Part shown: positions 1 to 64,000 of the stretch, one piece after another
How the letters are laid out: every line of letters starts with the position of its first letter
Numbering within the stretch: position 1 is the first letter of the stretch
Virus record (IMG/VR): IMGVR_UViG_3300036780_000209
Span: 1 to 64,000 of that record
DNA from: a virus
Strand: one strand, 5' to 3'
Length of the DNA stretch: 64,000 nucleotides
Translations under genes and position numbers: made by a program
Notes under the pieces: model-generated
Databases searched by the model: none
What the model saw: the letters and a program-made list of their open reading frames with translations, nothing else
Told to the model about the DNA's origin: nothing

Positions 1-1621
1 CAATTCCGGCATCACGATGCTCGTGGAAGAAGTCACCGGCCTGCTGGCAGGAAATACCTCCGCGATGCTGGACGGCACCCCGGCGACGAACACCGGCACG
101 AATTCCCCGGCGACTAACGGCGCTTACAGCTCCACGGCCGTAAATGAGTTCCTGGCCGGGTGCTACGGGGATCCCGGGGACGGCGTCACCGTATCTAATT
201 CCACGGGATACACGCCGGACACTGCAAATGTAAATGCCAGCAACTTCGCCACCTGCTTTGTTTCTTACAAGAACAGCACCAACGGATCAGAATCAGCTTC
301 CTGGGCATTGTCCGGCGCGGCCACCGACGGCTGGAAAACCATTCTCGCCGCGTTCAAGCTGGCTGGCGGCGGAGGCGGCGGCGGGACCCCGGTCCCGGCA
401 TTCACGGACCAGGCCGGGTACCGGCCGCGCTGGGCACCTCACGCCAGGACGTTCCGCAATGCCCGGCGCATCTTCCAGCCCGCGCCGCCCCAGGGCAACC
501 GGGGGGTTGCCTTCCCGCTGTGGACCCGCCAGGGCGGTACCCGGCCGAGATGGCACCCGGACCGCCGCCGCATGCAGGTGCGCCGGGCCGAGGTTCCCTG
601 GGGCCAGTCGAATCAGGGCACCCGGTTCCCGCTGTGGACCAGGCAGCGGGGGTCTTTCCCGAAGTGGCACCCGCATGTCCTCCGGGTCCGGTCGAGGAAG
701 TCCGAGCCAGGGTGGGGGCAGGGCAATCAGGGCGTCCCGTTCCCGCTGTGGACCAGGCAGCGGGGGCTGTCGCCTAAATGGCACCCTCACAGGCTGCGGA
801 TGCGGACCCGGCGGGCGGAGCCCGGCTGGGGCCAGCAGAACCAGGGCGTCCCGTTCCCGCTGACCGTGCACCGCCCGGGGGCCGCGCCGAAGTGGCCGCC
901 GCACGTCATCAGGATGAGGGTGCGCAGGGCCGAGCCCGGCTGGGGGCAGGGCAATCAGGGGGCTCTGTTCCCGCTGTTCACGGGGCGATCCCGCAGGCTG
1001 GCTCCCCGGCCGCCGAGAGCCCGGCTGTACCAGGCCTTCACCCCGCCTGTCGCAAGCGCCCTGCCCGCACTGAGCCGCCAGGGCCTGCGCCGCCTGCCGC
1101 GCCCGCCCCGGGGCCGGCTGTACCTCAGCTTCACGGCCGCGCCTGCCCCGGTCCCGCCGCCCCCGGTGCTCCGGCCGCATGCCGTCCGCCTGGCCAGGCC
1201 GCCCCGGGGCCGCTCCTGGCTGACCTTCCCCCTCGTCCCGGTTCCCGCTCCGGTACCGCCATCGCTGACGAGGGAGCGCCTCCGGCCCCCGGCCCGCGTT
1301 CGCCGGCCGGCCTCCTCGCTCGTCCCCGGGGCACCTGCCCCGGCCGCCCTGGCTGCCGCGCTGCTGACCGGGACCGGGACGCTCGAAGCCTTTGCCGTCG
1401 GGGGACCTGACCTGGACGCGCTGTGGGCTGCCTACCTCGCTGCCGCCGCCCGGGCGGCCACGCTCAGGTCCAACTGGCGGCTGATCCGGTCCGTGGCCGC
1501 CACGGACGGGACGGCCGGGGCGCTATATGCCCAGCTCTACGAGGCCGAGCAGGCAGCGGACGCAGCCCACGCCGCCTGGCAGGCGGCCTACCGGATCCGG
1601 TACCCGGCTCCCCCCGGGTAA
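1..1621 (+). CDS. 5'-partial probable virion/tail-associated protein: Ser/Thr/Asn-rich N-part, poly-Gly linker, Arg/Pro/Trp-rich tandem repeats, helical C-terminus
   Basis: Frame is open to the window edge (NSGIT-M...). The beta-rich N-part ends in GGGGGG, followed by 38-aa repeats. Function inferred only from composition and context. Confidence 0.55.
   Translation, partial: NSGITMLVEEVTGLLAGNTSAMLDGTPATNTGTNSPATNGAYSSTAVNEFLAGCYGDPGDGVTVSNSTGYTPDTANVNASNFATCFVSYKNSTNGSESASWALSGAATDGWKTILAAFKLAGGGGGGGTPVPAFTDQAGYRPRWAPHARTFRNARRIFQPAPPQGNRGVAFPLWTRQGGTRPRWHPDRRRMQVRRAEVPWGQSNQGTRFPLWTRQRGSFPKWHPHVLRVRSRKSEPGWGQGNQGVPFPLWTRQRGLSPKWHPHRLRMRTRRAEPGWGQQNQGVPFPLTVHRPGAAPKWPPHVIRMRVRRAEPGWGQGNQGALFPLFTGRSRRLAPRPPRARLYQAFTPPVASALPALSRQGLRRLPRPPRGRLYLSFTAAPAPVPPPPVLRPHAVRLARPPRGRSWLTFPLVPVPAPVPPSLTRERLRPPARVRRPASSLVPGAPAPAALAAALLTGTGTLEAFAVGGPDLDALWAAYLAAAARAATLRSNWRLIRSVAATDGTAGALYAQLYEAEQAADAAHAAWQAAYRIRYPAPPG
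491..985 (+). repeat. Coding tandem repeat, 114-nt (38-aa) period, about 4.3 copies
   Basis: Units start at 491, 605, 719, 833 and 947 (Q-x-N-[QR]-G-x-x-FPL...P[KR]W-x-P...R...E-x-x-WG). Confidence 0.9.
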
Positions 1622-1622
1622 G

Positions 1623-2006
1623 TTACTCCTTCATCTCATCCAGCTCCCGCGTCAGGCGCACGTTGGCCAGGCGCAGCTTGCTGACCTCGGCCCGGAGATG
1701 ATCAACCTCGTCGTGCAGCTCGTTCACCTCGGACCGGAGGCGGCCGGCGTCGGATTCCAGTTGGTGGATAACCGACTCGTACAGGTTTTTCGCCCGGTCG
1801 TAGGCTGCCGCGTCCACTGCCTTGGCAGTGGCTTCTGACTGCGCCTTAGACGCTTTGTTAGAAGCCCGGTAAGCGAAATAACCCACGACACCCGTCAGGA
1901 TCCCCAGGAGTATCTCGACTACTATGTTGGGATCTACCCCTGGCTTGGATGATCCCGCAGCAATACCGGAAGGAAATAGAATCAGGGTCAGTATAAGGTG
2001 ACCCAT
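1623..2006 (-). CDS. Membrane protein with C-terminal coiled coil (holin-like/lysis-associated)
   Basis: Hydrophobic N-terminal segments (IVVEILLGILTGVVGYFAY) followed by a heptad coiled coil; RBS GAAGAGGGA upstream. Confidence 0.6.
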   Translation of the reverse strand: MGHLILTLILFPSGIAAGSSKPGVDPNIVVEILLGILTGVVGYFAYRASNKASKAQSEATAKAVDAAAYDRAKNLYESVIHQLESDAGRLRSEVNELHDEVDHLRAEVSKLRLANVRLTRELDEMKE

Positions 2007-2007
2007 C

Positions 2008-2442
2008 TTATGTTCCCTCTTCCCGGAACCGTTCGGGCAGCGGGTACTCCAGTTCCCGGGTCTTCGGATCGGGCCAGGACGAGATAATGAGCACGGTCGC
2101 GGAAAAGGCCATCCAGACGACTGCGCTCAGCCATCCGTTAGGCAGGCTGCCGCCCAGCCAGTTAGCCAGGCTGACGCCTCCCCAGGAGAAATCTAGCATG
2201 GCTGCCAGCACGAAGGACCCCCGGTCTCTCCTGAGGAATGCCCCGGCTGCGCAGAATATGCCGGTCAGCATCCAGGAGACCTCCCAGGTGCTCCACGGCA
2301 GGTAAAGGTCCGCCGCCGCCCGCTGGGGAGTAGCAGTCAGGTGAAGGCCCCAGGCATAAACCAGGTCAAGAATGGCGAGGAAGAAAAGGAAAGCGCCCCG
2401 GTGCCCGGGCCTCCTCACCATTCCCCGGATCTTACCTATCAC
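2008..2442 (-). CDS. 4-TM membrane protein (holin-like)
   Basis: Four hydrophobic helices; probable GTG start at 2442 after GGAGG. Confidence 0.6.
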   Translation of the reverse strand: MIGKIRGMVRRPGHRGAFLFFLAILDLVYAWGLHLTATPQRAAADLYLPWSTWEVSWMLTGIFCAAGAFLRRDRGSFVLAAMLDFSWGGVSLANWLGGSLPNGWLSAVVWMAFSATVLIISSWPDPKTRELEYPLPERFREEGT

Positions 2443-2683
2443 TGGCTGCCTCCCAGGGGCGCTCGATCTCTTCCCTTCTTTCCGGGCTGAGGAGTCTTCC
2501 GTCCGCCCAGGCGTGAGTATCCCAGATGACATGAGGGACTTCCCCGAGGAAGTCCGCCGTCATTTTCGCGGCCTCGGCACGTGACGGCGAGCCGGGGAAA
2601 TCGAGGCGGATCCCGGACCCCCCGAAAGGATCCTGCCCGGATATTTCCCCGGCGCTGAGCACCTGCTGGTGATATGGCATCAT
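2432..2683 (-). CDS. Hypothetical protein
   Basis: Fills the gap between the HNH and the membrane genes; its stop overlaps the next start. Confidence 0.45.
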   Translation of the reverse strand: MMPYHQQVLSAGEISGQDPFGGSGIRLDFPGSPSRAEAAKMTADFLGEVPHVIWDTHAWADGRLLSPERREEIERPWEAASDR

Positions 2684-2706
2684 GAGACATGCTCTATAAT
2701 CGAGTT

Positions 2707-3225
2707 ATGCGTAAGGGACAGAAGCTGGCTGACGATAATCGGTACTGGTCTAAGGTCAGTATCCGTAAGGCCGACGAATGCTGGCCCTGGACCGGGTCCT
2801 GCCTTCCCTTTCCCGGACATCCAGAACTGCAAGGGTACGGACAATTCTGGGACGGAACCTACCACCCGAATGGTCGCCCCCGTATGGTCGGTGCTCACCG
2901 ATGGGGATACACCTGGCGCATCGGACCAATCCCTGATGACTTCCAAGTCTGCCATTCGTGCGATTTCAGGCCCTGCCAAAATGATGCACATTGGTTCCTC
3001 GGTACTCAATCCGACAACATGAGAGATGCCGTTCGCAAGAACCGCATGCGGCAACCCGACAACTCGGGAGAGAATCACGGACTTCATCGGCTTACCCAGG
3101 CGCAAATCGAAGAAATCCGGTGTCGTTACAGCCAGGGAGGAATCCGGCAAAAGGATCTGGCTGCCGAGTTCGGTGTCGGTCAGCAACAGGTCAGTCGCAT
3201 CATCAGAAAGCAAAGCTGGCGTTAG
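2707..3225 (+). CDS. Free-standing HNH homing endonuclease with C-terminal HTH
   Basis: CWPWTG...AHR...VCHSCD...CQNDAHWFLGTQSDNMRD motif and QKDLAAEFGVGQQQVSRI HTH. TATAAT at 2695-2700 lies 6 nt before ATG 2707 (leaderless). Confidence 0.9.
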   Translation: MRKGQKLADDNRYWSKVSIRKADECWPWTGSCLPFPGHPELQGYGQFWDGTYHPNGRPRMVGAHRWGYTWRIGPIPDDFQVCHSCDFRPCQNDAHWFLGTQSDNMRDAVRKNRMRQPDNSGENHGLHRLTQAQIEEIRCRYSQGGIRQKDLAAEFGVGQQQVSRIIRKQSWR

Positions 3226-6200
3226 GCCCATACGACATCATCCTCCAGATCGTCTGATCCACGCTTGTTCAGCTCGTCGGCCAGATCCTCGTAGTGAGTG
3301 CCCGAGATGTCGAGCAGGTCCAGGTTCCTGGCGCGGACGCCGCGTCCCTCGGCGATGAGCTGCCCGGCCTCGGCATCCCCGAACACCTCGGCGGTCTTGC
3401 TCAGGTAGCCCCGGGCCGCCGCCGCGATGTCATTGTCCTGCGGCGTTGCGTTTCCTGCGTTCAGCGACTGAGCCGCCGCGCTGGCCTGGAACCGGGCGAT
3501 GATGTCGTCTTCCTTCTGCCCGGTGCCTTCCGTCCCGCCGTACTCGTCGCCTGACGGCATCCCGGCCGGGACGGACACCTCGTCGGAGTCGGCCCCGCCG
3601 CCGGACCACTGCTGGTTGCCGATCGTCTGGATGCTCGTGTCATCCGGGCTCATGTCCTCATCGTGCATGCTCATGCCCGGCCCGCCGCCGGTATCGGAGG
3701 CGTCGAGGGCATAGCCGCCGTCGGCGGTCACCCCCTCCGGGTCGAGCGCGGCCTCGGGCTCGTCGTGCAGCTCGGCCAGGGCACGGCGCAACGCCGCCCG
3801 GACCCGGGACTCCTCCATCCGGATGCCCTGGGGATCGGCCGGCGAGATCGAGGTTGAAGGGCCGGCGGTGTTCGACTGGTCGCTGTACGGGAAGCTCTCC
3901 TGGTACTCCGGTCCCCAGTCATCGATGTCCGGGCCGGCCAGGGCGGCCTCATGCCGGATTCCCGGATGCGGCTCAGCGCCGTGGAAGGGACCCCTCGTCC
4001 CGTCGCTGAATGGCGTGTCCTCGTGCTCGGAGTAATGCACGTAGGCGCTGACCTTCTTGCCCGCCCGCGCCGCACCCTGAGCACGGTGATGTCCGTCAGC
4101 TACCTGGTAGATCCCGTGCCTGTGCACCAGGACCACCGGGGGCACCTTGTCCCCGTGCATATAGCCCTCGTAGGCCTGCCGGACCCGGGGGTCGCCTCTT
4201 TCATGCCGGGCATAGTCGATATGCCTCGGATGCACCTTCTCATGATGGAAGCTCAGGTCCCAGGCACTGGACCCCTCGGCACCCGGGTCCTCAGGCCGGT
4301 CATTGGCCAGGTCATTGGCTGCCGAGCCGATGCCCTCACCGTCGGCCCCCTCGGCCTCCTCGCCATGCTCCTCCGGATCCCCGTAGACATGCGGGTGCCG
4401 TGCCCCGACCTCATCCCAGTCCAGCGATGCCATGTTGCTCAGCGGCATCTGCGCGGCGCTGGTCTCGTCGATCTCGCCCCAGTTCTCCGGGTCAGGCGCA
4501 TTCAGGAACCCGTGATCAGCCGGGTTGGTATCGGGTGCCCGGGGCTCGGTGGCCCCGAACGGCTTGGCCGGGGGATGGGAGGGCTCGGCCTGGCTTCCCC
4601 AGGGCGCGTTCGCCTGGTCCGCCTCGATGATCATGCTCAGGTGCCCGGAGTCGTACCGCTGGTGAGCTTCATCATCCACCTGCGGGTCCCATGGCTGCGT
4701 CTCGCGCATGATCTCGTGCATGTCCTGGTACCGGTGGAACCTGCGCGGCGGATCATAGTCCGTGATAGGCCGGTTCTGGTTGAAGCCGCCTTCGGTGTCC
4801 GGGTGCCCGTACGACTCGGCTTCCCCTCCGCCGTAGGGGGTGTACTCGCGGCCGAAAGCGTGGTGATCGTGGTCGGGCCGCACTTCCGCGTCCGGGTGAT
4901 GCAGGAACTTGTGCACGCGGGCCGGGCCGCCCATCGGTTCGGTCCACTCCGGGGGGTGGCCGTGCTTGCGCTCCAGGTGGCCGGGCAGGTCCCCGGGCTC
5001 TGCCCAGTCGGAGGCATGCCCCAGGTGGTAGCGGACCGGGCCGGCCTCGTATTCAGGCCCGTCGATCTCCTCCTGGCCGGCCTGATCGTCGTCGTCATCG
5101 TCGGCGGCGGTGATCAGGCGGCTCTCCTTCTTCGGCTTCTTATCTGCCTTTTCCTTCGGCTTGCCGTCCTTATCCCCGGAATAATTCGGCTCGCCCGAGG
5201 AAAAGTCGGGCTTGCCGTCCTTGCCGGGCTTCCCGAATGCGCGGCCTGGCTTAACCGGCTGCTGCCCGGCGGGGGGGCTGGTACCCTGCGTCCACGGGGG
5301 GAGTCCCGTCATCGCCGCTGGCTGGCTCGGGGTGGCGGACGGATCTCCGAAGTCGAGGCTGTTGGCCTCGTCCTCGGTGTCGGCCTGAGGTCCCGGCTCC
5401 CCCCGCTCCAGGTCGTTGTCCGGCTCCTCGTCCCCGGGCAGTCGCGAGAACGCTCCCTCCACCTCGCCGTGGAAGCGGTCCCTGTCCTCCGGGGTTCCGT
5501 CCGGTCCCCGCTCGCGGCCGGTGCCGTCGTTCCCGAATTGCTGAGAGTGCATCTCGGCCCACGGCCCCTTCTCGTCCGGGACCTCGGCGGTGTAGCTGTC
5601 CAGGGGCTGGCCCTGGACCAGGGCGCGCAGTCCCCGGTGGTGACCGTCCCCGATGTCCTTGGGCCTGCCCTGCACCTGGGTCAGGATTGCGGGCTTGGGG
5701 TCCTTGCCCCTGGCGGCCCTCTTCTCGTTCTTCTTCCCGACCTTGGCCACCCGCTCGGGCTGGTCGTAGGCAGCCCACTTGCCGCGCCCGGCCCAGTTGA
5801 TGTCCGACAGCGCCGTCTGCTCCGGCCCGTGCCAGCGCACCGAGTGCACCCAGTCGATCGCCTTGGCCGGGTAGTCGCCCGCGAGCTGGGAGTACACCTG
5901 GTCGGCCCGGCGGCGCTGGACGAGCGCCTCCGCCTGCAGGGCGGAGTAGCGGTACCTGGACTCCAGGCTGCCCTCCTCCGGCAGCGGGTGCGGACGGCCC
6001 TCCTCGGACCTCATGACCGATCCGTACGGGTCATCCGGCAGCCGTCCGCCGGGGTCCTGCAGCGAGGGGTGCAGCTTGCGCAGGGGGAAGCTGGTCCCGA
6101 ATGACCGCTCGAATTCCTGGCGGCGCTCCTGGCGGCCATACTCGACCTCGCTCATCCGGTTATGCAGGTGATCGGCCGTGCCCGCGTCGTGCAGCCCCCA

Positions 6201-8420
6201 GTGGACGCTTTCGCCCGTGCGCCCCTGAGCCCTGGCCTGCCCGATGTCCTGCTCGCCCCAGTGGTGATGCCGCTGGAGGTGAGCCCAGTACTGATTTTCC
6301 GAGGTGGCCTGATGCTCCATGCGCTCTCCTTCAGAGGAGGTTGTCGAGCGCAGCGTTTCCGGGTGAGGCCGGTAAGGCCCCATGTGCTCCAGGTGCACGT
6401 GCCTCATCGGTGCCGGCCAGCCGCCCATGCCCTGATGGGACTGGGTGTGCTCGTCATCGGGGTCCAGTCCCTGGTCCATGGCATCCTGCAGCTCGTCAGG
6501 ATCCCAGTGGTGCACGTCCACCAGGTGCTCCCGGTAGTCGTAATCGACGGACCCCATGGCCTGGAGGAATTCCACGTCCTGGCTGTCCGGAAGCGGCTCG
6601 GGCTCGGGCACGTACTGCGGCTGCCCGTACTCGGTGCTCGGCACGAAGTCGCCCCAGTTGGCCCCCTGGCCCGTGCTCCACTCGTGCAGCTTGCCGCGCT
6701 CGTGGCCGGTCCAGGGGACGTTGGCCTCATGCAGCGTGGCCACGAAGCCGCCGATCTCCAGGCCCGGGCCGCCGCCGCCGGACACGTTCTCGGGGAACAT
6801 GCCGATCTGGGCGCCGTTGGTGTTCTTCTTGACCTCTTCCTCGGTCCGGTGCTCAGCCGGGCCGGCCTGGGGCACCGAGCTGCCCGGGGAGGGGTGAATG
6901 TCGTAGGCCTTCGCGTCATCCCACTTGCCGTCGCCCTGGCCCTCAGTGGACTCGTCATCGTAGGAGTTGGGCTCGGCCGCCCGGGGGTTACCCGGATCCG
7001 ATCCGTGACCGGGGGCATCGCCGTGGTCATCCACCTGCTGCATAGAGGTGCCGGGGCGTCCGCTCATCTGCGTGGCAGCCCACAGCCAGGCGGCCTCGTG
7101 CGGCGCGAAGTCCTGGTCCTCGTCCTCAGGCGGCTCCTCCTCGCCTTCCGGAGGCCCTTCCCCATCCTCCTCGTCGTCACCTGGCGGAGGCGGAGGGGGT
7201 CCCTCAGCGGGCGGCTCAGGGCCGCCTGCGGGCGGCAGCGGCTCCTCCGGCTCGTCGATGTTCTCGCCGAGCCACTGCTGCTGGGCCGGGGCCTGGCCGT
7301 AGATGCCGCCGGACTCGCCCGGCTCGCGGGGATCCTGGTCAGTGCCGTAGGCAGCGGCGGTGTGCTGCTGCGGGCGAGGGAAGCGGAACTCGTTCAGCGG
7401 CCCGGGATGCTCGAAGCTGCGGTCTCCCTTGCGCCAGGAGATTCCGATCAGGGAGACGGGAGCGTTATCCCTCAGCGGGATCTCCTGGTCCTCGTGCTTG
7501 TCGTAGCCGAGGACGCGGCGGTCTTCGAGGGCGTCCACGTCAGTCTCGATGTGGTGGCGCTCGGGCCGGGCAGCGTGCAGGAAGACGTGCGTCTTGCCCC
7601 CGTCATATTCCGCGACGTGAGCGTAATGCTCGCCTCTCTCCGGATCGCTGCTCCAGCTATTCCCGACAACGCCCCGGGCCAGGTGGTCGGAGAGCGCCCT
7701 GGCGCGCTCGGCTACGGGCCGCGCCTGATCGTGCACGAACTCGTGAACGTGAGCGGGCAGCTCGACGCTCATCCCCCGGTGGACGACATGAGGAAGCTGC
7801 GGGTAGTGCTCGTCCCAGTCCGTGTGGGCCGACTCGTGATTCTCGGCCTCCTCGCTGCTATAGTGATGCTCCTCGCAGACATCGCACCAGCCGTTGTTAT
7901 GGCTTTCCGGATAATCCCGGTCATGAGGATCTTCCGGATCGTAATGCGCGATCTTCGACCCGATGACCGTGAACTGGCCGGCCGGGTCCGGGCGGTCGTG
8001 CAGGACCGAGCCGAACTCAGGGTAATCATCGGCAGCCGTGTGGATGATCTCGGCCAGCGACTGGCCATTGCGGCCGATCACCCCGTCAGGCATCTGGCCA
8101 TAGGCTGCGGCCCGGGCCTCGTCCTCGGTAAGGTAACGGGCCGTCACCCCGGCGGGCAGGTTCGCGGGGGCCTGGCTGCCGCCGCCGAGATCTTCGGGCA
8201 CCGGGCGGAGCTGGCTGGCCGTGTAGGTACCGCCGCCCATGCCGTTGTCGAGGACGACCTGGTATTCGGTAATTCCAGGAGAGAATGACTCACTGACAAA
8301 AATAATGCGCCCGATGAATCCGTCAATAGTCCTTACGCGATCCCCGACCTTGAACTGAGTATCCAGGGCTCCCTCCTGAGAAGAGAGGCGAGAAGAATGC
8401 CGCTTAATCCGACGCTCCAT
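3222..8420 (-). CDS. Giant (about 1730 aa) virion-associated polyvalent protein: SH3/KOW-like N-terminus, ADP-ribosyltransferase-like domain, two ParB-like domains, His-rich modules, acidic linkers
   Basis: FKVGDRVRTIDG; HRG...SWSSD...EDQE (R-S-E ART pattern, about 7400-7800); GDGHHR (about 5640) and ADGHHR (about 4090); C-terminal ARNLDLLDISGTHY. ATG 8420 follows AGGGGG. Confidence 0.75.
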   Translation of the reverse strand: MERRIKRHSSRLSSQEGALDTQFKVGDRVRTIDGFIGRIIFVSESFSPGITEYQVVLDNGMGGGTYTASQLRPVPEDLGGGSQAPANLPAGVTARYLTEDEARAAAYGQMPDGVIGRNGQSLAEIIHTAADDYPEFGSVLHDRPDPAGQFTVIGSKIAHYDPEDPHDRDYPESHNNGWCDVCEEHHYSSEEAENHESAHTDWDEHYPQLPHVVHRGMSVELPAHVHEFVHDQARPVAERARALSDHLARGVVGNSWSSDPERGEHYAHVAEYDGGKTHVFLHAARPERHHIETDVDALEDRRVLGYDKHEDQEIPLRDNAPVSLIGISWRKGDRSFEHPGPLNEFRFPRPQQHTAAAYGTDQDPREPGESGGIYGQAPAQQQWLGENIDEPEEPLPPAGGPEPPAEGPPPPPPGDDEEDGEGPPEGEEEPPEDEDQDFAPHEAAWLWAATQMSGRPGTSMQQVDDHGDAPGHGSDPGNPRAAEPNSYDDESTEGQGDGKWDDAKAYDIHPSPGSSVPQAGPAEHRTEEEVKKNTNGAQIGMFPENVSGGGGPGLEIGGFVATLHEANVPWTGHERGKLHEWSTGQGANWGDFVPSTEYGQPQYVPEPEPLPDSQDVEFLQAMGSVDYDYREHLVDVHHWDPDELQDAMDQGLDPDDEHTQSHQGMGGWPAPMRHVHLEHMGPYRPHPETLRSTTSSEGERMEHQATSENQYWAHLQRHHHWGEQDIGQARAQGRTGESVHWGLHDAGTADHLHNRMSEVEYGRQERRQEFERSFGTSFPLRKLHPSLQDPGGRLPDDPYGSVMRSEEGRPHPLPEEGSLESRYRYSALQAEALVQRRRADQVYSQLAGDYPAKAIDWVHSVRWHGPEQTALSDINWAGRGKWAAYDQPERVAKVGKKNEKRAARGKDPKPAILTQVQGRPKDIGDGHHRGLRALVQGQPLDSYTAEVPDEKGPWAEMHSQQFGNDGTGRERGPDGTPEDRDRFHGEVEGAFSRLPGDEEPDNDLERGEPGPQADTEDEANSLDFGDPSATPSQPAAMTGLPPWTQGTSPPAGQQPVKPGRAFGKPGKDGKPDFSSGEPNYSGDKDGKPKEKADKKPKKESRLITAADDDDDDQAGQEEIDGPEYEAGPVRYHLGHASDWAEPGDLPGHLERKHGHPPEWTEPMGGPARVHKFLHHPDAEVRPDHDHHAFGREYTPYGGGEAESYGHPDTEGGFNQNRPITDYDPPRRFHRYQDMHEIMRETQPWDPQVDDEAHQRYDSGHLSMIIEADQANAPWGSQAEPSHPPAKPFGATEPRAPDTNPADHGFLNAPDPENWGEIDETSAAQMPLSNMASLDWDEVGARHPHVYGDPEEHGEEAEGADGEGIGSAANDLANDRPEDPGAEGSSAWDLSFHHEKVHPRHIDYARHERGDPRVRQAYEGYMHGDKVPPVVLVHRHGIYQVADGHHRAQGAARAGKKVSAYVHYSEHEDTPFSDGTRGPFHGAEPHPGIRHEAALAGPDIDDWGPEYQESFPYSDQSNTAGPSTSISPADPQGIRMEESRVRAALRRALAELHDEPEAALDPEGVTADGGYALDASDTGGGPGMSMHDEDMSPDDTSIQTIGNQQWSGGGADSDEVSVPAGMPSGDEYGGTEGTGQKEDDIIARFQASAAAQSLNAGNATPQDNDIAAAARGYLSKTAEVFGDAEAGQLIAEGRGVRARNLDLLDISGTHYEDLADELNKRGSDDLEDDVVWA

Positions 8421-8509
8421 CTTTATGCCCCCTGATAAGATACAGAAGAGCGGTCCCGGCAGTGCGGGAACACCACCGGGACCAGCAGACCTGACATGGA
8501 GGTCCACCT

Positions 8510-9004
8510 GTGCCCGAGTCTACTGAACGATGGCTGCCGATCCCTGGTTATGAAGGCTTGTATGAGGCTTCTTCCGACGGTCGGATCCGGAGCAACCGGC
8601 GACAAGGTTCCCGGGGCGGCCTCAAGAAGCTCAGCCTTAATCGGCATGGTTACCTGGAAGTAAACCTCTCGCGCGATAACAGCAGCCGGACATGGCCGGT
8701 TCATCAACTGATCACGCTTGCTTTTCATGGCCTCCGGCCACCTGGCCTGGAAGCTAGGCATCTCGATACCAACAGCCTGAATAATCGCGCCCAGAATCTC
8801 TGCTGGGGAACTTCCGCTGAGAACAAGCAGGACACCCTGGCACACGGCAAACACAACATGGCCAGTAAAGATAAATGCCCTCAAGATCATGAGTACACCC
8901 CGGAGAACACCTACCGTCCTCCTGGCCGACCGAACAACCGCCAGTGTCAGATCTGTCGGCTCGCTCAGGGCGCAGCGAGGCGAGCTGAGTCCAGGTTGCA
9001 CTAG
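8510..9004 (+). CDS. NUMOD4-HNH homing endonuclease
   Basis: ERWLPIPGYEGLYEASSDGRIRS (NUMOD4); VHQLI...ARHLD...NNRAQNLCWGTSAEN (HNH); CPQDHEY...CQIC zinc motif. Confidence 0.92.
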   Translation: MPESTERWLPIPGYEGLYEASSDGRIRSNRRQGSRGGLKKLSLNRHGYLEVNLSRDNSSRTWPVHQLITLAFHGLRPPGLEARHLDTNSLNNRAQNLCWGTSAENKQDTLAHGKHNMASKDKCPQDHEYTPENTYRPPGRPNNRQCQICRLAQGAARRAESRLH

Positions 9005-9097
9005 GCGCACCCGCACCCGCTGGCCCTGCCGGAACGCCGTGTCCCCGGCTGCTCCTGTGACCTGGCGGGTGGCGTGACGCTGGATCTTGCGCTCCAC
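9005..9097 (-). pseudogene. Orphaned original 5' end of the giant gene 3222-8420, cut off by the HNH insertion
   Basis: GGAGG RBS + GTG, then MERKIQRHATRQVTGAAGDTAFRQGQRVR, which aligns with MERRIKRHSSRLSSQEGALDTQFKVGDRVR at 8420. Confidence 0.8.
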
Positions 9098-9193
9098 GAG
9101 ACCTCCCTCGTACTTCCGGGGAAGCAGCGAGCCCCGGACAAGAGGGGGTCTGCCGGGGCTCGCTCAAGGAGGTGGGGTGCTCCGCTGAGAAGA

Positions 9194-9484
9194 CTAGCCG
9201 GTGCGCGGGTTCTCTGCCAGCCTGCGCTGGATTTCAGTGACTTCGGCCGGGCTCTTGCCGCCATTCTGGTGACGGCCCCCCATGACCTGCCGCCATGCCT
9301 GGGCGGCGCTCTGGACGCCCCAGCCGAACAGGATCGCCTCATCGTCGTTGCGCAGCTCGGCGAGCTGGCCGTTGGACATCACCACCCCGATGCTGCCCGG
9401 TGCGGTGGCCAGCTCCTGCCAGCTCCGGACGTACCCGTCATCGACGAACCCGTCGAGCAGGAGCCTTGCCTGGTCGTTCATCAT
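9194..9484 (-). CDS. Hypothetical protein
   Basis: ATGA overlap with the ardC stop; GC3-biased codons. Confidence 0.55.
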   Translation of the reverse strand: MMNDQARLLLDGFVDDGYVRSWQELATAPGSIGVVMSNGQLAELRNDDEAILFGWGVQSAAQAWRQVMGGRHQNGGKSPAEVTEIQRRLAENPRTG

Positions 9485-10419
9485 TTCTCCTCGTAGGTGG
9501 TGACGCGGCCCAGGACGCAGTCCACTGCCTCCCCGGCCCGGGCCGAGGCGCGGAAGATGAGCTTGTGGTCGTTCCTCAGCTTCGCCAGCCAGTTGCCCAG
9601 GTAGGCAGCGGAGTTGTCGAAGATCCCGTCCCCGTCGATGCCGGTCATGGCGCACAGGTAGGCGGAGGTCATCTCGGCGATCAGCTCCTCGTCGGCGTAC
9701 CGCTCGGAGCCGAAATGATCGAACCCGGCGATCCCGGCCCGGCCGAGCCGGCTCTGGTGCCCGGTGGAGTGGCCGCACTCGTGGAACTCGGTGGCATACC
9801 GGTGCGAGGGGGAGTCGAAGCCCTCCGGATGCGGGATGGTGATCATGTCTTCGCCGGGGCTGTAGCAGGCCCGGTCGCCCGCGTAGCGGAACCCCGGGGC
9901 ACCGTCCCGGTGCAGGTAGCCCATCAGGACTTCCTCCGGCTCGGGCAGCAATCCGTTGCCGCCCCGGTCCTCTGCTGAGGGGTAGCACCAGTCCGGCAGC
10001 CCGTCCGCCTGCTCGGCATTGAAGACGGCATGCCAGCGCATGACCGGGATCCTGCGGGTCACCTTGTCGCCGGTCTTCTCGTCGATCTCGGTCCTGGGGT
10101 AGGTCTTCGACAAGATGATGCCGGTGCTGCCGAGCCCGTTCTTGTGGCTCTGGCCCTCGCGGACCTTGCCGCCGAGGTCGATGATGGCCTTGTAGGTGCC
10201 CCACCAGGGGGACCGGTAGCCGCGCTCCAGGGCGGTGAGCCCGAGCAGCCAGACATTGACGCCCCGGTAGGGCCTCTTCGAGGAGAGCGAGCACGGGAAC
10301 CCGGCGGCCCCGCTTCCCTGCCACGGCTTGTGCCAGGGGACGACCCCGCGCTCCAGGGCCGCTATCATCTTCGCGGTGACCTGATCCCGGATCGCCTGCT
10401 GGCCTTCCTGCGTCGCCAT
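9481..10419 (-). CDS. ardC: ArdC-family antirestriction ssDNA-binding protein with zincin-like metallopeptidase domain
   Basis: PWHKPW, YRGVN, WGTYK, VFNAEQ, HECGHSTGH and YADEELIAE motifs; AGGAGG RBS. Confidence 0.92.
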   Translation of the reverse strand: MATQEGQQAIRDQVTAKMIAALERGVVPWHKPWQGSGAAGFPCSLSSKRPYRGVNVWLLGLTALERGYRSPWWGTYKAIIDLGGKVREGQSHKNGLGSTGIILSKTYPRTEIDEKTGDKVTRRIPVMRWHAVFNAEQADGLPDWCYPSAEDRGGNGLLPEPEEVLMGYLHRDGAPGFRYAGDRACYSPGEDMITIPHPEGFDSPSHRYATEFHECGHSTGHQSRLGRAGIAGFDHFGSERYADEELIAEMTSAYLCAMTGIDGDGIFDNSAAYLGNWLAKLRNDHKLIFRASARAGEAVDCVLGRVTTYEEK

Positions 10420-10509
10420 CTGTCCTCCTGTGGTCGTCCTTGTATAAGTAAACCTTATCAAGCATCCTTGTATTAGTCAACGGGATCGGGCTCGCAGTAC
10501 GCTCTCCGC

Positions 10510-11331
10510 ATGACTGGAGAGCCAACGAGGATCATCGCCTGCGGGGACTGGCACGGGCATACCGCCTGGGCGGAGAACGTGATCAGGCGCGGGCCGGAAT
10601 TCTTCCTGCCGGGCGAGCGGAGAATCTTCCTGCACCTCGGAGACTTCGGGATCTGGCCCGGGGACGAGCCATACCTGGCCGCGCTGTCGGCCGCCCTGGC
10701 GGAGACGGATGCCGAGCTGTGGTTCATCGACGGGAACCACGAGCAGTTCCCGAAGCTGACCCTCGCCATGGAGGGCTGGGACGGCAGCGGGCCGCTGGAA
10801 TACCGCGAGCGGATCTTCTACCTGCCCCGTGGATTCCGCTGGGCCTGGCACGGCCGGTCCTGGCTGGCACTCGGGGGAGCGGCCTCGGTGGACCGCCGGG
10901 GGCTCGTGCGGCGCTGGACTAACCAGTTCGAGCCGTCAATGGTGCCTAACCGCACCGCCGGAGTGGACTGGTGGCCCGAGGAGAGGATCACCCGCGAGCA
11001 GGCAAACGCGGTCATCGCGGCCGGGCCGGCCGACGTGATGGTGACTCATGACTGCCCGTCTGAGGTAGTGCACGCCTTCCCGGACCGGCCGCGCTGGTGG
11101 AGCGACCAGGACCTCAAGGAGTCCGACGAGCACCGCGAGCTGCTGCAGGAGGTCGTCGATGCCGTGCGGCCCTCGCACCTGATGCACGGGCACCTTCACA
11201 TGCTTTACGCCCGGCCGGTGAAGTTCAGCTACGGGACCTGTGAAGTCACCGGGCTGGACTGCAACGGCAAGGACGGCAACTGGGTCCCCCTCGACATCAC
11301 GAAGATGGAATGGCTGCCTGAGCTTGTGTAA
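10510..11331 (+). CDS. Calcineurin-like metallophosphoesterase
   Basis: GDWHG, HLGDFG, DGNHE, THD and HGHLH motifs. Confidence 0.9.
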   Translation: MTGEPTRIIACGDWHGHTAWAENVIRRGPEFFLPGERRIFLHLGDFGIWPGDEPYLAALSAALAETDAELWFIDGNHEQFPKLTLAMEGWDGSGPLEYRERIFYLPRGFRWAWHGRSWLALGGAASVDRRGLVRRWTNQFEPSMVPNRTAGVDWWPEERITREQANAVIAAGPADVMVTHDCPSEVVHAFPDRPRWWSDQDLKESDEHRELLQEVVDAVRPSHLMHGHLHMLYARPVKFSYGTCEVTGLDCNGKDGNWVPLDITKMEWLPELV

Positions 11332-11587
11332 GCTCTTCCCGGATCTGAGCGACGACCTTCCGCTGCTCGGCCCGCTTGCGCTTGCGGACCCGGTAACGCT
11401 GGCTGGTGCAGCACCGGGGGTCGTCGCACCAGCCGAGCCGGTACCGGCCGAGCATCCTCACTGAGTTCCTCCCGCACTTCGGCGGCTACCTGGCGCTCCT
11501 CGATGCGCTTATGCCGCCGCGTGTCGTTATGGCCGCCTCCGCAGTCCCGGCAGTGACATGGCCCGTACGTGAACCGGCCTGCCATCC

Positions 11588-11923
11588 TCACCGGACGGCC
11601 GGGCAGAAATTGCAGTGCCAGACCCTCGCGATCTTGTCGAAGGTCATGACATGCTTGCCCTGCTTGCACAGTTCGGCCTGGCCTTCCCGGACACGGCACT
11701 TCGCATGACGGGCCGGCCAGGCGTCGGCTGCGCTCATGTCGCAGGTGACGCGCAGCTCCAGGCAGGTGCAGGTGAGGATCCACTGCTCGGCCCAGCGCGT
11801 GACCCCGTAGGTGCCGCGCTGGGCATTGACGCGGTTCAGGATCTTCTTCTCGACCTCCCGCCGGGGCGGGATCCGGGGATCGTACTCGTAGATGCTGCGC
11901 TCAGCCGCCGCTGCCTTCGCCAT
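11588..11923 (-). CDS. Hypothetical protein with Cys/His motifs
   Basis: Coupled to neighbouring ORFs; CTC and WHCNFC. Confidence 0.55.
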   Translation of the reverse strand: MAKAAAAERSIYEYDPRIPPRREVEKKILNRVNAQRGTYGVTRWAEQWILTCTCLELRVTCDMSAADAWPARHAKCRVREGQAELCKQGKHVMTFDKIARVWHCNFCPAVR

Positions 11924-12164
11924 CAGGCCGCTCCACCTCGTAGAGACTCACATCGACCTCTGCCTGGAAGATCTTGCCGTCAGACTTGCGCTCCAGGTAC
12001 AGCTCGTCCTGTCCGTCAGCCAGCTTGTCGTACAGCTTGTCGTCTGGCAAGGAGTAGATCTCTCCCTGAACCTCGATCTTGCTGCCGCTGCGCTGCAGCC
12101 AGTCGCACAGGTCCGAGTAGGCCCGGTTGGACAGGTCGGCTTCGGCATCAAGCCTGCTCGTCAT
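11901..12164 (-). CDS. Hypothetical acidic protein
   Basis: AGGAG RBS and phage-like codon bias. Confidence 0.6.
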   Translation of the reverse strand: MTSRLDAEADLSNRAYSDLCDWLQRSGSKIEVQGEIYSLPDDKLYDKLADGQDELYLERKSDGKIFQAEVDVSLYEVERPDGEGSGG

Positions 12165-12639
12165 CTGGTTCTCCTTGATAGGGGGCCGGGATCCTGTCCA
12201 GGAACAGCCGCTCGGCGGGGGTCAGGGTCAGGCACATCTTGCAGCGGCAGCGGTCACCGTGCAAGCGGAGCCGGGCCAGCAGTTCCTGGGCGAGAAGCTG
12301 GCCGTGGTACTCGGGCTCGGTCACCAGCCGGTACCGGACGGTGCCGCCGTTCAGGGTCAGCTCGATGATCCGGGTGCCCTCCGGTGCGCAGAAGTCGCAT
12401 CCCTCGCAGGAGCTTCCCTTCTCGGTATTGCAGGGCCGGTGCATGAGCTGGAGGTTGCTGAACCTGTTAGTGCCGCCGTGGGCCCGGGGGCGCTTGTGAT
12501 CGACCGTGGCCTTCTCGGCCGTGATTCCCTCCACCTGCTCGTACGCGATGGGCTGCCAGCACCACGGGCACAGCCCGGCCTGCTGCCTCCAGAGCCTCCG
12601 CTTGGTTTCCGGGCTCACTGCCTTCGCGTTCCTCGTCAT
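12148..12639 (-). CDS. HNH endonuclease (McrA-like)
   Basis: CPWC...TVDHKRPRAHGGTNRFSNLQLMHRPCNTEKG; TATGAT-6nt-ATG leaderless start. Confidence 0.85.
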   Translation of the reverse strand: MTRNAKAVSPETKRRLWRQQAGLCPWCWQPIAYEQVEGITAEKATVDHKRPRAHGGTNRFSNLQLMHRPCNTEKGSSCEGCDFCAPEGTRIIELTLNGGTVRYRLVTEPEYHGQLLAQELLARLRLHGDRCRCKMCLTLTPAERLFLDRIPAPYQGEPDDEQA

Positions 12640-12677
12640 CTGGTGATCATACAAGGAACCTTGGTACAATTCCGATC

Positions 12678-13046
12678 ATGAAGCTGAACTTCGACTTCGA
12701 TCAGGTCCGGGTAGTCTTCACGGGTAACCGCAAAGGCAACCCCCGTGTCTACCTGGAGGTACTCGGCGAGCGCGTGCTCTACACCGACCCGTGGGAGATG
12801 AGCCGGGACGACCCCTGGTTCGCGCATTACGTGACGACCACCGGAGTTGGCGGGCCGCCCTTCACTCATTACGAGCATGAGGTGAACACCGAAGAGCTGG
12901 CGCATCTGTTCCGCATGCGCCTGGCTCATAAGATGCGCGACTGGCTCCTCGAAGATCCGCAGGTCGCGGCCGTCTGGAGTACGACCACCGACCGGGAGAT
13001 CTCACATACGCCGCCGAGGATCGAGGTAGTGGATCAATGGGACTGA
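12678..13046 (+). CDS. Hypothetical protein
   Basis: TACAAT-7nt-ATG leaderless start. Confidence 0.65.
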   Translation: MKLNFDFDQVRVVFTGNRKGNPRVYLEVLGERVLYTDPWEMSRDDPWFAHYVTTTGVGGPPFTHYEHEVNTEELAHLFRMRLAHKMRDWLLEDPQVAAVWSTTTDREISHTPPRIEVVDQWD

Positions 13047-13624
13047 CCTGCAAGGGCGGATGCGGCACCGAGATACCCGAAATCGGCCTGAGCCTGCGGG
13101 AGCGGGACGGGGACATCATCATGGACCTGTGGCCCGAGAAGGGCGATGACGGCCCCTGGTGCGGGGATTGCGCCGAGAAGGAGGGCCAGCGCCGGGTCGA
13201 TGAGCTGGACGTCGCCGATCTTGCGGCCGAGGCCCTCAGGGGCGTCAAGCAGGTGATCGTGATCCGGCAGGACCTCGGGATGCGCCGGGGCAAGGAGATC
13301 GCCCAGGGCGCTCACGCCGCCATGGCCTGGCTGAGCAAGCGCATTCGGGAGACTTTCCGCGAGTGCAGCGCCTGGGTGGATTTCTCCCCTGCCGAGGCGC
13401 AGTGGATCGGCGGCAGCTTCAAGAAGGTCACCTGCCGCGTGAACTCCGAGGAGGAACTGCTCGCCGTCGCTGCCAGGGCTCGGGAGGCCGGGCTCCAGGT
13501 GGAGGAGATCACCGACTCCGGGGAGACCGAGTTCCACGGGGTGCCGACACTGACCTGCATCGCGGTCGGCCCGGACTATGAGGACAGGTTCACCGGGGTG
13601 ACGGACGGGCTGAGGCTGTACTAG
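13037..13624 (+). CDS. pth2: Peptidyl-tRNA hydrolase, Pth2 family, with N-terminal zinc-ribbon extension
   Basis: KQVIVIRQDLGMRRGKEIAQGAHA, KKVTCRV, DSGETEF and TCIAVGP motifs. Confidence 0.9.
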   Translation: MGLTCKGGCGTEIPEIGLSLRERDGDIIMDLWPEKGDDGPWCGDCAEKEGQRRVDELDVADLAAEALRGVKQVIVIRQDLGMRRGKEIAQGAHAAMAWLSKRIRETFRECSAWVDFSPAEAQWIGGSFKKVTCRVNSEEELLAVAARAREAGLQVEEITDSGETEFHGVPTLTCIAVGPDYEDRFTGVTDGLRLY

Positions 13625-13661
13625 GCGGCGGGGTGCGCGGCCGTCCAGGCTGACGGGATCT

Positions 13662-14124
13662 TCACACCGGCACGTAGTTTACGGACCACGACCAGTCCGG
13701 GGTGCCCGGGCGGGCCAGCAGGCCGAGCCCGGACCCGTCCGGCAGGACCAGCCAGGCCCAGGTGCCCGGGAGCGTGCCGGCCCGCGCCAGCAGGTCATCC
13801 CGGATGCCCTGGTCGTCGGTGATCGCGATCATCGCCGCGTAGGCATCATGCTGGCTCAGGTTCTCCTGGAGCGCCATCGCCGCCTCCTCCCGACTTGGTG
13901 AGCTTGCTTTCCCAGCCCTCGTCCCAGGCCCGGCGCAGCAGGCGGCGGGCCTCCCGGTGCTGCCTCAGGCGCTCCCGCAGGGACCGCCCGTCAGCCAGGG
14001 CGATCCTGCTCCAAGAATACCTGGTCTCGCACTCGATGCAGACGGCCGTGAACCTGTCCCGGACCGGGTCGAGGAAGATCATGAACAGCCCGTCCGGGCA
14101 GCAGTCGAACTCGATCTCGCTCAT
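13662..14124 (-). CDS. Two small overlapping hypothetical proteins (13846-14124, 13662-13877)
   Basis: ATGA coupling and GGAGG RBS. Confidence 0.5.
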
Positions 14125-14498
14125 GCCCGCTCCCGGGAGCGGATGTCATTCAGCTCGGTGAGGGCCTGCCGCCAGGACTCGAACCGGATTCCCCGGTCAT
14201 CGATGTAGGCGACGGCCGCGAGCTTGCGGTTAGTCACCAGGATCACGCCCTGGCGGTTCCAGAACTGCCCCGGGTGGCACTCGTCGCTGTAGGCGGTGAA
14301 CCCGTGGCCCCGGAGCCATGCTGCCACCTCAGCGGGATCGCGGGTGGTGAAGACGAAGACGGCATATTCCGCCATCAGCTCGCGCAGGCCGGCGAAGGCC
14401 CCGGGGACGGGATCGTCGTAGATGGTGCCGTCATGCCAGCCCCTGCGGTACCCGTGGATGACCTTGTCGAAGTCCACCCCGACGGCGGGAACCATCAT
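14121..14498 (-). CDS. HAD-superfamily phosphatase
   Basis: VGVDFDKVIH, FTTR, K and YIDDR motifs. Confidence 0.85.
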   Translation of the reverse strand: MMVPAVGVDFDKVIHGYRRGWHDGTIYDDPVPGAFAGLRELMAEYAVFVFTTRDPAEVAAWLRGHGFTAYSDECHPGQFWNRQGVILVTNRKLAAVAYIDDRGIRFESWRQALTELNDIRSRERA

Positions 14499-14534
14499 CC
14501 GGTGATGCTATCAGGGTTCCTTGCAGGAAAATGG

Positions 14535-14738
14535 TCAGACGGAGGCGGGCGGGTCGATCTTGCTGAGCAGGGCGCGGATCTCCGACTCCCGGTAACGGCG
14601 GTGGCCGCCGAGCGTGCGGATGGAGATCAGCTTGCCGGCCTTGGCCCAGCGGGTGACCGTCTTGGGGTCAACCCGGAAGGCGGTAGCGACCTCGGCGGGG
14701 GTAAGCAGGGGTTCCGGCTCGGTACGGGTAGCGGGCAC
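14535..14738 (-). CDS. bldC: BldC-family (MerR-like wHTH) transcriptional regulator
   Basis: EPLLTPAEVATAFRVDPKTVTRWAKAGKLISIRTLGGHRRYRESEIRALL is nearly the Streptomyces BldC core; AAGGAG + GTG at 14738. Confidence 0.93.
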   Translation of the reverse strand: MPATRTEPEPLLTPAEVATAFRVDPKTVTRWAKAGKLISIRTLGGHRRYRESEIRALLSKIDPPASV

Positions 14739-14822
14739 TGCGATCTCCTTGACGGACGGAAACGAGAATGCGGATGATGATAATGAGGAATTTACCCTCA
14801 TGCAACTGGCACGGCGGATTAG

Positions 14823-15506
14823 TCAGGCCGCGTGGCCGGAATTCCTGGCTATCCATTCCGTGTAATACGGAGGAATGGCCTCCGCCAGTTCCTCACGGTT
14901 CGTCCAGGTTATCTCCATGATCTCCCTCGCATGGGAGACCGGGGCGATATGACCCGCCACCGACATGATTGTGCCGGGCACCCAGTGACCCGCCCGGCTG
15001 GCCGGGACCAGGTGCGGAAGGTGACCCGGCTGGCTGAGGGGGAAGCTGGTCTCGAAGTGCCGGTGCCGGTACAGCTCGCGGCCGAACATGTGACCGCAGA
15101 GCATGACCGGGTTCACCAGGGGAGCCTCGGGCACGTTCTCGATCACGTACGGGATGCCGTGCACTCCGTGCAGCTCCCGGAGCAGCGGCCGGGCCGGAGT
15201 GATCAGGTCCGGGTACTTCTCGCGGAGCCCGGGCCGGCAGCGGGCCTGGCGGCTCCACCGCTGGCACGGGGCGCTGACGTGGATCAGGTCGATCTCACGG
15301 GCATATGCCCCGACGGGGTGCCCGGAGACAAGGGTCCGGAGCACTTCCAGGGCGTCGGCCCGGATGAACTCGTAGGGGAAGTTCCGCTGGGGAGCTATGT
15401 CCACGCCGATGACATCGAATCCGGCGTCATGGTAGCCCTTGGCGGCCCCGCCCGCTCCGCTGCAGAGATCGAGCACGAGCGGGCGGGAGCACCGTGGCAG
15501 GCTCAC
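14823..15506 (-). CDS. DNA (cytosine-5)-methyltransferase, phage type
   Basis: LDLCSGAGG, APCQ, ENV and RHRHFE motifs. Confidence 0.88.
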   Translation of the reverse strand: MSLPRCSRPLVLDLCSGAGGAAKGYHDAGFDVIGVDIAPQRNFPYEFIRADALEVLRTLVSGHPVGAYAREIDLIHVSAPCQRWSRQARCRPGLREKYPDLITPARPLLRELHGVHGIPYVIENVPEAPLVNPVMLCGHMFGRELYRHRHFETSFPLSQPGHLPHLVPASRAGHWVPGTIMSVAGHIAPVSHAREIMEITWTNREELAEAIPPYYTEWIARNSGHAA

Positions 15507-15945
15507 AGGCGGCCTTTCCGGCACACCGCCTCGACCTCCGCAGCCAGCCATTCCAGCGACGTGCGCTCCCTGAGAGGCTGAACCTGGTAACTCATGCCCC
15601 CGGTGCTCGTCGAACCCGAGAATACGTACGGATCGCTGAACCCGTAGCTGAGGTTACTGCCGCCGCTGCCGATGACGGAGTAGGTAAGCGACCGGATCGG
15701 ATAGGGTTCCTGGCTCACTGGCTCGAATCCGTCCGCGTAGTAGAGGCCGTTGACGCTGGCCACGCTATTCCTCGAACAGCAGCATCGCAATCAGGGCGTG
15801 AGTCGCAGCCAGGAGGGAGGACGCCTGGGCCTGCGCGGCCCAGGCCTCCTTGTTCGTGACCCCCCGCTGGTACGGGGGTACCGCGTCCAGGATGTCCTCC
15901 GCCGAGACCAGGTGCTCGGCAGGCGAATGGCGCGGCCCGGCGGGC

Positions 15946-16452
15946 TCAGTCATCGTCACCCTGCCTGGCGGAGACGGAACCCCCGGCCTTGACCTCGACC
16001 ACGGGAACCCGGTTCAGGACGGCCTTGATCAGGTTCTCCAGGCGGCCGATCTCGGCCTGCATGAAGTCGCGCTGGAACTTCACTTCCTCCGCGAACCGGT
16101 TCTTGTCAGCCGTCAGGTTCTCCTCGCGAACCTCCAGCTTCGCCTGCTGGGCGGCGAGGTCAGCCTGCTTCTTGGCATTGGCCTGGTCCTGATCTACCTG
16201 CCTGCGGAGCAGCCCGGTCTGGTGCTCGGTCTCGCGGACCTTGCGGTCATTGGCCTCGACCAGGCGGTCCTTCTCCAGCTTGAGCTTCTCGACCAGGGTT
16301 TCCTGGTCACGCAGGGACTTGGTCAGGTCGCGCTGACGGGTCAGGACGGAGATCTCGCTGCGCAGTTCCCTGACCGCGTCGGTCAGGCTGGCGAGCTGCT
16401 GCTCCTCCCGGGAGATCCTTGCGCCTTTCCTCGGAGAATCCATGACACCCAT
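15946..16452 (-). CDS. Coiled-coil hypothetical protein
   Basis: Long heptad helix; RBS GAGGGA. Confidence 0.65.
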   Translation of the reverse strand: MGVMDSPRKGARISREEQQLASLTDAVRELRSEISVLTRQRDLTKSLRDQETLVEKLKLEKDRLVEANDRKVRETEHQTGLLRRQVDQDQANAKKQADLAAQQAKLEVREENLTADKNRFAEEVKFQRDFMQAEIGRLENLIKAVLNRVPVVEVKAGGSVSARQGDDD

Positions 16453-16735
16453 GTACGTTTTCCCTCGGGTCGCGGGGGGCGACGCACCGAGCCTACGGGC
16501 TCTGCAAGAGAGCTTGCAACCGGCTCGTCCTCATAGCGCCACGGCCGCTCGGACCGGTCCAGCTCCCGCGCCGCTGAGAAGCCCGTGGAAGCCCTCAGGT
16601 GCTCGCACAGCTCGTCGTCCAGGTAGAACTTCCGGAAGCGGCCGTAGAGGTTCCTGCGGCCGTCGGGAAGGTACTCCGGCCCGGCGCAGGAGCCTTCCTC
16701 GCACATGGTGACGAAGTCGGCGCAGTTCAGGCACA

Positions 16736-17760
16736 TCACTGCATCCCGAAGAGCATCGTGCGCAGGTGCGCGAGGACGTGAGCGGGCGGGCGGCCGGGGA
16801 GCATGTTCCCCGGCGGAGCCCAGGTCAGGGAGCACGGGCAGCACGGGCAGACGATGACCGCGCCGTCCATGGGGGTCGCGCCGGTCATCACCATGACATG
16901 CCAGACCATCCGGTGGCCGCACTGGCCGCAGGAAGCGGCCTCGATCTCGGGGTCGGTCTCAGCCGGAGGACTGACGGCCGAGACCCCGGGCAGCCTGAAC
17001 GGCACGAAGCGATCCCACATGATCATCTATTGTGCCCTGATCATCAGGGCGATGATCCTAGCCCGCTCCGTCTCCTGGCCTTCTTTCCGGCCACGGGCGA
17101 ACGCAGCCCGGACGCGCCGCTCCAGGTCATCGTCGCCGGCCAGCATGGTCTCGGCCGCGACGAACTCGGTCTCGCCGCCCTGCCATCCCTCCAGGTTCCG
17201 CAGTGCGGTCGCTGCCTCCCCGGGGAGGTCGCCGTCGGTCCAGAGCGCCCCGGGGTAGCCCTCGTGCCAGTAGCCGAGCACCAGCCACGCGCCGCCGGGC
17301 AGGTGCCTGGCCCGCAGCAGGACCGGACCCTCGACGGGGACCTCGGGCTCCCACTCGAACACGACGCCCTGGGGCTCGATCGCGTGCCAGATCAGCGTGC
17401 CGTCCAGGCGGACGAGCTGCTTCTCGTGCATCAGGAACGACGGCAGCTCCGACGGCGGGCGGATGTCCGGGAACGGGTCTCCCTGGAACGGGTACCCGCT
17501 CCCTGGCTGGCAGCCTTCCATCTCCAGCTCGAAGTCGCCCGGCTCGCGCATCAGAGCCGGATCCCGGGCCAGATGGACGGCACGTCGAAGTCGAACTTCG
17601 CCATGACCAGGATCTCTTCCTGCAGGATCGGGCTCTCGTGGATGGGGAAGTCATCCGGGGCCTCGGTGACGCGGCGGGCATGGCTCATCCGGCCGGGCGG
17701 GCAGTAGATCCGGTCCACCTGGTGCCAGGGCATGTCGGTGCCGCCTACGAAGGCGCTCAT
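16736..17760 (-). CDS. Three coupled hypothetical proteins (17551-17760, 17027-17551, 16736-17026)
   Basis: Stop/start abutment and GC3 bias; the last has CxxCGH...CxxCxC. Confidence 0.55.
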
Positions 17761-18014
17761 GAAAGGGATACTCCTCGGGGCGCGAGGGCGAAAACAACCA
17801 TCATTGTAATGCCCCCGCGCCCCGGGTGTCTATCCTTCCAGGTCCCGCAGTTCCTCGCGGAGCTTCGCGACCTCGATCTTGCGGCGCAGCTCATGCGGCT
17901 CCATCGCCACGCCCATGTCGTGAACCCAGGAGGCGATCACGATGACGGCGAGGACCAGCAGCACAGGGCCGCCGATGCACAGCCAGAACCAGTGCCAGTG
18001 CGAGGTGAACCAGG

Positions 18015-19064
18015 TCACCGGAGGATCAGCACCTCGGTGCCGCCGATCAGCTTGCGGTTGTGGCTGGTGGACTGGATGAACACGTCCAGGCCGCCGATGG
18101 CCGGGCGGACCCGGGACTTGCCCGGGGACCCGGCCGGGGCCAGCGGGGGCAAGCCGAGACGCACCCGCAGGTCCGGGTGCAAGTACATGCTGCCGTTCTT
18201 GTCGCGCACCGCGACCTGCTTGTAGTCCTGGACGGTCTCGGGCTTGGTCAGCCGGTAGTAGACGCTGCCCGGGATGTACCGGCCCGCATGGCTGGCCGCG
18301 AACACGTCAATCCGCATGTCCTCGGCCGCGCTGGGGAGCTTGCCCCCATGTTCCACGTACGAGCCCCGGGTCAGCGGGACGAGCCCTGCGAGGTCGCCCT
18401 CGGAGAGGGCCTTGACGCGGAACAGCGAGCCCCGGATCGAGGTCTCGCCACGGGCGCGGGCCTGGAACATGGCCTCGGTGGCCTGGCGGAAGTGACCGCC
18501 CATCTCCTCGGCGGCGTGGGAGCCGGACGAGTTCCAGATCTTGATGCTCTCCCCGGGGAAGCCGTGCCTCTTGGCCTCGTTGCTGGCGCTCTTGTCCGGG
18601 ACGAGCAGGCCCACGTCCCAGTTAGAGTCAAGGTCCGCGATGGCCTTCGGAAGCCTGTCGGGATAGTAGCGGGCAACGGAGTCGTTCTCCTCGCCGTCAG
18701 ATGCTCCGCACAGGAAGAACGTGTGCTTGCCATGGCGTTGCGAGGTGGTCTTCATGTCGTCGATTGCCTGCAGGAAGGCATCGATCAGGGCCGTGTTCCC
18801 GCTGGGGCGGTAATGGCCGGCGATGCTCGGGATGCGGAGCACGTCCGTGTCCCAGATCAGGCATTCCATCAGCCCGTGGCTGGAGAAGGTCCAGATGGTG
18901 ATCCGGGTCTCCTGGTCCATTTCCTGGCTGCGCTTGGCCGTCCAGGAGATCTCGCCGTCCACGACCTTGACGACGGTCTCCTTGTGCGCATCCATGGACC
19001 AGGACTTGTCCAGGATCCACCCGATGTGGTTTGTGATCTTGTTAGTCGCGAGCGATGTCTGCAT
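18015..19064 (-). CDS. vWA-domain protein
   Basis: ILDKSWSM (MIDAS DxSxS), TALIDA and SDGEEN motifs; AGGAG RBS. Confidence 0.85.
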   Translation of the reverse strand: MQTSLATNKITNHIGWILDKSWSMDAHKETVVKVVDGEISWTAKRSQEMDQETRITIWTFSSHGLMECLIWDTDVLRIPSIAGHYRPSGNTALIDAFLQAIDDMKTTSQRHGKHTFFLCGASDGEENDSVARYYPDRLPKAIADLDSNWDVGLLVPDKSASNEAKRHGFPGESIKIWNSSGSHAAEEMGGHFRQATEAMFQARARGETSIRGSLFRVKALSEGDLAGLVPLTRGSYVEHGGKLPSAAEDMRIDVFAASHAGRYIPGSVYYRLTKPETVQDYKQVAVRDKNGSMYLHPDLRVRLGLPPLAPAGSPGKSRVRPAIGGLDVFIQSTSHNRKLIGGTEVLILR

Positions 19065-19119
19065 AGCGGCTCCTCGTGCCATTGATTGCAAGGGGGACTG
19101 TAGCGGCTCCTGCCGACAG

Positions 19120-19611
19120 TCAGGCGCGCTCGGCCGCGAGGTCGGGCTGGCGGCTCTTTCGGGGAACGCGCATGGCCAGGATCCCGGCCTCCGCCAGCAG
19201 GTCGCAGACATCCTGGCGGTCATCGTAGAAGACAGAGACCCCCAGTGCCCGGCAGGCGTTCAGCTTGAGTTCGGGGGCCTGGAAGGAGGCCGTGAAGATG
19301 ACCTCGTGCACGGGAACAAGCCGGGAGAACCCGGCGCTGCGCGCCTCGGCCTCGATGGTGCCGCGCCGGCGCGGGCCGATCGCGGAGATGATGAGGACCT
19401 TGTCCCCGCATATCAGGTGAGCGCGGGCCAGGCGCAGGAAGTAGGCGTGGTGACTGGCGACGTTCCACCAGTCGATGCCGATGGTCAGGGGCGGAGAGGC
19501 CGGGTAGAAGCCGGACCCGGGGCAGGCATTCCCGGCCGGGCCGTGCCCCCGGATCCGTCCGTCCTCGCGCAGCGTGATGTCCCGCCCGCAGCCGGAGCAG
19601 GTGGCTCTCAC
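19120..19611 (-). CDS. Zinc ribbon + HAD-like protein
   Basis: CSGC...H...CPGSG, IGID and FYDDR; GTGA overlap with the upstream microgene. Confidence 0.6.
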   Translation of the reverse strand: MRATCSGCGRDITLREDGRIRGHGPAGNACPGSGFYPASPPLTIGIDWWNVASHHAYFLRLARAHLICGDKVLIISAIGPRRRGTIEAEARSAGFSRLVPVHEVIFTASFQAPELKLNACRALGVSVFYDDRQDVCDLLAEAGILAMRVPRKSRQPDLAAERA

Positions 19612-19715
19612 GAGCAGCCCACGTGGCATCCGTAGGCATGGCGGTGGCAGTGATGCTTGTCCTTGTGGCTCCCGCAGTCACTGCAGAGGCAGAAGCACCC
19701 GGAGCAGTAAGCCAT
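19608..19715 (-). CDS. Cys/His-rich microprotein, family A
   Basis: GAGGAG RBS; MAYCSGCFCLCSDCGSHKDKHHCHRHAYGCHVGCS; stop overlaps the next start. Confidence 0.8.
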   Translation of the reverse strand: MAYCSGCFCLCSDCGSHKDKHHCHRHAYGCHVGCS

Positions 19716-19929
19716 TTTTCTCCTCAGGGGGGAAACGAGCCGGCCGGCGTCCGCCTGGACGCCGGCCGGTGAGCCTCAGGTGCCCTCGCCTCCCTCGCGG
19801 GCGGCAGGACTGCCTTCTGCTCGTCGTCGGTCAGGTGCGACAGGGCCTCCCCGAGGGTCGGAGCGCGCACCGTTGACGAGTCGCACTGGCAGTTACGATA
19901 TCTGATGCAAGGAAGTCTGTAAAGCCCTT

Positions 19930-21225
19930 TCAGCGGGCGGTAATGACGGGAGAGTTCGTCGTCCCGGTCGCCTGGACCACCTGGGCATACGAAGAGTTCG
20001 AGGTGCTGTCATCGGTGATGGCCGTAGTCGCGCCCTGGATCCACCCGGCGGCAATCGTAACGGCCGTGAGGGACGTGCTGTTGCCCTGGAGGATCATGCC
20101 GGTGGCGGGGCTGTTGGTGCCGGTGCCGTCGTCGTCCGTCCCGGGCCAGATGGAGATGGTCCCGGCGAGTACCGCGCCGGGGAAGGCGTTCACGTAGAGG
20201 CCGGCGTAGCCGCCGCCGCCGTGCTTGCCGTTGCGGCCGTCCCGGCGGAACGAGCACCCATCCACGATGAGGGGCACCCCGGTGTTGTTGCTGCTGGTGA
20301 TCATGCAGCCGTACTGCTCGTTCCGGTCGGTCGAGCAGCCGATGATCCGGCCCCCGCCTGACCCGGTTCCGGCGCTGGTGTTGGTGTAGGTGATCCCGTT
20401 GCCGCCATTGTGCTCGGCCCGGCAGCCGAGGAGGAGCCCGTTGGACAGGTTGGTCAGGGTCCAGCCGTCCCCGGCGCAGTTCTCGGTGTGGCACCAGCGG
20501 TAGTTGGCATCGCTGATCTTCGGGTGCATGAACCCGCTGCCCTGGGCATAGCGGATGGTGACGTGGTCGAACCAGGGGGCGTCCGGCCCCTGCCCGGTCG
20601 CGGCGCTGTTGACGTAGTTGACCCCGTTGCCGGTGACGTGGCTGACGCACATGTTGGTGACGTGCGGCCGGGAGATGTGGCCGTAGAACTGGATCCCGTC
20701 CACCGCCGGCTGGCTCACCTGGTGGGCGTCGATGTAGATCCCGGAGATCTTCTGCTCGACCGAGACGGTCTGCCAGCCGCCGTCCTGCTGGCCGAGGACG
20801 GAGATGATGCCGGACCAGGGGGCAGTGCCGTTCGACCAGCCGGGCACGGCCCTGATCACCGTGCCCCAGGCCCCGTCCAGGTACGTCGAGATCTCGTTGG
20901 CGGGGGACCCGATCAGGGCCGTGCCCGGCGGCGGCAGGATCGGCGCGCTCACCAGGTACGGCGCGGCGGCCAGGCGGACGGCCTGGCCGAGCGGCGCGGC
21001 GGCAGCCAGCGCGCCGTTGATCGCGCTGGTGTCGGCCAGGCCGCTCGGGTCGCCGGAAGGCGGGATGGTGGCGAAGACATCCTGCTGGGGGAGGCCGGAC
21101 TGCTGTGCCTGGAGCGAGGCGATCTGGCCCTGCATCAGGCTCAGAACGTCTGCGATGTTGTTGTGATCCTGCAGGTGGCCGGCCTGCCCGAGTGCTCGGG
21201 TGTCCGGCGGGATGATCGCGGGCAT
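19930..21225 (-). CDS. Right-handed beta-helix (pectate-lyase-like) protein, possible tailspike/depolymerase
   Basis: GDPSGLADTSAINGAL N-terminal motif and repeated NG-G/GC..N beta-helix turns; GGAGGAGG RBS. Confidence 0.8.
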   Translation of the reverse strand: MPAIIPPDTRALGQAGHLQDHNNIADVLSLMQGQIASLQAQQSGLPQQDVFATIPPSGDPSGLADTSAINGALAAAAPLGQAVRLAAAPYLVSAPILPPPGTALIGSPANEISTYLDGAWGTVIRAVPGWSNGTAPWSGIISVLGQQDGGWQTVSVEQKISGIYIDAHQVSQPAVDGIQFYGHISRPHVTNMCVSHVTGNGVNYVNSAATGQGPDAPWFDHVTIRYAQGSGFMHPKISDANYRWCHTENCAGDGWTLTNLSNGLLLGCRAEHNGGNGITYTNTSAGTGSGGGRIIGCSTDRNEQYGCMITSSNNTGVPLIVDGCSFRRDGRNGKHGGGGYAGLYVNAFPGAVLAGTISIWPGTDDDGTGTNSPATGMILQGNSTSLTAVTIAAGWIQGATTAITDDSTSNSSYAQVVQATGTTNSPVITAR

Positions 21226-21522
21226 GCATCCTCCTCCGCCACTTCCGGGCGGAGGAGGGCACGGTCACGGCGTCGGGGAGTCCCCGAGCACATCTTCGAA
21301 CGTGGTCTTCCCGAACAGGATGTCGGCGCAGGCGGTCCGGTACCCGGCGGCGAAGATCGCGAGCGGGTCCGCTGCCACCTCGGGATTGGCGGCCGTCCAC
21401 TGGCGGAAGGCATCTCGCAGGGAGGCGGGGATCTCCGGCTGGATCTTGGGCTGCTTCCCGGGCGGCGGCCCGCTGGTGCGCTTCGTCATGACAGCATTGT
21501 ACCAGATTACAAGGATCCTTAT

Positions 21523-22594
21523 CTAGTGCCTCATCCGGCGGCGGTGCAGCAGCTCGGGCGGCCCGATCCTGATCGGCGGCAGCCCCGGCCGGGGGCTCCT
21601 CTTCCGCCGGTCGGCATAGGAAGACCCGAAGCCGGGGATGAGTTCCGAGGCCCGGGTGATCGCGGCCCGGAGCACGTCCTCGCGCACCTCCAGGGTGACC
21701 TGGCACAGTGAGCACGGATCGTCGCCGTCATCGCAGCCGTCCTCGTGCTCTCCGTGCAGCAGCATCTCCTGGGCCGCCGCGACCAGCTCGGACAGGGCAA
21801 GCCGCGCATTGTCCAGGTCCAGGGCGAGCGCCATGATCCGGCGGCCACCCTGGCGGGTCATCTCCTCGGCTGCCGTCACCTTCCTGCGCGACTGGGCCAG
21901 CTCGACCTGCAGGCTGATTACCTGCTCGTCAGTTCCTCCCGCACCGGTCACTCATCCTCCCACCCGACGCTTCCCACGGTAAAGCGGCTGGCCCTCACCA
22001 GTCCTCCAGGCCGATATGCCGCAGAAGGCCTTCTGCGGCATCCAGGAAGCTCCTGCCGCCCTTGTCGATCCGCCCGAGGACAGACAGCAGGGGCCGCCAG
22101 CGGTCCCGCTCCGCGTCCTCCAGGGCCATCCGGGAGTTCTCCCTCTGGAGGGACGACACCTCGGCATCCAGGATCATCCTGTCGTCCTCGGCTGCCGCCC
22201 GGGCGGACTGGGTTACCCGGAGCTTCTTCTCGCTCTCGGCGAGCTGGCCGCGCAGCAGGACGGCCTCGGCGTCCCGGGAGCGGTACCCGGCCAGGTCCAC
22301 CCGCTGGCGCTCATGGTCCTGGGTCATTACCCCCAGGTCGCGCTTCGCCCGGTCCCGCTCGTTCTGCGCCGTGCCGAGCATCATCTGGAGCCTGCCGATG
22401 GTGCTGTCGCGGGCGCTCAGGATCTCCCGGTGCAAGCTCCTCAGCCGGGTCAGGTCGTCAGCCCGGTCCTCCAGCCGCTTCCGGGCACTCCGAAGCTCCT
22501 GCACCGTGGCCTCGAAGTTGCCGCTGAGGGTCAGCAGCTCGACGGTCTGGGCGTCGTAATCGGCGCGGAGGATCCTGTTCTCTTCCTCGGTCAT
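21523..22594 (-). CDS. Two coiled-coil hypothetical proteins (21995-22594, 21523-21951)
   Basis: Heptad patterns and RBSs. Confidence 0.6.
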
Positions 22595-22811
22595 GCGGCC
22601 CTCCTCGTGCGAGCCCGGGGCCTCGGGACGGCCAGGGCAACCCGGAGGCTGATCTCTTCCCGGGCCAGGGTGGCCTGGCAGTCACCCCCGGGCAGCCCGG
22701 GCTCATGGGCGCAGTCGCACCAGGTGCCCCCGGGGCATTCCCCGTGGCTGGTGCTGCGGCACGGACGGCAGATCATCTTTCCTCCTCGGAGCCGGGCGCT
22801 TGCAGGGGAGC

Positions 22812-24074
22812 CTACTCCGGGCGGATACCGCCGTAGCGGTCCTCCAGGTCGGCTGCCGCAGCGCCGGGAGTGTCCTGGCGCTTGCATGCCTCGTTGACGG
22901 CGGCCGGGCTCATGCCCCAGGTCACCGGCCCTTCCCAGGGCTCCCCGTACCAGTGCCCGATCAGGCGGCGGACCTGGTCCTCGCCGGCCAGCGCGAAGTT
23001 CTCCCGCAGGTCGGCCCGGCCCTCCCGGATGACGGCCTCGTCGAGCGCCTTGAGGCGGTTCGTGGTCAGCACGGTCAGCAGGCCGTGCGGGGTGGCGATG
23101 CCGTCAAGGCTGTTGAGGAGGCCGGACAGGGTGACCGTCCGGTCCTTCTTGCCTTCCTTGCGCTGGGTGGCCGCCTGGAAGACATCGGCGTCCTCCAGCA
23201 GCAGCATGGAGCGCGGGGACACGTAGGTGACGGTCCGGATGAGGTCGCTGTCCTTGTTCACGTCGGCCAGCGGCAGGTACCAGATGTCCATCCCGAAATG
23301 CCCCGCGACGGCCAGGGCGGTCGAGGACTTGCCGGTGCCGGGCTCTCCCTCGTACAAGTGGCCCCGGTGCCAGGGAATGCCCCGGTGGAGATAGGCCTCC
23401 TCGGAACCGAGGAAACGGCGGATGTCGGCGGTGATCCGGTCAAGCTGGCCCGGGGGCAGGATCACGCTCTCCAGGGGCCTCGCCGGCAGGTCGTCGAGCC
23501 GGCTCCAGTCGCCCCACTTGTCGAGGATCCGGAAGGTCGGCCGCTTCCGGACGCGAGTGGCCTGCTCCAGAATCCTGGCTATCTCGGCGAGCAGCGCGTC
23601 CCGTCCCGGCGGGGACGAGGCCGTGAAGACGATCTCGGGCGGGGTCCACCGCCCGTCGTGCGCGGCCTCGCTCTCGGCGACCTGAACCCGGATCCGGTAG
23701 CCCCCGACCCGGACGGCCTGCTCGCGGCTGCCGTCGTAGCGGAGCCTCAGCCGGTTCGCCTCGGTCATCACGTCCCCGGACATGATGACCTGGCGGGAGC
23801 GGGATGACCAGGCGACCAGGGCTCGCTGCTTCGCCGGGGGCAGCAGCGACAGCACCCACTCGTGCAGGTCATCGTAGACATCATCCTCGCTCGATACCCG
23901 GACCGTGAAGGTCCGCAGCGTCTTGACGTGGCCCTTCACCTTGGTGACGGCAGGCCAGGCCGCGTGCCCGGCGGCAATCGCCATGGCGAGGCGGGGAGCA
24001 CGGTCCCGGAGGGAGGCGATCAGGTCCGACGAGGTGCCGGGTGATTCCGTCCCGGGGAGGTGCAGGTCAGGCAA
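22812..24074 (-). CDS. AAA+ ATPase, BCS1-like
   Basis: RPLESVIL, GEPGTGKS, LLLEDAD, LSGLLNSLDG, TTN and REGRAD motifs. Confidence 0.9.
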   Translation of the reverse strand: MPDLHLPGTESPGTSSDLIASLRDRAPRLAMAIAAGHAAWPAVTKVKGHVKTLRTFTVRVSSEDDVYDDLHEWVLSLLPPAKQRALVAWSSRSRQVIMSGDVMTEANRLRLRYDGSREQAVRVGGYRIRVQVAESEAAHDGRWTPPEIVFTASSPPGRDALLAEIARILEQATRVRKRPTFRILDKWGDWSRLDDLPARPLESVILPPGQLDRITADIRRFLGSEEAYLHRGIPWHRGHLYEGEPGTGKSSTALAVAGHFGMDIWYLPLADVNKDSDLIRTVTYVSPRSMLLLEDADVFQAATQRKEGKKDRTVTLSGLLNSLDGIATPHGLLTVLTTNRLKALDEAVIREGRADLRENFALAGEDQVRRLIGHWYGEPWEGPVTWGMSPAAVNEACKRQDTPGAAAADLEDRYGGIRPE

Positions 24075-24420
24075 GTTTTCTCCCGTTCATGTTCATGATG
24101 TGCAGGAGCACGTTCAGCTCGTTCGGCAGCAGCATGTTCCCGGCCTGGCGGCCGGCCAGCAGCGCCCAGATCATGTCCAGGGCTCGTGAATCGCTGACAT
24201 TACCAGGTTCCTTGTCTTCGCCGTCAGTCATTATGACTTGCCGGGCACGTCAGGAAGGTCCCGGAGTAGGAGACCTGGACCACGATCTTCCACGACTGGC
24301 CGCAGGTGCAGCTCAGGTGCTGCCAGTCCTCGTCGGACCGGCCGAGGCTGACGCTGTGCGCAGGCGGCGGGGGAGGCGGCCGGAGAAGACGGCGGTAGCG
24401 TCCGGCTGCCGGGAGCATGA

Positions 24421-26416
24421 TCACCCGATCCTCACCCCGCAGCAGCAGCGGACCTCGCCGTCCGTCACCCCGGAGCTGGTGCAGTCCTGGTGCGACCCGG
24501 TGCCCTGGCTGGCGTTCTTGCAGGGCGTGCACTGCGTCATGAAGAGATCTCCTTGCCTTCGCTCGTTCCTGCTCGCTTCGAGCAGGCAGTCCTGCGGGTG
24601 CAGGTGGCAGCATGTCGTGCCGGTCCTGGCCAGGCCCAGGATCGCCCGGATGGTGAATTCCTGGACCGCCGCCGGGCCGCTCAGGCTGCGGAGCTGCTCC
24701 AGCTCGCCCGGGGTCAGGACCACGGACAGCCTGTAGCCGCCGAAGGCGGCGGCTTTCTGGACAGCTCGCTGCCCGGGATCCAGGGCATCCTGCCCGACCC
24801 ATGGCTCGAATCTCGCGTGCCCCACGTGCCAGTGCCTGCGATCGGTGAGGTTGTTCTCGTCATCGAACCAGCACGGGTAGATCTGCGCCCGGTTGGTGCT
24901 GAGCTTGTACCGGTTGGCGATGCGCCTCTTGTGCAGCCACGCCCCGGCCCAGGCATGGTGGGCGATCTTCGGCTTCCCGTGGCGGCCCATGTGCATCGAC
25001 CGGAACTCGCGGGTCGGATTCGTGCTGGTCACCGGCCCCTCGGCTTCGGGAGCACCGGGGCGCGGATCGAGTCCGGCACCTTCGACCAGTCGAGGCGGAG
25101 CGTCACGATATCCCAGGCGCGATCTTCCGACTTCTCGCGGCTGATCTCCCAGGCCTCGTCGGGCATCTCTTCGAGAATCCACTGGAGCGCGGTGCCCAGG
25201 TTTACCCGGACCGATGCGAGCTGGGTCAGCCCGGTCTCGCCCTTAGCCAGCTTGCGGTAGATGGTGACGCGGGCGCTTACTGCCTCAGGCATGCCTCTCC
25301 TCGGGCTCAGGATCGTAGCCGAGGACCTCGGCCAGGGTCATCTCCGACGGGTCGTAGTCCGGGTCGCCGTCCCGGAAGCGCCAGTACCTCAGCCCGGCGC
25401 GGTAGGCCGGCTGGGGAGGCTGCTCCAGCCAGGCGGCCAGCTCGCGCCTGACCGTGAAGGCCCCGGTGGTGCAGCCGCTGGCGGTTATCACGTAGACGTA
25501 CTCGCTGCGGGCCATTACTCGTAGTCCACGGGGTAGCCCTGGCGCTGGAGCCGCGCGACGGGATCCGGCACCCGGACGACATCGGCGGTCACGGAGACCT
25601 CGATCAGGAAAACCCCCTCGCTGCAGGTGAAGACCGAGGGACGGTCATCATCCTCGCCGAAGAAGCGGCTGCTGCCGGAAGCGGACAGCACCTTGCGCGC
25701 CTGGCCGGCAGTGGCCCCGGCCCGCAGGCCGAGCTGCAGGGACGTGATGTCGAACTCGGCGGTGCCGTTGACGCGGACGTGAAACGTGGTCACTGCAGGT
25801 CCTTCCGGGGGTCTTCCGGGCCGTCCTCATGGCCGCAGCCGTCGCAGCGATCGTCGTCGGCGGCGATATGGCCGAGCCCCCGGCCGGCGCGCTGGCACTC
25901 CGGGCAGGGACGGCACAGCGGAAGGCCCATCTGCGCGAACTCGGGGTCGCGGCAGATGTAGCAGCTCTCGCGGTAGAGGCCCCGGACGGGAGTGGTGGTG
26001 AAGTCGTCCAGCAGGAGCGCGAAGGCCAGGTCCCCGGGCCTGGTGACCGTGTGGTTCACGCGCACGATCCGGCCATGCTCCGGGCAGAGGGTAAACGCGC
26101 CCGGCATGATGTTGCGCGGCTCCTCGGCGATGTGGCCGCCGGAGCAGTCGAGGAATACCTGGATCATGGGAAAATAGTATCAGTTACAAGGTTCCTTGTC
26201 ATCCGGGGGAGCTACCTCGGTAAAGCCGCCGAGGCGCTCCATGATCCGGATGAAATTATTCAGGTGGCCGTGGGAATCGTAGTAGCCACGGCACAGCGCC
26301 GCGCCGAATTCCGGGTGCTTCCCGTAGCTGAGGGTGCCGTGGCAGATGATGCCCTGGGACCCCTCCTGGCCGGCTGCCCGGACCATCGTGCGCAGCCGGC
26401 CAGGGCTGAGGTGCAT
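24421..26416 (-). CDS. Run of small coupled hypothetical genes (including 25029-25292, 25285-25515, 25515-25793, 25790-26167, 26180-26416)
   Basis: Overlapping stop/start codons; several CxxC motifs. Confidence 0.5.
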
Positions 26417-26506
26417 CGGGTTGCCCGGCCGGAAGATGCAGGTGGCGCACTGCGCCGACAGGAGCCGGGGGGCCTGGTCACCAGGTCGAAGCAGCTCTCG
26501 GCATCG

Positions 26507-26605
26507 CTAGGCATACTTGCAGCCTGAGTGATCGCCGCCGCAGATAAGGCACCCTCCGCACTTGCTGCACGGGTGAAGGCTGCACGTGTGCGGCATGTCG
26601 CTCAT
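26507..26605 (-). CDS. Cys-rich microprotein, family B
   Basis: MSDMPHTCSLHPCSKCGGCLICGGDHSGCKYA, packed between neighbouring genes. Confidence 0.6.
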   Translation of the reverse strand: MSDMPHTCSLHPCSKCGGCLICGGDHSGCKYA

Positions 26606-26607
26606 GG

Positions 26608-26922
26608 TCACCGGCCGAGCACCAGGTGCACCAGGCCGAGCCCCTGCACCTCCTCGTCGTCGATCACGATGTCCGGGATGTAGCCGAGCGCTCCCTTGGC
26701 GGCATAGGCATCGAAGAACGTGCTGAGCCGGAACGTGCGTACGATCCGCTCGGCGTAGTCCGCGCCTCCCCCCGACCAGGCGACCAGCCGGAGGCGGGGG
26801 AACATGGCCCGGAGCAGGACGACGAGCAGGCGGACGCGCTCGTTCGCGGCGTCCTCCTGGCCGTCTGACGGGCGCAGGAGGGTGCCGTCAATGTCGAACG
26901 CGACCGTGATCGCGGTGGTCAC
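26608..26922 (-). CDS. Small HAD-superfamily protein
   Basis: AFDIDGTL, WSGGG, K and IVIDD motifs. Confidence 0.8.
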   Translation of the reverse strand: MTTAITVAFDIDGTLLRPSDGQEDAANERVRLLVVLLRAMFPRLRLVAWSGGGADYAERIVRTFRLSTFFDAYAAKGALGYIPDIVIDDEEVQGLGLVHLVLGR

Positions 26923-28469
26923 GGGATCACCACGGGGATGATCTTCTTGCCCGGCCCGATCCGCTCGGCCAGCTCGTGCAGCGGGTTCACGTCGTGACGG
27001 CGCTCGGACTCGGCGAGCGGCTCGACTTCCCGCGTCTCGCCGAAGACCGCCACCTGCTGGGCTAGCCAGCGGTCAACGGCCTCGCTGCCGGTTCCGCCGG
27101 GGTAGGTGACTGCGGCCAGGTCCTTGTGCTGCCAGCGCAGGGACGGCTCGCACTGGGCACTGGCCCGGGGAAGCTGGTGGGTCATCAGGTCCTCGCCGGT
27201 CATCCAGCCCAGGATGTCGTAGACGCCGCCGATGCGACGGGGCGACACCAGGCAGCCGGTGGTGATCGAGAAGATGTCGCCGATATGGAAGGACTTCGAG
27301 GTCATTCGCGGTTCTCCTGGCGGCTGAGGTAGTCAGCCATGATTCGCCGGCCGGCCTCGAAGGCTTCCTCCGGCGTCGGGTGACTTGTTCCGAATACAGG
27401 ATGGCAGACGCCGAACAGCGCCATGATGCGGTCGGCGTCCTCCCGGCCGAGGTAGCCGGTGACGTAGCCGACGTTCTCGCCGGCATGCGGGTTCACGGCC
27501 CGGTAGGCGCGCAGGAACTCCTGCGCCTCGGGGCCGGACCTCACGGCCGCGACCGCGTCGATGAGGTCCCCGGTGGTGGCCAGCTCGCGGCCCTGCCAGA
27601 TCATCTGCATGCCTCCGAGTAGGCCAGGAAGCTGGCGCTGGCCGCCCGCAGGCCGGCCGCCGCCCGGGTGAGGTTATGGACCTCCGTGGGGATCAGGCAG
27701 CCCGCCTCGGTGCCTCCCTCGTCCTGGGGGAGCACCGAGGCCTGGGCCAGGAGCGAGGCGGCCTGGCGGGTCAGCGCCCGGGCCGAGTCGATCAGGGCGT
27801 TCCTCAGCTCGTCGCGATCACGCATCGTCTGCCCTGGTCAGGTCCGTGGCAGCGTCGCGCCCGGCCGCGATCTCGTCGCAGCGCCGGGCCTGGGCCTCCA
27901 GGGCCTCAGCCTGCTGCTGGCGCTCCATGTTGTAGCCATAGACACGCTGCTGCGCGGCCCCGGCCCGGTAGACCGAGGCCATGTCACGCCAGTCCTGGGA
28001 TGTCATCTGCTGTTCCTTCCTCCAGGGCGGGGACCTGGACTGCGGTGGTCACGGTGACCGGCTCGGGCGGGATGGCGGCGATCTGCACGAGCAGCCTCAT
28101 GAGCTGCTCCAGGGAGACCCAGCCATGCACGTCATGAGTCAGCGGGGTGGGGAAGTGCGGGATGGCCGGGATGAAGAAGCCCTCCGCCTCCTCGTCCCAG
28201 GCCCGCTTGTCCGTGATGATCTTCCAGTGGTCCGGGCCGGGGCCGTGGAACCTGATCACCGCCAGCTCGTAGAGGCCCTCGCCCGGGGGCGGGAGGCTCT
28301 CGCGGGTGGCGTAGGCACCGGCACCGCGTATCACCGACGCCCCGTATCCCGAGGCGAACCGGTAGACCCACTGGTGGCGGGGCTCTCCAGGGCGGCTGGT
28401 GTCCCAGGCACCGACGGGACTCAGCTCCGCCGGCAGCGGGGGGAGCACGCTCTCGGGAAGGATCGTCAT
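26919..28469 (-). CDS. Five coupled hypothetical genes (27984-28469, 27818-28006, 27601-27825, 27302-27610, 26919-27305)
   Basis: Operon-like overlaps downstream of a TAAGGT-6nt-ATG leaderless promoter. Confidence 0.6.
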
Positions 28470-28537
28470 GAGTCCACCTTACCCGTTAACCAGGTTCCTT
28501 GTAAATGATAAGGTGGAAGACGGAAAGGAGAAGATGA

Positions 28538-28660
28538 ATGACCGAGGACGAGACGGACTGCCCGGGGAAAGGCTGCTCCTGCGCCTGCAGCGGCTGCCGC
28601 TACTATTCGCACTGCGGGACCTGCATGGGCGGGTGCCACAGGTGGTGCGGAAAGCGATGA
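28538..28660 (+). CDS. Cys/His-rich microprotein, family A, array gene 1
   Basis: AAGGAG RBS; MTEDETDCPGKGCSCACSGCRYYSHCGTCMGGCHRWCGKR. Confidence 0.85.
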   Translation: MTEDETDCPGKGCSCACSGCRYYSHCGTCMGGCHRWCGKR

Positions 28661-28803
28661 GGAGGAAGGAAGTGACCGGGACGGAAAGCGAAGACGGCTG
28701 CTCAGGCTGCACGTGCGCCTGTGACGGCTGCACGTATACCATTTTCAGCCATTGCTATGTCCATTCTGCCGGGTGCCACCGGGGATGCAGGGGAGCGTCA
28801 TGA
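28657..28803 (+). CDS. Cys/His-rich microprotein, family A, array gene 2
   Basis: ATGA overlap; MRRKEVTGTESEDGCSGCTCACDGCTYTIFSHCYVHSAGCHRGCRGAS. Confidence 0.85.
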   Translation: MRRKEVTGTESEDGCSGCTCACDGCTYTIFSHCYVHSAGCHRGCRGAS

Positions 28804-28934
28804 TGAGGGAGACCGAGGGCGGTACCGCCTGCCCGTTCACGAGCTGCGGATGCTCGTGCAGCGGGTGCAGCGCGAATCCGAAGGACCACTGCGTTAATCA
28901 CTCCAGCGGGTGCCATCTCCTCTGCGGGATGTGA
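28800..28934 (+). CDS. Cys/His-rich microprotein, family A, array gene 3
   Basis: ATGA overlap; MMRETEGGTACPFTSCGCSCSGCSANPKDHCVNHSSGCHLLCGM. Confidence 0.85.
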   Translation: MMRETEGGTACPFTSCGCSCSGCSANPKDHCVNHSSGCHLLCGM

Positions 28935-29068
28935 GGGGGGTGGAGGGATGCGGAAGCGCCGGCGGCTGCGACTGCTGGTGCGGCAAATGCACGAAGCCCG
29001 TGGGATTCGGGACCTGGGTGCACTGCCGGGATCACTCGGCCGGGTGCCATGCGAGCTGCTGCGGGTGA
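28931..29068 (+). CDS. Cys/His-rich microprotein, family A, array gene 4
   Basis: GTGA overlap; MRGVEGCGSAGGCDCWCGKCTKPVGFGTWVHCRDHSAGCHASCCG. Confidence 0.85.
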   Translation: MRGVEGCGSAGGCDCWCGKCTKPVGFGTWVHCRDHSAGCHASCCG

Positions 29069-29604
29069 CCAGGCTGCCGAGGTGCCCGGACGCCGGGTCG
29101 TGCTCATGCGGGTGCGATTCCTGGTCCGGGCACCGCTGCGGCCGGGGGGACCACTGCTGCCGTCACTGGCACGGCTGCCACCGGGGATGCAGTGGCTCCG
29201 CTGCCAGGGCGAACAGGGGGTCCCGGGGCTCAGTTCCCGTAGCTGGCGAGGTAGGCATCGCTGGCATAGGAGGTGACGGTGCCGGTCCACTGGCGGGTCC
29301 AGCCCCAGTCGTCCTCGACGTACATGGCGGCCTCGGCCTCGTCCAGCTCGATCTCCTCGCCCGTGTGCATCGCCAGCATCCGGATGACGCGGTCGTAGTC
29401 GCCGGACCGGTCCTGGGGCGTGACCAGGGCGATGTGCAGCTCCGGGATCCTGCCCCGGCGGAGCGACTCGGCCTTGCGCTCCAGGGCCTCCAGGGCCTGG
29501 GCCTTCCAGCCCTCCAGGGCTGCCTCGAACACCTTGCGGTGCCGCGCCCGGTTCTTCTCCAGGATGGCGATCAGCTCGGCGGTCTTCACGCTTACGGTAA
29601 ATGA
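29065..29604 (+). CDS. Cys/His-rich microprotein, family A, array gene 5 (motif ends at about 29190; no nearby stop, frame runs antisense through the next gene)
   Basis: GTGA overlap; MTRLPRCPDAGSCSCGCDSWSGHRCGRGDHCCRHWHGCHRGCSG... Confidence 0.6.
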   Translation: MTRLPRCPDAGSCSCGCDSWSGHRCGRGDHCCRHWHGCHRGCSGSAARANRGSRGSVPVAGEVGIAGIGGDGAGPLAGPAPVVLDVHGGLGLVQLDLLARVHRQHPDDAVVVAGPVLGRDQGDVQLRDPAPAERLGLALQGLQGLGLPALQGCLEHLAVPRPVLLQDGDQLGGLHAYGK

Positions 29605-29607
29605 CAT
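29230..29607 (-). CDS. Hypothetical protein
   Basis: Strong GC3 bias; TAAGGT-7nt-ATG leaderless start inside a palindrome copy. Confidence 0.7.
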   Translation of the reverse strand: MSFTVSVKTAELIAILEKNRARHRKVFEAALEGWKAQALEALERKAESLRRGRIPELHIALVTPQDRSGDYDRVIRMLAMHTGEEIELDEAEAAMYVEDDWGWTRQWTGTVTSYASDAYLASYGN

Positions 29608-30462
29608 GCAAGGAACCTTATCAGCCTCGCGGCGGGCTCGCTGGTGCCTCACCTCGCGCCAGGGACGGTGGCCGGTCACGGCAGCGGCCGGATGGCAGCC
29701 TTAGCGGCACCGGACAGCAGGATGCCGGCCGCGTCACGCCACGGGGGCTGCTCAGGCGGCCGGACCAGGGACCAGGCCCGGATGAGCTTCCCGAAGACGC
29801 CGGCCTGGTGCAGCCAGTACTCGTGGTCCTCGAACCCCTCCGGCCAGTCCAGGGTCTTGGAGGTGCGGTAGAGGAAGCGCCCCCGGGTGAAGCACGAGCG
29901 GTCCACCGGGTAGTACCGGTCGCGGAGCGGGCCGTCGAGAAAGACGGCGAAGGGCGGCTGGCTCACGGGCGCTCGTTCCAGGCGTGGCCGATGTAGAAGC
30001 CGGCCCGGTAAGCCTGGCCGCAGCGAGGGCACCAGACCGGCTCCTCCGGCCCGGGGGCGTCAGGCAGGCGGCGGTACCACTGAGCGGAATCGCCCTCCGG
30101 GTGAAAAGGCGGGCGCGGCATCGGGGTGAGCGAGTTCACGGGGGAGCGCGTCTCCTTCGGAGGTAAGCCGGCGCAGCGGGTCATGCCAGGGGCTGGCGGC
30201 GCAGCGCCATCCGCAGCCCAGCCGGGCGGCGACGGCACCGCACCAGCAGGACGAGAAGGTCAGGGCAGAGGCGAGGTCGCGCACCGTCCCCAGGGTAGCG
30301 ACGGCACGGCAGGATGTCACGGTTTTCCCTGGTCGCGGTGCCAGGTGATTCCGTCATGGGACCAGGCGAGGGGGGACGGGCGGGGACGGCGGCGCGGCCG
30401 GGAGGCGAGGACGGCAAGGAGGACGAGGAGGGCAGCCAGGGCATAGCAGGCGATGGCGGCGG

Positions 30463-30939
30463 TCATGCCGGCTCCCTGGCGCAGGCGGCGGCCGGGCCGT
30501 CGCAGTGGCGGCACCGCAGGTCCGGGAGCGGCCGGTGCGGGCACGAGGCGAGGAAATTGCGGAACTGGGGCTCGAACAGCGGGGATGGCAGCGTGTCCAT
30601 GGTGCACCAGCGCAATTCCGTGGCCTCCTCGGTGATGACCGGCTCGCCGGAGACGCTCATGATGTCCAGCCAGATGGTGAGCCAGTGCTCGCCGCAGTGG
30701 CACGGGTCGTTCGTGATGCCGCGCCAGCGGGGGGCGGAGGAGGCAGTGAGGCGGGTTTCCTCGTGCAGCTCGCGGGCGGCGGTGTCCTCCCAGTGCTCGC
30801 CGGGCTCCATCCGGCCGCCGGGGAGACCCCAGGTACCCGGGCCGCAGCCCGTGAGGCCACGGCGGATCATCAGGAACTTCCCGTCGCGCCAGGCGAAGAC
30901 GGCGGTGCCGGTGCGGGGCGGGCTGAGGTAATCTGTCAT
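30463..30939 (-). CDS. Nudix hydrolase
   Basis: GGRMEPGEHWEDTAARELHEET Nudix box. Confidence 0.9.
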   Translation of the reverse strand: MTDYLSPPRTGTAVFAWRDGKFLMIRRGLTGCGPGTWGLPGGRMEPGEHWEDTAARELHEETRLTASSAPRWRGITNDPCHCGEHWLTIWLDIMSVSGEPVITEEATELRWCTMDTLPSPLFEPQFRNFLASCPHRPLPDLRCRHCDGPAAACAREPA

Positions 30940-30970
30940 GTCACCATCCTAATGCAGGTTTCCTTGTATG

Positions 30971-31129
30971 TCACGAGGGAGGGGGCGGGGGCCTCGGCTT
31001 GCGGGGCGGGTTGGGGGGAGTGCCGTCGGGGACCTCACGGCCGCCGTTGCCCTTGCAGTGACGGCAGGTATTGTCAGGCCGGCGGGCGTCCTCTCCCGAG
31101 CCGTCGCAGTGACGGCACTTCTGCCACAT
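30971..31129 (-). CDS. DnaJ-type zinc-finger microprotein
   Basis: MWQKCRHCDGSG...CRHCKGNG + Pro-rich tail (two CxxCxGxG). Confidence 0.65.
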   Translation of the reverse strand: MWQKCRHCDGSGEDARRPDNTCRHCKGNGGREVPDGTPPNPPRKPRPPPPPS

Positions 31130-31437
31130 GACGGGTCAGCCCGTCGGGGGGACGACGTTGCGCCAGCAGTCCGGGGCGTGCGGGTCGTGGCAGGTGTCGC
31201 GCAGGCAGCCGTCGCACGTCGCCAGGGGATCCAGGCACTTCGGGCAGGTGCCGGGCGGGACGGGGACCGGGGTCAGGCGGCGGGGGCTCACGGGTAATCC
31301 CTGTCCTTGCCGGGTCATCATTTCTCCTCCGGCCTGCAGCTCTGCGCCGAGGGCGGCGAAGCCCTGGCTGGCGAGCAGGTCGCAGGCGAACGCCCCGGCG
31401 TGCTCCATCCAGGGGCCCTGGCGGCCGGCGGGGGCTC

Positions 31438-31755
31438 TCACGATGCCCTCCGGAAGATCCAGTGCGCCTCGTAGGTTTCGTTATAGCCGGGGCGGTCGAA
31501 GGTGACGGACCAGCCGGCGGCGCGGTAGGCGGGGGCGATGCCCGCGATGGCGGCCGAGACGAGGCCCGGGGCGAGGGAGCTGTTCTCCCGGGAGACGGCG
31601 GGGAGCACGTCCGTGGCGGGGAACTCGGCGTAAGTGCCCTCCCAGTGCAGCAGGATGAGCTTGTTGAAGGCAGCGAGGACCGCCGGGGGGATGACGGCAT
31701 GCTTGAGCGCGGCGGCCTCGGGCGGGGTGACCGGGCGGTCGAGGGGGATGTCCAT
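31438..31755 (-). CDS. Hypothetical protein
   Basis: MDIPLDRPVTP...YRAAGWSVTFDRPGYNETYEAHWIF; start overlaps the upstream stop. Confidence 0.65.
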   Translation of the reverse strand: MDIPLDRPVTPPEAAALKHAVIPPAVLAAFNKLILLHWEGTYAEFPATDVLPAVSRENSSLAPGLVSAAIAGIAPAYRAAGWSVTFDRPGYNETYEAHWIFRRAS

Positions 31756-31883
31756 CAGCGGCAGCCGGCGTGGCAGCGGCTGGAGCGGGGATCGCAGTGG
31801 CCGGTGCCGTTCAGGCACGGGCCGCAGGTAATGCACCCGCAGGCGCCGGCCTGGGTGCAGCCGACGGGCATCCTGGCGGTCAA
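31755..31883 (-). CDS. Cys/His-rich microprotein, family A (divergent; may be the C-terminus of a longer ORF)
   Basis: GGAGG + TTG; ...MPVGCTQAGACGCITCGPCLNGTGHCDPRSSRCHAGCR. Confidence 0.6.
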   Translation of the reverse strand: MTARMPVGCTQAGACGCITCGPCLNGTGHCDPRSSRCHAGCR

Positions 31884-33171
31884 TGTATCCTCCCTGGTCA
31901 CTCGCTGTAGTCGCATCCGGCATTGCCGCACTTCCGGACGCCGTTCAACGGTGGTCATGCTGTGCGGCGCGAGGCTGTACACGCACCAGCACCGGTTGCA
32001 GTCGGCGGTCACTTTTCCTGACTCATTCGTGGTGCACATTTTCCTGTTCCTCACCGGGGGCGGCATCATTGCGGCTTTCATTGTAATCGACAGGCGGGTG
32101 CCCGCGCAGGCCGGCCTGCTTCTCCAGGTCGCCGACGCGGACCCAGAGGCCGAGGACGGCGAGCGTCAGGACGGCCGAGACGACGGCCAGGGAGATGAGG
32201 GCCGGGAGGAAGGCATGGGCAGTGCTGTTCACGCCAGTCCTTTCCCGGGGGCCGTGCGGCCGTGGCGGAAGTGGCCCAGGCAGGGGAACGGGGCGATCCG
32301 GCCCTGCCCCGGGCTGGCGATGCGGCGGGTGCTGCGCGACCGGCGCCGGCGCATGGCGCGCAGGGCACCGTCGGGTGACTGGCCGGTGACAATGGCCAGC
32401 GTCCGGGCAGGGGCCGGACCGGGGGCCGCGTTCAGGGCAAAGAGCATCCTGGCCTGGAGGGCGCTGAGCTTCTTCATGACGATCACCTTCTGATGATGCT
32501 GGCGGAGGCGGAGCAGGTGATCATGCCGCCGCCTTCCTGCGGATGCCGGCCGGGAGCAGGCCGTTGCGGGCGGCCGGCTTGAGGCGGCGGCGCTGCACCC
32601 GGTCCCAGACGTGCGGGAAGACTACCTCGCGGCAGGCCAGGCAGCGGCCGTCGGTGCCGATCCGGCCGGCGCACTCTGTCGTCGTCATGATGACAGCTTA
32701 TCACAGATTTGATAGGCTTCCTTGTAATCGAAGGGAGAATATCATGGTGATTTCCGGGGCGGCGGCGTGGTGCTGGGTGCAGTTCAGCACCGGGGTGAGC
32801 AGCGGGTGGTTCCCGAGGGCCAGCGAGCCGCCGCCGTACGTGACGTGCGTAAGGTCGGCGGCGAAGCCGGGATGGGTGCCCGCTGCCGCCGCGCACCACG
32901 GGCACCTGCTGCTCGGCAGCGGCGGGGGCATCGGCAGCGGGGCGGGGATCGCCGTCGCGCTGATCGCGGTGGCGGCAGCGCTGGGCGGGAAGCTGATGAA
33001 GGGCAGGGGATGAGGAAGAAGCGGCACTGGGGCGGCTGAGGGGCAACGGTAACTCTGAGTAACCGAGGTTTGTCCTGGTCCGGGAGGCCAGATGCGGACA
33101 CATGGTCATGTGCGCAAGTCCCCCGGCCCTAGGGCCAACCCCAACGTTTTCTATACGCAGAGTGACGACGA

Positions 33172-33285
33172 TCAGGTGCCAGGGCAGTTCTTATGACACC
33201 CGGCGTTGTGATTGCCGCAGTGGTCGTCCCGCTTGCACTGGCTGCAGGAGCACGAGCCGGCTGATGCGCATACTGAGATTCTCAT
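33172..33285 (-). CDS. Cys/His-rich microprotein, family A
   Basis: MRISVCASAGSCSCSQCKRDDHCGNHNAGCHKNCPGT; TAGGCT-7nt-ATG possible leaderless start. Confidence 0.75.
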   Translation of the reverse strand: MRISVCASAGSCSCSQCKRDDHCGNHNAGCHKNCPGT

Positions 33286-33415
33286 GCGGGACAGCCTAAA
33301 GCCTCACTTTGCTCCTACGTGCCATGAATCCAATGATCATTGCAACTGAGTAACGTAGGAGCAAAGTGAGGCCATTCAGGCAGGCAGGATGCAAGGAAGC
33401 CTGTATACTGAGGGC

Positions 33416-33730
33416 ATGACGACGAACCCGTACTCCCCCCGGGCGATGCTGATCATCCGGGCCGCCGTCCTCTGGCGCGACGCCCGGGACGCCGGGGACC
33501 GCACGAAGCGCGCCACCGTGAGAGACGCCCAGCTTGACGCCTTCTCCCAGGTCGCGGCCGACATCATGGACTTCGCGAGCACGCCGGAGGAGTTCCGGGA
33601 AGCGGTGATCGGGGCCGTGCGCGCCATCCCCTGGACGCTGCGGGAGAGCCTCGGCCGCGACGAGGCCCTGGCCGTCCGGCAGGAGTGGAAGCAGGCCGTC
33701 GCCGATCACGCCGCCAGGGCGCTGGCCTAG
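33416..33730 (+). CDS. Hypothetical protein
   Basis: TATACT-6nt-ATG leaderless start. Confidence 0.7.
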   Translation: MTTNPYSPRAMLIIRAAVLWRDARDAGDRTKRATVRDAQLDAFSQVAADIMDFASTPEEFREAVIGAVRAIPWTLRESLGRDEALAVRQEWKQAVADHAARALA

Positions 33731-36090
33731 GGGTACAGCTCGCCGTCCATCTCGTCCCCCGAGACGCCCAGCCGGGAGCGCATCCCCACGTGGCGGGGGG
33801 TGCGGGCATACGCCGGGGCCGGCCCCGCGAGGAACGGCTCCGACCGCTCGGTCTCCCGGTGCGCCGTGAACTCGTGCAGGTCAGGGGCATCCTGTGCCCC
33901 CTGGTCCGAAGCTGTGATCACAGCTTCGCGCACCCTCGCGGTTCTCCTGAAAAGGGCCGCGTCGCTGATGACGCGGCGGAGAGCACGGGGGGCAACAGCA
34001 CCATCCTCCCTGTGCCCTCCCTGAGCCGCCCCGTCATCCTCCGTGCCATGCCGCAGGCCCTCAGCCTGCCCGTGTGCCCGTGTCCCGTCCCAGGTCCCGG
34101 TGCCATCGCTGCCGGTCACCCTGCGCATGGCGTGCACCTGGGTCTTCCCGCCTCCGGGGACGGGCATCCCGCCGCGCTCGTCACTGGACTCCCCGGGTAC
34201 CTGGGACTCCCCGTCATCCTGGTCAGGGGCGAACGGGTCCCCTCCCTCGCCGGGCGGGGGCTCCTCCTCGCCTTCCCCGCCGAGCATCATGTCCTCGGCG
34301 GTGGGTGCCAGGTCGGGCAGCTCCAGCGGGTCGGTGCCGAGCCTCGGTGCCATGATCATCTGCGCGGCCAGGGCCGGGGGGACCTCTTCGAGCTGGGCCA
34401 TCGGGGCGAAGTCGGCCATCAGGTCAGGGGGGACCGGGTACCCGCCGTCCCTCAGCGCGATGAACGTCTGCTTGCGGGTCTCCTGCTCGGCGACGGCGAG
34501 CTGCACCGCCTCGTCCTGGCTGCGCTGCACCTCCTCGTCCAGGTCGAAGTCCAGGTTCCTGGTGCGGGTCCTCATGGACACCGGGACCCCCGTCTCGCGC
34601 AGCGCCTCGGTGAACTGGCGGACCAGGTCCTCGTCCTTGAAGTTCAGGGTCTTGAACAGCAGGTCCGGGATGAGGAGCCTCGGCTGCTCGGTGATGCGCT
34701 TCCCGCCGGTCTCCTCGTCCTCTTCGAGCACTTCCTCCATGACCACGTAGCGCTTGCCGGCCCGCTCCTCGTAGTCATAGTGCTCCTGGGCCTCCGCCAC
34801 GATGAGGGCTCTCTTGCGGAAATGGCGCACCAGGTACTTCTGGTACCTCGTCATGAGCTGGGTGACCAGCTCCTTGTTCAGGGCGTCGGCGGCGTAGGTC
34901 TGGCCGCCCTGGGCTCCCATCAGGAAGGTGCGGCTCAATCCGAACACCTGCAGGACCCGGTCCTCGATCCGCTCGAAGTCAGGGGTCAGGTCCGGCATGT
35001 TCTCCTTGCCGAAGACCTGCTCGATCTCGATGGCGAAATTGTGGATCAGGGCGCGGAAGTCACCCGCCAGGGCCGCGTCTAGTGCCAGCTCGAAGGACTC
35101 CAGGTCGTCATCTGTGGGAATCCAAGGAACGCTCGTGCCCAGGTCTGTAGCCGAAGCTCCCAGCTTGCAGAGAATGAGGGGAGTGTAGAGGCGGTCTGCG
35201 ATCGAATCGAGGGCGGTGTTGAGCATCTCCTGCTGCAGCATGGGCCGCATGGCACGAGTGAGGAGCGGGACTCCACGGACATTGAACGTGTCCCCCTTGA
35301 AGCGGAGCTGCTGCATGAGCACCGAGCTGACCGGCATGAAGCTGTTCTCGCTGGTGTAGGCCACCAGCTCCGGGTACTCCTGAATCAATTTGTTATATTC
35401 CCAGGCCGGCTGCCTGGTCTGCAGGACCTGGCGGATCGTCCACGGCAGCCGGATGAAGTACCTCGGCTCCTTGAGGAACGGGGAGCGCTCCACCTTGACA
35501 TCATCGGGATTGAGCAGCTCCTCGTCATCCCAGATGCCCAGGTCCTCGTTGAAGGTGGCGAACGGCCACGCCTCCCCCACCGTCCAGTACTCGCGGCCGA
35601 TGTCCACCAGGAACTCCTCGTAGTCCAGGTGGTCCTCGTCGAAGAACTGCTCGGTGTAGAACTCGGTGAGCTTCTCGTCCTTGCAGCGCAGCTCGTGGCC
35701 CAGCACCGGGAACTTCGAGAAGATGTCCACGCAGGACCCGATGATCGGGTCCGTCTGGTACAGCAGCCTGCAGAAGGACCTGACCTTGGCCAGCTCCTCG
35801 TTCTCGGAGAAGTCATACGGGAGGTTGTTCTGCCGCCAGTAGAACAGCGGGTCCCGGGGCCGGCCGGTGGCGAACTGGATGTCGCCGAAGCCGCCTCCCG
35901 AGCCCGACGCCGCCGTGCGGCTCAGCTTGCCGTTGACGTGCCTGTTCTTCCTGGCCTCCTTGACCTCCGGGGTCATCTGGTCATCACGCAGGCCCCGCTG
36001 GCCGAACGCGAAGCCACGGCCGCCCATCAGGCGGATGACGCCCTGGTCGCTGTGCGAGCCGATCCGGGGATTGAACGGGACCCGGGTCAC
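33727..36090 (-). CDS. Portal protein with acidic C-terminal extension
   Basis: RLLYQTDPIIGSCVDIFSKFP, IGREYWTVGEA, LLNPDDV, RGVPLL and ADRLYTPLIL resemble Bxz1-like phage portals (recollection, not searched); GTGA-coupled start. Confidence 0.8.
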   Translation of the reverse strand: MTRVPFNPRIGSHSDQGVIRLMGGRGFAFGQRGLRDDQMTPEVKEARKNRHVNGKLSRTAASGSGGGFGDIQFATGRPRDPLFYWRQNNLPYDFSENEELAKVRSFCRLLYQTDPIIGSCVDIFSKFPVLGHELRCKDEKLTEFYTEQFFDEDHLDYEEFLVDIGREYWTVGEAWPFATFNEDLGIWDDEELLNPDDVKVERSPFLKEPRYFIRLPWTIRQVLQTRQPAWEYNKLIQEYPELVAYTSENSFMPVSSVLMQQLRFKGDTFNVRGVPLLTRAMRPMLQQEMLNTALDSIADRLYTPLILCKLGASATDLGTSVPWIPTDDDLESFELALDAALAGDFRALIHNFAIEIEQVFGKENMPDLTPDFERIEDRVLQVFGLSRTFLMGAQGGQTYAADALNKELVTQLMTRYQKYLVRHFRKRALIVAEAQEHYDYEERAGKRYVVMEEVLEEDEETGGKRITEQPRLLIPDLLFKTLNFKDEDLVRQFTEALRETGVPVSMRTRTRNLDFDLDEEVQRSQDEAVQLAVAEQETRKQTFIALRDGGYPVPPDLMADFAPMAQLEEVPPALAAQMIMAPRLGTDPLELPDLAPTAEDMMLGGEGEEEPPPGEGGDPFAPDQDDGESQVPGESSDERGGMPVPGGGKTQVHAMRRVTGSDGTGTWDGTRAHGQAEGLRHGTEDDGAAQGGHREDGAVAPRALRRVISDAALFRRTARVREAVITASDQGAQDAPDLHEFTAHRETERSEPFLAGPAPAYARTPRHVGMRSRLGVSGDEMDGELYP

Positions 36091-36662
36091 GCGTCCACCA
36101 GCTCGCCATTGGTCACGAACCCGTGCCAGCCGTTCGTGCCCGTGCACAGGATCGACGGCGTGACGGTGAGCAGCGGGGCGGTCCCGCTGACCGTCCAGTA
36201 CCCGCCGTCCGAGGCGCGCTGGGTGCTGACCCACTCATGACCGCCGGGCAGCGAGATGATCCACGACTCGGCCCCGCCGGGATGGCGGCTGTATGCGTCG
36301 TGCCAGTCGGCGCGCACCATGGTGCCGGGAGGGGCGTTGCGGCCGAACGAGCCCCACATCGGGAACTCGGTGCCGTCAGGCAGCCGGAAGATCCTGTTGT
36401 CGTTGCGCTGCCACTGGTCGCCGTCCGCGAACTCACGGCCGCATCGCTCGCATGCCGCAGGCCACCGGTCGTCATCATGCGGCCAGTTGTCTCCGTGAAC
36501 GCGCTCGTGCTCGTCCTCGCCCACGGTCCCGGTGATCACGCTGGCGTCGTGGCCGTACTCGTATCCGGGGCATTCCGGCCCCTTGTCGGTGCTGAACGTG
36601 AACCGCCTCAGCATGCGCTCATAGCGGCCGGTGAACTCGGCGATGACGAGGGGGATGCTCAT
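36087..36662 (-). CDS. Conserved phage protein with DUF6527-like C-terminus
   Basis: WTVSG...LTVTPSIL...WHGFVTNG motif. Confidence 0.6.
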   Translation of the reverse strand: MSIPLVIAEFTGRYERMLRRFTFSTDKGPECPGYEYGHDASVITGTVGEDEHERVHGDNWPHDDDRWPAACERCGREFADGDQWQRNDNRIFRLPDGTEFPMWGSFGRNAPPGTMVRADWHDAYSRHPGGAESWIISLPGGHEWVSTQRASDGGYWTVSGTAPLLTVTPSILCTGTNGWHGFVTNGELVDA

Positions 36663-36810
36663 GCTCCCTGGCCTTCCATTAGTGACCGGATATCCGTGAT
36701 TCCCTTGCACGACCTGCACCGCGACCACAGGCACTGGTCATTGGCGCAGTGCCATTGCGTCTCGGAATGGCCGCACCGGCCGCACACCTGGGGCGGGCTC
36801 TCAGGCCGGC

Positions 36811-38202
36811 TCATGCCGCCCTCCCCGGGCACTGGCTCAGGTCGCCGTGCTCCCGCTCGGGACCGCCCTTGTAGTCGGTGGAACGGGCGTAGCGCCACCG
36901 GAGGCCGCCCTGGGATCCGGGATAGGCCCGCGCCTCCAGGCCGCAGGATGCGCAGCGCCGGGCATGGGCACGGTGCTCCAGGCCGCCGGTCGAGGGCTGC
37001 CATTCCATGCTGCCGGGCACCGGGTACAGCCACTGGTGCTGGCCCCGGGGCACGGCATCAGGGCTGCGGGCAGCCTTGCCGAAGACGGGATCGATCGGCC
37101 CCTCGTGCCTGGAGTAGGCGAAGCCGTCGCCAGGGAAGAAGTCCGGATGCTCCGCCTGTGCCCATTCATGCTCGATGTCCGGATGCACATGCCTCTGGCC
37201 GTCGCCATGCTCATTCCAGTGCAGGTCCCTGATGCGCTCGTCATCAGGGAGATCGTGACGCTGGTGCTCGCCTCTCATGTGATCGCGCATCTCGTCGTCC
37301 GACATCTCCACGTGCTGCCGGACGCCGTGCGCCTCCTTGCGGAGCGCGGCGAGCACCCTGGGGTCACTGCCGCTGTGCAGCACGGCCAGGTGGCGCACGT
37401 AGGCGTCCTCAGGCAGGGCATCCCCGGCGAGGGTGCGGTAAAGGCCGCTGTGGTGGTGCCAGCCCTCCGGCAACTGCGGGATGAACTCCTCGCTCCTCAG
37501 CTCTACGGACGGCGTGCGGTTCCGGGGCTGGAGCAGGGAGGCCTCTTCCTCCTCGGGATCCAGGAAGCGGTGCACGGTGCCCTCCGGGTCCCTCGGCCTG
37601 CGGTCATCCCGGCCCTTCGGGATGAACCTGCTCCTGACTGGGTACTCGCGGCCGAAGCGGTCCTCCGGGTCCGGCTCGGCCTCGGCTTCGGACCCGTCGG
37701 CCAGGGGGCGGTACAGCGAGCCCTTCTTCTTGCCCTTAGGCGGCTTCTTGCCGCTCCCAGGGTCCTTGTCCCCGCCGCCCTTGCTGTCAGGCGGGGGCGG
37801 GGCGCCCGAATCGCCTCCGTCGTCCTCAGGGCCGCCTGAGGGGGCTCCCCCGTCATCGCCGGGCGGCGGTCCCTCGTCACCGCCCTCGTCGTCAGGCGGG
37901 AAGCCCTCGTCCTCCTCGCCCGGCATGCCCATGCCCGGCGGGCCCATGCCCAGGTCCTCCTGGCCGCCGGGGCCAAGCTCCGGCCCCATGTCGGTGAGGG
38001 CACCGGGGCCCATGGGCTGCTGGGGCATGCCCGGGAAGGCCGGCTGAACGCGGACGATGTAGTTCATCCCGCAGAAGGCGCAGTCGATCGTGCCGTCGCT
38101 GCGCCCGGTGACCTGGCCCGAGCCGCAGAACGGGCAGTGGCTGGTGATCTGCGGATCCCCCGGGTCGTGGGCGATCCGGATGAAACGACCTTCGAGCTGC
38201 AT
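36811..38202 (-). CDS. Probable head-associated protein: N-terminal zinc ribbon, Pro/Gly/acidic linker, His-rich module
   Basis: HCPFCGSGQV...IDCAFC; near the portal; GGGAGG RBS. Confidence 0.6.
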   Translation of the reverse strand: MQLEGRFIRIAHDPGDPQITSHCPFCGSGQVTGRSDGTIDCAFCGMNYIVRVQPAFPGMPQQPMGPGALTDMGPELGPGGQEDLGMGPPGMGMPGEEDEGFPPDDEGGDEGPPPGDDGGAPSGGPEDDGGDSGAPPPPDSKGGGDKDPGSGKKPPKGKKKGSLYRPLADGSEAEAEPDPEDRFGREYPVRSRFIPKGRDDRRPRDPEGTVHRFLDPEEEEASLLQPRNRTPSVELRSEEFIPQLPEGWHHHSGLYRTLAGDALPEDAYVRHLAVLHSGSDPRVLAALRKEAHGVRQHVEMSDDEMRDHMRGEHQRHDLPDDERIRDLHWNEHGDGQRHVHPDIEHEWAQAEHPDFFPGDGFAYSRHEGPIDPVFGKAARSPDAVPRGQHQWLYPVPGSMEWQPSTGGLEHRAHARRCASCGLEARAYPGSQGGLRWRYARSTDYKGGPEREHGDLSQCPGRAA

Positions 38203-38291
38203 GAGTGGCCTCCCATACCTTCGCGGGACGCCGGGCACGCAGCACAGGCTTACTCGTTGTCAAGGATGCTTGTAACTGATACCTTGGATGC

Positions 38292-39690
38292 ATGACGACG
38301 CCGCGCCAGGCCATGGCACACAGCGAGGAAGCCGCTATCGCCCTGCTGGAGAAGCTCGCTTCCGAGGGCAACGAGAAGGCTGCCTCGCTGCTGCGGGAGC
38401 TTAAGCCCGCAGTCCAGCCCGCCTCTCCCGCCGAGGTCAGGATCCTGCGCCGGAGCATGGTCTACCCGCCCGGCCGGAGGGGAGCACGCTGGATCTACAG
38501 TTACGCCGCCGGCGACGCCGCCTGGACCGAGCACGGCACCAGCCTGGTCACGCTGAGGGACTGGCTGCGCCGCGAGCACGGCACGAGCGTGAAGATAGCC
38601 GAGACCTGGAAATGAAGGAAAGCCACCTGGGGCACACGGTATGCGGGGAATGCGGAACCTGCCTGACCTGCGGCCAGCGGCACCACGGCACCTGTGATCT
38701 CAGCCACTTGCGCTGAGGAGAGGACGAGGACATGCATGAGGAGCACGACTGGCCGTTCCACGCCTATCTGAAGCAGGAGGACTGCGGGCATCACAAGTCC
38801 TGCTACCCGATCCCCGGCCCGGAGGGGCTGGATGCCCGCGAGCACCTGCTCAGGGCGAAGCGGCTGGCCGACCAGGCTGAGGCGCTGATCGCCACGGACC
38901 CGGGCCGCGCCAGGCTGTACATGGACCTGGCCGACACCCAGACCGAGCTGGGCCGCGTCATCGCCGAGGCGCTCTCATGATGAACTGGGGCCGCGACGGC
39001 AGCCACGAGCACGAGGTGCATGAAGTGCACGGCGTGGCTGCCACGGATCACTCGCACTCGGAGCTGCGCGATGCGCGCCACCGGATCGAGGCGCTCGCAG
39101 GGCGGGTGGATGACATGGAGGCGCAGCTCGCCGAGCAGCGGCTGATCAACGGCACCATGACGGAGATCACCGAGCGGCTCACCATGATCGTCGAGCGGAT
39201 CGCAGGGCGGCTCGCCGGCGGCGGCATGAGCGAGGTCCTGGAGGACTTCCCCGGTCCTGGTTGACCGATTACAAGAACTCCTGTATTCTCTTACTAGATG
39301 GACGAGAGACGACCACAGGAGGCCAGGATGCAGACCCTCACCACTACCCCCGGCACGCCAGGCGGCCACTACCCGGACGCCTGGGGACCGGCCCCCGAGC
39401 CCGCGCCGCTGTGGTGGGACGACGCCTCCTACATCCGCTACCAGTCCGCTGACCCCTACGCCCAGTACGAGGGCTGGGACGACGAGGACTGGGACGCGTT
39501 CAACGCTGCGGCCGAGCACGAGGCGACCCGCCCGAACGACGAGTCCGACTGGGCCGCTCACCGCAGCTTCCTGAACGCCCAGGACGAGGACCGCGAGCGC
39601 CTGGAGGCCGAGCTGGACGCGCCGCCCTGCGAGCACGGCCTGGCGGCCTGGCTCTGCGCCGGCCCGGGTCACTACCCGATGGACATGTGA
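38292..39690 (+). CDS. Small hypothetical genes (38292-38615, 38732-38980, 38977-39264, 39328-39690)
   Basis: RBSs or ATGA coupling, downstream of palindrome-containing promoters. Confidence 0.6.
38612..38716 (+). CDS. Cys-rich microprotein, family B
   Basis: ATGA overlap; MKESHLGHTVCGECGTCLTCGQRHHGTCDLSHLR. Confidence 0.65.
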   Translation: MKESHLGHTVCGECGTCLTCGQRHHGTCDLSHLR

Positions 39691-39705
39691 AACCATGCCT
39701 TCCTG

Positions 39706-39747
39706 ATAGCGAGGATCCTTGTAGACAATTACAAGGATCCTCGCTAT
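39706..39747. repeat. Perfect 18-bp inverted repeat built from two copies of the operator-like motif
   Basis: ATAGCGAGGATCCTTGTA-gacaat-TACAAGGATCCTCGCTAT. Confidence 0.85.
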
Positions 39748-39787
39748 TTTTGTTCTGCATGCACGCGATAGTCACAAGGAGGACAGA

Positions 39788-40393
39788 ATGAGCAAGCCCC
39801 TTACCCTGGACGAGGCCCGTGCCGTGCCCCTGGAAGCCGTCCAGGCGGCCGTGGGAGAGCCGTACGAGACCTGGAGCGCCCGTTGCCATGAGATGGCCCT
39901 CAAGGTGCTCCAGACCGGCCTGTACGGCCCCGGGCGGATAGCCAGAGGTTTCGCGGCCGGCATCCCGGGCCAGCACTCGTGGATCGTGCTGGGAGGCGTC
40001 TACGATCCCCTGGCCGTCATCGCAGATCCCACGCTGCGGCTGTGGCTGGGCACTGAGCCGCCCGGCATCCAGGTCCTGCGGAACGAGGGGATCGCCCACC
40101 GCCCGCACGGATCAGGCTCCTGCTTCAATGCCGGGATGCCCTGCTCCTGGGGCGGGGAGGAAATCGAGCTGGCCAGCCGGGGCCTGCTCAGCGAGGAGGC
40201 GGCGGAATTCCTGGATGACCTCGGCCCCCTGGACGCCCGGGGCTGGATGGAAGTCGCCTCCCTCCCGGTAGAGGACTGGCCTGCGGCCGAGATCATCCAG
40301 GCCATGTACGAGACGCCTTCACTGAAAGCATTCATCCCGATCGACATCGTGGGCCACCTCACTGATCACAATCCGGGCGGCTTGTACTGGTAG
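39788..40393 (+). CDS. Hypothetical protein (C...HSW...D pattern, possibly transglutaminase/papain-like)
   Basis: AAGGAGG RBS; RCHE...QHSWI...ADPT. Confidence 0.55.
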   Translation: MSKPLTLDEARAVPLEAVQAAVGEPYETWSARCHEMALKVLQTGLYGPGRIARGFAAGIPGQHSWIVLGGVYDPLAVIADPTLRLWLGTEPPGIQVLRNEGIAHRPHGSGSCFNAGMPCSWGGEEIELASRGLLSEEAAEFLDDLGPLDARGWMEVASLPVEDWPAAEIIQAMYETPSLKAFIPIDIVGHLTDHNPGGLYW

Positions 40394-40418
40394 CCGTGCC
40401 CTTCGTGCAGTAAGGGAA

Positions 40419-40453
40419 TTGACAGAGTACAAGGATGCCTGTATTCTGGGTAC
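40419..40453 (+). promoter_or_regulatory. Sigma-70-type leaderless promoter with palindrome in the spacer (representative copy)
   Basis: TTGACA-17nt-TATTCT-6nt-ATG; TACAAGGATGCCTGTA at 40428-40443. Confidence 0.85.
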
Positions 40454-40861
40454 ATGAGCCAAGCAAAGAGCACCAAGGTCAGCAAGCGGCAGGCGCAGGC
40501 AGTCCTGACGGCCGTCAAGAGCAAGTGGAAGGCCTACTGCCTCGACTTCCCGCAGGCGGACGGCAAGCCCGACTATGACGCGCCGATGAGCGCGATGGTC
40601 GCGGCGGACGCCAGCGAGCTGCCCCAGCTCATGATGACCTGGCAGGGCCGCGAGGACAGCGAGCCGTGCCCCGCCATCGTCTGGGAAAGCGGCCCGTTCG
40701 AGTGGGCCTACGGCGCGCTGGGCGAGTCCTGGGACTACGAGCTGGCCGCCGCCAGGGAGGAATTCCCCGGCCTGAACCCCGTGGTCAGGGGTGTCAGCGA
40801 GCCGAAGGGCGTGCACTGCGAGCCGTACTTCTCCTACGTTCTCTGCATCTACCCGGCCTGA
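40454..40861 (+). CDS. Hypothetical early protein
   Basis: Leaderless ATG and GC3 bias. Confidence 0.75.
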   Translation: MSQAKSTKVSKRQAQAVLTAVKSKWKAYCLDFPQADGKPDYDAPMSAMVAADASELPQLMMTWQGREDSEPCPAIVWESGPFEWAYGALGESWDYELAAAREEFPGLNPVVRGVSEPKGVHCEPYFSYVLCIYPA

Positions 40862-41581
40862 AAGGAACTGACGTGCAGCTCACCTGGCGCAGGGACCCGG
40901 AGGAAGAGGGCGGCTGGCAGAGCGCCCAGGAGGACGGGAACGGCCCGCTCTTCACCATCCGCAAGGGGCGCGCTCCCAGCGGCTACTACGACGCCTGGCG
41001 GCTGTACGGCCCGCAGCGCGGCAAGCCCGTCGCCCGGCCCGGCACGCTGACCGAGGCCAAGAAGATCGCCCAGGGCCACGTCCTGCAGGAAGGAAGCTGA
41101 CATGAGCACCGCCTACGTCCGGCCCGGCTCGACCCGGGAGGACCGCCGGCTCCGCGTGGAGCTGAGCCGCCGGGCCGGCCGCCACGGCAAGAGCCCCCAG
41201 CAGGTACGCGGCAGCGAGCGCCGCAAGGCGATCCGGGAATCGGGAGAGGGCAAGTAAGCGAATCGCTTGCTTGGTTGCAAGGAACCTTGTATTATCGAGG
41301 CAAGGAGGAGGGATCATGGAGAAGCGAAGCATCACGGAGTTCCATTTCGAGCCCGCAGGCACCAGCACGAACACGAACGGGCCGGTCATGCATTTCCGGC
41401 TCGTGAGCATCACCACCCACGAGGCCCGGCGCAGCGAGCGGGAGGAGTGGCGGCAGGACAGCAGTCATCCCCAGTCCCGCCAGCGCGTCGTCCTCGCCGA
41501 GCTGCTGACCAGGGGGGCCGTGAAGGACCTCATCGCCGACGGCGCGGACTGGCTGGCCTACATCGAGACGGGAACCTGAGC

Positions 41582-42439
41582 ATGGCGCGCATCACCCGGG
41601 TCAGGGCAGCCCAGCAGCGTTACGAGACCATCCCCGTCCTCGACACCGCGACCATGAAGCCGAAGCGCACCCAGGTCATGCGGAAGGACGGCACCCCGAA
41701 GCTGACCAAGGGCGGCCGGGAGATCTGGCGCACCGTCACCGTCGAGGACCGGGCCAGGCCGCTGCTGCCAGACGGCTGCGACCACTGCCGCAAGCCCATC
41801 GCGATCGGCACGCCCTACAAGCACATCACCCCCAGGAGCGGCCCGTACAGCGGCTACCGGCGCAGCCGGCACGCCTCGTGCCCGGACTGGCAGCCATGGG
41901 ACTACAGCAGCTCGCTGAATGCCCGCCTGGCCCAGGTCAGCCACGAGTTCAGCCAGTCCCTGGCCCAGTGCGAAACCGAGGACGACGTGCAGGGCGCGCT
42001 GGACGAGGCGGCCTGCTCGGTACGGGAGATCGCCGACGAGAAGCGCGAGTCAGCCGAGAACATGAAGGAGGGCTTCGGGCACGAGACCAGCCAGTCGGAT
42101 GAGCTGGAGGAAACCGCCGATCAGCTCGAATCCTGGGCCGGCGAGATCGAGTCGGCGGCCATCCCGGACTTCCCCGAGGCCGAGGAAGAGGAGTGCGAGG
42201 CCTGCTCCGGCACGGCCGAGACCGAGTGCGGCAACTGCGGCGGCACCGGGACGCTCCAGGGCGCTGACGAGGATGTGGAGCGGTCCTGCGACGCGTGCAA
42301 CGGCGACAGCACCATCCCGTGCGAGGACTGCGAGGGCAACGGCCACACGCAGGCCGACGAGCCCACCGCCGACCAGGTCGGGGAGTGGCGCGACGAGTGC
42401 GCCGACAGCCTGACCATCGTGGACGAGATCCCGGTCTGA
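41582..42439 (+). CDS. Zinc-finger protein with DnaJ-like CxxCxGxG repeats
   Basis: CEACSGTA, CGNCGGTG, CDACNGDS, CEDCEGNG. Confidence 0.7.
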   Translation: MARITRVRAAQQRYETIPVLDTATMKPKRTQVMRKDGTPKLTKGGREIWRTVTVEDRARPLLPDGCDHCRKPIAIGTPYKHITPRSGPYSGYRRSRHASCPDWQPWDYSSSLNARLAQVSHEFSQSLAQCETEDDVQGALDEAACSVREIADEKRESAENMKEGFGHETSQSDELEETADQLESWAGEIESAAIPDFPEAEEEECEACSGTAETECGNCGGTGTLQGADEDVERSCDACNGDSTIPCEDCEGNGHTQADEPTADQVGEWRDECADSLTIVDEIPV

Positions 42440-42513
42440 TTAGCCTGCTGAGTTGCAAGAAGCCACGGCGGCCCGTCGTGGTGCGAGTGCCATCCCTGCT
42501 CGAAGGAGATCAG

Positions 42514-42966
42514 ATGAAGCCGTACTACCGAGGCCCGTCCTACCCGGACGTGGCAGCCGCCGCCACCGAGTACATCCTGGGCCACGAGCACGGCCGGGAT
42601 GACCTCAACTCGATCAGGCTGGCCGTGGTGGCCGAGATGAAGCTGGACCGCTTCAACGTGCCCGAGCGGGTGTTCGCCCAGGTGTACCGGGCGCTCCAGG
42701 GGCTGGTGAGCGAGGGCCGCCTGATCAAGGTGACCGGCAGCGGCTACGGCAACGAGCCCACCTACTACACGCCCCTGGCGCACGACAGGATGCTGGCGGA
42801 CCGCGAGGCACAGCTCGCCGCAGAGCATGCCGCAGCGGAGCGCTGGGCGGCCGTGGCAGCCGGGCTGGAGGCCCGGGGGTATGAGGTCCTGGCCACCCGG
42901 GGGCACCCCGTCAGCGTCAGCCTGGAGGCCTGGGAGCGCCTGCTCAACGTTGACATCGTGCTATGA
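42514..42966 (+). CDS. Hypothetical protein, wHTH-like
   Basis: AAGGAG RBS; VYRALQGLVSEGRLIKV. Confidence 0.6.
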   Translation: MKPYYRGPSYPDVAAAATEYILGHEHGRDDLNSIRLAVVAEMKLDRFNVPERVFAQVYRALQGLVSEGRLIKVTGSGYGNEPTYYTPLAHDRMLADREAQLAAEHAAAERWAAVAAGLEARGYEVLATRGHPVSVSLEAWERLLNVDIVL

Positions 42967-43214
42967 GCCGGAACGGAATCCCCCCGGAGCTGCGGGGGCT
43001 GGCGAAACAGGCCGAGGCGCAGGACTGGGTGATCACGCGGCTGTCCAGCGGGCACTACCGCTGGACGCCGCCCCAGGGCGAGGCCCTGGTGATCGGCCAC
43101 GCTCACGCCACCTCCGACCCCAGGGCGAGCAAGAACGCCATCGCCGCCCTGCGGCAAGCCGGCCTGATCATGCCGGACAGGCGGACCGGGAGGATGCCGG
43201 CAGCCACGGCATGA
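42963..43214 (+). CDS. HicA-like (dsRBD-fold) toxin homologue
   Basis: AEAQDWVITRLSSGHYRWTPP...TSDPRASKNAIAALRQAG, typical of actinophage HicA-like proteins. Confidence 0.75.
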   Translation: MSRNGIPPELRGLAKQAEAQDWVITRLSSGHYRWTPPQGEALVIGHAHATSDPRASKNAIAALRQAGLIMPDRRTGRMPAATA

Positions 43215-43220
43215 GGAACG

Positions 43221-43252
43221 AGAAGGCCCGGGCTCATCACCCGGGCTTTTCT
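43221..43252 (+). terminator. Intrinsic terminator
   Basis: AGAAGGCCCGGG/CCCGGGCTTTTCT hairpin after the HicA-like gene. Confidence 0.75.
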
Positions 43253-43262
43253 CATGCCCAAG

Positions 43263-43297
43263 TTGACTAGATACAAGGATCTCTGTATTATGGATCC
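43263..43297 (+). promoter_or_regulatory. Leaderless promoter with palindrome
   Basis: TTGACT-17nt-TATTAT-6nt-ATG; TACAAGGATCTCTGTA at 43272-43287. Confidence 0.8.
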
Positions 43298-44675
43298 ATG
43301 CAGCAAAGAAGCACAGATACCCGGGGAATCAGGTGGACACGCAAGATGCCCGGTCTGTATTACGCAACATACCGAGGCCATGAGTACCGGATCGAGCGCA
43401 TGGTCAACCTCGCTTACCAGGTGCCCACATGGATGCTGACAGTAGACGGCGACCGCCCGAACGACTGCTTCACTACCTACGGCGAAGCCAAGCAAGCTGC
43501 CCAGGAGCTAGCAGAGGAGAGCCCAGTGAAGCGCTACGCGAAGATCCGCACCCTGCAGGTACGACGGCAAATGCCAGGGCAGACCGAGCTGGATGCTCTC
43601 TTCCAGGACCGGATCACCCTGGAGCGGTACCTGCCCCCGAACTACCGGACGGTCAACCGGATCGGTGACCACTGGTACATCGAGGGCGAGGACAACGCGG
43701 GATGGACCCTGGACGGCTACGTGCTCCCCCGGCTGGGCTCCGGGCTCATCTTCGGCGAAGAGGTCACCGGGGTGCCGGCATGAGGTTCCCCCTCGACCGC
43801 TCGGCGGCCTTCACCGCCCTGCTGGAGCTGTCCCCGGAGTTCCGGGTCATGGACTCCCGGGACGGCGAGAAGGCCGTCACGCGCTTCCTGGACGCCTTCT
43901 ACGAGGCCAGCCCGGAGGCCAGGAAGGACATGCTCGGGTATGCCCGTGCCTGGCTGGGCCAGGGCAGCCTGGAGGACAGGGGATGAGGTGGGAGCTGGAC
44001 GACGGCGGCCGGGCAATGGCCGGATACCGTGGCCTGGCCGGCGACTGCGCCACCCGGGCCGCCGCCATCGTGAGCGGCAGGCCCTACCAGGAAATCTATG
44101 ACCGCATCGTCGAGCTGGGGCAGCACGAGCGCCTCAGCTCGCGGCGCAAGGCCAGGTCCCATCCGAGGACCGGCGTCCACATGCCGGCCATGCGGCGGCT
44201 CATGGCCGAGCTGGGATTCGCCTGGGTGCCGCAGATGGGCATCGGCACCGGCTGCACCGTGCACCTGGCCGACGGCGAGGTGCCCTCCGACCGGCCCGTC
44301 GTGTGCCGCCTCAGCAAGCACTACGCCGCAGTGGTGGACGGCATCCTGCGGGACACCTGCGACTGCTCCCGGGACGGCACGCGCTGCGTGTACGGCTGGT
44401 GGGAGCCCGTTCCGAGGAAGGAAGACTGAATGTCCAGGAACACCACCCTCCACTACGCAGGGCATCATCTTGCCCTGGCCGAGGACATCATCCTCAAGGT
44501 AGCCCGCCAGCTTGCCGCCGAGGACAATCCCGCAGACCGGTTCCTGGGTCCTGCCCTCAATGCCTACGAGAGGCGCGAAAGCAGGATGCTCGCCATCGCC
44601 CATGCCCACATCGCCCTGGCCAGCGGCATCACGGCCGACCGGGCAGCGGCTGACAGGAGGGCCTCCCATGCCTAA
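43298..44675 (+). CDS. Coupled hypothetical genes (43298-43783, 43780-43986, 43983-44429, 44430-44675)
   Basis: ATGA overlaps; 43983-44429 has GDCATRA...KHYAAVVDG (Cys/His dyad-like). Confidence 0.6.
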
Positions 44676-45612
44676 GATCGCCTACATCGGCCAAAGGTTC
44701 AGGGAGTCATCCCTGAACCTCATTGACAAGGCCAACGTCATCTGCGCGGCCTACGCCCAGGCCGGGTACAACCTCACGCTCCGGCAGCTCTACTACCAGT
44801 TCGTCAGCCGGGCCTGGATCTCCAATTCGATGGAGAGCTACAAGCGCCTCGGCTCGATCGTCAACGACGCCCGGCTGGCCGGCCTCATCGACTGGAGCCA
44901 CCTGGAGGACCGCACCCGGAACCTGCAGCGGCTGCCCCAGTGGGATGACGTAGAGCACATCATGTATTCGATCAGCACGCAGTTCCGCACCAGGATGTGG
45001 GAGGCGCAGCCCGAGTACGTCGAGGTCTGGGTGGAGAAGGAAGCCCTGGCCGACGTGGTCTCGCGGCCTGCCGACCGCTGGCTCGTCCCCTATTTCCCGT
45101 GCCGGGGTTACGTGAGCCAGTCCGAGATGTGGTCCGCCGGCCAGCGCCTGCTCAAGCAGGAGAGGAACGGCAAGCCCACCGTCATCATCCACCTGGGTGA
45201 CCACGACCCCAGCGGGATCGACATGAGCCGGGACATCCGCGACCGGCTGCACCTGTTCGGCTCCGATGTCCATGTCATCCGCATTGCCCTCAACATGGAC
45301 CAGGTCGAGCAGTACAGCCCGCCGCCCAACCCGGCCAAGCTCACCGACTCCAGGGCAAATGAGTACGTGGAGAACTACGGCTATGAGTCCTGGGAGCTGG
45401 ACGCCCTGGACCCCGCCACCCTGGACGCCCTGATCGAGGGCTTCATCCTGGAGCACCTGGACCGCCCTCAGTGGGATGCCGACGAAGCGGGCATGCAGCT
45501 CGACCGGCAGCTCCTCACGGCCGCCTCGGAAAACTGGTCCGAGCTGGCCGAGTACATCCGCGACAACGGCTGGCTGCCTGCGGCCGGCGAAGAGGAGGAC
45601 AGCGAATCATGA
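44668..45612 (+). CDS. TOPRIM protein related to topoisomerase VI subunit A/Spo11
   Basis: LTLRQLYYQ, EVWVEKEAL and HLGDHDPSGIDM motifs. Confidence 0.85.
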   Translation: MPKIAYIGQRFRESSLNLIDKANVICAAYAQAGYNLTLRQLYYQFVSRAWISNSMESYKRLGSIVNDARLAGLIDWSHLEDRTRNLQRLPQWDDVEHIMYSISTQFRTRMWEAQPEYVEVWVEKEALADVVSRPADRWLVPYFPCRGYVSQSEMWSAGQRLLKQERNGKPTVIIHLGDHDPSGIDMSRDIRDRLHLFGSDVHVIRIALNMDQVEQYSPPPNPAKLTDSRANEYVENYGYESWELDALDPATLDALIEGFILEHLDRPQWDADEAGMQLDRQLLTAASENWSELAEYIRDNGWLPAAGEEEDSES

Positions 45613-46415
45613 GGAAGATCATCCTGGGGGTAACGGCACTGGCCGTCGCGGTAACTGCGCTGGCGACAGCAGCCCCCGCGCTGGCCGGAGGGAAGCCTCC
45701 CTCCCGGTCCTGGAGCACGTGCCAGCCTTACTTCCGCCGCACCATCAGCGGCCCCTGGGGTGCGTACATCGTGCGCGATGACGTGTTCACCATCCCCGGG
45801 CAGCCGAGCCCCACCGTCTGCATCAGCCACAAGAAGGGGCAGCCGACCTTCACCGTCACGAAGTCCACGGCCGACAGCAGCGGTCCCAGCGTGGCCTACC
45901 CCGAGGTCTTCTACGGCTGCGTGTACGGAGCCTGCTCACCGGGGAGCGTGCTGCCCATGGCGGTGAGCAAGCTCCCCCGCAGCTTCCGGTTCTCGGCCTA
46001 CGACCGGCTTACCGCAAAGTGGCGCAAGGGCAAGTTCGACACAGGATTCGACATCTGGTTCAGCACCAGCCGGAGCACCGGAGGGCAGGCCACCGGAGCC
46101 GAGATCATGATCTGGCTCACTGACCGGGGCGTGCGCTTCACTCCCGAGTGGACGGTCACCATCGACGGCATCAGGTGGCTGGCCGAGGAATGGAAGACAG
46201 TCCACCCGAACGGGCTGAGCTGGCCCCTGATCATCTTCCTGCGCCAGAAGCCCTCCGGCTACTGCCACCGCCTGCACCTCAGCCCGTTCGTCCGCTTCGG
46301 CGAGCAGCGCAAGTGGATCGCCAGGACAGACTGGCTGGAATCCGTCGAGCACGGTTACGAGATCTGGCAGGGCGGCAGCCATCTCGCCACCACTTTCTTC
46401 CGGGTCATTCCGTAA
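45609..46415 (+). CDS. Secreted glycoside hydrolase family 12 (endoglucanase-like)
   Basis: Sec signal peptide (MRKIILG...APALA); YPEVFYG, FDIWF, GAEIMIWL and GYEIW with both catalytic Glu. Confidence 0.85.
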   Translation: MRKIILGVTALAVAVTALATAAPALAGGKPPSRSWSTCQPYFRRTISGPWGAYIVRDDVFTIPGQPSPTVCISHKKGQPTFTVTKSTADSSGPSVAYPEVFYGCVYGACSPGSVLPMAVSKLPRSFRFSAYDRLTAKWRKGKFDTGFDIWFSTSRSTGGQATGAEIMIWLTDRGVRFTPEWTVTIDGIRWLAEEWKTVHPNGLSWPLIIFLRQKPSGYCHRLHLSPFVRFGEQRKWIARTDWLESVEHGYEIWQGGSHLATTFFRVIP

Positions 46416-46505
46416 GACATGATGTCCTAAAGCAGTAGTTCTTGCACATTGCAAGGTTCCTTGATAAGGTTCCCGAACGCAGTAAACGAACAAGGAGGAG
46501 GTGCA

Positions 46506-47837
46506 ATGACCAGTACAACCGAAACCCTCAGCCTTCCCCCGTGGAAGGGCGACAGGCTCCCGGAAACCGGGCAGTGCGTCTACGCCGGGGTGTCCGAGCT
46601 GATCACGGGAGGTGTCGATCACTTCTCTTACAAGGGAGTGCACGGCCGCCTGTGGAAGGGCAGCGTCAACTCCGTCGTCGAGCGCCTGTGGCCTGACATG
46701 AAGCGGCCGGAGGGGGCACGCGAGGACACGTCCGAGGTGGCCAAGGTACGGCGTGCCATCAACGCCTACCTGAAATCCGCCCTGGCGATGGTATGCATCC
46801 AGCAGAGCAGTCCCGAAAGCTCCTGGTGGGTACGCAGCGAGTGGACTCCCCGGGGCGGCGACGGCAGCCTCAGCAGCCTGCGCGGCGAGGCGCTCACGGA
46901 GAAGGCACGCCAGCTCGCCGCCACCTCCGAGCCCCAGAAGCTCATCCCCGGCCTGCGCCCTGCCACGATGGAGGACCTGGGCCTGGAGCCTATTGTCATC
47001 GAGCCCTCGGCTGCGGCCGTGAACCCGGCCGACCTCGACCTGCAGCAGGGATACGAGGACATCGATCCCCGGCTGGCGGCGTACTACCTGGAGCGGGACG
47101 CCTGCGTGCGCCCCATCGACCAGATCACCGTCAGCTCGATGGCGCGGGACATGGTGACCGGCCGCTGGCGGCTCACCCACCAGGGAATCGCCTTCGACCC
47201 CGAGGGCTGGCTGATCGACGGCCAGCACAGGCTGACGGCGATCGTCAAGGCCGAGAAGGTCATCCGCCTGTCTGTCACCAGGGGGCTCCCCCGGGATGTC
47301 TTCGAGATGCTGGACACCGGGCGGGCCAGGACCCTCACGGACACGTTCCGCGTCAATCACTCCCCCAATGCCGCCCGGGAGCTGGCTGCCGTCGCCCGGC
47401 GCGTCGCGCTGTGGAACATGGGCAAGCCCTACACCCGCTCGATCAGGCCGACCAAGAGCGAGATCATGGCAGTGCTCGACGCCGACCCGAGCATCATGTC
47501 AGCCGGGGACTTCGCCTTCACCTGGCGTTCCGGCCGGGTGCTCGCCGGCTCGCTGGCGGGCTTCTCCTGGTGGCTGTTCAACGGCGTCAGCCCTGATCAC
47601 TGCCAGGAGTTCCTCGGCCAGGTCGCCCTCGGCGTCAACCTGGGAGAGAGGGATCCCGCCTACATCCTGCGGGAGCGCCTGATCAAGCAGAAGGGCAAGG
47701 GCAAGGGCTACGTGCGCCCCGAGGTCACGGTCGCGCTGGTGATCCTGGCATGGAATCAGTACCGGAAGGGCAAGCAGAGCAGCCGTCTCGTCCTGCCCGA
47801 GACGCTGAACGACGCATCGTTCCCCCAGCCGATCTGA
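46506..47837 (+). CDS. ParB/DGQHR-domain protein
   Basis: HQGIAFD...LIDGQHRLTAI...LDTGRAR. Confidence 0.8.
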   Translation: MTSTTETLSLPPWKGDRLPETGQCVYAGVSELITGGVDHFSYKGVHGRLWKGSVNSVVERLWPDMKRPEGAREDTSEVAKVRRAINAYLKSALAMVCIQQSSPESSWWVRSEWTPRGGDGSLSSLRGEALTEKARQLAATSEPQKLIPGLRPATMEDLGLEPIVIEPSAAAVNPADLDLQQGYEDIDPRLAAYYLERDACVRPIDQITVSSMARDMVTGRWRLTHQGIAFDPEGWLIDGQHRLTAIVKAEKVIRLSVTRGLPRDVFEMLDTGRARTLTDTFRVNHSPNAARELAAVARRVALWNMGKPYTRSIRPTKSEIMAVLDADPSIMSAGDFAFTWRSGRVLAGSLAGFSWWLFNGVSPDHCQEFLGQVALGVNLGERDPAYILRERLIKQKGKGKGYVRPEVTVALVILAWNQYRKGKQSSRLVLPETLNDASFPQPI

Positions 47838-47843
47838 CGCAAA

Positions 47844-47886
47844 GCAAGAGCCCGGGCCAGGAAGAGAATCCTGCCCGGGCTCTTGC
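47844..47886. terminator. Hairpin/terminator overlapping the next -35 box
   Basis: GCAAGAGCCCGGG...CCCGGGCTCTTGC. Confidence 0.7.
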
Positions 47887-47917
47887 CTTACTACAAGAAA
47901 GCCTGTATTCTTTAGGC

Positions 47918-48814
47918 ATGACAGCAGCGATAGCCCCCGAAGCCCGCCGCCAGCTTGCCCTGGTGACCGACACCCGCCTGGCGGCCCTCTACGAGGCCAA
48001 GGCCCGCAATGCCGCCCGCCTGGCGGCCCTGGAGAACCGGATCCGCTTCCTGGCTGCCCAGCCGAGAGTCAAGGGCGAATGGGTCGGGTACTTCGCCGAG
48101 GCCGAGGCTGCCATCCGCGAGCTGTGCGACCACGAGGAGCTGACCTGGACGCCAGGGCACAAGGCCCTGACCGACCTGGACGCGGCCCGCGCCGAGCAGC
48201 GCGAGGTCCACCGCGAGATCGGCATCCTCGACATGCTCCACTCGGTGCACCGCTGGAACCGCTACTTCCTGGTGACCAGCTCGGACGGCCACGTGCACCG
48301 GGGCATGAACTGCGCCACCTGCTTCGCGACCACCGAGTACGGCTGGCTGCCCGAGCTGGCGGACTGCGACGAGGACGCCATGATCGCCGAGTTCGGCGAG
48401 AAGGCCTGCACCGTCTGCTTCCCCGACGCGCCGGCCAACCCGGCGTTCCACGCGCCCGGCAGCCGCGACCGCGAGGCCATCGAGGCCAGGGCAGCCGAGA
48501 AGGCCCAGCGCGAAGCGGCGAAGTTCGCCAAGAGGCTCCGCGAGGACGAGCAGTTCAGGGACCACCAGAACGACCGGGTGGAGACCGTGGCCCGCTGCAA
48601 GGAAATCCTGCGCAACGAGGTCGAGCTGCGCGACTACTACGGTCAGGGCGAGCACCCGTGGCACGAGGCGAGCATCACTGCCGCCGGGCAGGCGAAGATC
48701 GTCCTGCTGGCCCGCGAGGCTGCCGCTCCCGGCACCGGGGCCAGCCAGGAGGAGATCGACAAGATCATCGCGAACGCAGTGAAGGGCAACCGGAAGAACG
48801 GAGCGCGGATATGA
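47918..48814 (+). CDS. Hypothetical protein with H/C metal motif
   Basis: WNRYFLV...GHVH...CATC...CTVCFPDAP; TTGCCT-17nt-TATTCT-6nt-ATG. Confidence 0.75.
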   Translation: MTAAIAPEARRQLALVTDTRLAALYEAKARNAARLAALENRIRFLAAQPRVKGEWVGYFAEAEAAIRELCDHEELTWTPGHKALTDLDAARAEQREVHREIGILDMLHSVHRWNRYFLVTSSDGHVHRGMNCATCFATTEYGWLPELADCDEDAMIAEFGEKACTVCFPDAPANPAFHAPGSRDREAIEARAAEKAQREAAKFAKRLREDEQFRDHQNDRVETVARCKEILRNEVELRDYYGQGEHPWHEASITAAGQAKIVLLAREAAAPGTGASQEEIDKIIANAVKGNRKNGARI

Positions 48815-49036
48815 GCATGACGCGCCGCGAGAAGCGGAACCTGAAAGCGCTGGCCTTCTCCATCCTCGCCTTCTGGGGGTGGTCGTGGGGGCTGATGATC
48901 GAGGTGGGGGTCCTGCATTCGTGGTGGCCCCTCATCCCCGTCATGAGCGCCTCAGTCGCCGGCGCGGTGGTAATCGTAGCCTTCGTCGTGGCAGCCAGCT
49001 TGTGGCTGCTGAAACTCTTCCTGCTGGAGGACTGAG

Positions 49037-51261
49037 ATGAGCGAGCCCCGGGACCCTGCGGACCGGTACTACATCGAAGTGACCGCGACGCCTGAGTACA
49101 AGGCCAGGGACCTCGCCGAGATCAGCCTCGCCGCCGATGGCACCGAGCTGGACAGGCAGGTGGTCGTGAGCTTCACCCGGGGCACGCCCCCAGAGGCCGT
49201 CCCCGATGCCCTGACCGCCATCCGGCGGGCCTACGAGGCAGGCCGGCGGGACGAGAGAAGGGCGAAGGCCAGCAACGCCCCCAGTATCGTGAAATACCCT
49301 GAGATCTATCGCGAGAGCCTCCTGAGCCCGGCCGAGCTGCTGGGCCACGCCCTCAATTCCCTGCGCGGCCTGGACGTGCTCAGGCTCGTCTGGAGGGACT
49401 CCAGCCCCAGTCCCGCGATCGAGGAAATGGCCCTGCAGCACCTGCTGACCATCAGGGCGGCATTCCTGATCCTGATCGGCCAGGGCTGGATCAGGCCCCC
49501 GCAGGCTTGACAATAATACAAAGATCCCTGTATTCTAGTATCAACACCAAGCAACGACCACAGGAGGAACCGATGAGCGGACGGCGGCAGACCCTGGTAG
49601 CCGAGGCCCCCGACGGCACGCGGCTTGAGCTGGCCACGGCGGCAGGCTACAAGTACGCGGGCCTGCTCCGGAAGCGAAGCGGCGAGTGGTACATCGCGAT
49701 CAGGGGCTTCTCTCCCGACAGCGTGGTCAAGCGCACGAAGACGCAGTTCCACCACGAGGGCCACCGGGTCACCGACCGCATCGTCGTCTCCTTCAACGTC
49801 AAGCTCCCCGAGCGCACCGAGATCCCCGCCGTCGTGGCCTCGTACTTCGCGAGCGCAGACGAGCTGGCGATGGAAGTCGGACCGGCCGGCCGGGTGCAGT
49901 TCCCCCAGGTCACCAAGGTGCTCCTCTCCTGGGGCTGGCACACGCTGCCCGAGCCCTACTGGGCCACCCGGAAGATCGCCTCCTGGCTCAAGGGCCAGGG
50001 CATCGGGAACGTCGTCATCAGCGCCTACGGCCGCGACGCGGACTTCACCGTCGCCGAGCTGCGCCGGGGCGCGGACGCTCCCCTGCTCGGCGGCTCCCTG
50101 ATCGGATCGAGGACGCGGTGAGCAACCGCAATCCCCGGGAACTCCGGGAAATCCGATGGGATGACCCGCAGGACCTCTCGGAACTGCGCCGCCACCTCAG
50201 GGAGATGCACTCCCCCGCCACGGGGAAGGGCGTGCCCCGCCGGAATGCTGACGCCTCCTGGTGGCATGCCAGCCAGCACCAGCGCTACGGCACGAGCCAC
50301 CTGCACTCCGACAGCGAGCTGGTGCTCGTGACCGGGCGCACGAATCTCACCGTCGAGCGGTTCCTCGGCTGGTACACCGGCCAGGGAGCCGTCACCAGGC
50401 AGGAACTCAGCCGCCGGTTCAGCGAGAGGACCAGCCAGTGAGCGACAAGACCATCCGGCGCGGGTACCGCACTGCCCATGCGGCAGTGCGGTACCGGGGT
50501 GCCCAGCCTTCCCACGTGGTGGCCACGGACCGCTGGGACGACGCCATCCTGGGGCCGCAGGAGCAGATCGCGGGCCATGGCCTGTGTAATGTCCGGATAG
50601 CTCCCCGGGAGCGCATCGAGTGGCTGGACGTGCATCCCGGGGATGCCACCTGCAGGCGCTGCAGGCAGCTCTGGAAAGCGCAGGCCGGCCGGTCCGAGCG
50701 GCCCGACGATGACATGCTGGAGGTCACCGCCATCACGATGGTGGGGAACGCCCTCGCCAATTACGTCACCGCCGGCATCCTGAAGTACTGGATGCCGTCC
50801 GATCCCCCGGGCTCCTGGGTGGTCGGCGTGCTCAGGGGGACGGGCACCCTCACCGGCAACGGGCCGGAGCCCGTCCAGCACATCATCCACCTGGACAGCG
50901 TCCAGGAAGCCCGGGTCTTCATGGCCGGGATGAACGTGGTGACCCAGTGGGCCATCAGGGAGAGGAGGCCCCGGTGAGCAGCGACGTGCCACTCACGCCC
51001 GACCTGGCCGGGGACGGCGGCGACCTGAGCCCCGAGGCCCGGGTTTTCCTGCATTTCAGGGACCTGCACCAGGCCCCCGGCGGACTGCCCCTGCGAGTCT
51101 GGGAACTGGCCGACCAGTACGCCGGCTGCAAGATAAGCGAAGCCAGCGACGAGGAATTCACCGCCTTCATGAACGGAGACGACTGCGAACGCTACCTGAT
51201 GGCACTCCACCAGGCAGCGCATGACATCAGTGACCTGAATCACGACAGGAACATGATCTGA
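49037..51261 (+). CDS. Hypothetical genes (49037-49510, 49573-50121, 50118-50441, 50438-50977, 50974-51261)
   Basis: GTGA overlaps; TTGACA/TATTCT promoter at 49507-49536. Confidence 0.6.
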
Positions 51262-51272
51262 GAGGAAATGCA

Positions 51273-52037
51273 ATGCGCATAGGAACAAAGATCACCAGTC
51301 CCGGCGGCCTCATCGAGGCGTCGGTCATGGTGTCCGGGCAGGCCCAGCAGCTTTACCGGCACGAGGGCCAGGTCTGGGTCGCCGGGATGGCCGGCTACCG
51401 CTACTCGATCCTGGTGAAGAACCAGGCCCCCGGCCGCATCGAGATCGTCAGCTCCGTGGACGGGCGCAACACCCTCAGGGACGAGGCAGCCGGGCACGGC
51501 AGCACGGGCATGGTCGTCGGCAGTCACCAGTCCTGGGACTGCGACGGATTCCGCCGGAACGACGATGAGGTGAGCGCCTTCGTGTTCACCGACCCGGGCC
51601 GCGCCGTGGCCTCCCAGGCGGGAGCCCCGGAGAACGTCGGGGTGCTCGGCCTGGCAGCCTGGCGCGAGAAGAGCAAGCCAGTGCCCGTCTATGACTCCTA
51701 TGCGGTCAGCGGTTTCGAGGACTCCCCCGTGATCTACAAGGGCGGCGGCCTGCAGACCCGGCTGAGCGCCGGCGTGGCCATGGCAGGAGCAGGCGGCTTC
51801 GAGATGCGCTCGGCCTCCGCTGCCCCCGACCTCGGCACCGGGATCGGCGAGACGCTGAGCAGCAAGGTAGGGCGCACCAGCTTCACCCGCGACGGCTCGG
51901 CCGACACGATCACCATCCGCTACGCCAGCGAGGAGAGCCTGCGCGAGCAGGGCATCACCGGGGACCTGGAGGCCGACGGCCCGAGGGCATTCCCGGCCGA
52001 CGACACCGGCTACGGCAAGTACGACCGCGTCCGCTGA
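51273..52037 (+). CDS. Conserved hypothetical protein
   Basis: Long GC3-biased ORF; YSILVKN...SVDGRN...NVGVLG. Confidence 0.7.
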   Translation: MRIGTKITSPGGLIEASVMVSGQAQQLYRHEGQVWVAGMAGYRYSILVKNQAPGRIEIVSSVDGRNTLRDEAAGHGSTGMVVGSHQSWDCDGFRRNDDEVSAFVFTDPGRAVASQAGAPENVGVLGLAAWREKSKPVPVYDSYAVSGFEDSPVIYKGGGLQTRLSAGVAMAGAGGFEMRSASAAPDLGTGIGETLSSKVGRTSFTRDGSADTITIRYASEESLREQGITGDLEADGPRAFPADDTGYGKYDRVR

Positions 52038-52161
52038 TGTACCTGAGCCGCAGTCACCACCACGGCGCAGACGGAGCATGCCACCCCGGATGGGGCGGCA
52101 TGTTCTACTGCGCGCTGTGCGAGGCGTACTGGGACAGCCTCGACGATGATGACGAGGAGGA

Positions 52162-53277
52162 TCAGGCCAGCGCCAGCGGGGCAAGCTCGGCCAGGTCAGC
52201 CAGCCCTCCCGCAGCCTCGCCGCCCTCGGCCGCGCCGCCTGCCGCATCTCCGCCGCCGGGCAGCATGGTAGACAGGCCCTTGCCCATCAGGTAGTGCTCG
52301 GCCAGCCCGGGCGAGTGGCCTCCCCCGCCGCTGTCGCCTCCCCCGCCGCTGCTCTCGGGAGGCGGGCCGGGGTCCCCGGATACCTGGGAGTTGGTGAGCT
52401 GGTCCGGGGACAGCGCCGTCACCAGGTAACGGCCCACCACCTGGCGGGCCACCCGCTGGCACTCCGAATCGGGCAGGCCCGGGTTGGCCGCCGCGATCGA
52501 GGCGGCCACCGAGATGACCTGGCGGCGCACCGGGTCGGCCGAGGAAGTCACCTGGCCGACGCCCGCCGGGAGCTGGGGCTGCATGTCGTCCGGGCTGACG
52601 CTGGAGGGCAGGCTCGCTCCCATCGGGGCCACGGTGGTGTCTACCGAGCCCCGCCCCACCCCCATGTCCGGCGGGTCCTCGCTCAGGTAGTCAGCGGTAC
52701 GGCGCGAGGCCGACTTCTTCGGGCTGCAGCCGCACTCGCCGGGGGAACTGCCGCAGGCCTTGCACACGCCCCCCTTGAGCCTGCGCCCGCAAGGGCACCG
52801 GGTGGCGGCCGTCGCCTCGCTCACCCCGGCGGGCTGAGCCTGCCGGGGCACCGTGACCTGGGGCACGGGGCCGCCGGGTGCTCCCTGCGGCACCTCGGAG
52901 TACCCGTGGCTGAAATCAGGCCCCTCGTCATGCTCGTCGGGCTTCTCCGGGCCGCTGCCGAAGCCGCCTCCGTCCGGCACCCAGCCCAGCGGGTCCTGCC
53001 CCTCGGGCAGCGCCATCCGCTGCATCTGGGCCTCGTGGTACAGGCCGAACCGGCGGTCGGCGACCTCGGCCACCTCGTCCGGGTCCGCGCCGTACCGCAG
53101 CGCGATCGTCACCAGGCGGTCCTCCGCCATGGCCCGGCGGTGCAGGTACTCCTGCTCGGTCCTGGCCATCAGCAAGAACGGCATCACGTCCTGCAGCTCG
53201 GCATCGACCCGGGCCAGGGCGGCGGTGCGCTCCATGGCGTCGTGGTCATAGCCGGCCTCCTCCCACAGGGTGGTCAT
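52162..53277 (-). CDS. Probable virion/head-associated protein
   Basis: ATGA-coupled in a three-gene block; low-complexity linkers; shared GSGPEKPDEH motif. Confidence 0.6.
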   Translation of the reverse strand: MTTLWEEAGYDHDAMERTAALARVDAELQDVMPFLLMARTEQEYLHRRAMAEDRLVTIALRYGADPDEVAEVADRRFGLYHEAQMQRMALPEGQDPLGWVPDGGGFGSGPEKPDEHDEGPDFSHGYSEVPQGAPGGPVPQVTVPRQAQPAGVSEATAATRCPCGRRLKGGVCKACGSSPGECGCSPKKSASRRTADYLSEDPPDMGVGRGSVDTTVAPMGASLPSSVSPDDMQPQLPAGVGQVTSSADPVRRQVISVAASIAAANPGLPDSECQRVARQVVGRYLVTALSPDQLTNSQVSGDPGPPPESSGGGGDSGGGGHSPGLAEHYLMGKGLSTMLPGGGDAAGGAAEGGEAAGGLADLAELAPLALA

Positions 53278-55004
53278 GACTGCTCCCTCATCTTCGCCAG
53301 GCGGGACTGGACGACGGCGCGGAAGGCGGCCTGCCTGCCGTCATGGTGCGGGTTGCCCTGGTCAGCCGCCGCGTTCGAGTAGCCCGGGCCGGCCGCGTCG
53401 TTCGGGGCGGCCGGGGCCAGGTTGATGTTGGTGTAGCCCGGCCCGGGGCCGCTGAATCCCATCTGGGGCTTGCCGTCCGGCTTCGCCGGCTCCTGGGCCG
53501 GCCCGGCCACGTCATCGGACACCACCGGGCCGCCGCCGTGCGGCTCGGCTCCCTGGTACGGGGAGGCCCCTCCCGGGCGGCCGGGATTGCCGCGCCCGCC
53601 CGACTGGGGAGGCGTGCCGGGACCGTTGATGGGGGTCGAGCCCATCGGGTCCGGGCTGGTTCCGGGGCCGTCGGTGATGAGGTCGGTAGAGCTGCCCGCC
53701 TGGACGTACAGGCCTCGCACGAAGACGCTCGGGTTGGCCCGGGCATACCTCCGGGTAAAGCCCTCGTGAGCATCCAGGCGGTCACTCAGGACCGCGTGGA
53801 CGGACCCCAGCCGGTCATGCTCCCGGGCCCACGTTTCCTGGGCCCGGGGATTGTCGGTGATGCCCGCGTACAGCCCCGCCTCAAATGCGGCCGAGCCCTG
53901 GCTGACGAGCCTGCCGCCCTTCCAGTTCAGGGCGTACCGGTATCCCCGGGTGAAATCCGGCTGGGCGAGGGCCTGGGGGGTGACGAAGGCGGCCGAGGCA
54001 CGCAGGCTGGCCTTGGACACCTGGAACTGGGTGCCCGCCTCCTGGGCGTTCTGCGCCTGGCCGCTGTCCCCGCCGAGCGACATCGGGGTGTCCTGGGTGC
54101 CGTACTGCTGCCCGGCTGCCGCATAGCCCTCGGCGTACCCCTTGACGTACGGGCTGACCTTCGAGCTGTTGTCCATGAAAGTCGGCCGCTGCGAGGTGCG
54201 GGCGTCCTGCTGGCCCTCGCTGAACCCGGCCTGGTAGTCCCCGTCCGAGCTGTTCTGGCCCGGGGACGGCTGCGGGGTGGTCGCGGCCGAGTTGAACGGC
54301 GGGGCGAAGTCGTCCGTGGTCTGGTGCGGCCGGGTGAGCGTGTCAGCGTGGCGGCGCACGGCCTCCCTCGGGGTGCCGGCAGGCAGGTTCCGCTGGGCAG
54401 TCGCGTCGGCGTAGGCACCCATGTAGTGCTTGTGCAGGTCCGGCCGGCCGGTCATCTCGGCGTACTGCTTCTGCGTCCACGGGGTGCGCTGGCTCATGGT
54501 ATGAACCATCCCGGCCATCTCGTTGTACGAGCGCAGGTACTGCCCGTGGCCCTTGTCGCTGAAGATCGCCGAGTAGTCGCTCTTGTGGCGGGGCTGCTTG
54601 CCCTCCATGGCGTCCATGCGGCCGAACAGGCGGTGCGTGCCTCCCGAGGCCCTCATGCCGGCTTCCTTCTGCTGCTGGCCGCCCTTCGGCTGCGCGCCTC
54701 CCGGGCCGGTCTCCCACTCGCCCTGGAAAGCCGGGTTCAGCGGGAACATGCTCTCCGGGCTGAACTGGTCGGCCTGCGGGACCTCGGCATTGTTGGGGTC
54801 CACGACCTCATGCGGGTACGACAACGAGGAGGCGGCCTGCACCTCGCGCTCGGCTGCCTTCACCCAGGAGGGGGCAGCGGCCGTGCGGGGAGCCAGGCCG
54901 CCCTCGGCCCGGTGCTTGACGTACCCGCAGTATGCCTTCGCGTCGCCCTTGTCCCCGTTGGCGGAAACGCAGGCGTCGAAGTTCTCATAACCGGCGAACG
55001 GCAC
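53274..55004 (-). CDS. Probable virion/head-associated protein
   Basis: PFAGYENFDACV...KAYCG N-terminal module; Y..GY..G repeats. Confidence 0.6.
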   Translation of the reverse strand: MPFAGYENFDACVSANGDKGDAKAYCGYVKHRAEGGLAPRTAAAPSWVKAAEREVQAASSLSYPHEVVDPNNAEVPQADQFSPESMFPLNPAFQGEWETGPGGAQPKGGQQQKEAGMRASGGTHRLFGRMDAMEGKQPRHKSDYSAIFSDKGHGQYLRSYNEMAGMVHTMSQRTPWTQKQYAEMTGRPDLHKHYMGAYADATAQRNLPAGTPREAVRRHADTLTRPHQTTDDFAPPFNSAATTPQPSPGQNSSDGDYQAGFSEGQQDARTSQRPTFMDNSSKVSPYVKGYAEGYAAAGQQYGTQDTPMSLGGDSGQAQNAQEAGTQFQVSKASLRASAAFVTPQALAQPDFTRGYRYALNWKGGRLVSQGSAAFEAGLYAGITDNPRAQETWAREHDRLGSVHAVLSDRLDAHEGFTRRYARANPSVFVRGLYVQAGSSTDLITDGPGTSPDPMGSTPINGPGTPPQSGGRGNPGRPGGASPYQGAEPHGGGPVVSDDVAGPAQEPAKPDGKPQMGFSGPGPGYTNINLAPAAPNDAAGPGYSNAAADQGNPHHDGRQAAFRAVVQSRLAKMREQS

Positions 55005-55012
55005 GGAAAACC

Positions 55013-56251
55013 TCAGCTCTCATCGGACTTCTTGCAGGCCGCGATCACCGGGCGGACCACCGCGAGGAACCCGTGCAGCACGGCCGCGTCGTCGGCCTCG
55101 CGGGCCGACCCGGCATAAGCGGTCACCAGGCGGTTGTGATGGGCCACGAGATCGGACGAAGTCCGGGAAGCGGCGATCACCCGCCGTCCCTCCTGCATGC
55201 CGACGTGCTCCAGGGCAACGCTCCGGGCCACGTCCTCGTAGCTCTGCGAGTAGCCGACGGCCACCGAGGCGGTGTGCTCCGTGCCGCAGCGCTCGTCCGG
55301 CCAGTGCTCGGCGCGGCACGCCACGTGGAAAGGAGCCTCGGCGTAGGCGGAGCCGGTGACCCACCGGAAGCCGGCCTTGTCCGGGACGCTCCACGACGCG
55401 GCCCGGTTCTGCAGGTGATCGCTGTCAGCCACCTGATCCGTCCCCGCGACCGGGTTCGGGGTGGCCGGGCCGCCCTGCTGGGAGACGGGAGCCGGGGCGG
55501 CGGGGATGGTACCCGGCGGCCCGAGCGGCACTTCGGCGTAGCTGTTCGAGGTGTCGAAGCCGGTGGTGTGCTCATCGGGCTTCTCCGGCCCGGACCCGAA
55601 GCCCGAGCCGCCGCCGTCCTGCTGCTCGACCTGCTGGATCAGCGGGGCGCTCTCGCTGCTGATCGCGCTGGCGTGGTTGTCGCTTTCCACCCCGCCGTTG
55701 TAGTCGTTGACCTCGGGAGCGAAGTTGTCGAAGACCTGGCCCGGCATCGGGGTAGCGGACGGCTGGTTGTCCGGGTCGATCGTCTGCTGGATCTGGGGCA
55801 GGCCGGAGGCCGCCCCCTTCTGCAGGGCGGCCGACAGGATCGCGACGCCGCTCAGGAACTCGTTCCTGGCAGCGGCGGCATGCTCTCCGTACCGGCCGGC
55901 CAGGGACGCGGCACGGCCGTAAGCCTGCGCCGTGAACTCCTCCTGGTCATGCAGGACAGCCTGGTCGAGCCCCTGGATCCACGCCGACGCCTCGGCGATC
56001 ATCGGCACCCGGTAGTCGGCCGGTGCCTCGTAGTCCGCCAGCCAGTCGGTCGCGGCCGTGTGGTGCTCGTGGACGGGGACCGGGGTGAGCGCGGCGGTGA
56101 CGTGGCGGGCGGCCATGTCCAGCTCGCGGGACTGGGCATGCACCTGACGGCGCTGCCCGTCGAAGGTGTCGAGGGCGGCGACGGCGGATGCCAGGACCCG
56201 CCCGTCGTGCGCCTCCTGGATGGCCCTCACGAGCGTGGCGCGTTCCGTCAT
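55013..56251 (-). CDS. Probable virion/head-associated protein
   Basis: AGGAGG RBS; HHTAATDWL; shared GSGPEKPDEH motif. Confidence 0.6.
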   Translation of the reverse strand: MTERATLVRAIQEAHDGRVLASAVAALDTFDGQRRQVHAQSRELDMAARHVTAALTPVPVHEHHTAATDWLADYEAPADYRVPMIAEASAWIQGLDQAVLHDQEEFTAQAYGRAASLAGRYGEHAAAARNEFLSGVAILSAALQKGAASGLPQIQQTIDPDNQPSATPMPGQVFDNFAPEVNDYNGGVESDNHASAISSESAPLIQQVEQQDGGGSGFGSGPEKPDEHTTGFDTSNSYAEVPLGPPGTIPAAPAPVSQQGGPATPNPVAGTDQVADSDHLQNRAASWSVPDKAGFRWVTGSAYAEAPFHVACRAEHWPDERCGTEHTASVAVGYSQSYEDVARSVALEHVGMQEGRRVIAASRTSSDLVAHHNRLVTAYAGSAREADDAAVLHGFLAVVRPVIAACKKSDES

Positions 56252-56299
56252 AACCAGCCTCCTGCCGCTTGTCTGAACCTTCCCGGGGAGGAGAAGGGA

Positions 56300-57069
56300 T
56301 CAGCCAGTGATGACGGAAATGATCGCGGAGAGGTCACGGTTCTTCACCGGGGGAGTGCGGCCGACATCCATGTAATCCAGCCACAGGCCCGCCACCTCGG
56401 GAGCGGACAGCCCGGCTGCGACCCGGGCCGGGCTCCAGCCGGTGATGCGGCCGTACCAGTGCATCGGCCCGAGCGCCTTGTCCGGCCGGCGCACCGGGGC
56501 GAACGGCAAGCCCGACTGGCACGCCTGGTTCACCAGGTCCCGGAGCTGTGCCCGGCTCAGCATGATCCGGCCGCCGGCCTCTAGCTGGGCCACGGCGACC
56601 TCCAGGGCAGTGCGGCCCCGGGCGGTCTTGTGCTTGTCCTCGGCAGCCTGGCGGGCGCAACTGAGGTGACGCCCGTAGAGCATCTCCTCGCCGAGGATGA
56701 TCTCCTCGCCGCAGGACGGGCAGGCCAGCCCGGTTTCCCAGCATGTCGTCAGCATCATCCCCTCCGTAACTTCCGGGGGGAGACGCCGGGTCAGGCGGGA
56801 GCGGGTTCCTCATCCTCTTCGAGCGTGATGCCGTGAGCAGCCAGGATGCCCCCTGCGATCTCGGCCCGGCGCACCTGGCGGGCACTGCGCAGGAAGTCCA
56901 TGCCCTTGTGCCAGAGCTGGGAGTCCGGGGCATCGATCTTGAGCAGCTCGTAGATGCGGTCCAGGGCCTCCAGGCCGGCGATCCGGGCATGCAGCTCGGC
57001 GGGCCAGGCCCCCACCTCTACCAGGTCGAAGTCATTTTCCTTGCTCGGCTCGGCGTCAGGCACCGGCAA
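56300..57069 (-). CDS. Two hypothetical proteins (56791-57069, 56300-56758)
   Basis: RBSs and GC3 bias. Confidence 0.55.
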
Positions 57070-57647
57070 CTCCCGTCAGGCTCATCAGGCCGCGCAGGAT
57101 GCGGGCCTCCGCTTCCACGGAATGGAACGTGAAAGCGGGATGGTACAACGGCACCAGGCCGCACGAGTAACCGCTCTCCGGCGACTTCCAGGTCATCCTC
57201 TTGCCCTCCAGCTCGGCCAGGGACCCGCCGGGCACGAGGGCTCGCAGCGCCACGCCGCCCAGGGACACGATCATCGCGGGTCGCACCAGGTCCAGCTCGG
57301 CATGGAGACAGGGGCGGCTGGCCATGATCTCGTACGGGTACGGCGTGCGGTTGCCCGGGGGCCGGTACTTCACCACGTTGGTGATGTAGCAGAACTGGCG
57401 CGGGATGCCGGCCCGGCTCAGGAGGCGGTTCAGGACATCCCCGGCGGCCCCCACGAAGGGCTTGCCGCGCTCGGCCTCCTCACGGCCGGGGGCCTCGCCG
57501 ACGAGCGCCAGCGGGGCGCTCAGGAGCCCGCAGGGGCCTACTAGCGGAGACCCGGCAGCGAGCGGGGCGAGCAGGGGCTGCTGCCGGTAGCTGGCTAGTG
57601 CCTGGGCGAGTACCGCTGCCGGGTCCGGCGCTTCCTCAGGTTCCACG
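57056..57647 (-). CDS. Uracil-DNA glycosylase, family 4 (start uncertain)
   Basis: VGEAPG...PFVG, TNVVKYRPPGNRTP and YHPA motifs. Confidence 0.9.
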
Positions 57648-58250
57648 TGATCAGCCACCAGGTCCGGGCTAGCAGGGAGGTCATGGCAAGGGAGATGAAG
57701 AGCAACGCGCAGAATACCGCGATCACGATGGCGGCGAGGAGAACTATCTCGACTCCGGTCACCGGGCGGAAGAAGAAGCACAGCTCCGCCGTGACGAGAG
57801 CCAGCATCAGCGCGGTGAAGGCGAGCGGCGGCCCTTTCCTGCGCGGCAGATCGTCGCGGATGACAGGGATGGGCTCGGTGGGCTCATCCCCGCTCATGCT
57901 GCGCGAGCCGCCTTCTTCGCCGTCTCGGCGCGGGCTTCGAGCACCACCTTGCGGATCTTCGCGCCAGGGTCCTCCAGGACAAGGCCGCCGCCGGAGCGGT
58001 GCCGCACCAGGAATCCCAGCTCGGTACGCCGGACGGGGTTCCAGGATCCGTCGGCCACGGCGGCATTATGAGCCTGCTGCCGCGCCAGGTCCGCCAGCTC
58101 CCAGGGCGTCGGGTCCTTGGCAGTGCGTCTCTTCCGGTTTGCCTGCTCACGGGCACGCTGGGCCTCGATCCGGCGCAGCTTGGCTGCGCTCGGCCCGGCG
58201 GGACGGACAACCTTCGCAGAAGCCGCCTTCGGCTTCTGGTTCTTCGCCAT
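57595..58250 (-). CDS. Basic hypothetical protein (57894-58250) and 2-TM membrane protein (57595-57897)
   Basis: ATGA overlap; hydrophobic helices. Confidence 0.55.
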
Positions 58251-59124
58251 GAGGCAGGAACTTCCTTCCTGGAGCAATGAGAGGCCCGGCCGCCTGCGGG
58301 GGGGGTTGCGGGCGGCCGGGCGATCCCGGGGGCAACTCGGCTGGGGTGGCAGCCGGTACAGGCAGCCTCCGGGAGAACTGCGCAGGACCCTCACGTTACT
58401 ACAAGGAAGCCTGCATGGTCAACGGCTAATTCCGGTTTCCCGTCATGAGGATCTGCATCCTCAGCTCCATGGAGTTCAGGCGCAGCTCAAGGTCGCGCAT
58501 CCGGTCTTCCAGGACCTTCTCCCGGGACCTGGCCCCAGCCTCAGCCCAGGCAACGGCAGTGCCCGGATCGTTGATGCAGCCGCACTGAACGCACATTACG
58601 GCTTGATCTCCGCGAACGGGTCATCGAACGTGGAGAGCTTCTCCCAGCCCGGGTGAGCGGCCTCCCACGCCTCGCGGATCCGCACCGTCTCGGCTACCGA
58701 CGGAGACGCGCACGGCCCGGGGTGGTGCTCCTGGATCTCGCACAGGTGCGCTACCGGCTCGACCTGCACCGGGATCCGGCACTTGCGCTTCGGGTACTCC
58801 GCCCAGCTAGCCATCCAGCAGCACCGACCTGACGGCCTCGTACACGGCCTCGCAGATCTCCTCGACGATCTTGCGGTCGTCGATCCCGTCGAGGATGCCC
58901 TTGCGGCTGTTCAGCTCGTCATAGACAGCCTGCGCCCCTACTGTCATCAGTGGCCGATCCTCCCGCAGTGATACAGCTTCCAGAGTGTCATGTGATCCTT
59001 GAACACGGCCGCATGGCAGGTGACCGCGCCCTCGAAGCCGATGTTGCCGTGGCCGCCCCGGTAGATGCCCACAGTAAACGTGTGGGGGATTGCGCCCATC
59101 AGCATGAGGATCGTGTGGCTCATG

Positions 59125-61593
59125 TCAGTTCCTTCCGAGCGGAATGGACTCCCAGCGTCCGCCCCGACAGTACCAAATTTCCCCGACAGGCCACTTCATC
59201 TTCTTCACCTGCGGCAGGAAGCGCACGGGCTGCTTGCTGTAGGCGAGCGTGATGTGCGGGAGGAAGCCATGCTTGGCCGGGATGGCCGAGATGCCGTGCC
59301 CCTTCAGGAAATCCAGGAGACTGCCGTGGATCTCGTGGCCGCCGGGGATGTCCACCAGGGCGTGCAGGGCATGGTTGCCCTTGTTCGCGAAAGTGCCGGA
59401 CCCCTGGGTCGTGGCCTCGAACGGCCGCTGGGTCTTGGCCCACTGGCGCACCAGGTCCTCCAGCTTGCCGAGCTGCCTCTCAGGATGATCATCTTCCTCG
59501 CCCAGGTAGAGCAAGGTGATGTGCATCTTGGAGCGCGCCTCAGTCTCGTGCCGCAACGGCTTCATGATGTCCCGCAGGTGGTCGAGCACCTCAGCGGGAG
59601 GCACGATCGCCACCATCATCGACTTGCTGATGCCGTCGGCCCCGTCACGGGAGGGGACCGTGCGGACGGCCGCCGTGCTCGGCGCGAACGGCTGGGTGGT
59701 CTCGACATGCCTGATCACCGTCGCGCCCGGAGCCATGTACTGCCGCAGGCCGGCCGGGTGCGTCATGTTCCCGAGGTGCCCGTGGGGCTCGACCTCGTGG
59801 ATGTGGTGCCTGCCGATCGTCTCGGCCCACTCGCGTGCCGTGCCCAGGTCTCCCGACATGTAAATCCGGCCGCCAGGATGCGGCGCGGTCAGCTCCGTTC
59901 CCGGTTCCAGCATCTCCGCTGAGGCATGGAAGAGCCGCTCTGGCCGCTGAGCAGCCGCCTCCCTGGGGATCCCCAGGTGCTCGTAGTCGGCTGCGCCGCG
60001 CCCGCTGTGCCTGATGGTGATGGTGCGGTCCATCGGGTGCCACTCCCACCCGGGGTCCGGCTTGACCGCGCCGGGGGCCGACGGGTCGCGTTTCATGTCC
60101 TCGCGAGGGTAGCGGAGGTGACCGGGGGCCTCGGTGTCGTCGCCTCCGGGGTGGTGCCAGACGTAAGCACCGTGCAGCTTCACCTGCGCCCCGGGGCGGA
60201 ACCGCACCTCGGCCTCGCTGTCCAGGGACCTGTGCTGGCCGTACCAGATCGGGTGGTCACGGGGGAAGTGCTGGTCCGGGTGATCCACCTGGCCCTGCCA
60301 GAGCACGACCTTCTTTCCCGGCCAGGCATACCCCTTGATGGCCATGTCGGGGTCAGCCGTCCAGTGCATGCCGGTGGTAGCGTGCTCCAGGTCCTCTCCT
60401 GCAGGACGGTGCTCCCCCCGCCAGACGTGCGTGCCGGGCTCGGGGTTCTTCGCCACCTCCAGGAAATGGCGCCGGATTCCCCGCCACCCTTCGGGCTCGT
60501 CATACCGCTGGAAGACGGCCCTCTGGGCAGGCGGGAGGTCCTCGTCCCGGAAGGAGGCTGTCTTGCCCTTGGCGTACCACTCGTCGCAGGTGTAGTCGAA
60601 CATGATGCCGCCCTTGACCAGGGTGCAGCTTCCGGGCTCCGAATCACCCGGCGCGGGGCGGAACATGACGCAGCTCCCGCAGCGCTTCTCCCCCTCGGCC
60701 GGGCGGTAATTCACCTGGCCCTTGTTCTTCCTGCGAGCTGCCCATTTGCCCCTGAACGGATCATCATGCTCGCCCCGGCGCATATATGCCTTGTATTCCT
60801 CGGGGAATTGCTGCCTGCGCGTATTACGCCAGTGATCACTGTCCCTGAGATGGCTCTCGCTGTCCTCCGGCCAGTAGTCCCCGTGCTCTGGAGTGCGGAC
60901 GTAAGGGATGCCCTTCCCGAGCTTCCACGCAGAAACCAGGCGGTGATGACCCTGGCCGACTTCCCATTCGCCCTCTCCGTGGTGGGCAATCTCAACCGGG
61001 TGCGTCACTCCGTGCTGGCGGACATGATCAGTCAGCTCAGCCATGTACTTCGGTTCCCGGTGATGCAGTGCCTCGGAAACATAACTGATGTCCCGGCCCG
61101 GGTAATCACTGAAAGTGAGCTTGCCGAATTCATGAGGATGAAGAGTGCCGCTCTCGCCTTCGTCCTCGTCAGGATCCTGTATCGAGCCCGTGCTCGAAAA
61201 GAGCAGCGCACGCAGCTTGCCCAGCAGGTTATGGGGGTGCTGGTCGAGGTACTTCTCGATGACGTTGCCCGGGTCGGACCACCCTTCGCCTTCCCCGCTG
61301 AACGCCTCCGAGCGCATGTCGTGGATGTACTGCCACAGGGACCTGGCCTGGCGGGTGCGCTGGGGCTCGTCGAGCTTGAGGATCGCCCGGAGCTGGGCAG
61401 CGACGGCACGGGCCTCGGTGAGGAGCGCGGGGTGGAAGTCAGCCGCGCTGTGCTCGGGCAGATCAGGAGGTTCCACTGCCCAAGTGTTATTCGTCAGATC
61501 ATAAGCGGCATAGGGCTTGATCTGCCGGATATCATAGGCATCGTGGTTAACGTACCAGGTCATATCAAAAGAGTCACGCGCTCGCTGTGGCAT
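59125..61593 (-). CDS. Polyvalent protein, C-terminal part: C-lobe of pol-beta nucleotidyltransferase, ParB-like, HiPIP-like, two ART-like domains, 2H phosphoesterase
   Basis: TWYVN...DIRQIKPYAAYDL; GQGHHRL; YRPA..KRCGSCVMF...C...C..W; VWRG...MHWT...SEAEV; LFHAS...IYMS...HEVEP; HITL...HITL. AAGGAG RBS + ATG 61593. Confidence 0.8.
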   Translation of the reverse strand: MPQRARDSFDMTWYVNHDAYDIRQIKPYAAYDLTNNTWAVEPPDLPEHSAADFHPALLTEARAVAAQLRAILKLDEPQRTRQARSLWQYIHDMRSEAFSGEGEGWSDPGNVIEKYLDQHPHNLLGKLRALLFSSTGSIQDPDEDEGESGTLHPHEFGKLTFSDYPGRDISYVSEALHHREPKYMAELTDHVRQHGVTHPVEIAHHGEGEWEVGQGHHRLVSAWKLGKGIPYVRTPEHGDYWPEDSESHLRDSDHWRNTRRQQFPEEYKAYMRRGEHDDPFRGKWAARRKNKGQVNYRPAEGEKRCGSCVMFRPAPGDSEPGSCTLVKGGIMFDYTCDEWYAKGKTASFRDEDLPPAQRAVFQRYDEPEGWRGIRRHFLEVAKNPEPGTHVWRGEHRPAGEDLEHATTGMHWTADPDMAIKGYAWPGKKVVLWQGQVDHPDQHFPRDHPIWYGQHRSLDSEAEVRFRPGAQVKLHGAYVWHHPGGDDTEAPGHLRYPREDMKRDPSAPGAVKPDPGWEWHPMDRTITIRHSGRGAADYEHLGIPREAAAQRPERLFHASAEMLEPGTELTAPHPGGRIYMSGDLGTAREWAETIGRHHIHEVEPHGHLGNMTHPAGLRQYMAPGATVIRHVETTQPFAPSTAAVRTVPSRDGADGISKSMMVAIVPPAEVLDHLRDIMKPLRHETEARSKMHITLLYLGEEDDHPERQLGKLEDLVRQWAKTQRPFEATTQGSGTFANKGNHALHALVDIPGGHEIHGSLLDFLKGHGISAIPAKHGFLPHITLAYSKQPVRFLPQVKKMKWPVGEIWYCRGGRWESIPLGRN

Positions 61594-62176
61594 CACGCTG
61601 CTCCTTCTGCTTGGCACGGATACGTCTCTTAGATTCCCGCTCTATATGACGCCTGTGCTCCGGATCCTGGGCTCTTTGCTTTGCATGATCAGCAAGAATA
61701 GCTTCCTTATTCCGATCATAAAACCCCGTCTTAGACTCCCTCGCGCATTTCCGGCAATTCCGTCTTCCATCCTTGAGGAAGAAGTACTCACAGCCATGCT
61801 TAGGGCATCTTTCCTTGCGCGAATTCCTATGCGTGCCATGCCTGACTGAATCCAGCATGTTCTCGCTCTTGGTGCCCCACTCAAGATTACTAGGAGAGTT
61901 ATCTTGATTTTCGCCATTAAGATGACGAGCTTCGAACTCGTCAGGGCACGGACCGTTAACTGCCTCGCAGACGAGTTGGTGGATATATCCACGGGTAATT
62001 TCGCCCTCACGTGACATAGCTATATAGAGGTAACCCTTCCTGTCAGCTTGCAGCTTCAAGAAGTTGCCGCCACGGAGCCCGCGCCGTGTCTGCCGGGGGA
62101 GGCTCCGAGCGCGCCCGCAGCTAGACACCTCGTACAGCTCCTCCCAGTCCCTGACCGGAAACCAGATCTCGGTCAT
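61574..62176 (-). CDS. NUMOD4-HNH homing endonuclease inserted in the polyvalent gene
   Basis: EIWFPVRDWEELYEVSSCGRARS; IHQLV...ARHLNG...DNSPSNLEWGTKSEN; AGGAG RBS inside the upstream ORF. Confidence 0.92.
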   Translation of the reverse strand: MTEIWFPVRDWEELYEVSSCGRARSLPRQTRRGLRGGNFLKLQADRKGYLYIAMSREGEITRGYIHQLVCEAVNGPCPDEFEARHLNGENQDNSPSNLEWGTKSENMLDSVRHGTHRNSRKERCPKHGCEYFFLKDGRRNCRKCARESKTGFYDRNKEAILADHAKQRAQDPEHRRHIERESKRRIRAKQKEQRDATASA

Positions 62177-64000
62177 CGCGCTCTCCTGGCAGATGATAAT
62201 CCGGGTCATTGAGTGCAGAACGCATCAGCTTGTTAAAGAAACCATCAATCTCAGACTCGGAGATAGAAGAGTATCCTGGATTATCCCGATAGAAGGTGGA
62301 ATAATTTATTCCTACCAAGATATCCAGGTCGTTATTACCTTCCAGTTCAGGTCCGGTCCAGCGGCTCGCCTCGCTGCCACTCAAATATACCTTGCTCCAA
62401 GCCTGCCAGTGGACAAAGCCCTGATCCCGGCAGAAGGCATCCCACTTCTCCATGACGGATTCACGAACTTCCGGCCGCAGCTCGCCGGCCTCGGTGAAGA
62501 GCCGGTGGTCCAGGCCATAAGTTGGGCCGAAGATGCCCCGGGCAGGCATCCAGCGAGTGCCCTGGGGCAGCGGAGCGGACAAGCGGCTGACCGGCCCGGC
62601 AGTCGCTGCCTCGTGCGAAATCCTGTCGTCGTTTCCCTCGTGAAGACGGGCCTCGATCTGGTGCGGGCGGAAGGCAATCGCCGAAGTATTAGCGGCAGCT
62701 CCACGGCTGGACTTCTCGAACTCATTGCCGTAGGTAATGCCGTCATGACCCTGATCTTCGAGGTGCTTCCTGAAGCGCTGGGCGATCTCGTATTTGTCTG
62801 GGTGCGCATTCAGCCACCCCATCGCGTAGGTGTGCTGAGCGGTGTGGTGATGGCCCGCGCGCATCGGGTCCGGCTCGCGTCGGTCCCGCATGCGGTCGCC
62901 ATGGTCAACGAAGTGATAGGCCGGGATCTCTTCTCTCAGTTCGTCGTGCCAGCCTTCCTTCTGCGCGTCCCGGTACGTCGCCATGTCGAGGTGCTTCTCC
63001 GGATGATTACCCGCCTTCCACTCGTGCTCGTAAACCTCCTGATCCATGTCGTGCTCGGAGTGGTAGTGCTTAGGGTTCCGAATGTTCAGGCGGGCATGCA
63101 CGATATGACCAGCCGGCTGATCGTCAGGGTCTTCCTGCTCGTAATCCGGGTTCCGGTGCTCGCCCTTACTGAATTCTCTGGCAACGTGATGATCAGCGGT
63201 GAAGTGCGATCCCATAAGGGTGTTCCAGTGCGAGGTATCGCTTTCATCGTGATCGAATTCAAGCGGACTGAAGTTATCGAACTTGGCGAAGCGATGCGGG
63301 CTCCCGTGAAACCACTCGCTGCCTTTGGTATGTGGGTTAGCCAGCGGGCGAGGCTGATGCGTCATATCGAAGAGCTTTAGCTGGCTATTCGGAAGCGCCA
63401 CGCCCACCTTGATGTTCCCCTGGTCGCCCTTGGTGATCTCTGGCGAAATTGATTCCACTCGATCCATAGGAATACGCTCACGGGTCCTGATGTAATCGTC
63501 AGCCGAGTGAGTAAACCACTTATCCGCCAGCTCATGGCGGATCTTGAGCACGTGCCCGGTGCCATTCCTGGGCAAGTAGGAGACGGCACTACGCGGATCG
63601 ACGGCCGCATTAGTACCCTCCCAGTCAGCAATCGTCCCGCGCCGGTCTGACTGGAGGTACCCGCGATCACGGGCCTGCGCCAGTTCATCGGCTGAAACGC
63701 CCCGGTAGACATGATGCACGGGCTCATCGCGGACCTTTTTCGGATATGCCAGGGCATTGGTGACCCCGGGGATGCCATGGTCCCAGACCTCGAAGTGAAC
63801 CGGTCCCTCCCCCCTACCCGCCGGGTGGTGAAGCCTGCGCGACTCGCCAGTCTCGACGCTGTATCCACTGCGCGGGTGGATAACCCGGTTAGCCTCTAGC
63901 CGCCTGGGATGGAACCAGTTCTCCAGGTGCTGGTCCAGCTCGTCATTGGTCATGGCCCCCTTGCGCAAACCAGGGAGCGAGACAGCCGCCGTGTGCTCCC
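62121..64000 (-). CDS. 5'-partial polyvalent protein, N-terminal part: two ART-like domains and the N-lobe of a pol-beta nucleotidyltransferase
   Basis: Frame is open to the window edge; VYRGVS...; WFHGSPHRFAKFD...SHFTAD...GHDGITY (ART-PolyVal-like); YLSGSEAS...DLDILV (hG[GS]...DxD). Confidence 0.8.
   Translation of the reverse strand, partial: EHTAAVSLPGLRKGAMTNDELDQHLENWFHPRRLEANRVIHPRSGYSVETGESRRLHHPAGRGEGPVHFEVWDHGIPGVTNALAYPKKVRDEPVHHVYRGVSADELAQARDRGYLQSDRRGTIADWEGTNAAVDPRSAVSYLPRNGTGHVLKIRHELADKWFTHSADDYIRTRERIPMDRVESISPEITKGDQGNIKVGVALPNSQLKLFDMTHQPRPLANPHTKGSEWFHGSPHRFAKFDNFSPLEFDHDESDTSHWNTLMGSHFTADHHVAREFSKGEHRNPDYEQEDPDDQPAGHIVHARLNIRNPKHYHSEHDMDQEVYEHEWKAGNHPEKHLDMATYRDAQKEGWHDELREEIPAYHFVDHGDRMRDRREPDPMRAGHHHTAQHTYAMGWLNAHPDKYEIAQRFRKHLEDQGHDGITYGNEFEKSSRGAAANTSAIAFRPHQIEARLHEGNDDRISHEAATAGPVSRLSAPLPQGTRWMPARGIFGPTYGLDHRLFTEAGELRPEVRESVMEKWDAFCRDQGFVHWQAWSKVYLSGSEASRWTGPELEGNNDLDILVGINYSTFYRDNPGYSSISESEIDGFFNKLMRSALNDPDYHLPGERDDRDLVSGQGLGGAVRGV

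Follow-up and report, generated by a model that had tools for sequence, protein, structure and literature searches.

Probable intronless homing of an HNH endonuclease gene, with a foreign gene start, into the 5′ end of a giant phage gene

Introduction

How can an endonuclease gene lie at the very start of a large phage gene that has two versions of its own 5′ end and still encodes a complete protein? This question is raised by a locus in a 64,000-nucleotide stretch of DNA (the window; positions 1 to 64,000 of IMG/VR virus record IMGVR_UViG_3300036780_000209) from the 166-kb genome of a large Streptomyces-type phage. A preliminary description, made from the sequence alone, proposed a splicing-free homing cassette that carries a recoded replacement for the N-terminus it interrupts. 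The elements on which it was built, namely GGAGG followed by GTG 9097, an antisense HNH gene and a second start at ATG 8420, were all found at these positions. The features of the locus, in order along the window, are as follows.

3222..8231, minus strand: resident remainder of the 1732-aa polyvalent-type giant gene, GC3 0.86
8232..8264, minus strand: putative inner crossover zone, codons 53-63, with the change to G/C in third positions
8265..8420, minus strand: foreign replacement 5′ end, ATG and codons 2-52, GC3 0.55
8421..8509, no strand: foreign divergent spacer, 89 nt, with a 15-bp hairpin (8484-8451), SD AGGGGG (8433-8428) for the giant gene and SD GGAGG (8498-8502) for the HNH gene
8510..9004, plus strand: intact free-standing NUMOD4-HNH homing-endonuclease gene, 164 aa, antisense to the giant gene, GC3 0.62
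9005..9016, minus strand: outer junction, tandem GTGCGG GTGCGC set between the final native codons and the stop of the HNH gene
9011..9097, minus strand: stranded native start, GTG and 28 more codons, GC3 0.86
9098..9121, minus strand: native giant-gene leader, ccccggaag...gggagg, then 4 nt and GTG
9126..9165, minus strand: native terminator-like hairpin, read from the sequence, arms gagcgagccccgg and ccggggctcgct

Two Starts of One Gene

ATG 8420 is in frame with the 1732-aa ORF, which ends at 3222 and contains two DGHHR ParB-like motifs; homologs of this giant gene carry Arr-ms, ART-PolyVal, NUDIX or GNAT domains. The other start, GTG 9097, begins a run of 29 giant-gene codons (VERKIQRHATRQVTGAAGDTAFRQGQRVR), the last base of which is 9011. 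A profile of 12 relatives, from which the window's own sequence was left out, was compared with the six-frame translation of the whole 166-kb genome and matched these two starts only, the working copy with E 1.6e-48 and the remnant with E 2e-4 (profile positions 1-32, from GTG 9097), the next best match having an E value of 4. The two starts are alike at 14 of 30 amino acids (BLASTP, E 7e-7) and have 55% of their bases in common, with no common run longer than 7 nt and with different codons at 10 of the 14 common residues. Both average 42% identity to the family (59 homologs), and segment-wise identity to the 59 homologs (residues 1-30, 31-52, 53-110 and 111-420) gave no usable phylogenetic contrast.

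The remnant breaks inside the conserved VGQRVRT-coding stretch, where the working copy departs from the family consensus at many bases. Family homology stops at R29, and the foreign DNA ends 0-6 nt beyond the HNH stop codon (9002-9004); the tandem GTGCGG GTGCGC found there may be microhomology or filler.

The Stranded Copy Is Probably Native and the Working Start Foreign

The remnant has a GC3 of 0.86 right up to the outer junction, with no co-conversion seen in it. Its ribosome-binding site, GGGAGG (9107-9102), precedes GTG 9097 within a leader of the family motif CCGGAAGGAGGGAGGAGG-N4-GTG/ATG, which is common to the relatives directly ahead of the start codon. The hairpin at 9126..9165 is placed between an upstream 443-aa gene and this old leader, and comparable hairpins are found ahead of the giant-gene leader in the relatives. 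High GC3 and the family-type leader thus support, at the sequence level, the stranded copy as the native one.

Next to it lies a compositionally foreign patch of approximately 745 bases with sharp edges (8265 to about 9007; GC3 0.55-0.62 versus 0.86 in the rest of the giant gene), which consists of the HNH gene, the 89-base spacer and codons 1-52 of the giant gene. GC3 is 0.55 over codons 1-52 and 0.62 in the HNH gene, no other 55-codon window of the giant gene falls below 0.69, and every relative has 0.80-0.98 over codons 1-55; the second start had been called the AT-richer one, and this holds (0.55 versus 0.86). The leader of the working copy is unlike the family leader motif. The order of elements in the spacer, hairpin-SD-start, is the layout of an ordinary native locus, and the genome contains no second copy of the 89-nt spacer. 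Leader and GC3 together uphold the earlier claim that the HNH gene came with a diverged, differently coded 5′ end which is now the working start. The duplicate 5′ end that had been described is also present, but the foreign tract is not limited to the 29-30 duplicated codons and extends 23 codons past them, to codon 52. The left edge near 8265 is thus a crossover point and not the end of the duplicate, and the switch occurs where the DNA of the family's 5′ ends is best conserved.

The HNH Gene

The HNH gene has its own GGAGG 7 nt ahead of its GTG. Its product matches NUMOD4 (E 1.7e-14) and HNH_3 (E 9e-10) in Pfam, as well as I-HmuI (PDB 1U3E; E 3e-11), with the H..N..N motif aligned and kept (H, NN, N), and its homologs span 88-99% of its length. 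The nearest relatives are 47-53% identical and those examined occupy unrelated intergenic sites; in the two homolog contexts examined, the gene is free-standing between unrelated phage genes. The phage genome contains three NUMOD4-HNH genes, all of which are in low-GC patches; a tblastx comparison of the left with the right flanks of the other two, noisy with high-GC matches, detected no clear duplicate. Only one of four complete related genomes has this HNH family, and there at other positions. Considering the domains, the intact motif, the lack of an intron or intein and the sporadic presence, the gene is predicted to encode a free-standing I-HmuI-like homing endonuclease.

A group I intron or intein, already doubted in the preliminary description, was rejected: Rfam gave no intron match in 7800-9600, only 89 nt of the patch are non-coding, and the HNH gene is antisense. 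An integrase-type element was rejected as well, since the HNH gene is the only ORF of the patch, no recombinase is present, and the two starts have no shared core and no common run above 7 nt. The analogy that had been drawn with attP-borne gene restoration therefore applies to the outcome and not to the means.

Related Loci and the Search for a Donor

A single start with high GC was found at each of 33 related loci (33/33), as had been expected for HNH-free alleles, and no HNH gene was detected in the upstream DNA examined there (at least 1.7 kb in 27 of the 33). The arrangement of remnant, HNH gene and new start has one instance and is seen at none of the 33. Conversely, none of 17 IMG/VR loci with HNH homologs has a giant-gene relative nearby. 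A search of IMG/VR for a donor or sibling, using residues 1-420 of the giant protein, the HNH protein and the upstream gene as single queries, gave no giant-gene relative beside an HNH gene, and a phage collection contained no DNA-level relative of 7600-9900. There is no low-GC member among the sampled giant-gene family, and the nearest HNH protein is 53% identical. The upstream 443-aa gene is missing from the four complete related genomes, so that left-hand homology is lacking; a tblastx comparison of the window flanks with the relatives was swamped by high-GC noise. A drop in GC3 at one related locus (L051) was considered as a second insertion and rejected as a frameshift in a short contig.

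Proposed Origin of the Locus

We consider it probable that the HNH gene and the foreign first 52 codons entered the start of the giant gene by intronless homing from an unsampled lower-GC relative, with one-sided repair. During a mixed infection, the HNH gene would have been copied in from such a relative together with approximately 245 bases of adjoining donor DNA, that is, the leader and first 52 codons of the donor's giant-gene ortholog. A nick or cut by the nuclease presumably fell between codons 29 and 52 of the resident allele. The gene-internal end would have been mended by homologous recombination, with a crossover in the best-conserved block (codons 53-63), while the outer end would have had no homologous partner because the upstream gene is not common to the relatives, and would therefore have been joined without homology, or on no more than a few microhomologous bases, 0-6 nt after the HNH stop. 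This would have stranded the resident leader and the 29 codons from GTG on the upstream side, and the giant protein would now begin with the donor's 5′ end, which is in frame and brings its own ribosome-binding site, so that the insertion would cost the phage nothing. Since the working copy differs from the consensus at many bases in the VGQRVRT-coding stretch, resistance to the nuclease is plausible. The remnant and native leader could henceforth act as a left homology arm, in which case the present arrangement could spread as one unit, by homing, to HNH-free relatives. The extent of the foreign tract, with its hairpin-SD-start leader and its 23 codons past the duplicate, would be expected from co-conversion of the donor's adjoining ortholog. 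However, a random illegitimate join would not be expected to end so tidily, with at most 6 nt between the HNH stop codon and the edge of the foreign DNA, and a precisely bounded cassette would suit this end better.

This tidiness favors an alternative close to the earlier proposal, which we regard as unlikely: the HNH gene, spacer and recoded start would be an evolved, self-contained homing cassette that enters HNH-free alleles precisely at codon 29-31 and always brings a cleavage-resistant 5′ end, the donor having already had the order remnant, HNH gene, new start. In addition to the foreign end 0-6 nt after the HNH stop codon, a break in the VGQRVRT-coding stretch, where the working copy differs at many bases, would suit such a unit, as would the different coding of 10 of 14 common residues, which, with common runs of at most 7 nt, would make the duplication stable against deletion; in fungi, such units (mORFs) recur in several genes (PMC3630166). 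Against it, the low GC persists for 23 codons after the end of the duplicate, hairpin, SD and start are ordered in the spacer as in a normal locus, and the remnant, with a GC3 of 0.86 up to the junction, is without any co-conversion. Moreover, the arrangement is a single instance among 33 gene-family loci and no HNH relative examined adjoins such a gene, so the view of the replacement start as a built-in part of a repeatedly mobile cassette was not borne out.

Ordinary mosaic recombination between two co-infecting phages, with the HNH gene as a passenger without a role, appears quite improbable to us, even though phage genomes are mosaics, most of the 26 low-GC patches in this genome have no HNH gene, and the nuclease activity is here a prediction from sequence. 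All three NUMOD4-HNH genes lie in low-GC patches, the present patch comprises little beyond the HNH gene and the gene start next to it, and endonuclease-initiated repair is expected to leave just this footprint, a homologous crossover at one edge and a break within the gene at the other (PMC2988022).

An autonomous cassette that invades codon 29-31 with a recoded, nuclease-resistant 5′ end and its own leader might also exploit the native start by re-initiation, which we consider very unlikely. Ribosomes from GTG 9097 would read a 224-codon frame, which runs uninterrupted across the HNH gene in antisense, terminate at TAA 8425-8423, 2 nt ahead of ATG 8420, and then re-initiate; giant-gene expression would remain tied to the native leader, and HNH expression would be lowered by the antisense translation. 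Resampling put the chance of such an open frame at about 0.08-0.19 over the HNH part, multiplied by 0.49 over the spacer, which is too weak for claiming function.

Finally, an assembly artefact joining two strain variants is hardly credible, despite the record being a metagenome-assembled virus, as starts with 55% of bases alike and no common run above 7 nt cannot have misled an assembler, the join is in frame with its inner switch in a conserved block, like real recombinants, and the contig is rated complete.

Implications

Intronless homing with one-sided repair would offer a homing endonuclease a route into the coding start of a large and probably important phage gene with no intron or intein, and the protein would not be lost because the donor's own gene start and leader come along. 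Gene-end replacement, known from fungal mitochondria, would here be mirrored at the 5′ end in a phage, where it has the extra need of supplying translation signals. The precedents found in a literature search concern 3′ ends in fungal mitochondria, and the search yielded no phage case with a duplicated target-gene end. Gene-end replacement may be a general, under-annotated footprint of nuclease-driven exchange in phages. Such remnants could mark the likely cleavage region of an uncharacterised nuclease and explain short orphan ORFs and spurious upstream starts in annotation.

Comparison with Known Systems

The mORFs of fungal mitochondria, in which a foreign C-terminus is followed by an endonuclease ORF and the native C-terminal remnant, form hybrid genes in Allomyces macrogynus (atp6) and Glomus sp. 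(atp6, atp9, cox2 and nad3) (PMC3630166). As in the phage, one end of a gene is present in two diverged copies with an endonuclease ORF between them; the foreign copy is the one attached to the gene core, and the native one is left stranded (here GC3 0.55 versus 0.86, with the native leader motif at the remnant only); the gene is functional without splicing; and the origin is ascribed to horizontal transfer with the endonuclease. In contrast to mORFs, which are found at 3′ ends, the phage case concerns a 5′ end and must bring a start codon and ribosome-binding site. The phage nuclease gene is antisense, whereas mORF endonucleases share the strand of their gene and are often in phase with it; the phage enzyme belongs to the HNH type rather than LAGLIDADG or GIY-YIG, and its host is a dsDNA phage; and the mORF unit recurs in several genomes and genes, compared to one instance in the phage gene family.

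Free-standing phage endonucleases are known to co-convert flanking genes, and, where homology is one-sided, illegitimate repair of the break at microhomologies has been described as the step that completes homing (PMC2988022, citing Parker et al. 1999). As far as that account goes, the latter process resembles the proposed origin of the present locus in having homology on one side and a junction at microhomology on the other, and it accounts for the arrival of such an element at a site new to it, but it was an experimental system with an intron-borne nuclease. Intronless homing of the T-even SegF, SegG, SegB and MobE genes is similar in that a free-standing nuclease gene lies beside its presumed target (PMC2988022, PMC2790892, PMC2330249), the diverged donor allele is copied with it and the distribution in related phages is sporadic; there, however, both flanks are homologous and therefore no duplicated remnant arises, whereas the phage described here has a non-homologous outer join and a stranded start. 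The closest solved relative of the nuclease is I-HmuI (PDB 1U3E), an intron-encoded HNH nicking endonuclease of the Bacillus phage SPO1, to which the N-terminal NUMOD-type region aligns; it differs in its C-terminal region and sits in a group I intron, which is absent here. The T4 cases of MobA with gene 60 bypass and of genes split by MobE or Seg also have a nuclease gene within a coding region and accompanying sequence that keeps the host gene usable (PMC2988022), but they yield two polypeptides or depend on ribosomal bypassing, whereas the replacement start of the giant gene would give a single complete polypeptide.

Structure of the locus

The virus record, rated complete, comprises 166,498 bases with a GC content of 66.7%, and the window covers its first 64 kb. 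The layout of a native start, an HNH gene and a second start proposed in the preliminary description was confirmed, as every element was located, the two starts align, and a profile of relatives finds both.

Features around the duplicated start
8420-3222, minus: giant gene, 1732 aa, long frame from the working start ATG 8420
89 bases between the HNH gene and ATG 8420: spacer, then AGGGGG, then ATG 8420
8510-9004, plus: HNH gene with its own GGAGG (NUMOD4, E 1.7e-14; HNH_3, E 9e-10)
9165-9126, minus: native hairpin, then ccccggaag...GGGAGG, then GTG 9097 with its 29 codons (the remnant)
9194-10525, minus: upstream gene, 443 aa

The remnant and the working start align at 14 of 30 residues (E 7e-7). 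Among the 59 homologs detected, almost every one opens with a MERRIxKHSTRLS...F.VGQRVRTIDG domain, a pattern that the remnant keeps up to "GQRVR", with no match beyond. A start profile built from 12 relatives only, run against all six frames of the genome, detected just two sites, the remnant (E 2e-4; profile positions 1-32, beginning at GTG 9097) and the working start (E 1.6e-48), the third-best match having an E value of 4. Comparison with homologs shows the HNH protein to be intact as far as its C-terminal residues. Among solved structures it comes closest to I-HmuI (1U3E, E 3e-11), and the catalytic H-N-N motif lines up between the two.

Between the HNH and giant-gene starts, which diverge from each other, the spacer contains a GC-rich hairpin of 15 bp (8451-8484) with a U-rich tract behind it. 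This hairpin could be a donor terminator or could regulate one or the other gene. From GTG 9097, a 224-codon frame (8423-9097, minus) stays open antisense through the entire HNH gene, in its exact-codon antisense frame, and ends with TAA 8425-8423, 2 nt before ATG 8420. Since resampling puts the chance of such a frame at about 0.04-0.09, its translational coupling to ATG 8420 is only a possibility.

Giant gene, relatives and host

The giant protein (1732 aa) has no Pfam match; of its two DGHHR ParB-like motifs, one gives a weak PHROG ParB match. Its homologs carry Arr-ms, ART-PolyVal, NUDIX, GNAT or RelE-like domains, and we class it with the large "polyvalent proteins" of phages and plasmids. 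As relatives occur on 150-166 kb contigs and one 151-kb Streptomyces plasmid record, the host is probably a Streptomyces-like actinobacterium. That record, annotated as plasmid pRLB1-9.1 of Streptomyces sp. cg35, carries a family member and falls in the size class of the phage genomes of this group, so the group may include phage-plasmids.

Native and foreign copies

Third-position GC is 0.86 in both the whole giant gene and the remnant, versus 0.55 in giant-gene codons 1-52 and 0.62 in the HNH gene; over the remainder of the giant gene no stretch of 55 codons falls below 0.69, and codons 1-55 of all relatives lie at 0.80-0.98. In loci L004-L014 and L043-L052 of the family, a common leader, CCGGAAGGAGGGAGGAGG followed by four bases and the start codon, is located 25-30 nt before the start; this motif forms an unusually long purine-rich ribosome-binding region across related phages. 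The remnant carries the family leader (ccccggaagtacgagggaggtctcGTG), whereas that of the working copy is unrelated (hairpin, CTCTTCTGTATCTTATC, AGGGGG, CATAAAG, ATG). Because of these differences in composition and leader, the remnant is read as the resident's own start, and a foreign origin is assigned to the patch between 8265 and about 9007. At the DNA level the two starts share 55% of bases, with a longest common run of 7 nt, and 10 of the 14 conserved residues use different codons. No second copy of the patch was found elsewhere in the genome.

On the inner side, third positions change from A/T-rich to G/C behind codon 52, within the stretch coding EYQVVLDNGMGGG. No other DNA block at the 5' end of the family's genes is as well conserved, and a homologous crossover would be expected at such a place. 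The outer edge is sharp: family homology stops at R29 (9011), followed by GTGCGC, a near-repeat of the preceding GTGCGG, and at once by the HNH stop codon (9004-9002).

Search for the donor

We fetched 33 loci of the giant-gene family, some redundant; IMG/VR supplied 22 of them, metagenomes 10 and a genome 1. For 27 loci the upstream DNA covered at least 1.7 kb. All 33 have a single start, as anticipated for HNH-free orthologs, and no HNH gene was seen in the DNA fetched with them. No low-GC family member was found among these IMG/VR, metagenome and genome loci; thus, the donor lineage lies outside the sampled members. The 443-aa upstream gene, for which neither Pfam nor PHROG gave a match, is missing from four complete related phage genomes, so a donor would probably have offered no homology on the outer side. 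A 67-nt stretch of this gene (9648-9714) resembles a Brevundimonas phage primase gene.

The closest HNH homologs are only 47-53% identical to the HNH protein; in the two gene contexts examined, the homolog is free-standing, with unrelated phage genes on both sides, and a giant-gene relative was seen near none of the 17 IMG/VR HNH loci. Two further NUMOD4-HNH genes (61574-62209, minus, in the window; about 68813-69440, plus, in the whole genome) are 40-43% identical to the focal gene, each within a low-GC patch, and a noisy flank comparison revealed no clear duplicated gene end beside them. The genome has 26 low-GC patches (at least 300 bases, GC below 0.58), three of which are occupied by HNH genes.

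Proposed mechanism and alternative explanations

Free-standing phage endonucleases cut away from their own genes and co-convert flanking DNA, and homology in one exon only leads to homing via illegitimate break repair at microhomologies (PMC2988022). The structure of the patch matches the footprint that intronless homing with one homologous flank would leave. The resident allele would have been nicked or broken between codons 29 and 52, and its inner end would have invaded a donor ortholog; the donor 5' end, leader and HNH gene would then have been copied, and the outer end joined without homology.

The preliminary description instead envisaged a precisely bounded cassette carrying a replacement start, whose main support is that the foreign DNA ends so neatly, directly behind the HNH stop codon. 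However, there is a single instance only, the leader of the working copy is locus-like, and the foreign tract outruns the duplicate by 23 codons. The preliminary interpretation holds in part: replacement of the start by a diverged copy, without intron or intein and with single-start relatives, is retained, and the precisely bounded cassette is considered less likely. One-sided repair and such a cassette may nevertheless be stages in a single history, as the remnant and conserved leader, once formed, could serve further homing as a left homology arm.

An assembly artefact is unlikely because the two copies are so far diverged. An intron core and an intein are absent, as previously noted: no intron model matches, the 89 non-coding bases of the patch leave no room for an intron, and the antisense orientation of the HNH gene excludes an intein. 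An integrase-type element is rejected in view of the lack of both a recombinase and a repeat core in the patch; the suggested attP analogy extends to the outcome alone.

Comparison with known systems

Judged from its sequence, the locus offers a clear case from nature of a gene end replaced in association with a homing endonuclease. In fungal mitochondrial mORF hybrids, the endonuclease ORF lies between a foreign C-terminus and what remains of the native one (PMC3630166). The phage locus is their mirror image in outcome: the kind published for fungal mitochondria appears here at a 5' end, with an antisense nuclease gene and in a phage.

Follow-up and report, generated by a model that had tools for sequence, protein, structure and literature searches.

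In the 64,000-nt stretch of viral DNA analyzed here (the window), which belongs to a genome of 166,498 bp, small open reading frames encoding related Cys- and His-rich peptides occur both as solo genes on the minus strand (A, C and D) and as a plus-strand array of five (E to I) that spans 28538–29205 and displays the same ligand pattern (Table 1). A ninth member is located outside the window, at 146355–146474 on the minus strand. An ORF at 26507–26611 (34 aa, 7 Cys), considered as a tenth member and having a weak look-alike near 38.6 kb, was rejected for giving no profile match.

Table 1. Family members and adjacent features in the window
Feature	Positions	Strand	Remarks
163-aa gene	19120–19611	−	coupled to A by GTGA; N-terminus CxxC...C
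Solo member A	19608–19715	−	35 aa, 8 Cys and 6 His; ATG start; profile match and GC3
48-codon ORF	19724–19870	−	precedes A
Sigma-70-like promoter	19895–19923	−	TTTACA, 17 nt, TATCGT; contains a palindrome with 4 mismatches
Palindrome ACCAGGTTCCTTGT	28489–28502		1 mismatch; in a promoter-like stretch, 36 nt upstream of the ATG of E
Array member E	28538–28660	+	40 aa, first in array; RBS AAGGAG; profile match
Array member F	28672–28803	+	GTG start after GGAGGA; profile match
Array member G	28800–28934	+	ATG overlaps stop of F (ATGA); profile match
Array member H	28931–29068	+	GTG overlaps stop of G (GTGA); profile match
Array member I (domain only)	29065–29205	+	GTG overlaps stop of H; profile match
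105-aa gene	31438–31755	−	coupled to C by TGATG
Solo member C	31755–31883	−	42 aa from TTG 31883; profile match and GC3
Solo member D	33172–33285	−	37 aa; ATG, no Shine–Dalgarno; profile match
Hairpin	33301–33372	−	perfect 19-nt inverted repeat, ending about 13–15 nt before the ATG of D
Degenerate palindrome	33391–33404		3 mismatches; 106 nt upstream of D

The three minus-strand members of the preliminary description are indeed found as ORFs at the positions it gave, with translations identical to the peptides that it quoted. It had also credited each of them with either an RBS or a leaderless start; this holds for A, in which a GGAG Shine–Dalgarno is followed by AAAA and ATG, and for C, whose RBS (AGGGAGGA) lies four bases upstream of the TTG (an alternative in-frame ATG at 31871–31869 would yield a product of 38 aa), but D has no such sequence and its leaderless start is not established, since the gene sits just 3′ of a very stable hairpin (−53.8 kcal/mol, z −5.9) that occurs only once in the window. 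The stop/start coupling of two members to the next gene was likewise borne out, the stop of A overlapping a GTG of the gene running to 19120 and the TGA of C overlapping the ATG of its downstream neighbor, while D ends 62 nt ahead of the next minus-strand ORF. Family searches assigned no function to the neighboring genes, yielding nothing except a weak PHROG match for the 163-aa gene and no match for the 105-aa gene.

Within the array, F has an alternative ATG at 28657 that overlaps the stop of E (ATGA). The frame of I remains open to 29604, running antisense through a convergent gene (29230–29679), and the coding score of its tail (29206–29604) favors the opposite strand (+61 vs −13), so that either the stop of I was lost or its product is extended.

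The palindrome ACAAGGWWCCTTGT is present with up to 2 mismatches in 24 copies in the genome, the window accounting for 15 where 0.1 would be expected, and represents a genome-wide element associated with sigma-70-like promoters. Of the earlier statement that three of the four loci are close to a copy of this element, the part concerning the array stands; the copies near D and A have three and four mismatches, respectively, and none occurs at C or at the 146-kb member. Furthermore, the copy near D precedes, on the plus strand, a TATACT that lies six bases ahead of an ATG at 33416, and thus fits a divergent plus-strand gene, while the promoter containing the copy near A lies upstream of the 48-codon ORF, the palindrome being ~190 nt upstream of A. 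A good copy is found at the array only, and co-regulation of the members through the palindrome is weakly suggested.

The open reading frames as genes of one family

The proteins of the family have 35–50 residues (~40), with a core of ~35 residues from the first to the last Cys, ~30% of which are Cys or His. Eight Cys and three His follow one another in the order C-x5-C-x-C-x-C-x2-C-x(3-15)-H-C-x2-H-x3-C-H-x2-C, the form common to A, C, D and the array being C-x5-C-x-C-x-C-x2-C-xn-HC-x2-H-x2-GCH-x2-C, with RCH in place of GCH in C; compared with the full pattern, A is without the first Cys spacing and D is one Cys short. Over 76 unique members, C13, C15, C20, H27, C28 and C35 are each conserved in at least 97% and C7, C17, H31, H36 and C39 in 84–96%; beyond these ligands only one Gly is conserved, and an Ala-Gly pair is present in about half of the members. 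Everything else varies: net charge ranges from −5 to +8 (median 0), aromatic residues number 0–6 and the loops differ in length. In the window members the first Cys is at residue 4–10, preceded by 3–9 residues; three members from another phage contig (L044) have N-terminal extensions of 20–37 residues.

The motif HC..[HC]..GCH..C of the preliminary description, scanned in six frames, occurs 7 times in the genome, always between 19.6 and 33.3 kb, and never in 100 order-1 Markov shuffles, which approximately preserve dinucleotides; GCH..C alone occurs 7 times, compared with a shuffled mean of 0.86. An HMM search of the genome returned nine members with E-values from 2e-15 to 6e-5, the next ORF having E = 0.05; with a 72-sequence profile the solo genes gave 1.6e-7 (A), 3.5e-9 (C) and 5.3e-10 (D). 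Eight members at four loci of the window were recovered in this way, in keeping with the at least eight paralogues originally counted, and the shared ligand pattern and profile matches unite solo genes and array in one dispersed, multi-copy family, as had been proposed.

GC3 peaks in the claimed frame for 7 of the 8 window members (e.g., 0.83 for A and 0.93 for C), the exception being F, in which position 2 is marginally above position 3 (0.70 vs 0.68). The solo genes are free-standing ORFs within the 35–60 codon range that end within ~5 codons of the last Cys, with one (A and C) or three (D) residues beyond it, array member I being an exception, and in nearly all of 66 members from other phages a stop is placed 0–5 codons past CHxxC. 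That chance ORFs or non-coding repeats in GC-rich DNA had been mistaken for genes could be suspected from codon-usage log-odds scores, which are near zero and uninformative for such Cys-rich ORFs given the scarcity of Cys codons in the training set, and from the lack of a nearby stop in copy I, but this reading has virtually nothing left in its favor, being refuted by the shuffle test, by the placement of stops directly after the motif in foreign members and by dN/dS values far under 1 (see below), and contradicted by in-frame conservation over the 76 unique members from phages of 46–68% GC. The three solo and five array ORFs are real genes.

Distribution, divergence and selection

IMG/VR and prokaryote genomes were scanned with a degenerate DNA pattern. 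True members, 66 altogether, were found at 27 of the 46 IMG/VR pattern loci, so that the family occupies at least 27 viral loci, and the arrays comprised 9, 9, 8, 7, 4, 4 and 3 genes; the at least 120 loci in prokaryote genomes gave, among the matches listed, only chance-like C-terminal matches, two or three doubtful cases being in Saccharibacteria MAGs. The arrays of other phages sit amid unassigned small genes and adjoin lysis or replication genes, recurring neighbors being endolysin, DNA polymerase, HNH and KTSC proteins. In five complete related phages the same search that detects nine members here detects none, and for the 17–33.7 kb region as a whole related phages have no homologues next to the portal.

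The family is nearly invisible in databases. A word-indexed search of proteins gave no match to any of the eight window members, and an exhaustive profile search found about seven clusters among 1.8–5.8 billion predicted proteins, all labelled hypothetical. Neither tblastn with two members nor megablast with the 27–34 kb segment matched any of 50,697 GenBank phages; 72 members queried against Pfam, NCBIfam and PHROGs had no relevant match, PDB sequences searched with a profile yielded none at E up to 10 and a Cys8-His3 phage microprotein family was not found described in the literature. By these searches the family is undescribed and almost never annotated, and it appears to be virus-specific.

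The window paralogues are 41–53% identical to each other over the core, most of this identity stemming from the ligand positions, and they are equally similar (45–56%) to members from unrelated phages. On account of this equal similarity there is no sign that the repeated duplication previously postulated took place recently within this genome; from their sequences, old duplicates and separate acquisitions appear indistinguishable among the window paralogues. Selection was assessed from orthologue pairs of other phages, since paralogues with 41–53% core identity should be saturated at synonymous sites, as orthologue pairs at 59–73% identity already are. Pairs from three phage contigs (L055, L089 and L071) gave dN/dS of 0.03–0.17 and some orthologues, 86–95% identical, are conserved well past the ligands. 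Selection on orthologues is thus purifying, contrary to the diversifying selection that had been proposed, and does not by itself indicate an arms race.

A probable metal-cluster scaffold and its possible roles

The presence of 11 ligands in 35 residues suggests that folding would be organized by a small cluster of metal ions, in all likelihood two or three Zn(II), taking the place of a hydrophobic core. AlphaFold2 runs on alignments of 23 and 72 sequences reached pLDDT values of 57 and 62, giving no usable fold. Comparable domains are the CXC/tesmin and pre-SET zinc clusters, which use about 9 ligands to bind 3 Zn; they too have dense CxC/CxCxxC motifs, within 40–50 residues that in their case fold only around a multi-zinc cluster, but are eukaryotic, reside inside large proteins and differ in His usage and spacing, and no Pfam match links them to the family.

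If the inter-ligand loops can vary freely, the same rigid scaffold would carry a different surface in each paralogue, and a phage with several diverged copies in a variable accessory region could deploy a collection of small binders aimed at host proteins, whether to take over the host or to counter its defences. We consider the chances of this proposal, i.e., a probably zinc-based scaffold with variable surfaces serving as a set of binders, to be about even; within it, metal binding is suggested by the ligand pattern, and the binder function more faintly so.

The main competing explanation is that these proteins are metallothionein-like buffers of bulk Zn or Cu(I) during infection, which would supply phage metalloenzymes or protect against, or manipulate, host metal homeostasis. 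Conservation restricted to ligands is expected of a pure metal-buffering protein as well, the ~30% Cys/His content of the core would suit one, and several translationally coupled copies would raise the dosage. Indeed, the bacterial metallothioneins SmtA and BmtA (PF02069) are similarly small, contain CxC and CxxC and have ligand-limited conservation with a mixed Cys/His set of 11; SmtA is Zn4Cys9His2. On the other hand, the Cys8-His3 proteins are 15–20 residues shorter, differ in ligand spacing and are virus-encoded, multi-copy and strongly diverged. The PF02069 profile matches no member (nine ORFs searched to E = 10 and 72 members to E = 0.1), its sole match in a six-frame search of the genome being an unrelated frame at 158 kb. 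Furthermore, dosage amplification usually gives near-identical copies, as opposed to the 41–53% core identity found here, aromatic and hydrophobic residues are common, and the orthologues are conserved beyond the ligands. Taken together, we regard buffering as unlikely, though it deserves serious attention.

A more improbable alternative is that the members are small zinc-finger regulators that bind nucleic acid and control phage or host genes, in the manner of Mu Com or P2 Ogr. Small regulators of this type do exist in phages, Mu Com being described in PMC6483171, and some members are strongly basic (up to +8); yet acidic members are numerous and the net charges have a median of 0, it would be unusual for one genome to encode nine diverged regulators and no similarity to zinc-finger families was found in Pfam or in PDB sequences. 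Mu Com is a phage-encoded zinc-binding regulator of fewer than 70 aa, but a single-copy, RNA-binding one with a single Cys4 site, and it has no sequence similarity to the Cys8-His3 family.

Still less credible is the view that the genes encode RiPP precursors whose Cys would be cross-linked, by thioethers or otherwise, and whose products may be released as toxins or signals. The nearest ESM Atlas language-model neighbors are an rSAM-modified RiPP and a lantibiotic, with a non-significant score of 0.80, and the long N-terminal extensions of the L044 members could be leader peptides, but the 166-kb genome contains no gene for a radical SAM (PF04055), LanC-like (PF05147) or YcaO (PF02624) protein, and precursors are unlikely since no maturase was found. 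Moreover, no modifying enzyme recurs beside the arrays of other phages, the window members have few residues ahead of the first Cys that could serve as a leader, the operons in which the solo copies lie are unrelated and the three invariant His interspersed with the Cys speak for metal ligation.

The binder proposal could be carried further: phages of many hosts may possess a private, fast-turning-over repertoire of zinc-stapled mini-binders, each paralogue neutralizing a different host protein (e.g., a defence system), with arrays growing, shrinking and dispersing by birth and death. We consider this extension less likely than not, though far from remote. An analogy is offered by conotoxins, defensins and knottins, multigene families in which a conserved Cys framework holds hypervariable inter-Cys residues; these are secreted and disulfide-stabilized, whereas the Cys8-His3 peptides lack a signal peptide and would reside in the cytoplasm, stabilized by metal. 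If the extension were true, the mini-binders would parallel, inside the cytoplasm, the toxin and defensin families built on disulfide frameworks, and this layer of phage–host conflict would have escaped notice owing to genes of a size that gene callers pass over.

An annotation gap is in any event exposed, the family, despite its presence at no fewer than 27 viral loci and in arrays of up to nine genes, having been missed almost entirely by gene callers and family databases. Should the proteins be metal buffers, they would be the first phage metallothioneins known to us, none having been found in the literature. The 11 conserved ligands within ~35 residues suggest a minimal fold built on a metal cluster, whose surfaces can vary freely, and such a scaffold could be useful in protein engineering. 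Were each paralogue to bind a different host target, the proteins would constitute a new class of host-takeover or counter-defence proteins.

Members of the family in this genome

The three solo minus-strand ORFs A, C and D translate exactly into the peptides quoted in the preliminary description, and the claim made there of at least eight dispersed paralogues of this Cys/His-rich microprotein is borne out, eight members being found in the window by profile and a ninth, J, at 146 kb. A profile made from the eight members of the window retrieves nine ORFs with E values from 2e-15 to 6e-5, the next ORF having 0.05, and a 72-sequence profile recovers the identical nine. The motif HC..[HC]..GCH..C occurs seven times in the six frames of the whole genome and never in 100 shuffles. 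GC3 peaks in the proposed frame for seven of the eight window members, the exception being F, in which position 2 is marginally higher; 64 of the 66 Cys codons of these eight genes are TGC.

Coordinates of the microprotein genes and of neighbouring features (G000, whole genome; the window is its first 64 kb)
Feature	Position	Strand	Remarks
Member A	19608-19715	-	profile match; solo
Member C	31755-31883	-	profile match; solo
Member D	33172-33285	-	profile match; solo
Member E	28538-28660	+	profile match; array
Member F	28672-28803	+	profile match; array
Member G	28800-28934	+	profile match; array
Member H	28931-29068	+	profile match; array
Member I	29065-29205	+	profile match; array
Member J	146355-146474	-	profile match; outside the window
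Hairpin	33301-33372		perfect inverted repeat, 19-nt arms; -53.8 kcal/mol, z -5.9; the only one in the window
Portal protein	33727-36234	-	835-aa ORF; PHROG 2833, E 5e-143
Palindrome-promoter examples	40429, 43273, 47893, 49518, 33391		in the window

A second kind of Cys-rich microprotein is encoded at 26507-26611 (-; 34 aa, 7 Cys, 3 His), GTGA-coupled to its upstream gene; it was considered as a family member and rejected, the family profile giving no match. It has a weak look-alike at about 38610-38713 (+; phmmer E 0.3), ending ...HTVCGECGTCLTCGQRHHGTC...

The virus record is 166,498 bp long with 66.7% GC, and its host is probably an actinomycete. Among isolated phages, the nearest to its portal are large mycobacteriophages of ~151–157 kb (39% amino-acid identity). 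IMG/VR contains 42 related contigs, five of which are complete genomes (162–166 kb) with portals 62–78% identical; these five contain no microprotein copy, the same search yielding nine in the present genome. Of the predicted genes at 17–33.7 kb, a single one (26180-26416, with a match on contig L028) finds a homologue less than 10 kb from the portal in relatives, as judged by comparison with 12 related phage contigs, so that all window members sit in a variable accessory region. This hypervariable stretch of ~16 kb (17000-33700), downstream of the portal gene, holds ~30 small genes, among them those of a BCS1-like AAA ATPase, a NUDIX hydrolase and a DUF7736 protein; 24556-25023 is 57% identical to a neighbour on contig L045.

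Occurrence and history in other phages

When 1.84 billion representative proteins were searched exhaustively with the profile, five members emerged (E 6e-5 to 5e-4), all with the full pattern and one consisting of two fused domains; their contigs carry additional copies that had not been called as genes (a tandem of three on L044, seven on L046). A second search with a 23-sequence profile added only P0006 (contig L044) and the 146-kb copy itself (P0007), the double-domain protein being the sole longer form found. Since gene callers evidently miss these ORFs, the C-terminal motif was back-translated and DNA was scanned for it. Of the 46 loci that matched in IMG/VR, 27 have members supported by the profile, 66 altogether, on contigs of 46–68% GC. 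The arrays comprise nine (L055, L090), eight (L069), seven (L089), four (L071, L081) or three (L066) genes, and on some large contigs members occupy separate sites (L066 with L072; L085 with L088), indicating that dispersal is a trait of the family. HNH endonuclease genes lie within or directly beside two arrays (L046, 1782-2291; L069, 6847-7287), and the three tandem members at 1731-2443 of L044 (57% GC) bear acidic/hydrophobic N-terminal extensions of 20–37 residues, absent from the window copies.

The same DNA pattern matched at least 120 loci in prokaryotes (one genome per species, ~185,000 species); the matches listed display only the forced C-terminal motif, with neither the N-terminal half nor a nearby stop, two or three Saccharibacteria MAG cases among them being doubtful. 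The family is thus viral as far as sampled. Searches of GenBank phages, Pfam, NCBIfam, PHROGs and PDB sequences returned nothing for it.

Orthologues can be paired between the related loci L055, L089 and L071; they are 59–95% identical and have dN/dS of 0.03–0.17 wherever dS can be estimated, values that place the genes under purifying selection. The arrays of these three loci have nine, at least seven and at least four genes, L089 and L071 being partial stretches of longer contigs, and the differing sizes are consistent with gene gain and loss. Of the repeated duplication proposed earlier, a recent origin is not supported, the nine copies here being no closer to one another than to members of unrelated phages.

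Starts, coupling and the palindrome

Each solo gene had been credited with an RBS or a leaderless start. An RBS does precede A (GGAG) and C (AGGGAGGA before TTG), and D lacks a Shine–Dalgarno sequence. The stop/start coupling described for two of them is confirmed: the stop of A overlaps the GTG of a 163-codon gene, and the TGA of C overlaps the ATG of a 105-codon gene. The five array genes E–I are likewise chained via ATGA or GTGA overlaps.

D starts 15 nt past the hairpin, which lacks a U-tract and lies between a divergent promoter region and the ATG of D; its role may be that of a processing site, terminator or 5′-UTR structure. In the frame of I (29065-29604, +) the domain is followed by 133 codons free of stops, and the frame passes antisense through the entire convergent gene 29230-29679, a stretch whose coding signal belongs to the opposite strand; either the stop has been lost or translation yields a 180-aa product. 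A 48-codon ORF at 19724-19870 (-), between a promoter-like site and A, ends with its TGA inside the Shine–Dalgarno sequence of A and has no family match.

The palindrome ACAAGGWWCCTTGT, described earlier as an operator and suggested to co-regulate the microproteins, is present in 15 copies in the window with at most two mismatches, versus 0.1 expected. It is located in the spacer of TTGACA-type, sigma-70-like promoters, extending into a TATTCT-like -10 element; several of these promoters have an ATG six bases past the -10 element, which suggests leaderless genes. In other copies (29608, minus strand; contig L045) the motif directly adjoins the ATG. The proposed co-regulation is weakly supported: the array has a one-mismatch copy 36 nt before E, and elsewhere copies are degenerate or missing. 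D has a three-mismatch copy that fits the divergent gene from 33416, A has a four-mismatch copy in the promoter-like site, separated from it by the 48-codon ORF, and no copy is near C or J. The palindrome is an element general to the genome and defines no microprotein-specific regulon.

Probable metal binding and possible function

Over 76 unique members, C13, C15, C20, H27, C28 and C35 (profile numbering) are kept in at least 74 and C7, C17, H31, H36 and C39 in 64–73; G34 is found in 56 and an Ala-Gly pair ahead of C13 in about half; all remaining columns are variable, loop lengths differ and the net charge ranges from -5 to +8. Measured between its outermost Cys residues, the core has a median of 35 residues, with 8 Cys and 3 His, and such a density of 11 conserved soft ligands, with three invariant His, points to metal coordination. 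Given the chemistry of such Cys/His sites, two or three Zn(II) ions would be the likeliest metal; AlphaFold2 models made without metal reach a pLDDT of only 57–62.

The genome encodes no RiPP maturase of the radical SAM, LanC-like or YcaO family. None recurs beside arrays in other phages either; the neighbours common to those arrays are a GH25 endolysin, a peptidoglycan-binding protein, DNA polymerase A, HNH endonucleases and a KTSC protein. The main rival explanation is a metal-buffering role; the bacterial metallothionein profile matches none of the members. A weak match to that profile, PF02069, below cut-off (E 0.0015, 16.8 bits), occurs at 158098-158199 (-; locus L214), within an open frame of 270 aa that is distant from the microprotein genes.

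The premise that fits best is that a metal-stapled scaffold would serve as a set of small binders against host targets, in keeping with the invariant ligand framework, the variable surfaces, the many old paralogues under purifying selection, the variable accessory location and the restriction to viruses. That this is a real, metal-binding, phage-specific family is rated highly probable; its binder function is a tentative proposal, given somewhat less than an even chance. No description of the family was found in the literature, and the microproteins form a new family of a general type already known, that of small Cys/His metal-binding proteins.

Follow-up and report, generated by a model that had tools for sequence, protein, structure and literature searches.

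The cassette described here lies in a 64,000-nt stretch (hereafter the window; positions 1 to 64,000) of the 166-kb genome of a tailed phage from soil, whose host is probably an actinobacterium. Five short open reading frames (ORFs), designated g1 to g5, follow one another on the plus strand and are best explained as a single small operon running opposite to the enclosing block of minus-strand accessory genes. An earlier interpretation made from the letters of this DNA (the sequence-only reading) had described five chained ORFs beginning at 28538, 28657, 28800, 28931 and 29065 behind an AAGGAG ribosome-binding site, the first four being 40 to 48 amino acids long. All of this was recovered when the sequence was re-read, including exact ATGA or GTGA stop-start overlaps at 28657, 28800, 28931 and 29065. 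Related ORFs occur elsewhere in the genome. E values listed below, unless otherwise stated, were obtained with a hidden Markov model (HMM) built from 167 family members, all on other contigs (the leave-this-genome-out HMM).

28473-28517, plus strand: promoter/operator-like region with an inverted repeat, a recurrent motif and an extended -10-like element
28524-28530, plus strand: Shine-Dalgarno sequence AAAGGAG (AAGGAG core at 28525-28530), 7 nt 5′ of the g1 ATG, read off the sequence
28538-28660, plus strand: g1, 40 aa, second His replaced by Cys (E = 5.3e-6)
28657-28803, plus strand: g2, 48 aa from ATG 28657 (E = 3.6e-8)
28800-28934, plus strand: g3, 44 aa, ATGA overlap with g2 (E = 1.2e-9)
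28931-29068, plus strand: g4, 45 aa, GTG start, GTGA overlap with g3 (E = 5.8e-9)
29065-29187, plus strand: g5 domain, GTG start, GTGA overlap with g4 (E = 2.2e-7)
19608-19715, minus strand: solo member, 35 aa (E = 1.1e-7)
31755-31871, minus strand: divergent solo member, 38 aa (E = 3.3e-6; 3.8e-7 with the profile of alignment A3)
33172-33285, minus strand: solo member, 37 aa, near the portal gene at 33727-36234 on the minus strand (E = 3.4e-11)
146355-146477, minus strand: ninth member of the genome, outside the window, with GCC where others have GCH

GC content by codon position was highest at the third position of the proposed frame in all five ORFs of the cassette (0.84 to 0.89; 0.69 for g2). 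The start of g3 is preceded at 5 nt by the Shine-Dalgarno sequence GGGGAG. For g2, an in-frame alternative start (GTG 28672, giving 43 aa) is preceded by a stronger Shine-Dalgarno sequence, AGGAGGAAGG, so the g1/g2 overlap may not be the junction in use. A start at ATG 28534 would join g2 to an out-of-frame leader and was ruled out by the phase of third-position GC and by the spacing to the ribosome-binding site. ATG 28948, which lies in the g5 frame and overlaps g4, may be an alternative g5 start that adds a 39-residue non-family leader. The last conserved Cys codon of g5 occupies 29185-29187, after which the frame stays open until a stop at 29604, running antisense through the convergent gene at 29230-29679 (minus strand). 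The array of five genes proposed earlier stands as a chain of five, but its last gene lacks a stop until 29604. A second public assembly of the source run contains a contig that is the same as the window across the cassette, including g5. This copy may be aberrant, or it may give a non-stop or extended product; no stable hairpin was found 3′ of g5 (z = +1.4). g5 belongs to a long-spacer subfamily, and its best match (56% identical) is outside the genome, at locus L043, positions 4891-5025. Among public runs, this stretch was found only in the probable source soil metagenome, and no RNA run was among them.

Upstream of g1, an imperfect inverted repeat with 16-nt arms (28473-28488 and 28502-28517, 81% complementary) sits in a 68-bp divergent intergenic region. 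Between the arms, at 28493-28501, is the motif GGTTCCTTG, which recurs genome-wide, with at least 15 occurrences in intergenic DNA of the phage. Allowing up to two mismatches, the window contains 23 matches to this motif versus 8.6 expected, a number reached in 0 of 100 shuffles. An extended -10-like element, TGATAAGGT, is present at 28506-28514. A scan for the sigma-70 consensus yielded no promoter at the cassette, and no intrinsic terminator was found there. The palindrome of the sequence-only reading is present in imperfect form. We infer that the cassette is probably transcribed from a promoter class specific to the phage.

Of the 3,260 ORFs in the six-frame translation of the genome, the leave-this-genome-out HMM matched nine, at E values from 3e-11 to 5e-6, and no further ORF at E ≤ 10; the reversed genome and five shuffled versions gave zero matches. 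For orthologue pairs on different contigs the pooled pN/pS was 0.26, with several pairs at 0.03 to 0.13; the orthologues at L029 and L063, for example, differ by 6 synonymous changes and 1 non-synonymous change. These comparisons establish, at the level of the sequences, that the ORFs are real genes of a family under purifying selection. The idea that GC-rich DNA has produced them as chance ORFs, or as a repeat in decay, draws on their shortness, on the abundance of open frames in such DNA, on the missing stop of g5 and on the near absence of relatives from protein databases. That idea retains next to no probability, given that an independent profile finds the members while the decoys are blank, that orthologues show purifying selection, that one pattern is kept on contigs of 44% to 74% GC, and that the ORFs have a ribosome-binding site and coupled starts. 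Eight members, as counted earlier, lie in the window (g1 to g5 and three solo ORFs), one fewer than the nine in the genome. For seven of these nine, the closest match is on another contig (50% to 56% identity) rather than next door (42% to 46%). Judged by these closer relatives on other contigs, the paralogues are old.

All nine ORFs, g1 to g5 and the four solo ORFs, belong by this profile, which was built without them, to a Cys8His3 family with the pattern C-x4-5-C-x-C-x-C-x2-C-x3-15-H-C-x2-H-x2-G-C-H-x2-C, ending 0 to 8 residues before the stop. The five cassette members all align to this pattern, as had been claimed, even g5 with its long spacer. The deviations are as follows: the second His is missing in g1 and in the 31755-31871 member (which also has RCH for GCH, and whose stop directly adjoins the probable start of the gene that follows), the 146355 member carries GCC, and g5 has no near stop. 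Over 143 sequences, conservation ranges from 87% to 100% among the 8 Cys and from 96% to 100% among the 3 His. The seventh Cys is preceded by Gly in 70%, and the second Cys by an Ala-Gly pair, at 45% and 56%, respectively; every remaining column is at 28% or below. The loop that leads from the fifth Cys to the first His varies from 3 to 15 residues. One diversified family is thus seen, as first proposed, with a constant scaffold (8 Cys, 3 His, 1 Gly) and variable loops and other residues. Paralogues differ outside the ligand-type residues, and orthologues retain the residues found there. The zinc-binding anti-sigma (ZAS) motif H-x3-C-x2-C is absent from the conserved pattern H-C-x2-H-x3-C-H-x2-C in the alignments; the second His is in an H-x3-C arrangement as in ZAS, but the spacing to the Cys after that is C-x3-C instead of C-x2-C. 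AlphaFold2 models were of low confidence (pLDDT 51.7 with 54 sequences and 61.8 with 143). For these low-confidence models, neither Foldseek against the PDB nor VIA-align against 48,161 chains found a match, a result uninformative on fold.

Further members were sought well beyond this genome. A DNA pattern scan of viral contigs identified 46 loci, in 25 of which members were confirmed by profile at E ≤ 1e-3; four further profile matches on viral contigs were excluded as likely out of frame. In metagenomes, a stricter pattern identified 44 loci, with 136 profile matches across them. The family is widespread: arrays of 2 to 20 tightly packed genes occur on contigs from uncultured soil phages and from metagenomes (the largest, L291 and L258, have 18 to 20 copies), with GC contents of 44% to 74% and at least three unrelated phage backgrounds represented. 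In a set of 95 non-redundant pairs of adjacent genes, an overlap of 4 or 1 nt was seen in 43 and a gap of 0 to 15 nt in 24; tight packing is a trait of the family. Genes for endolysin, tail fibre, terminase and DNA polymerase neighbor the arrays, and two lineages have the endolysin gene directly next to their arrays, an adjacency that could instead suggest a role late in infection or in lysis. Genes for defence or counter-defence were not consistently found beside arrays. The family is apparently phage-only: none of 401 Actinomycetota genomes sampled gave a match, with a positive control run, and among the matches listed from a pattern scan of bacterial genomes (at least 120 loci) essentially only chance-like ones were seen. 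Those listed include two dubious contigs from Saccharibacteria MAGs (L130 and L200). The two closest complete relatives of the phage (portal 71% to 77% identical) contain no member, even by six-frame HMM scan, and no homologue of the surrounding 18- to 33-kb block, which marks the region as accessory. No member was found in five complete relatives identified via the portal or in ten distant relatives identified via a neighboring gene (30% to 46% identity).

The earlier statement that this is not a described family held in every collection searched. Pfam and NCBIfam models gave no relevant family for the five cassette members; with 54 members, only four unrelated families were matched, by one member each, at E values of 0.05 to 0.45. 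The metallothionein model PF02069 (Metallothio_Pro) was not matched by these 54 members against Pfam-A at E ≤ 1. In PHROGs, the window members had no match at a meaningful E value, and the 54 members matched 0 families at E ≤ 0.01. A search of all PDB chain sequences with the family profile, at a cutoff of E ≤ 10, returned only two matches, both weak and unrelated, and neither SmtA nor BmtA. Three members compared by tblastn with 50,697 GenBank phages gave only chance-level matches (E ≥ 4), megablast of the 10-kb region gave none, and the literature searched contained nothing relevant to the family. An exhaustive HMM search of 1.84 billion representative proteins returned only 3 relatives, and a word-indexed protein search returned 0 matches for alignment A1 and 1 for alignment A3. 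Note that microORFs are evidently seldom called as genes, so blanks in protein databases say little. The ESM Atlas held only sub-threshold look-alikes (score 0.82). We rate the protein family and the array architecture as categorically new, and the biochemical style as familiar.

We put at about even the chance that the cassette is an operon of coupled microgenes encoding multi-metal mini-proteins, each paralogue with its own partner, so that the array serves as a binder panel. Ribosomes finishing one gene would restart on the next via the 4-nt stop/start overlaps. Judging by composition, the eleven ligand-type residues could hold a compact multi-metal cluster, most likely of two or three Zn(II), and the cluster would fold a chain of about 40 residues that is too short for a hydrophobic core. 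The remaining surface of each paralogue, including the 3- to 15-residue loop, would then bind its own partner; because this surface differs among paralogues and is kept among orthologues, we infer a separate partner for each. The array as a whole would act as a panel of small metal-stabilised binders against host factors, in take-over or counter-defence. A broader version, possible if somewhat doubtful, has phages of several unrelated lineages carrying exchangeable libraries of binders built on a new multi-zinc-cluster fold of about 40 residues, a minimal scaffold stapled by metal, as arms-race arrays of up to 20 coupled genes that are assembled and reshuffled by recombination and whose long-diverged paralogues neutralise different host factors or defence systems.

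Of about 32 core residues, 11 are of ligand type, and the CxCxC and CxxC runs typical of metallothioneins are present; the peptides could instead act on Zn or Cu in the infected cell, buffering, sequestering or delivering the metal, for instance to supply phage metalloenzymes or to blunt metal stress. Participation of His is known in bacterial SmtA and BmtA, and many copies could raise the dose. Dosage, however, predicts near-identical copies, whereas neighbors are 35% to 53% identical and most are closer to members on other contigs. Non-ligand residues are kept in each orthologue (pN/pS 0.03 to 0.3), and since a generic metal sponge needs no such purifying selection, a plain metallothionein is disfavoured; the Pfam model of prokaryotic metallothioneins and the PDB sequences are unmatched, and the family was absent from the results for the cellular genomes searched. 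We therefore regard the plain phage metallothioneins suggested earlier as unlikely. Cys-rich Zn-cluster domains also commonly bind nucleic acid, and these peptides are mildly basic (median pI 8.2; 57% above 8) and are encoded in a cassette that sits behind a putative, phage-wide promoter class. They might then bind DNA, RNA, RNA polymerase or the ribosome, with different paralogues directed to different sites, and so redirect host or phage gene expression. Such a role appears improbable, as the only conserved residues are the ligands, with no basic or aromatic recognition residues among them, about 10% of members are acidic, and known models of DNA-binding zinc fingers are unmatched. Ribosomally made precursors of Cys-rich peptides that are post-translationally modified or secreted, in the manner of RiPPs or bacteriocins, would fit the resemblance of short, diverse Cys-rich ORF arrays to multi-precursor RiPP loci, and the weak ESM Atlas look-alikes were named as an rSAM-modified RiPP and a lantibiotic, although their score is below the meaningful level. 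This origin is very improbable: there is no leader/core layout (N-termini are variable and conserved residues reach the C-terminus), no conserved enzyme in the flanks of 26 family-bearing loci, no match in the phage genome to radical-SAM (PF04055) or YcaO (PF02624), and no signal peptide-like N-terminus in the alignments.

Several known systems resemble the binder panel in part. Bacterial metallothioneins (SmtA/BmtA; Metallothio_Pro) are likewise short Cys-dominated chains with few His, CxC and CxxC runs and a presumed multi-metal thiolate cluster, but the phage family has 8 Cys and 3 His at fixed spacing up to the C-terminus, and its many diverged paralogues are arrayed, with purifying selection acting on each one separately. 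Eukaryotic Zn3Cys9-type (CXC/tesmin, pre-SET) and Zn2Cys6 clusters are zinc-bridged, Cys-dense modules with CxC and CxxC runs and no hydrophobic core. The phage members are like them by description in being short and Cys-dense with the same runs; in contrast, they have three invariant His and no detectable homology, and they stand alone at 35 to 55 aa, whereas those clusters are domains of larger proteins. The internal-protein and hyperplastic regions of T4, anti-CRISPR and anti-defence clusters, and multigene families of large DNA viruses are alike by analogy only. There, too, small diverged paralogues lie in tandem in variable regions, are patchy in distribution and are absent from close relatives, but they share no homology with the phage members, which are far smaller, have a Cys/His scaffold and showed no neighboring regulator such as an aca-like gene. 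Multi-precursor RiPP loci of the prochlorosin (lanthipeptide) type also consist of many short, diverse, Cys-containing tandem ORFs; unlike them, the phage arrays have no conserved leader, neither the locus nor the phage genome showed a maturase of the radical-SAM or YcaO type, and Cys and His are conserved along the whole peptide.

If the inference is true, a large phage-associated family has been overlooked by standard annotation, and it is a concrete example of how motif-driven searches in six frames can recover conserved microproteins dropped by gene callers. The gene architecture, with up to 20 translationally chained microgenes, would be unusual. Even with a mundane role in metal handling, a phage-specific family of metal-binding microproteins would be new. 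If the binder panel is real, the arrays would represent a class of effectors for take-over or counter-defence that has so far escaped notice in phages, and their compact products, diversified in nature, would serve as a mini-binder scaffold, possibly with a new metal-cluster fold.

Relatives of the cassette (g1 to g5, five chained Cys/His-rich microprotein ORFs) were gathered by scanning with degenerate DNA patterns that encode the C-terminal motif. An initial pattern returned 46 IMG/VR loci, in 25 of which profile searches confirmed members at E<=1e-3; a stricter one returned 44 loci in metagenomes, on which profile searches scored 136 hits in total. A family HMM was built from 167 unique members, taken from other contigs only. 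Among the genome's 3,260 six-frame ORFs, this leave-out profile picked exactly nine (E 3e-11 to 5e-6), with no further ORF at E<=10 and zero matches in the reversed genome and five shuffles. The profile search of other contigs that the sequence-only reading had proposed found members elsewhere. Orthologous pairs on related contigs are under purifying selection, with a pooled pN/pS of 0.26 and values of 0.03-0.13 for several pairs; L029 and L063 orthologues differ by 6 synonymous changes and 1 non-synonymous change. We are therefore very confident that the ORFs are protein-coding genes and that the family is real.

The same reading had counted eight members. Eight do lie in the window, and the genome total is nine. 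Those outside the cassette are:

19608-19715, minus strand, solo family member (window)
31755-31871, minus strand, divergent family member (window)
33172-33285, minus strand, solo family member (window)
146355-146477, minus strand, ninth family member (profile searches of the genome)

The paralogues are old: seven of the nine match a member on another contig (50-56% identity) better than any adjacent copy (42-46%). The exceptions, g1 and g2, are reciprocal closest relatives.

As originally described, the five cassette ORFs are chained by ATGA overlaps at 28657 and 28800 and GTGA overlaps at 28931 and 29065. Products of g1 to g4 are 40, 48, 44 and 45 aa. The AAGGAG ribosome binding site lies 7 nt before the g1 ATG, and the upstream palindrome is an imperfect 16-nt inverted repeat in a 68-bp divergent intergenic region. 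All five products align on C-x4-5-C-x-C-x-C-x2-C ... H-C-x2-H-x2-G-C-H-x2-C, and the DNA is as diverged as had been claimed, with a repeat unit every 131-137 nt and 66-82% identity even within conserved motif stretches. GC was highest at the third codon position in every proposed frame. Other starts are present: g2 contains an in-frame GTG at 28672 preceded by a much stronger Shine-Dalgarno (SD) sequence, ATG 28534 opens a long out-of-frame ORF across g1 that fuses to g2, and ATG 28948, with a strong GGGGGGTGGAGGG SD ahead, opens another across g4 that fuses to g5. GC3 phase favours the family frames over the ORFs from ATG 28534 and 28948; the latter is possibly an alternative g5 start.

The g5 frame (29065-29604, plus strand) has no stop for 139 codons past the last conserved Cys, remaining open to 29604. 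The extension runs antisense through a convergent gene (29230-29679, minus strand), where GC by position is of the antisense-frame type. A second assembly of the source run was identical at this region, and no terminator-like hairpin was found after g5. The longer spacer noted earlier for g5 places it in a recognisable subfamily (with L043, L031, L254, L258 and L271), whose members elsewhere stop 0-3 residues past the last conserved Cys. This copy could mark a truncated edge of the cassette, or could yield a non-stop or extended product.

Conservation was calculated over 143 non-redundant sequences with a median aligned length of 43 residues. The 8 Cys are each 87-100% conserved and the 3 His each 96-100%; the Gly preceding the seventh Cys reaches 70%, the Ala-Gly pair preceding the second Cys 45% and 56%, and all remaining columns <=28%. 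The loop that joins the fifth Cys to the first His is 3 to 15 residues long, which bears out the proposed constant scaffold with variable loops. The C-terminus lies 0-8 residues past the last Cys (<=4 in most members). Some members stand alone and others form arrays of 2-20 (20 in L258, 18 in L291, 8-10 in L249/L029). Chaining is a family trait, since among 95 non-redundant pairs of neighbouring genes 43 share 4 or 1 nt and another 24 are separated by 0-15 nt; the next gene's SD often falls within codons of the conserved GCHxxC motif. One protein among the database representatives (P0001, 119 aa) carries two family domains in one ORF, joined by a Ser/Arg-rich linker, which reflects either a genuine fusion or read-through of two neighbouring genes.

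The window makes up the first 64 kb of an IMG/VR virus record, a tailed phage (166,498 bp, GC 67.7%, CheckV completeness estimate 100%), with the following gene just beyond the last window member:

33727-36234, minus strand, portal gene (PHROG match, E 5e-143)

Beside it are encoded a minor tail protein, a NUDIX hydrolase and an AAA ATPase. The portal shares ~39% identity with the portals of Mycobacterium cluster-C-type myoviruses, making an actinobacterium the likely host. From ~9.5 to 38 kb, coding-like ORFs are almost all on the minus strand; the cassette (28538-29200) is a small plus-strand island with a minus-strand gene of unknown function on either side (phrog_4074 and phrog_34511). No family member occurs in the two nearest complete relatives, whose portals are 71-77% identical. 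The portal, which adjoins the 18-33 kb block, is well conserved. For 20 proteins encoded from 18015 to 32232, tblastn against these two genomes gave no real homologue, the sole match being a piece of the minor tail protein 34-43 aa long. The family genes of the window therefore sit in a hypervariable accessory region (~18000-33000).

A motif, (A)CAAGGTTCCTTG, occurs in at least 15 copies in intergenic DNA of the phage, one just upstream of the cassette (28493). Positions include:

Window: 12660 (-), 14515, 24206, 26190, 28493, 29617 (-), 41286 (-), 46455
Genome: 94289, 132726 (-), 151688 (-), 165744 (-)

Copies usually lie directly upstream of a TGnTAAGGT- or TAAAAT-type -10, several in the spacer downstream of a TTGACn -35, and that at 29617 (-) abuts a leaderless ATG, the start of the convergent neighbour gene. 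This context suggests a phage-specific, phage-wide promoter/operator class that may also drive the cassette. A sigma-70 consensus scan found no promoter at the cassette.

Carrier contigs (GC 44-74%) represent at least three unrelated backgrounds:

Background 1: this 166-kb myovirus-like phage
Background 2: array beside the late-region end that encodes endolysin and tail fibre
Background 3: array upstream of endolysin or large terminase

In two unrelated carrier lineages the array adjoins an endolysin gene (L029:4189-5004, minus strand; L291:4795-5892, plus strand, with GH25 plus PG-binding domain), which may simply reflect where modules happen to meet, or may hint at late/lysis-linked expression. 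The 20-member metagenome contig also carries a 238-aa ORF with a Ribosomal_L10 domain (L258:1891-2607, minus strand; Pfam E 8e-21); its product may be a homologue of ribosomal protein L10 encoded by a phage. A search of 401 sampled Actinomycetota genomes (positive control run) did not find the family, nor did tblastn with three members in 50,697 GenBank phage records. Scanning one genome for each bacterial species with the pattern gave chance-like matches only, among the matches listed. Two Saccharibacteria/Saccharimonadia MAG contigs (L130, L200) show a somewhat family-like upstream Cys pattern (E 4e-5 to 1e-4); the only such bacterial-genome hits among the matches listed, they have longer tails than the family's and may be phage sequences that binning placed in MAGs. 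Protein databases gave 3 hits among 1.84 billion representatives and 0-1 in a word-indexed search, presumably because gene callers skip such ORFs.

The family had been proposed to be undescribed, and it matched nothing in Pfam, NCBIfam, PHROGs or PDB chain sequences; the literature searched held nothing relevant. Fold searches using AlphaFold2 models gave no match, the models (pLDDT 51.7 with 54 sequences, 61.8 with 143) being low-confidence and too weak for a fold statement. The novelty lies in the protein family and its gene-array architecture; Cys/His metal mini-domains as such are a familiar biochemical type.

With 11 conserved ligand-type residues in ~32 core residues and no conserved hydrophobic positions, the product is probably a metal-binding cluster mini-fold, for which two or three zinc ions per chain would be the simplest reading. 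Metallothionein-like metal handling, suggested by the sequence-only reading, is disfavoured: non-ligand residues are almost wholly different between paralogues yet kept between orthologues, and a plain metal sponge or dosage amplification needs no such retention. Nucleic-acid-binding regulators are a rival. RiPP-like precursors are a weak one, as no maturase was found near the arrays and the phage genome has no radical-SAM or YcaO gene. The paralogue-specific, orthologue-kept residues favour, tentatively and at somewhat less than even odds, a panel of binders: each array would supply small metal-stabilised proteins with distinct partners, aimed at host components.

Follow-up and report, generated by a model that had tools for sequence, protein, structure and literature searches.

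A nucleotidyltransferase-like module of an actinophage-like polyvalent protein gene split by a free-standing HNH homing endonuclease gene

What becomes of an enzyme when a homing endonuclease gene (HEG) comes to lie in the middle of its gene? This question is raised by the 64,000-nt window analyzed here (positions 1–64,000 of IMG/VR record IMGVR_UViG_3300036780_000209), which belongs to the genome of a 166-kb, actinophage-like phage. On its minus strand, a NUMOD4/HNH_3 gene interrupts the pol-beta-like nucleotidyltransferase (NTase) module of a gene for a polyvalent protein of approximately 2,150 amino acids. We consider it probable (about 0.85) that the free-standing HEG has made a two-polypeptide enzyme out of the host protein, as with nrdA and mobE of phage Aeh1.

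Three overlapping reading frames from one gene

The insertion turned one gene into three overlapping ORFs, all on the same strand: a 1,334-aa N-piece, the HNH gene, and a C-piece of about 822 aa, with the HNH gene overlapping both host pieces. The ORF lists and the alignment with contiguous homologues place the N-piece at 62121–64000 and past the window to genome position 66125. The final ~127 homologous residues of the N-piece constitute the N-half of the NTase-like module. Its host-coded end reads ...LNDPDYHLPGERDD and is followed by an out-of-frame tail of 16 codons, RDLVSGQGLGGAVRGV, with a stop codon at 62123–62121 (tail and stop, 62121–62171, minus strand). The tail is the 5′ part of the HNH gene read in another frame, and no equivalent of it was found in the aligned homologues. 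The C-piece (59125–61593, minus strand; 822 aa from the ATG at 61593), assigned from its ORF, the alignment, and a Pfam match to 2_5_RNA_ligase2/LigT, reads MPQRARDSFDMTWYVN...PYAAYDL. It comprises the C-half of the NTase-like module with a helical subdomain, followed by ParB-like and ART-like modules and, at the C-terminus, a 2H phosphoesterase. The Shine-Dalgarno sequence of the C-piece, AAGGAG (61601–61606, minus strand), lies within the 3′ end of the HNH gene, with a spacer of 7 nt to the ATG. Neither NTase half contains a frameshift or a stop codon. What the initial annotation had stated about the sequence between 61480 and 62400 holds throughout.

The HNH gene runs from the ATG at 62176 to the TGA at 61576–61574 (61574–62176, minus strand) and encodes 200 aa. 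Its product matched NUMOD4 (3.8e-8) and HNH_3 (1.7e-14) in Pfam and, among the PHROG HNH families, PHROG 1492 (7e-52). The overlaps amount to 56 nt with the N-piece and 20 nt with the C-piece. A Shine-Dalgarno-like GGAGAG (62181–62186, minus strand), located 4–6 nt before the HNH start codon, is made of host codons (G-E). The 603-nt ORF occupies the entire insert and is out of frame with both host halves. Across the HEG there are 19 stops in the frame of the N-piece, the first after 16 codons, and four in that of the C-piece. The host frame is closed across the HEG; the gene is truly split and not read through.

Introns or inteins often house phage HEGs, and in fractured genes split inteins flank a free-standing HEG (Dassa et al. 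2009, PMC2677866), so that the host gene likewise consists of two ORFs with the HEG between them. A group I or II intron, an intein, or a pair of split-intein halves whose splicing restores one protein is nevertheless an extremely improbable account of this locus. A search of the insert returned no Rfam family at E ≤ 10 except one chance lncRNA row, and no Rfam intron was found at another split locus, L009, either. The insert is wholly filled by an ORF that is in frame with neither half. In addition, unlike in fractured genes, homology to unsplit relatives reaches the junction on both sides, leaving tails of 16 and ~6 residues, which are too short for intein halves; these tails have no Pfam match, and no Hint domain was detected at the N-piece end or the C-piece start. 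The initial annotation of a single NTase-like domain interrupted by a free-standing HNH gene, with neither an intron nor an intein, is supported.

The NTase-like module and repeated insertion at one loop

The putative NTase signature (62322–62378, minus strand) was located from the sequence and an AF2 model; it consists of G-S (62378–62373) at the end of beta-1 and D-L-D (62330–62322) on beta-2. The corresponding columns (G68, S69, D84, and D86) are invariant across all 19 unsplit homologues and all five split loci. A contiguous homologue, P0014:215-495, was modeled with AF2 (pLDDT 85, pTM 0.78); G68/S69 are on E62-67/H68-71 and D84/D86 are on E84-91. The split position corresponds to the loop at ~130–136, with strands 126–129 and 137–143 on either side. 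The model thus places the two halves in one predicted fold, not in unrelated ones. Residues 22–164 gave a modest fold match in VIA-align to the minimal NTases 1ylq, 8xeh, 1no5, and 2rff (Z 5.4–6.0). The top ~50 Foldseek rows were nearly all NTases, though with E ≥ 0.02. No curated family in Pfam, NCBIfam, PHROG, or the PDB profiles matched the module. The candidates for the third carboxylate vary: strand 137–143 opens with D or H, PYAAY is followed by D, N, or E, and no invariant acidic residue for this role was identified among the aligned homologues. The motifs and the modest fold match suggest that the module is an NTase.

Contiguity across the junction, which the initial annotation had proposed as a check, is the rule among homologues: of 20 polyvalent homologues, 19 are uninterrupted at the junction, as are about 140 of the 150 cluster representatives and 78 of 79 informative IMG/VR loci. 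Both BRock gp39 (from a Streptomyces phage) and LuckySocke gp186 cross it in one ORF. The same surface beta-hairpin loop is, on the other hand, split in four more phage contigs (L009, L011, L013, and L014). L014 carries an orthologous HNH gene (49% identity over the full length), in which the region of the H..N..N motif is conserved and GAGG stands at the place equivalent to GGAGAG in the window. This endonuclease gene had been overlooked entirely by the gene caller. The loop of the other three contigs is occupied by an unrelated gene of the HTH+Endonuclease_7 (endonuclease VII) type. In every split locus, the C-piece start either overlaps the stop codon of the HEG or lies directly beside it. 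A third endonuclease lineage is found at the same loop in five further loci (L024 and L101–L104), where it lies out of frame within an unbroken host ORF, with no host-frame stop across the HEG in any of the five. The fact that these five loci tolerate an insertion of ~210 aa indicates that the loop is permissive. One loop has been struck repeatedly by different selfish genes in related phages.

The window derives from a metagenomic IMG/VR contig, and a chimeric join produced by assembly or sequencing could mimic an insertion. Four contigs assembled independently from other samples share the architecture, and the ORF overlaps, Shine-Dalgarno sequences, and homologous flanks are mutually coherent, which leaves an artefact only a negligible chance.

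The HEGs occur sporadically at a fixed site among otherwise uninterrupted homologous genes. Across the split loci, the HEGs (45–58% identity) are about as diverged as their hosts, which offers no sign that homing took place recently among the genomes sampled. A search for a closely related HEG-less allele found none.

The five split loci retain 223 of 240 residues (93%) at the columns conserved in unsplit homologues, including G-S, DxD, and PYAAY, which points to selection on both halves. These values also bear on the possibility that the insertion killed the NTase module, so that the pieces are made without any enzyme being rebuilt and the restart is kept for the expression of the downstream modules. 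Polyvalent proteins are modular and vary in domain order (Iyer et al. 2017, PMC5512222), and a phage could thus lose one module. A dead module is, however, unlikely to stay conserved to such an extent while the HEGs have diverged so far, and to keep both halves free of frameshifts and stops. We consider the loss of the module unlikely. The contiguous homologues, the single predicted fold, and the four further splits instead favor two polypeptides that may reassemble, which was one of the two outcomes envisaged by the initial annotation.

Direct repeat and flanking codons

The other outcome, a bypass between matched codons or an RNA deletion of about 600 nt, drew on a direct repeat bracketing the HNH gene. 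The repeat is present: its upstream copy, GAGCGCGATGAC (62172–62183, minus strand), holds the HNH start codon, its downstream copy, GAGCGCGTGAC (61573–61583, minus strand), holds the stop codon, and the two match at 11/12 nt. The GAC codons at 62174–62172 and 61575–61573 are each in frame with their own half, as stated, a feature of the window only. The match is modestly above chance (p ~0.012), since 1.2% of random window pairs from the same genome (36 nt each, 600 nt apart) equal its score. No bracketing repeat was found at L009, L011, L013, or L014 (p 0.43–0.83), and the downstream copy falls in a 12-nt segment missing from L014. Given its absence from all four other split loci, the repeat is regarded as a lineage-specific feature, possibly due to chance, and as no part of a mechanism common to these elements.

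A precedent for a matched-codon hop is the mobA/gene 60 cassette of phage T4, in which a topoisomerase subunit is split and a 50-nt translational bypass operates; there, too, a HEG insertion breaks a phage enzyme gene. By analogy, beside the separate pieces, some ribosomes might hop from GAC 62174–62172 to GAC 61575–61573, or some transcripts might lose the RNA between the repeats, skipping the 599-nt HNH gene to give a continuous protein of ~2,150 aa. The matched GACs within the repeat are what such a hop would use, the joined ..PGERDDSFDM.. would have the same loop length as several contiguous homologues, and the homologue P0112 has LPGKLDDGSEFDQTWYVN at the junction position. T4 gene 60 has a stop codon directly following take-off, a take-off stem-loop, and a gap of only ~50 nt, defining signals that are, however, missing in the window. 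The codon after the putative take-off GAC is CGA, no stable RNA structure was predicted at this site (fold z +0.76), and the gap of 599 nt, 12 times that of gene 60, contains a complete ORF. The C-piece has its own strong Shine-Dalgarno sequence and ATG, no Rfam intron was detected, and the four split loci lacking the repeat all have intact halves. We therefore regard skipping as very improbable. If true, such skipping would far exceed in length any known programmed bypass or deletion.

The host codons beside the HEG are AT-rich, in agreement with the initial annotation. The GC content is 0.46–0.53 over 61475–62450 compared with ~0.65–0.70 in the surroundings. GC3 is 0.40–0.50 in the final 60 codons of the N-piece and 0.60–0.67 in the first 60 of the C-piece, as against 0.7–0.93 farther away. 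GC3 dips also flank the HEGs of L009 and L014, and the unsplit loci L010 and L008, with a similar genome GC, show no such dip. Judged by composition, low GC3 beside the HEG fits co-conversion of donor sequence during homing, and the stretches at 62177–62450 upstream and 61475–61573 downstream (minus strand) are putative co-conversion tracts.

Assembly from two pieces and relation to known systems

On the reading that we favor, a NUMOD4/HNH_3 HEG has been inserted into the surface beta-hairpin loop of the pol-beta-like NTase module; its ATG start codon lies among host codons and follows a GGAG that the host sequence supplies. The mRNA of the polyvalent protein would serve as the template for translating all three ORFs. 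The two host pieces may then associate non-covalently and rebuild the NTase fold, with alpha1, beta1 (G-S), beta2 (DxD), and beta3 contributed by the N-piece and beta4–6 and the helical subdomain by the C-piece. The HEG would spread by cleaving alleles that lack it, whose repair copies it in along with flanking donor codons.

The splitting of an enzyme gene by a HEG is an already known kind of event. The nrdA gene of Aeromonas phage Aeh1 is reportedly split by the free-standing HEG mobE, which Friedrich et al. are said to have described in 2007 under the term 'genes in pieces'. The initial annotation had invoked this precedent, and it is apt: in both cases, a free-standing HNH-family HEG lies within the catalytic domain of an enzyme and yields two separately translated pieces with short insertion-derived tails, without RNA or protein splicing. 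The Aeh1 NrdA pieces assemble via such tails (Crona et al. 2011, PMC3045599), whereas assembly is predicted here. The present case also differs in that the interrupted host gene codes not for an essential RNR but for an accessory module within a polyvalent protein, that the HEG is of the NUMOD4/HNH_3 type, and that two other HEG lineages occupy the same loop in related phages.

The ShiLan type of insertion is an out-of-frame 'hidden' HNH gene within the methylase of an actinophage (Arsenault, Gosselin, Gogarten 2025, PMC11855218). The window shares with this type a HEG that has neither intron nor intein and lies within an enzyme gene of an actinophage, and it differs in its host frame, which is closed across the HEG. 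The exact ShiLan layout is that of L024 and L101–L104, at the NTase loop. The pol-beta NTase, ParB-like, and 2H phosphoesterase modules of the very large multi-enzyme protein in the window are all named as typical components in a description of polyvalent proteins from phages and conjugative elements (Iyer et al. 2017, PMC5512222). Unlike in that description, the NTase-like module here has no Pfam model. HEG-split members are unmentioned there, and the words 'homing' and 'split' are absent from the text.

The locus adds a clear actinophage case, a predicted two-piece enzyme, to the few enzymes that a free-standing HEG has divided into functional fragments. It also warns annotators that two pieces may be one functional gene. 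Together with its relatives, it forms a natural series at one loop of an uncharacterized NTase-like domain: intact, split by two unrelated endonuclease families, and read through with an out-of-frame third lineage. The series provides a tractable system for asking how selfish nucleases choose and share target sites and whether it is fragment complementation or a tolerant loop that lets a host protein survive them.

The split locus and its three overlapping reading frames

The nucleotidyltransferase (NTase) domain of the polyvalent protein is interrupted by an HNH gene that is accompanied by neither an intron nor an intein, as the initial annotation had correctly read, and its coordinates and motifs were all borne out when the ORFs and the sequence were read again. 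The phage genome carrying the split gene (GC 66.7%) is a 166,498-bp IMG/VR virus rated as complete by CheckV, and the window covers its first 64 kb. Three ORFs on the minus strand overlap one another: the upstream host ORF, or N-piece (1,334 aa; genome 66125–62121, minus strand); the putative homing endonuclease gene (HEG), which encodes 200 residues with NUMOD4 and HNH_3 domains (ATG at 62176 to TGA at 61576–61574, minus strand) and shows strong PHROG HNH matches; and the downstream host ORF, or C-piece (~822 aa; ATG at 61593, minus strand), with an AAGGAG located upstream at a 7-nt spacer and a 2H phosphoesterase domain at its end. The homologous sequence of the N-piece ends in ...LNDPDYHLPGERDD and is followed by a tail of 16 residues, which is HEG sequence read in a different frame, giving the C-terminal peptide ..PGERDDRDLVSGQGLGGAVRGV. 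The C-piece has the N-terminus (M)PQRARDSFDMTWYVN.. and reads MPQRARDSFDMTWYVN...PYAAYDL from its start.

Three candidate starts are present for the C-piece (window 61563, 61593, and 61617). In the public gene call (P0026, 812 aa), the C-piece begins at the ATG at 61563, which has no Shine-Dalgarno sequence and loses the conserved S-F-D; the ATG at 61593 behind AAGGAG is the better fit. A scan for promoters and terminators detected no HEG-specific signals. The GC composition of the HNH gene is mosaic: 0.63–0.65 in the first ~170 nt (the NUMOD4 part; window 62000–62224) and 0.48–0.53 in the remainder.

One domain on both sides of the junction

Contiguity of homologues across the junction, which the initial annotation had proposed as a check, was evident in three sets, the two halves lying back to back in 19 of 20 polyvalent-protein homologues from a large protein collection, about 140 of the best 150 cluster representatives, and 78 of 79 informative IMG/VR loci. 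The whole module, NTase-like plus helical, also occurs as one stand-alone protein of ~300–330 aa in the Streptomyces phages BRock (gp39, 329 aa; L001:3965–4954) and LuckySocke (gp186; L002:3956–4942), and at a further locus (L067:2144–3031). In BRock-like Streptomyces phages, it adjoins an endolysin and a phosphatase. Although the module was found in 328 representative clusters at E ≤ 0.001, searches of Pfam, NCBIfam, PHROGs, and PDB profiles left the split domain without a name.

The two halves are predicted to form one fold rather than unrelated ones, since a single AlphaFold2-predicted fold spans the junction in a contiguous homologue (P0014:215–495, modelled from a 23-row alignment; pLDDT 85, pTM 0.78). 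In this confident model, beta-1 ends with G-S and beta-2 carries DxD, a signature canonical for pol-beta NTases. The split position corresponds to a hairpin loop (residues ~130–136) between strands 126–129 and 137–143; the predicted N-piece thus contributes the metal ligands together with their half of the sheet, and the C-piece the remaining strands and the helical subdomain. A fold search with the model gave Z scores of 5.4–6.0 to minimal NTases over residues 22–164, and the Foldseek list consisted almost entirely of NTases, yet with E values of at least 0.02. The fold searches back an NTase-like fold only moderately.

Recurrent insertion into the same loop

Five genomes, including that of the window, are split at the NTase loop by two unrelated endonuclease families. 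An orthologue of the window HNH (49% identity over the full length, no gaps) occupies the same loop in L014, where the TGA of the HNH gene overlaps the ATG of the C-piece as ATGA. This gene (L014:2920–3504, on an 86-kb contig) was uncalled by the source's gene caller, leaving a 550-nt 'empty' gap between the host pieces. In L009, the N-half protein (P0009) stops exactly at the junction; an HTH+Endonuclease_7 gene that overlaps it comes next, and a 160-aa C-half after that. L011 and L013 carry orthologues of this endonuclease in the same place (mutual identity 45–58%).

All five split loci taken together, the halves retain 223 of the 240 residues scored (columns at least 89% conserved in unsplit homologues), including the G-S, DxD, T140, PYAAY, and G.G..N...K motifs. 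The main alternative holds that the NTase module has lost its function and the downstream modules alone matter. We consider this unlikely; the HEG orthologues at the split loci have diverged to ~50% identity, and residue retention despite such divergence argues that the pieces are still working.

Two NUMOD4/HNH_3 paralogues with 36–40% identity to the HNH studied here (window 8510–9004, plus strand; genome 69032–69433, plus strand, L006:10813–11442) lie on the opposite strand from their large minus-strand neighbours. No NTase halves adjoin them or the remoter HNH relatives in IMG/VR (33–51% identity; L015–L019), and these genes are uninformative on the split site.

In five other contigs (L024 and L101–L104), a further HTH/Zn-ribbon+Endonuclease_7 lineage (49–62% mutual identity) lies wholly within a host ORF that stays unbroken, and is read in a different sense frame, as exemplified by the gene at L024:1894–2478 inside the host ORF L024:293–3601. 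Across the endonuclease gene, the host frame contains no stops in all five loci and the other frame contains 1–8; split-type endonuclease genes have 4–15 stops in the corresponding frame. The host protein of these five loci thus gains a loop of ~210 aa with no Pfam or other known domain. An intein was rejected for this read-through insert, because 585 nt of the 618-nt insertion are HEG sequence and no Pfam domain is present in the peptide read in the host frame. The layout matches the published one of the ShiLan element, a 'hidden' endonuclease embedded out of frame (PMC11855218), here in a new host gene. These inserts show that the loop tolerates large insertions, and a viable split at this position is therefore plausible. 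The same loop is expanded in frame, at about 2400–2500 of each locus, in the otherwise contiguous L039 and L040 (+54 nt) and L053 and L056 (+93 nt); such expansions may be normal variation of the loop or traces left by endonuclease genes since lost.

The bracketing repeat, signs of mobility, and the probable fate of the two pieces

Read-through of the HEG in the window is excluded by the 19 stops in the N-piece frame and 4 in the C-piece frame. The initial annotation had also described an imperfect direct repeat bracketing the HNH. The repeat is real and includes the start and stop codons of the HEG, but a mechanistic role is not supported: 1.2% of random window pairs in the genome score equally well, no bracketing repeat was found at the other four split loci (p 0.43–0.83), and the downstream copy lies within a 12-nt segment that is missing from L014. 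Because those four loci lack the repeat, target-site duplication for the 12-nt repeat was ruled out as a general mechanism. Matched-codon ribosomal bypass, or RNA deletion, of about 600 nt was the other proposal tied to the repeat, and it is highly improbable: the codon following the proposed take-off is CGA instead of a stop, the RNA around the take-off site folds no more stably than shuffled sequences, the 599-nt gap is made up of a complete ORF, and Rfam matched no intron family in the window or L009.

In the window, GC3 falls from 0.7–0.9 to 0.40–0.50 in the last 60 codons upstream of the HEG and is 0.60–0.67 in the first 60 codons downstream. Similar dips occur in L009 and L014 but not in the unsplit L010 and L008 of the same genomic GC. 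Dips of this kind are what flanking donor sequence would be expected to leave, and may reflect co-conversion during homing, with a phage of lower GC as the donor. No match to the region was obtained by Megablast in phage and plasmid collections, an N-half query in IMG/VR found no close relative or empty site, an exact-pattern scan did not find the reconstructed empty site, and a metagenome scan returned only the previously found locus (47% identity). The candidate native junctions (ERDD/SFDM, ER/DSFDM, and longer variants; slash, junction) are all compatible with the variable loop.

We consider a genes-in-pieces arrangement to be the probable reading, at roughly 85%. Its precedent is nrdA/mobE of phage Aeh1, in which the association of the pieces is helped by insertion-derived tails (PMC3045599), and the window split resembles it in both the separate pieces and such tails. 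All three ORFs would be translated from the polyvalent mRNA, the halves would reassemble non-covalently, possibly with the aid of their tails as in Aeh1, and the HNH would act on HEG-less alleles. What the locus adds to this precedent is a multi-family hot spot, together with a series of intact, split, and read-through forms at one loop.
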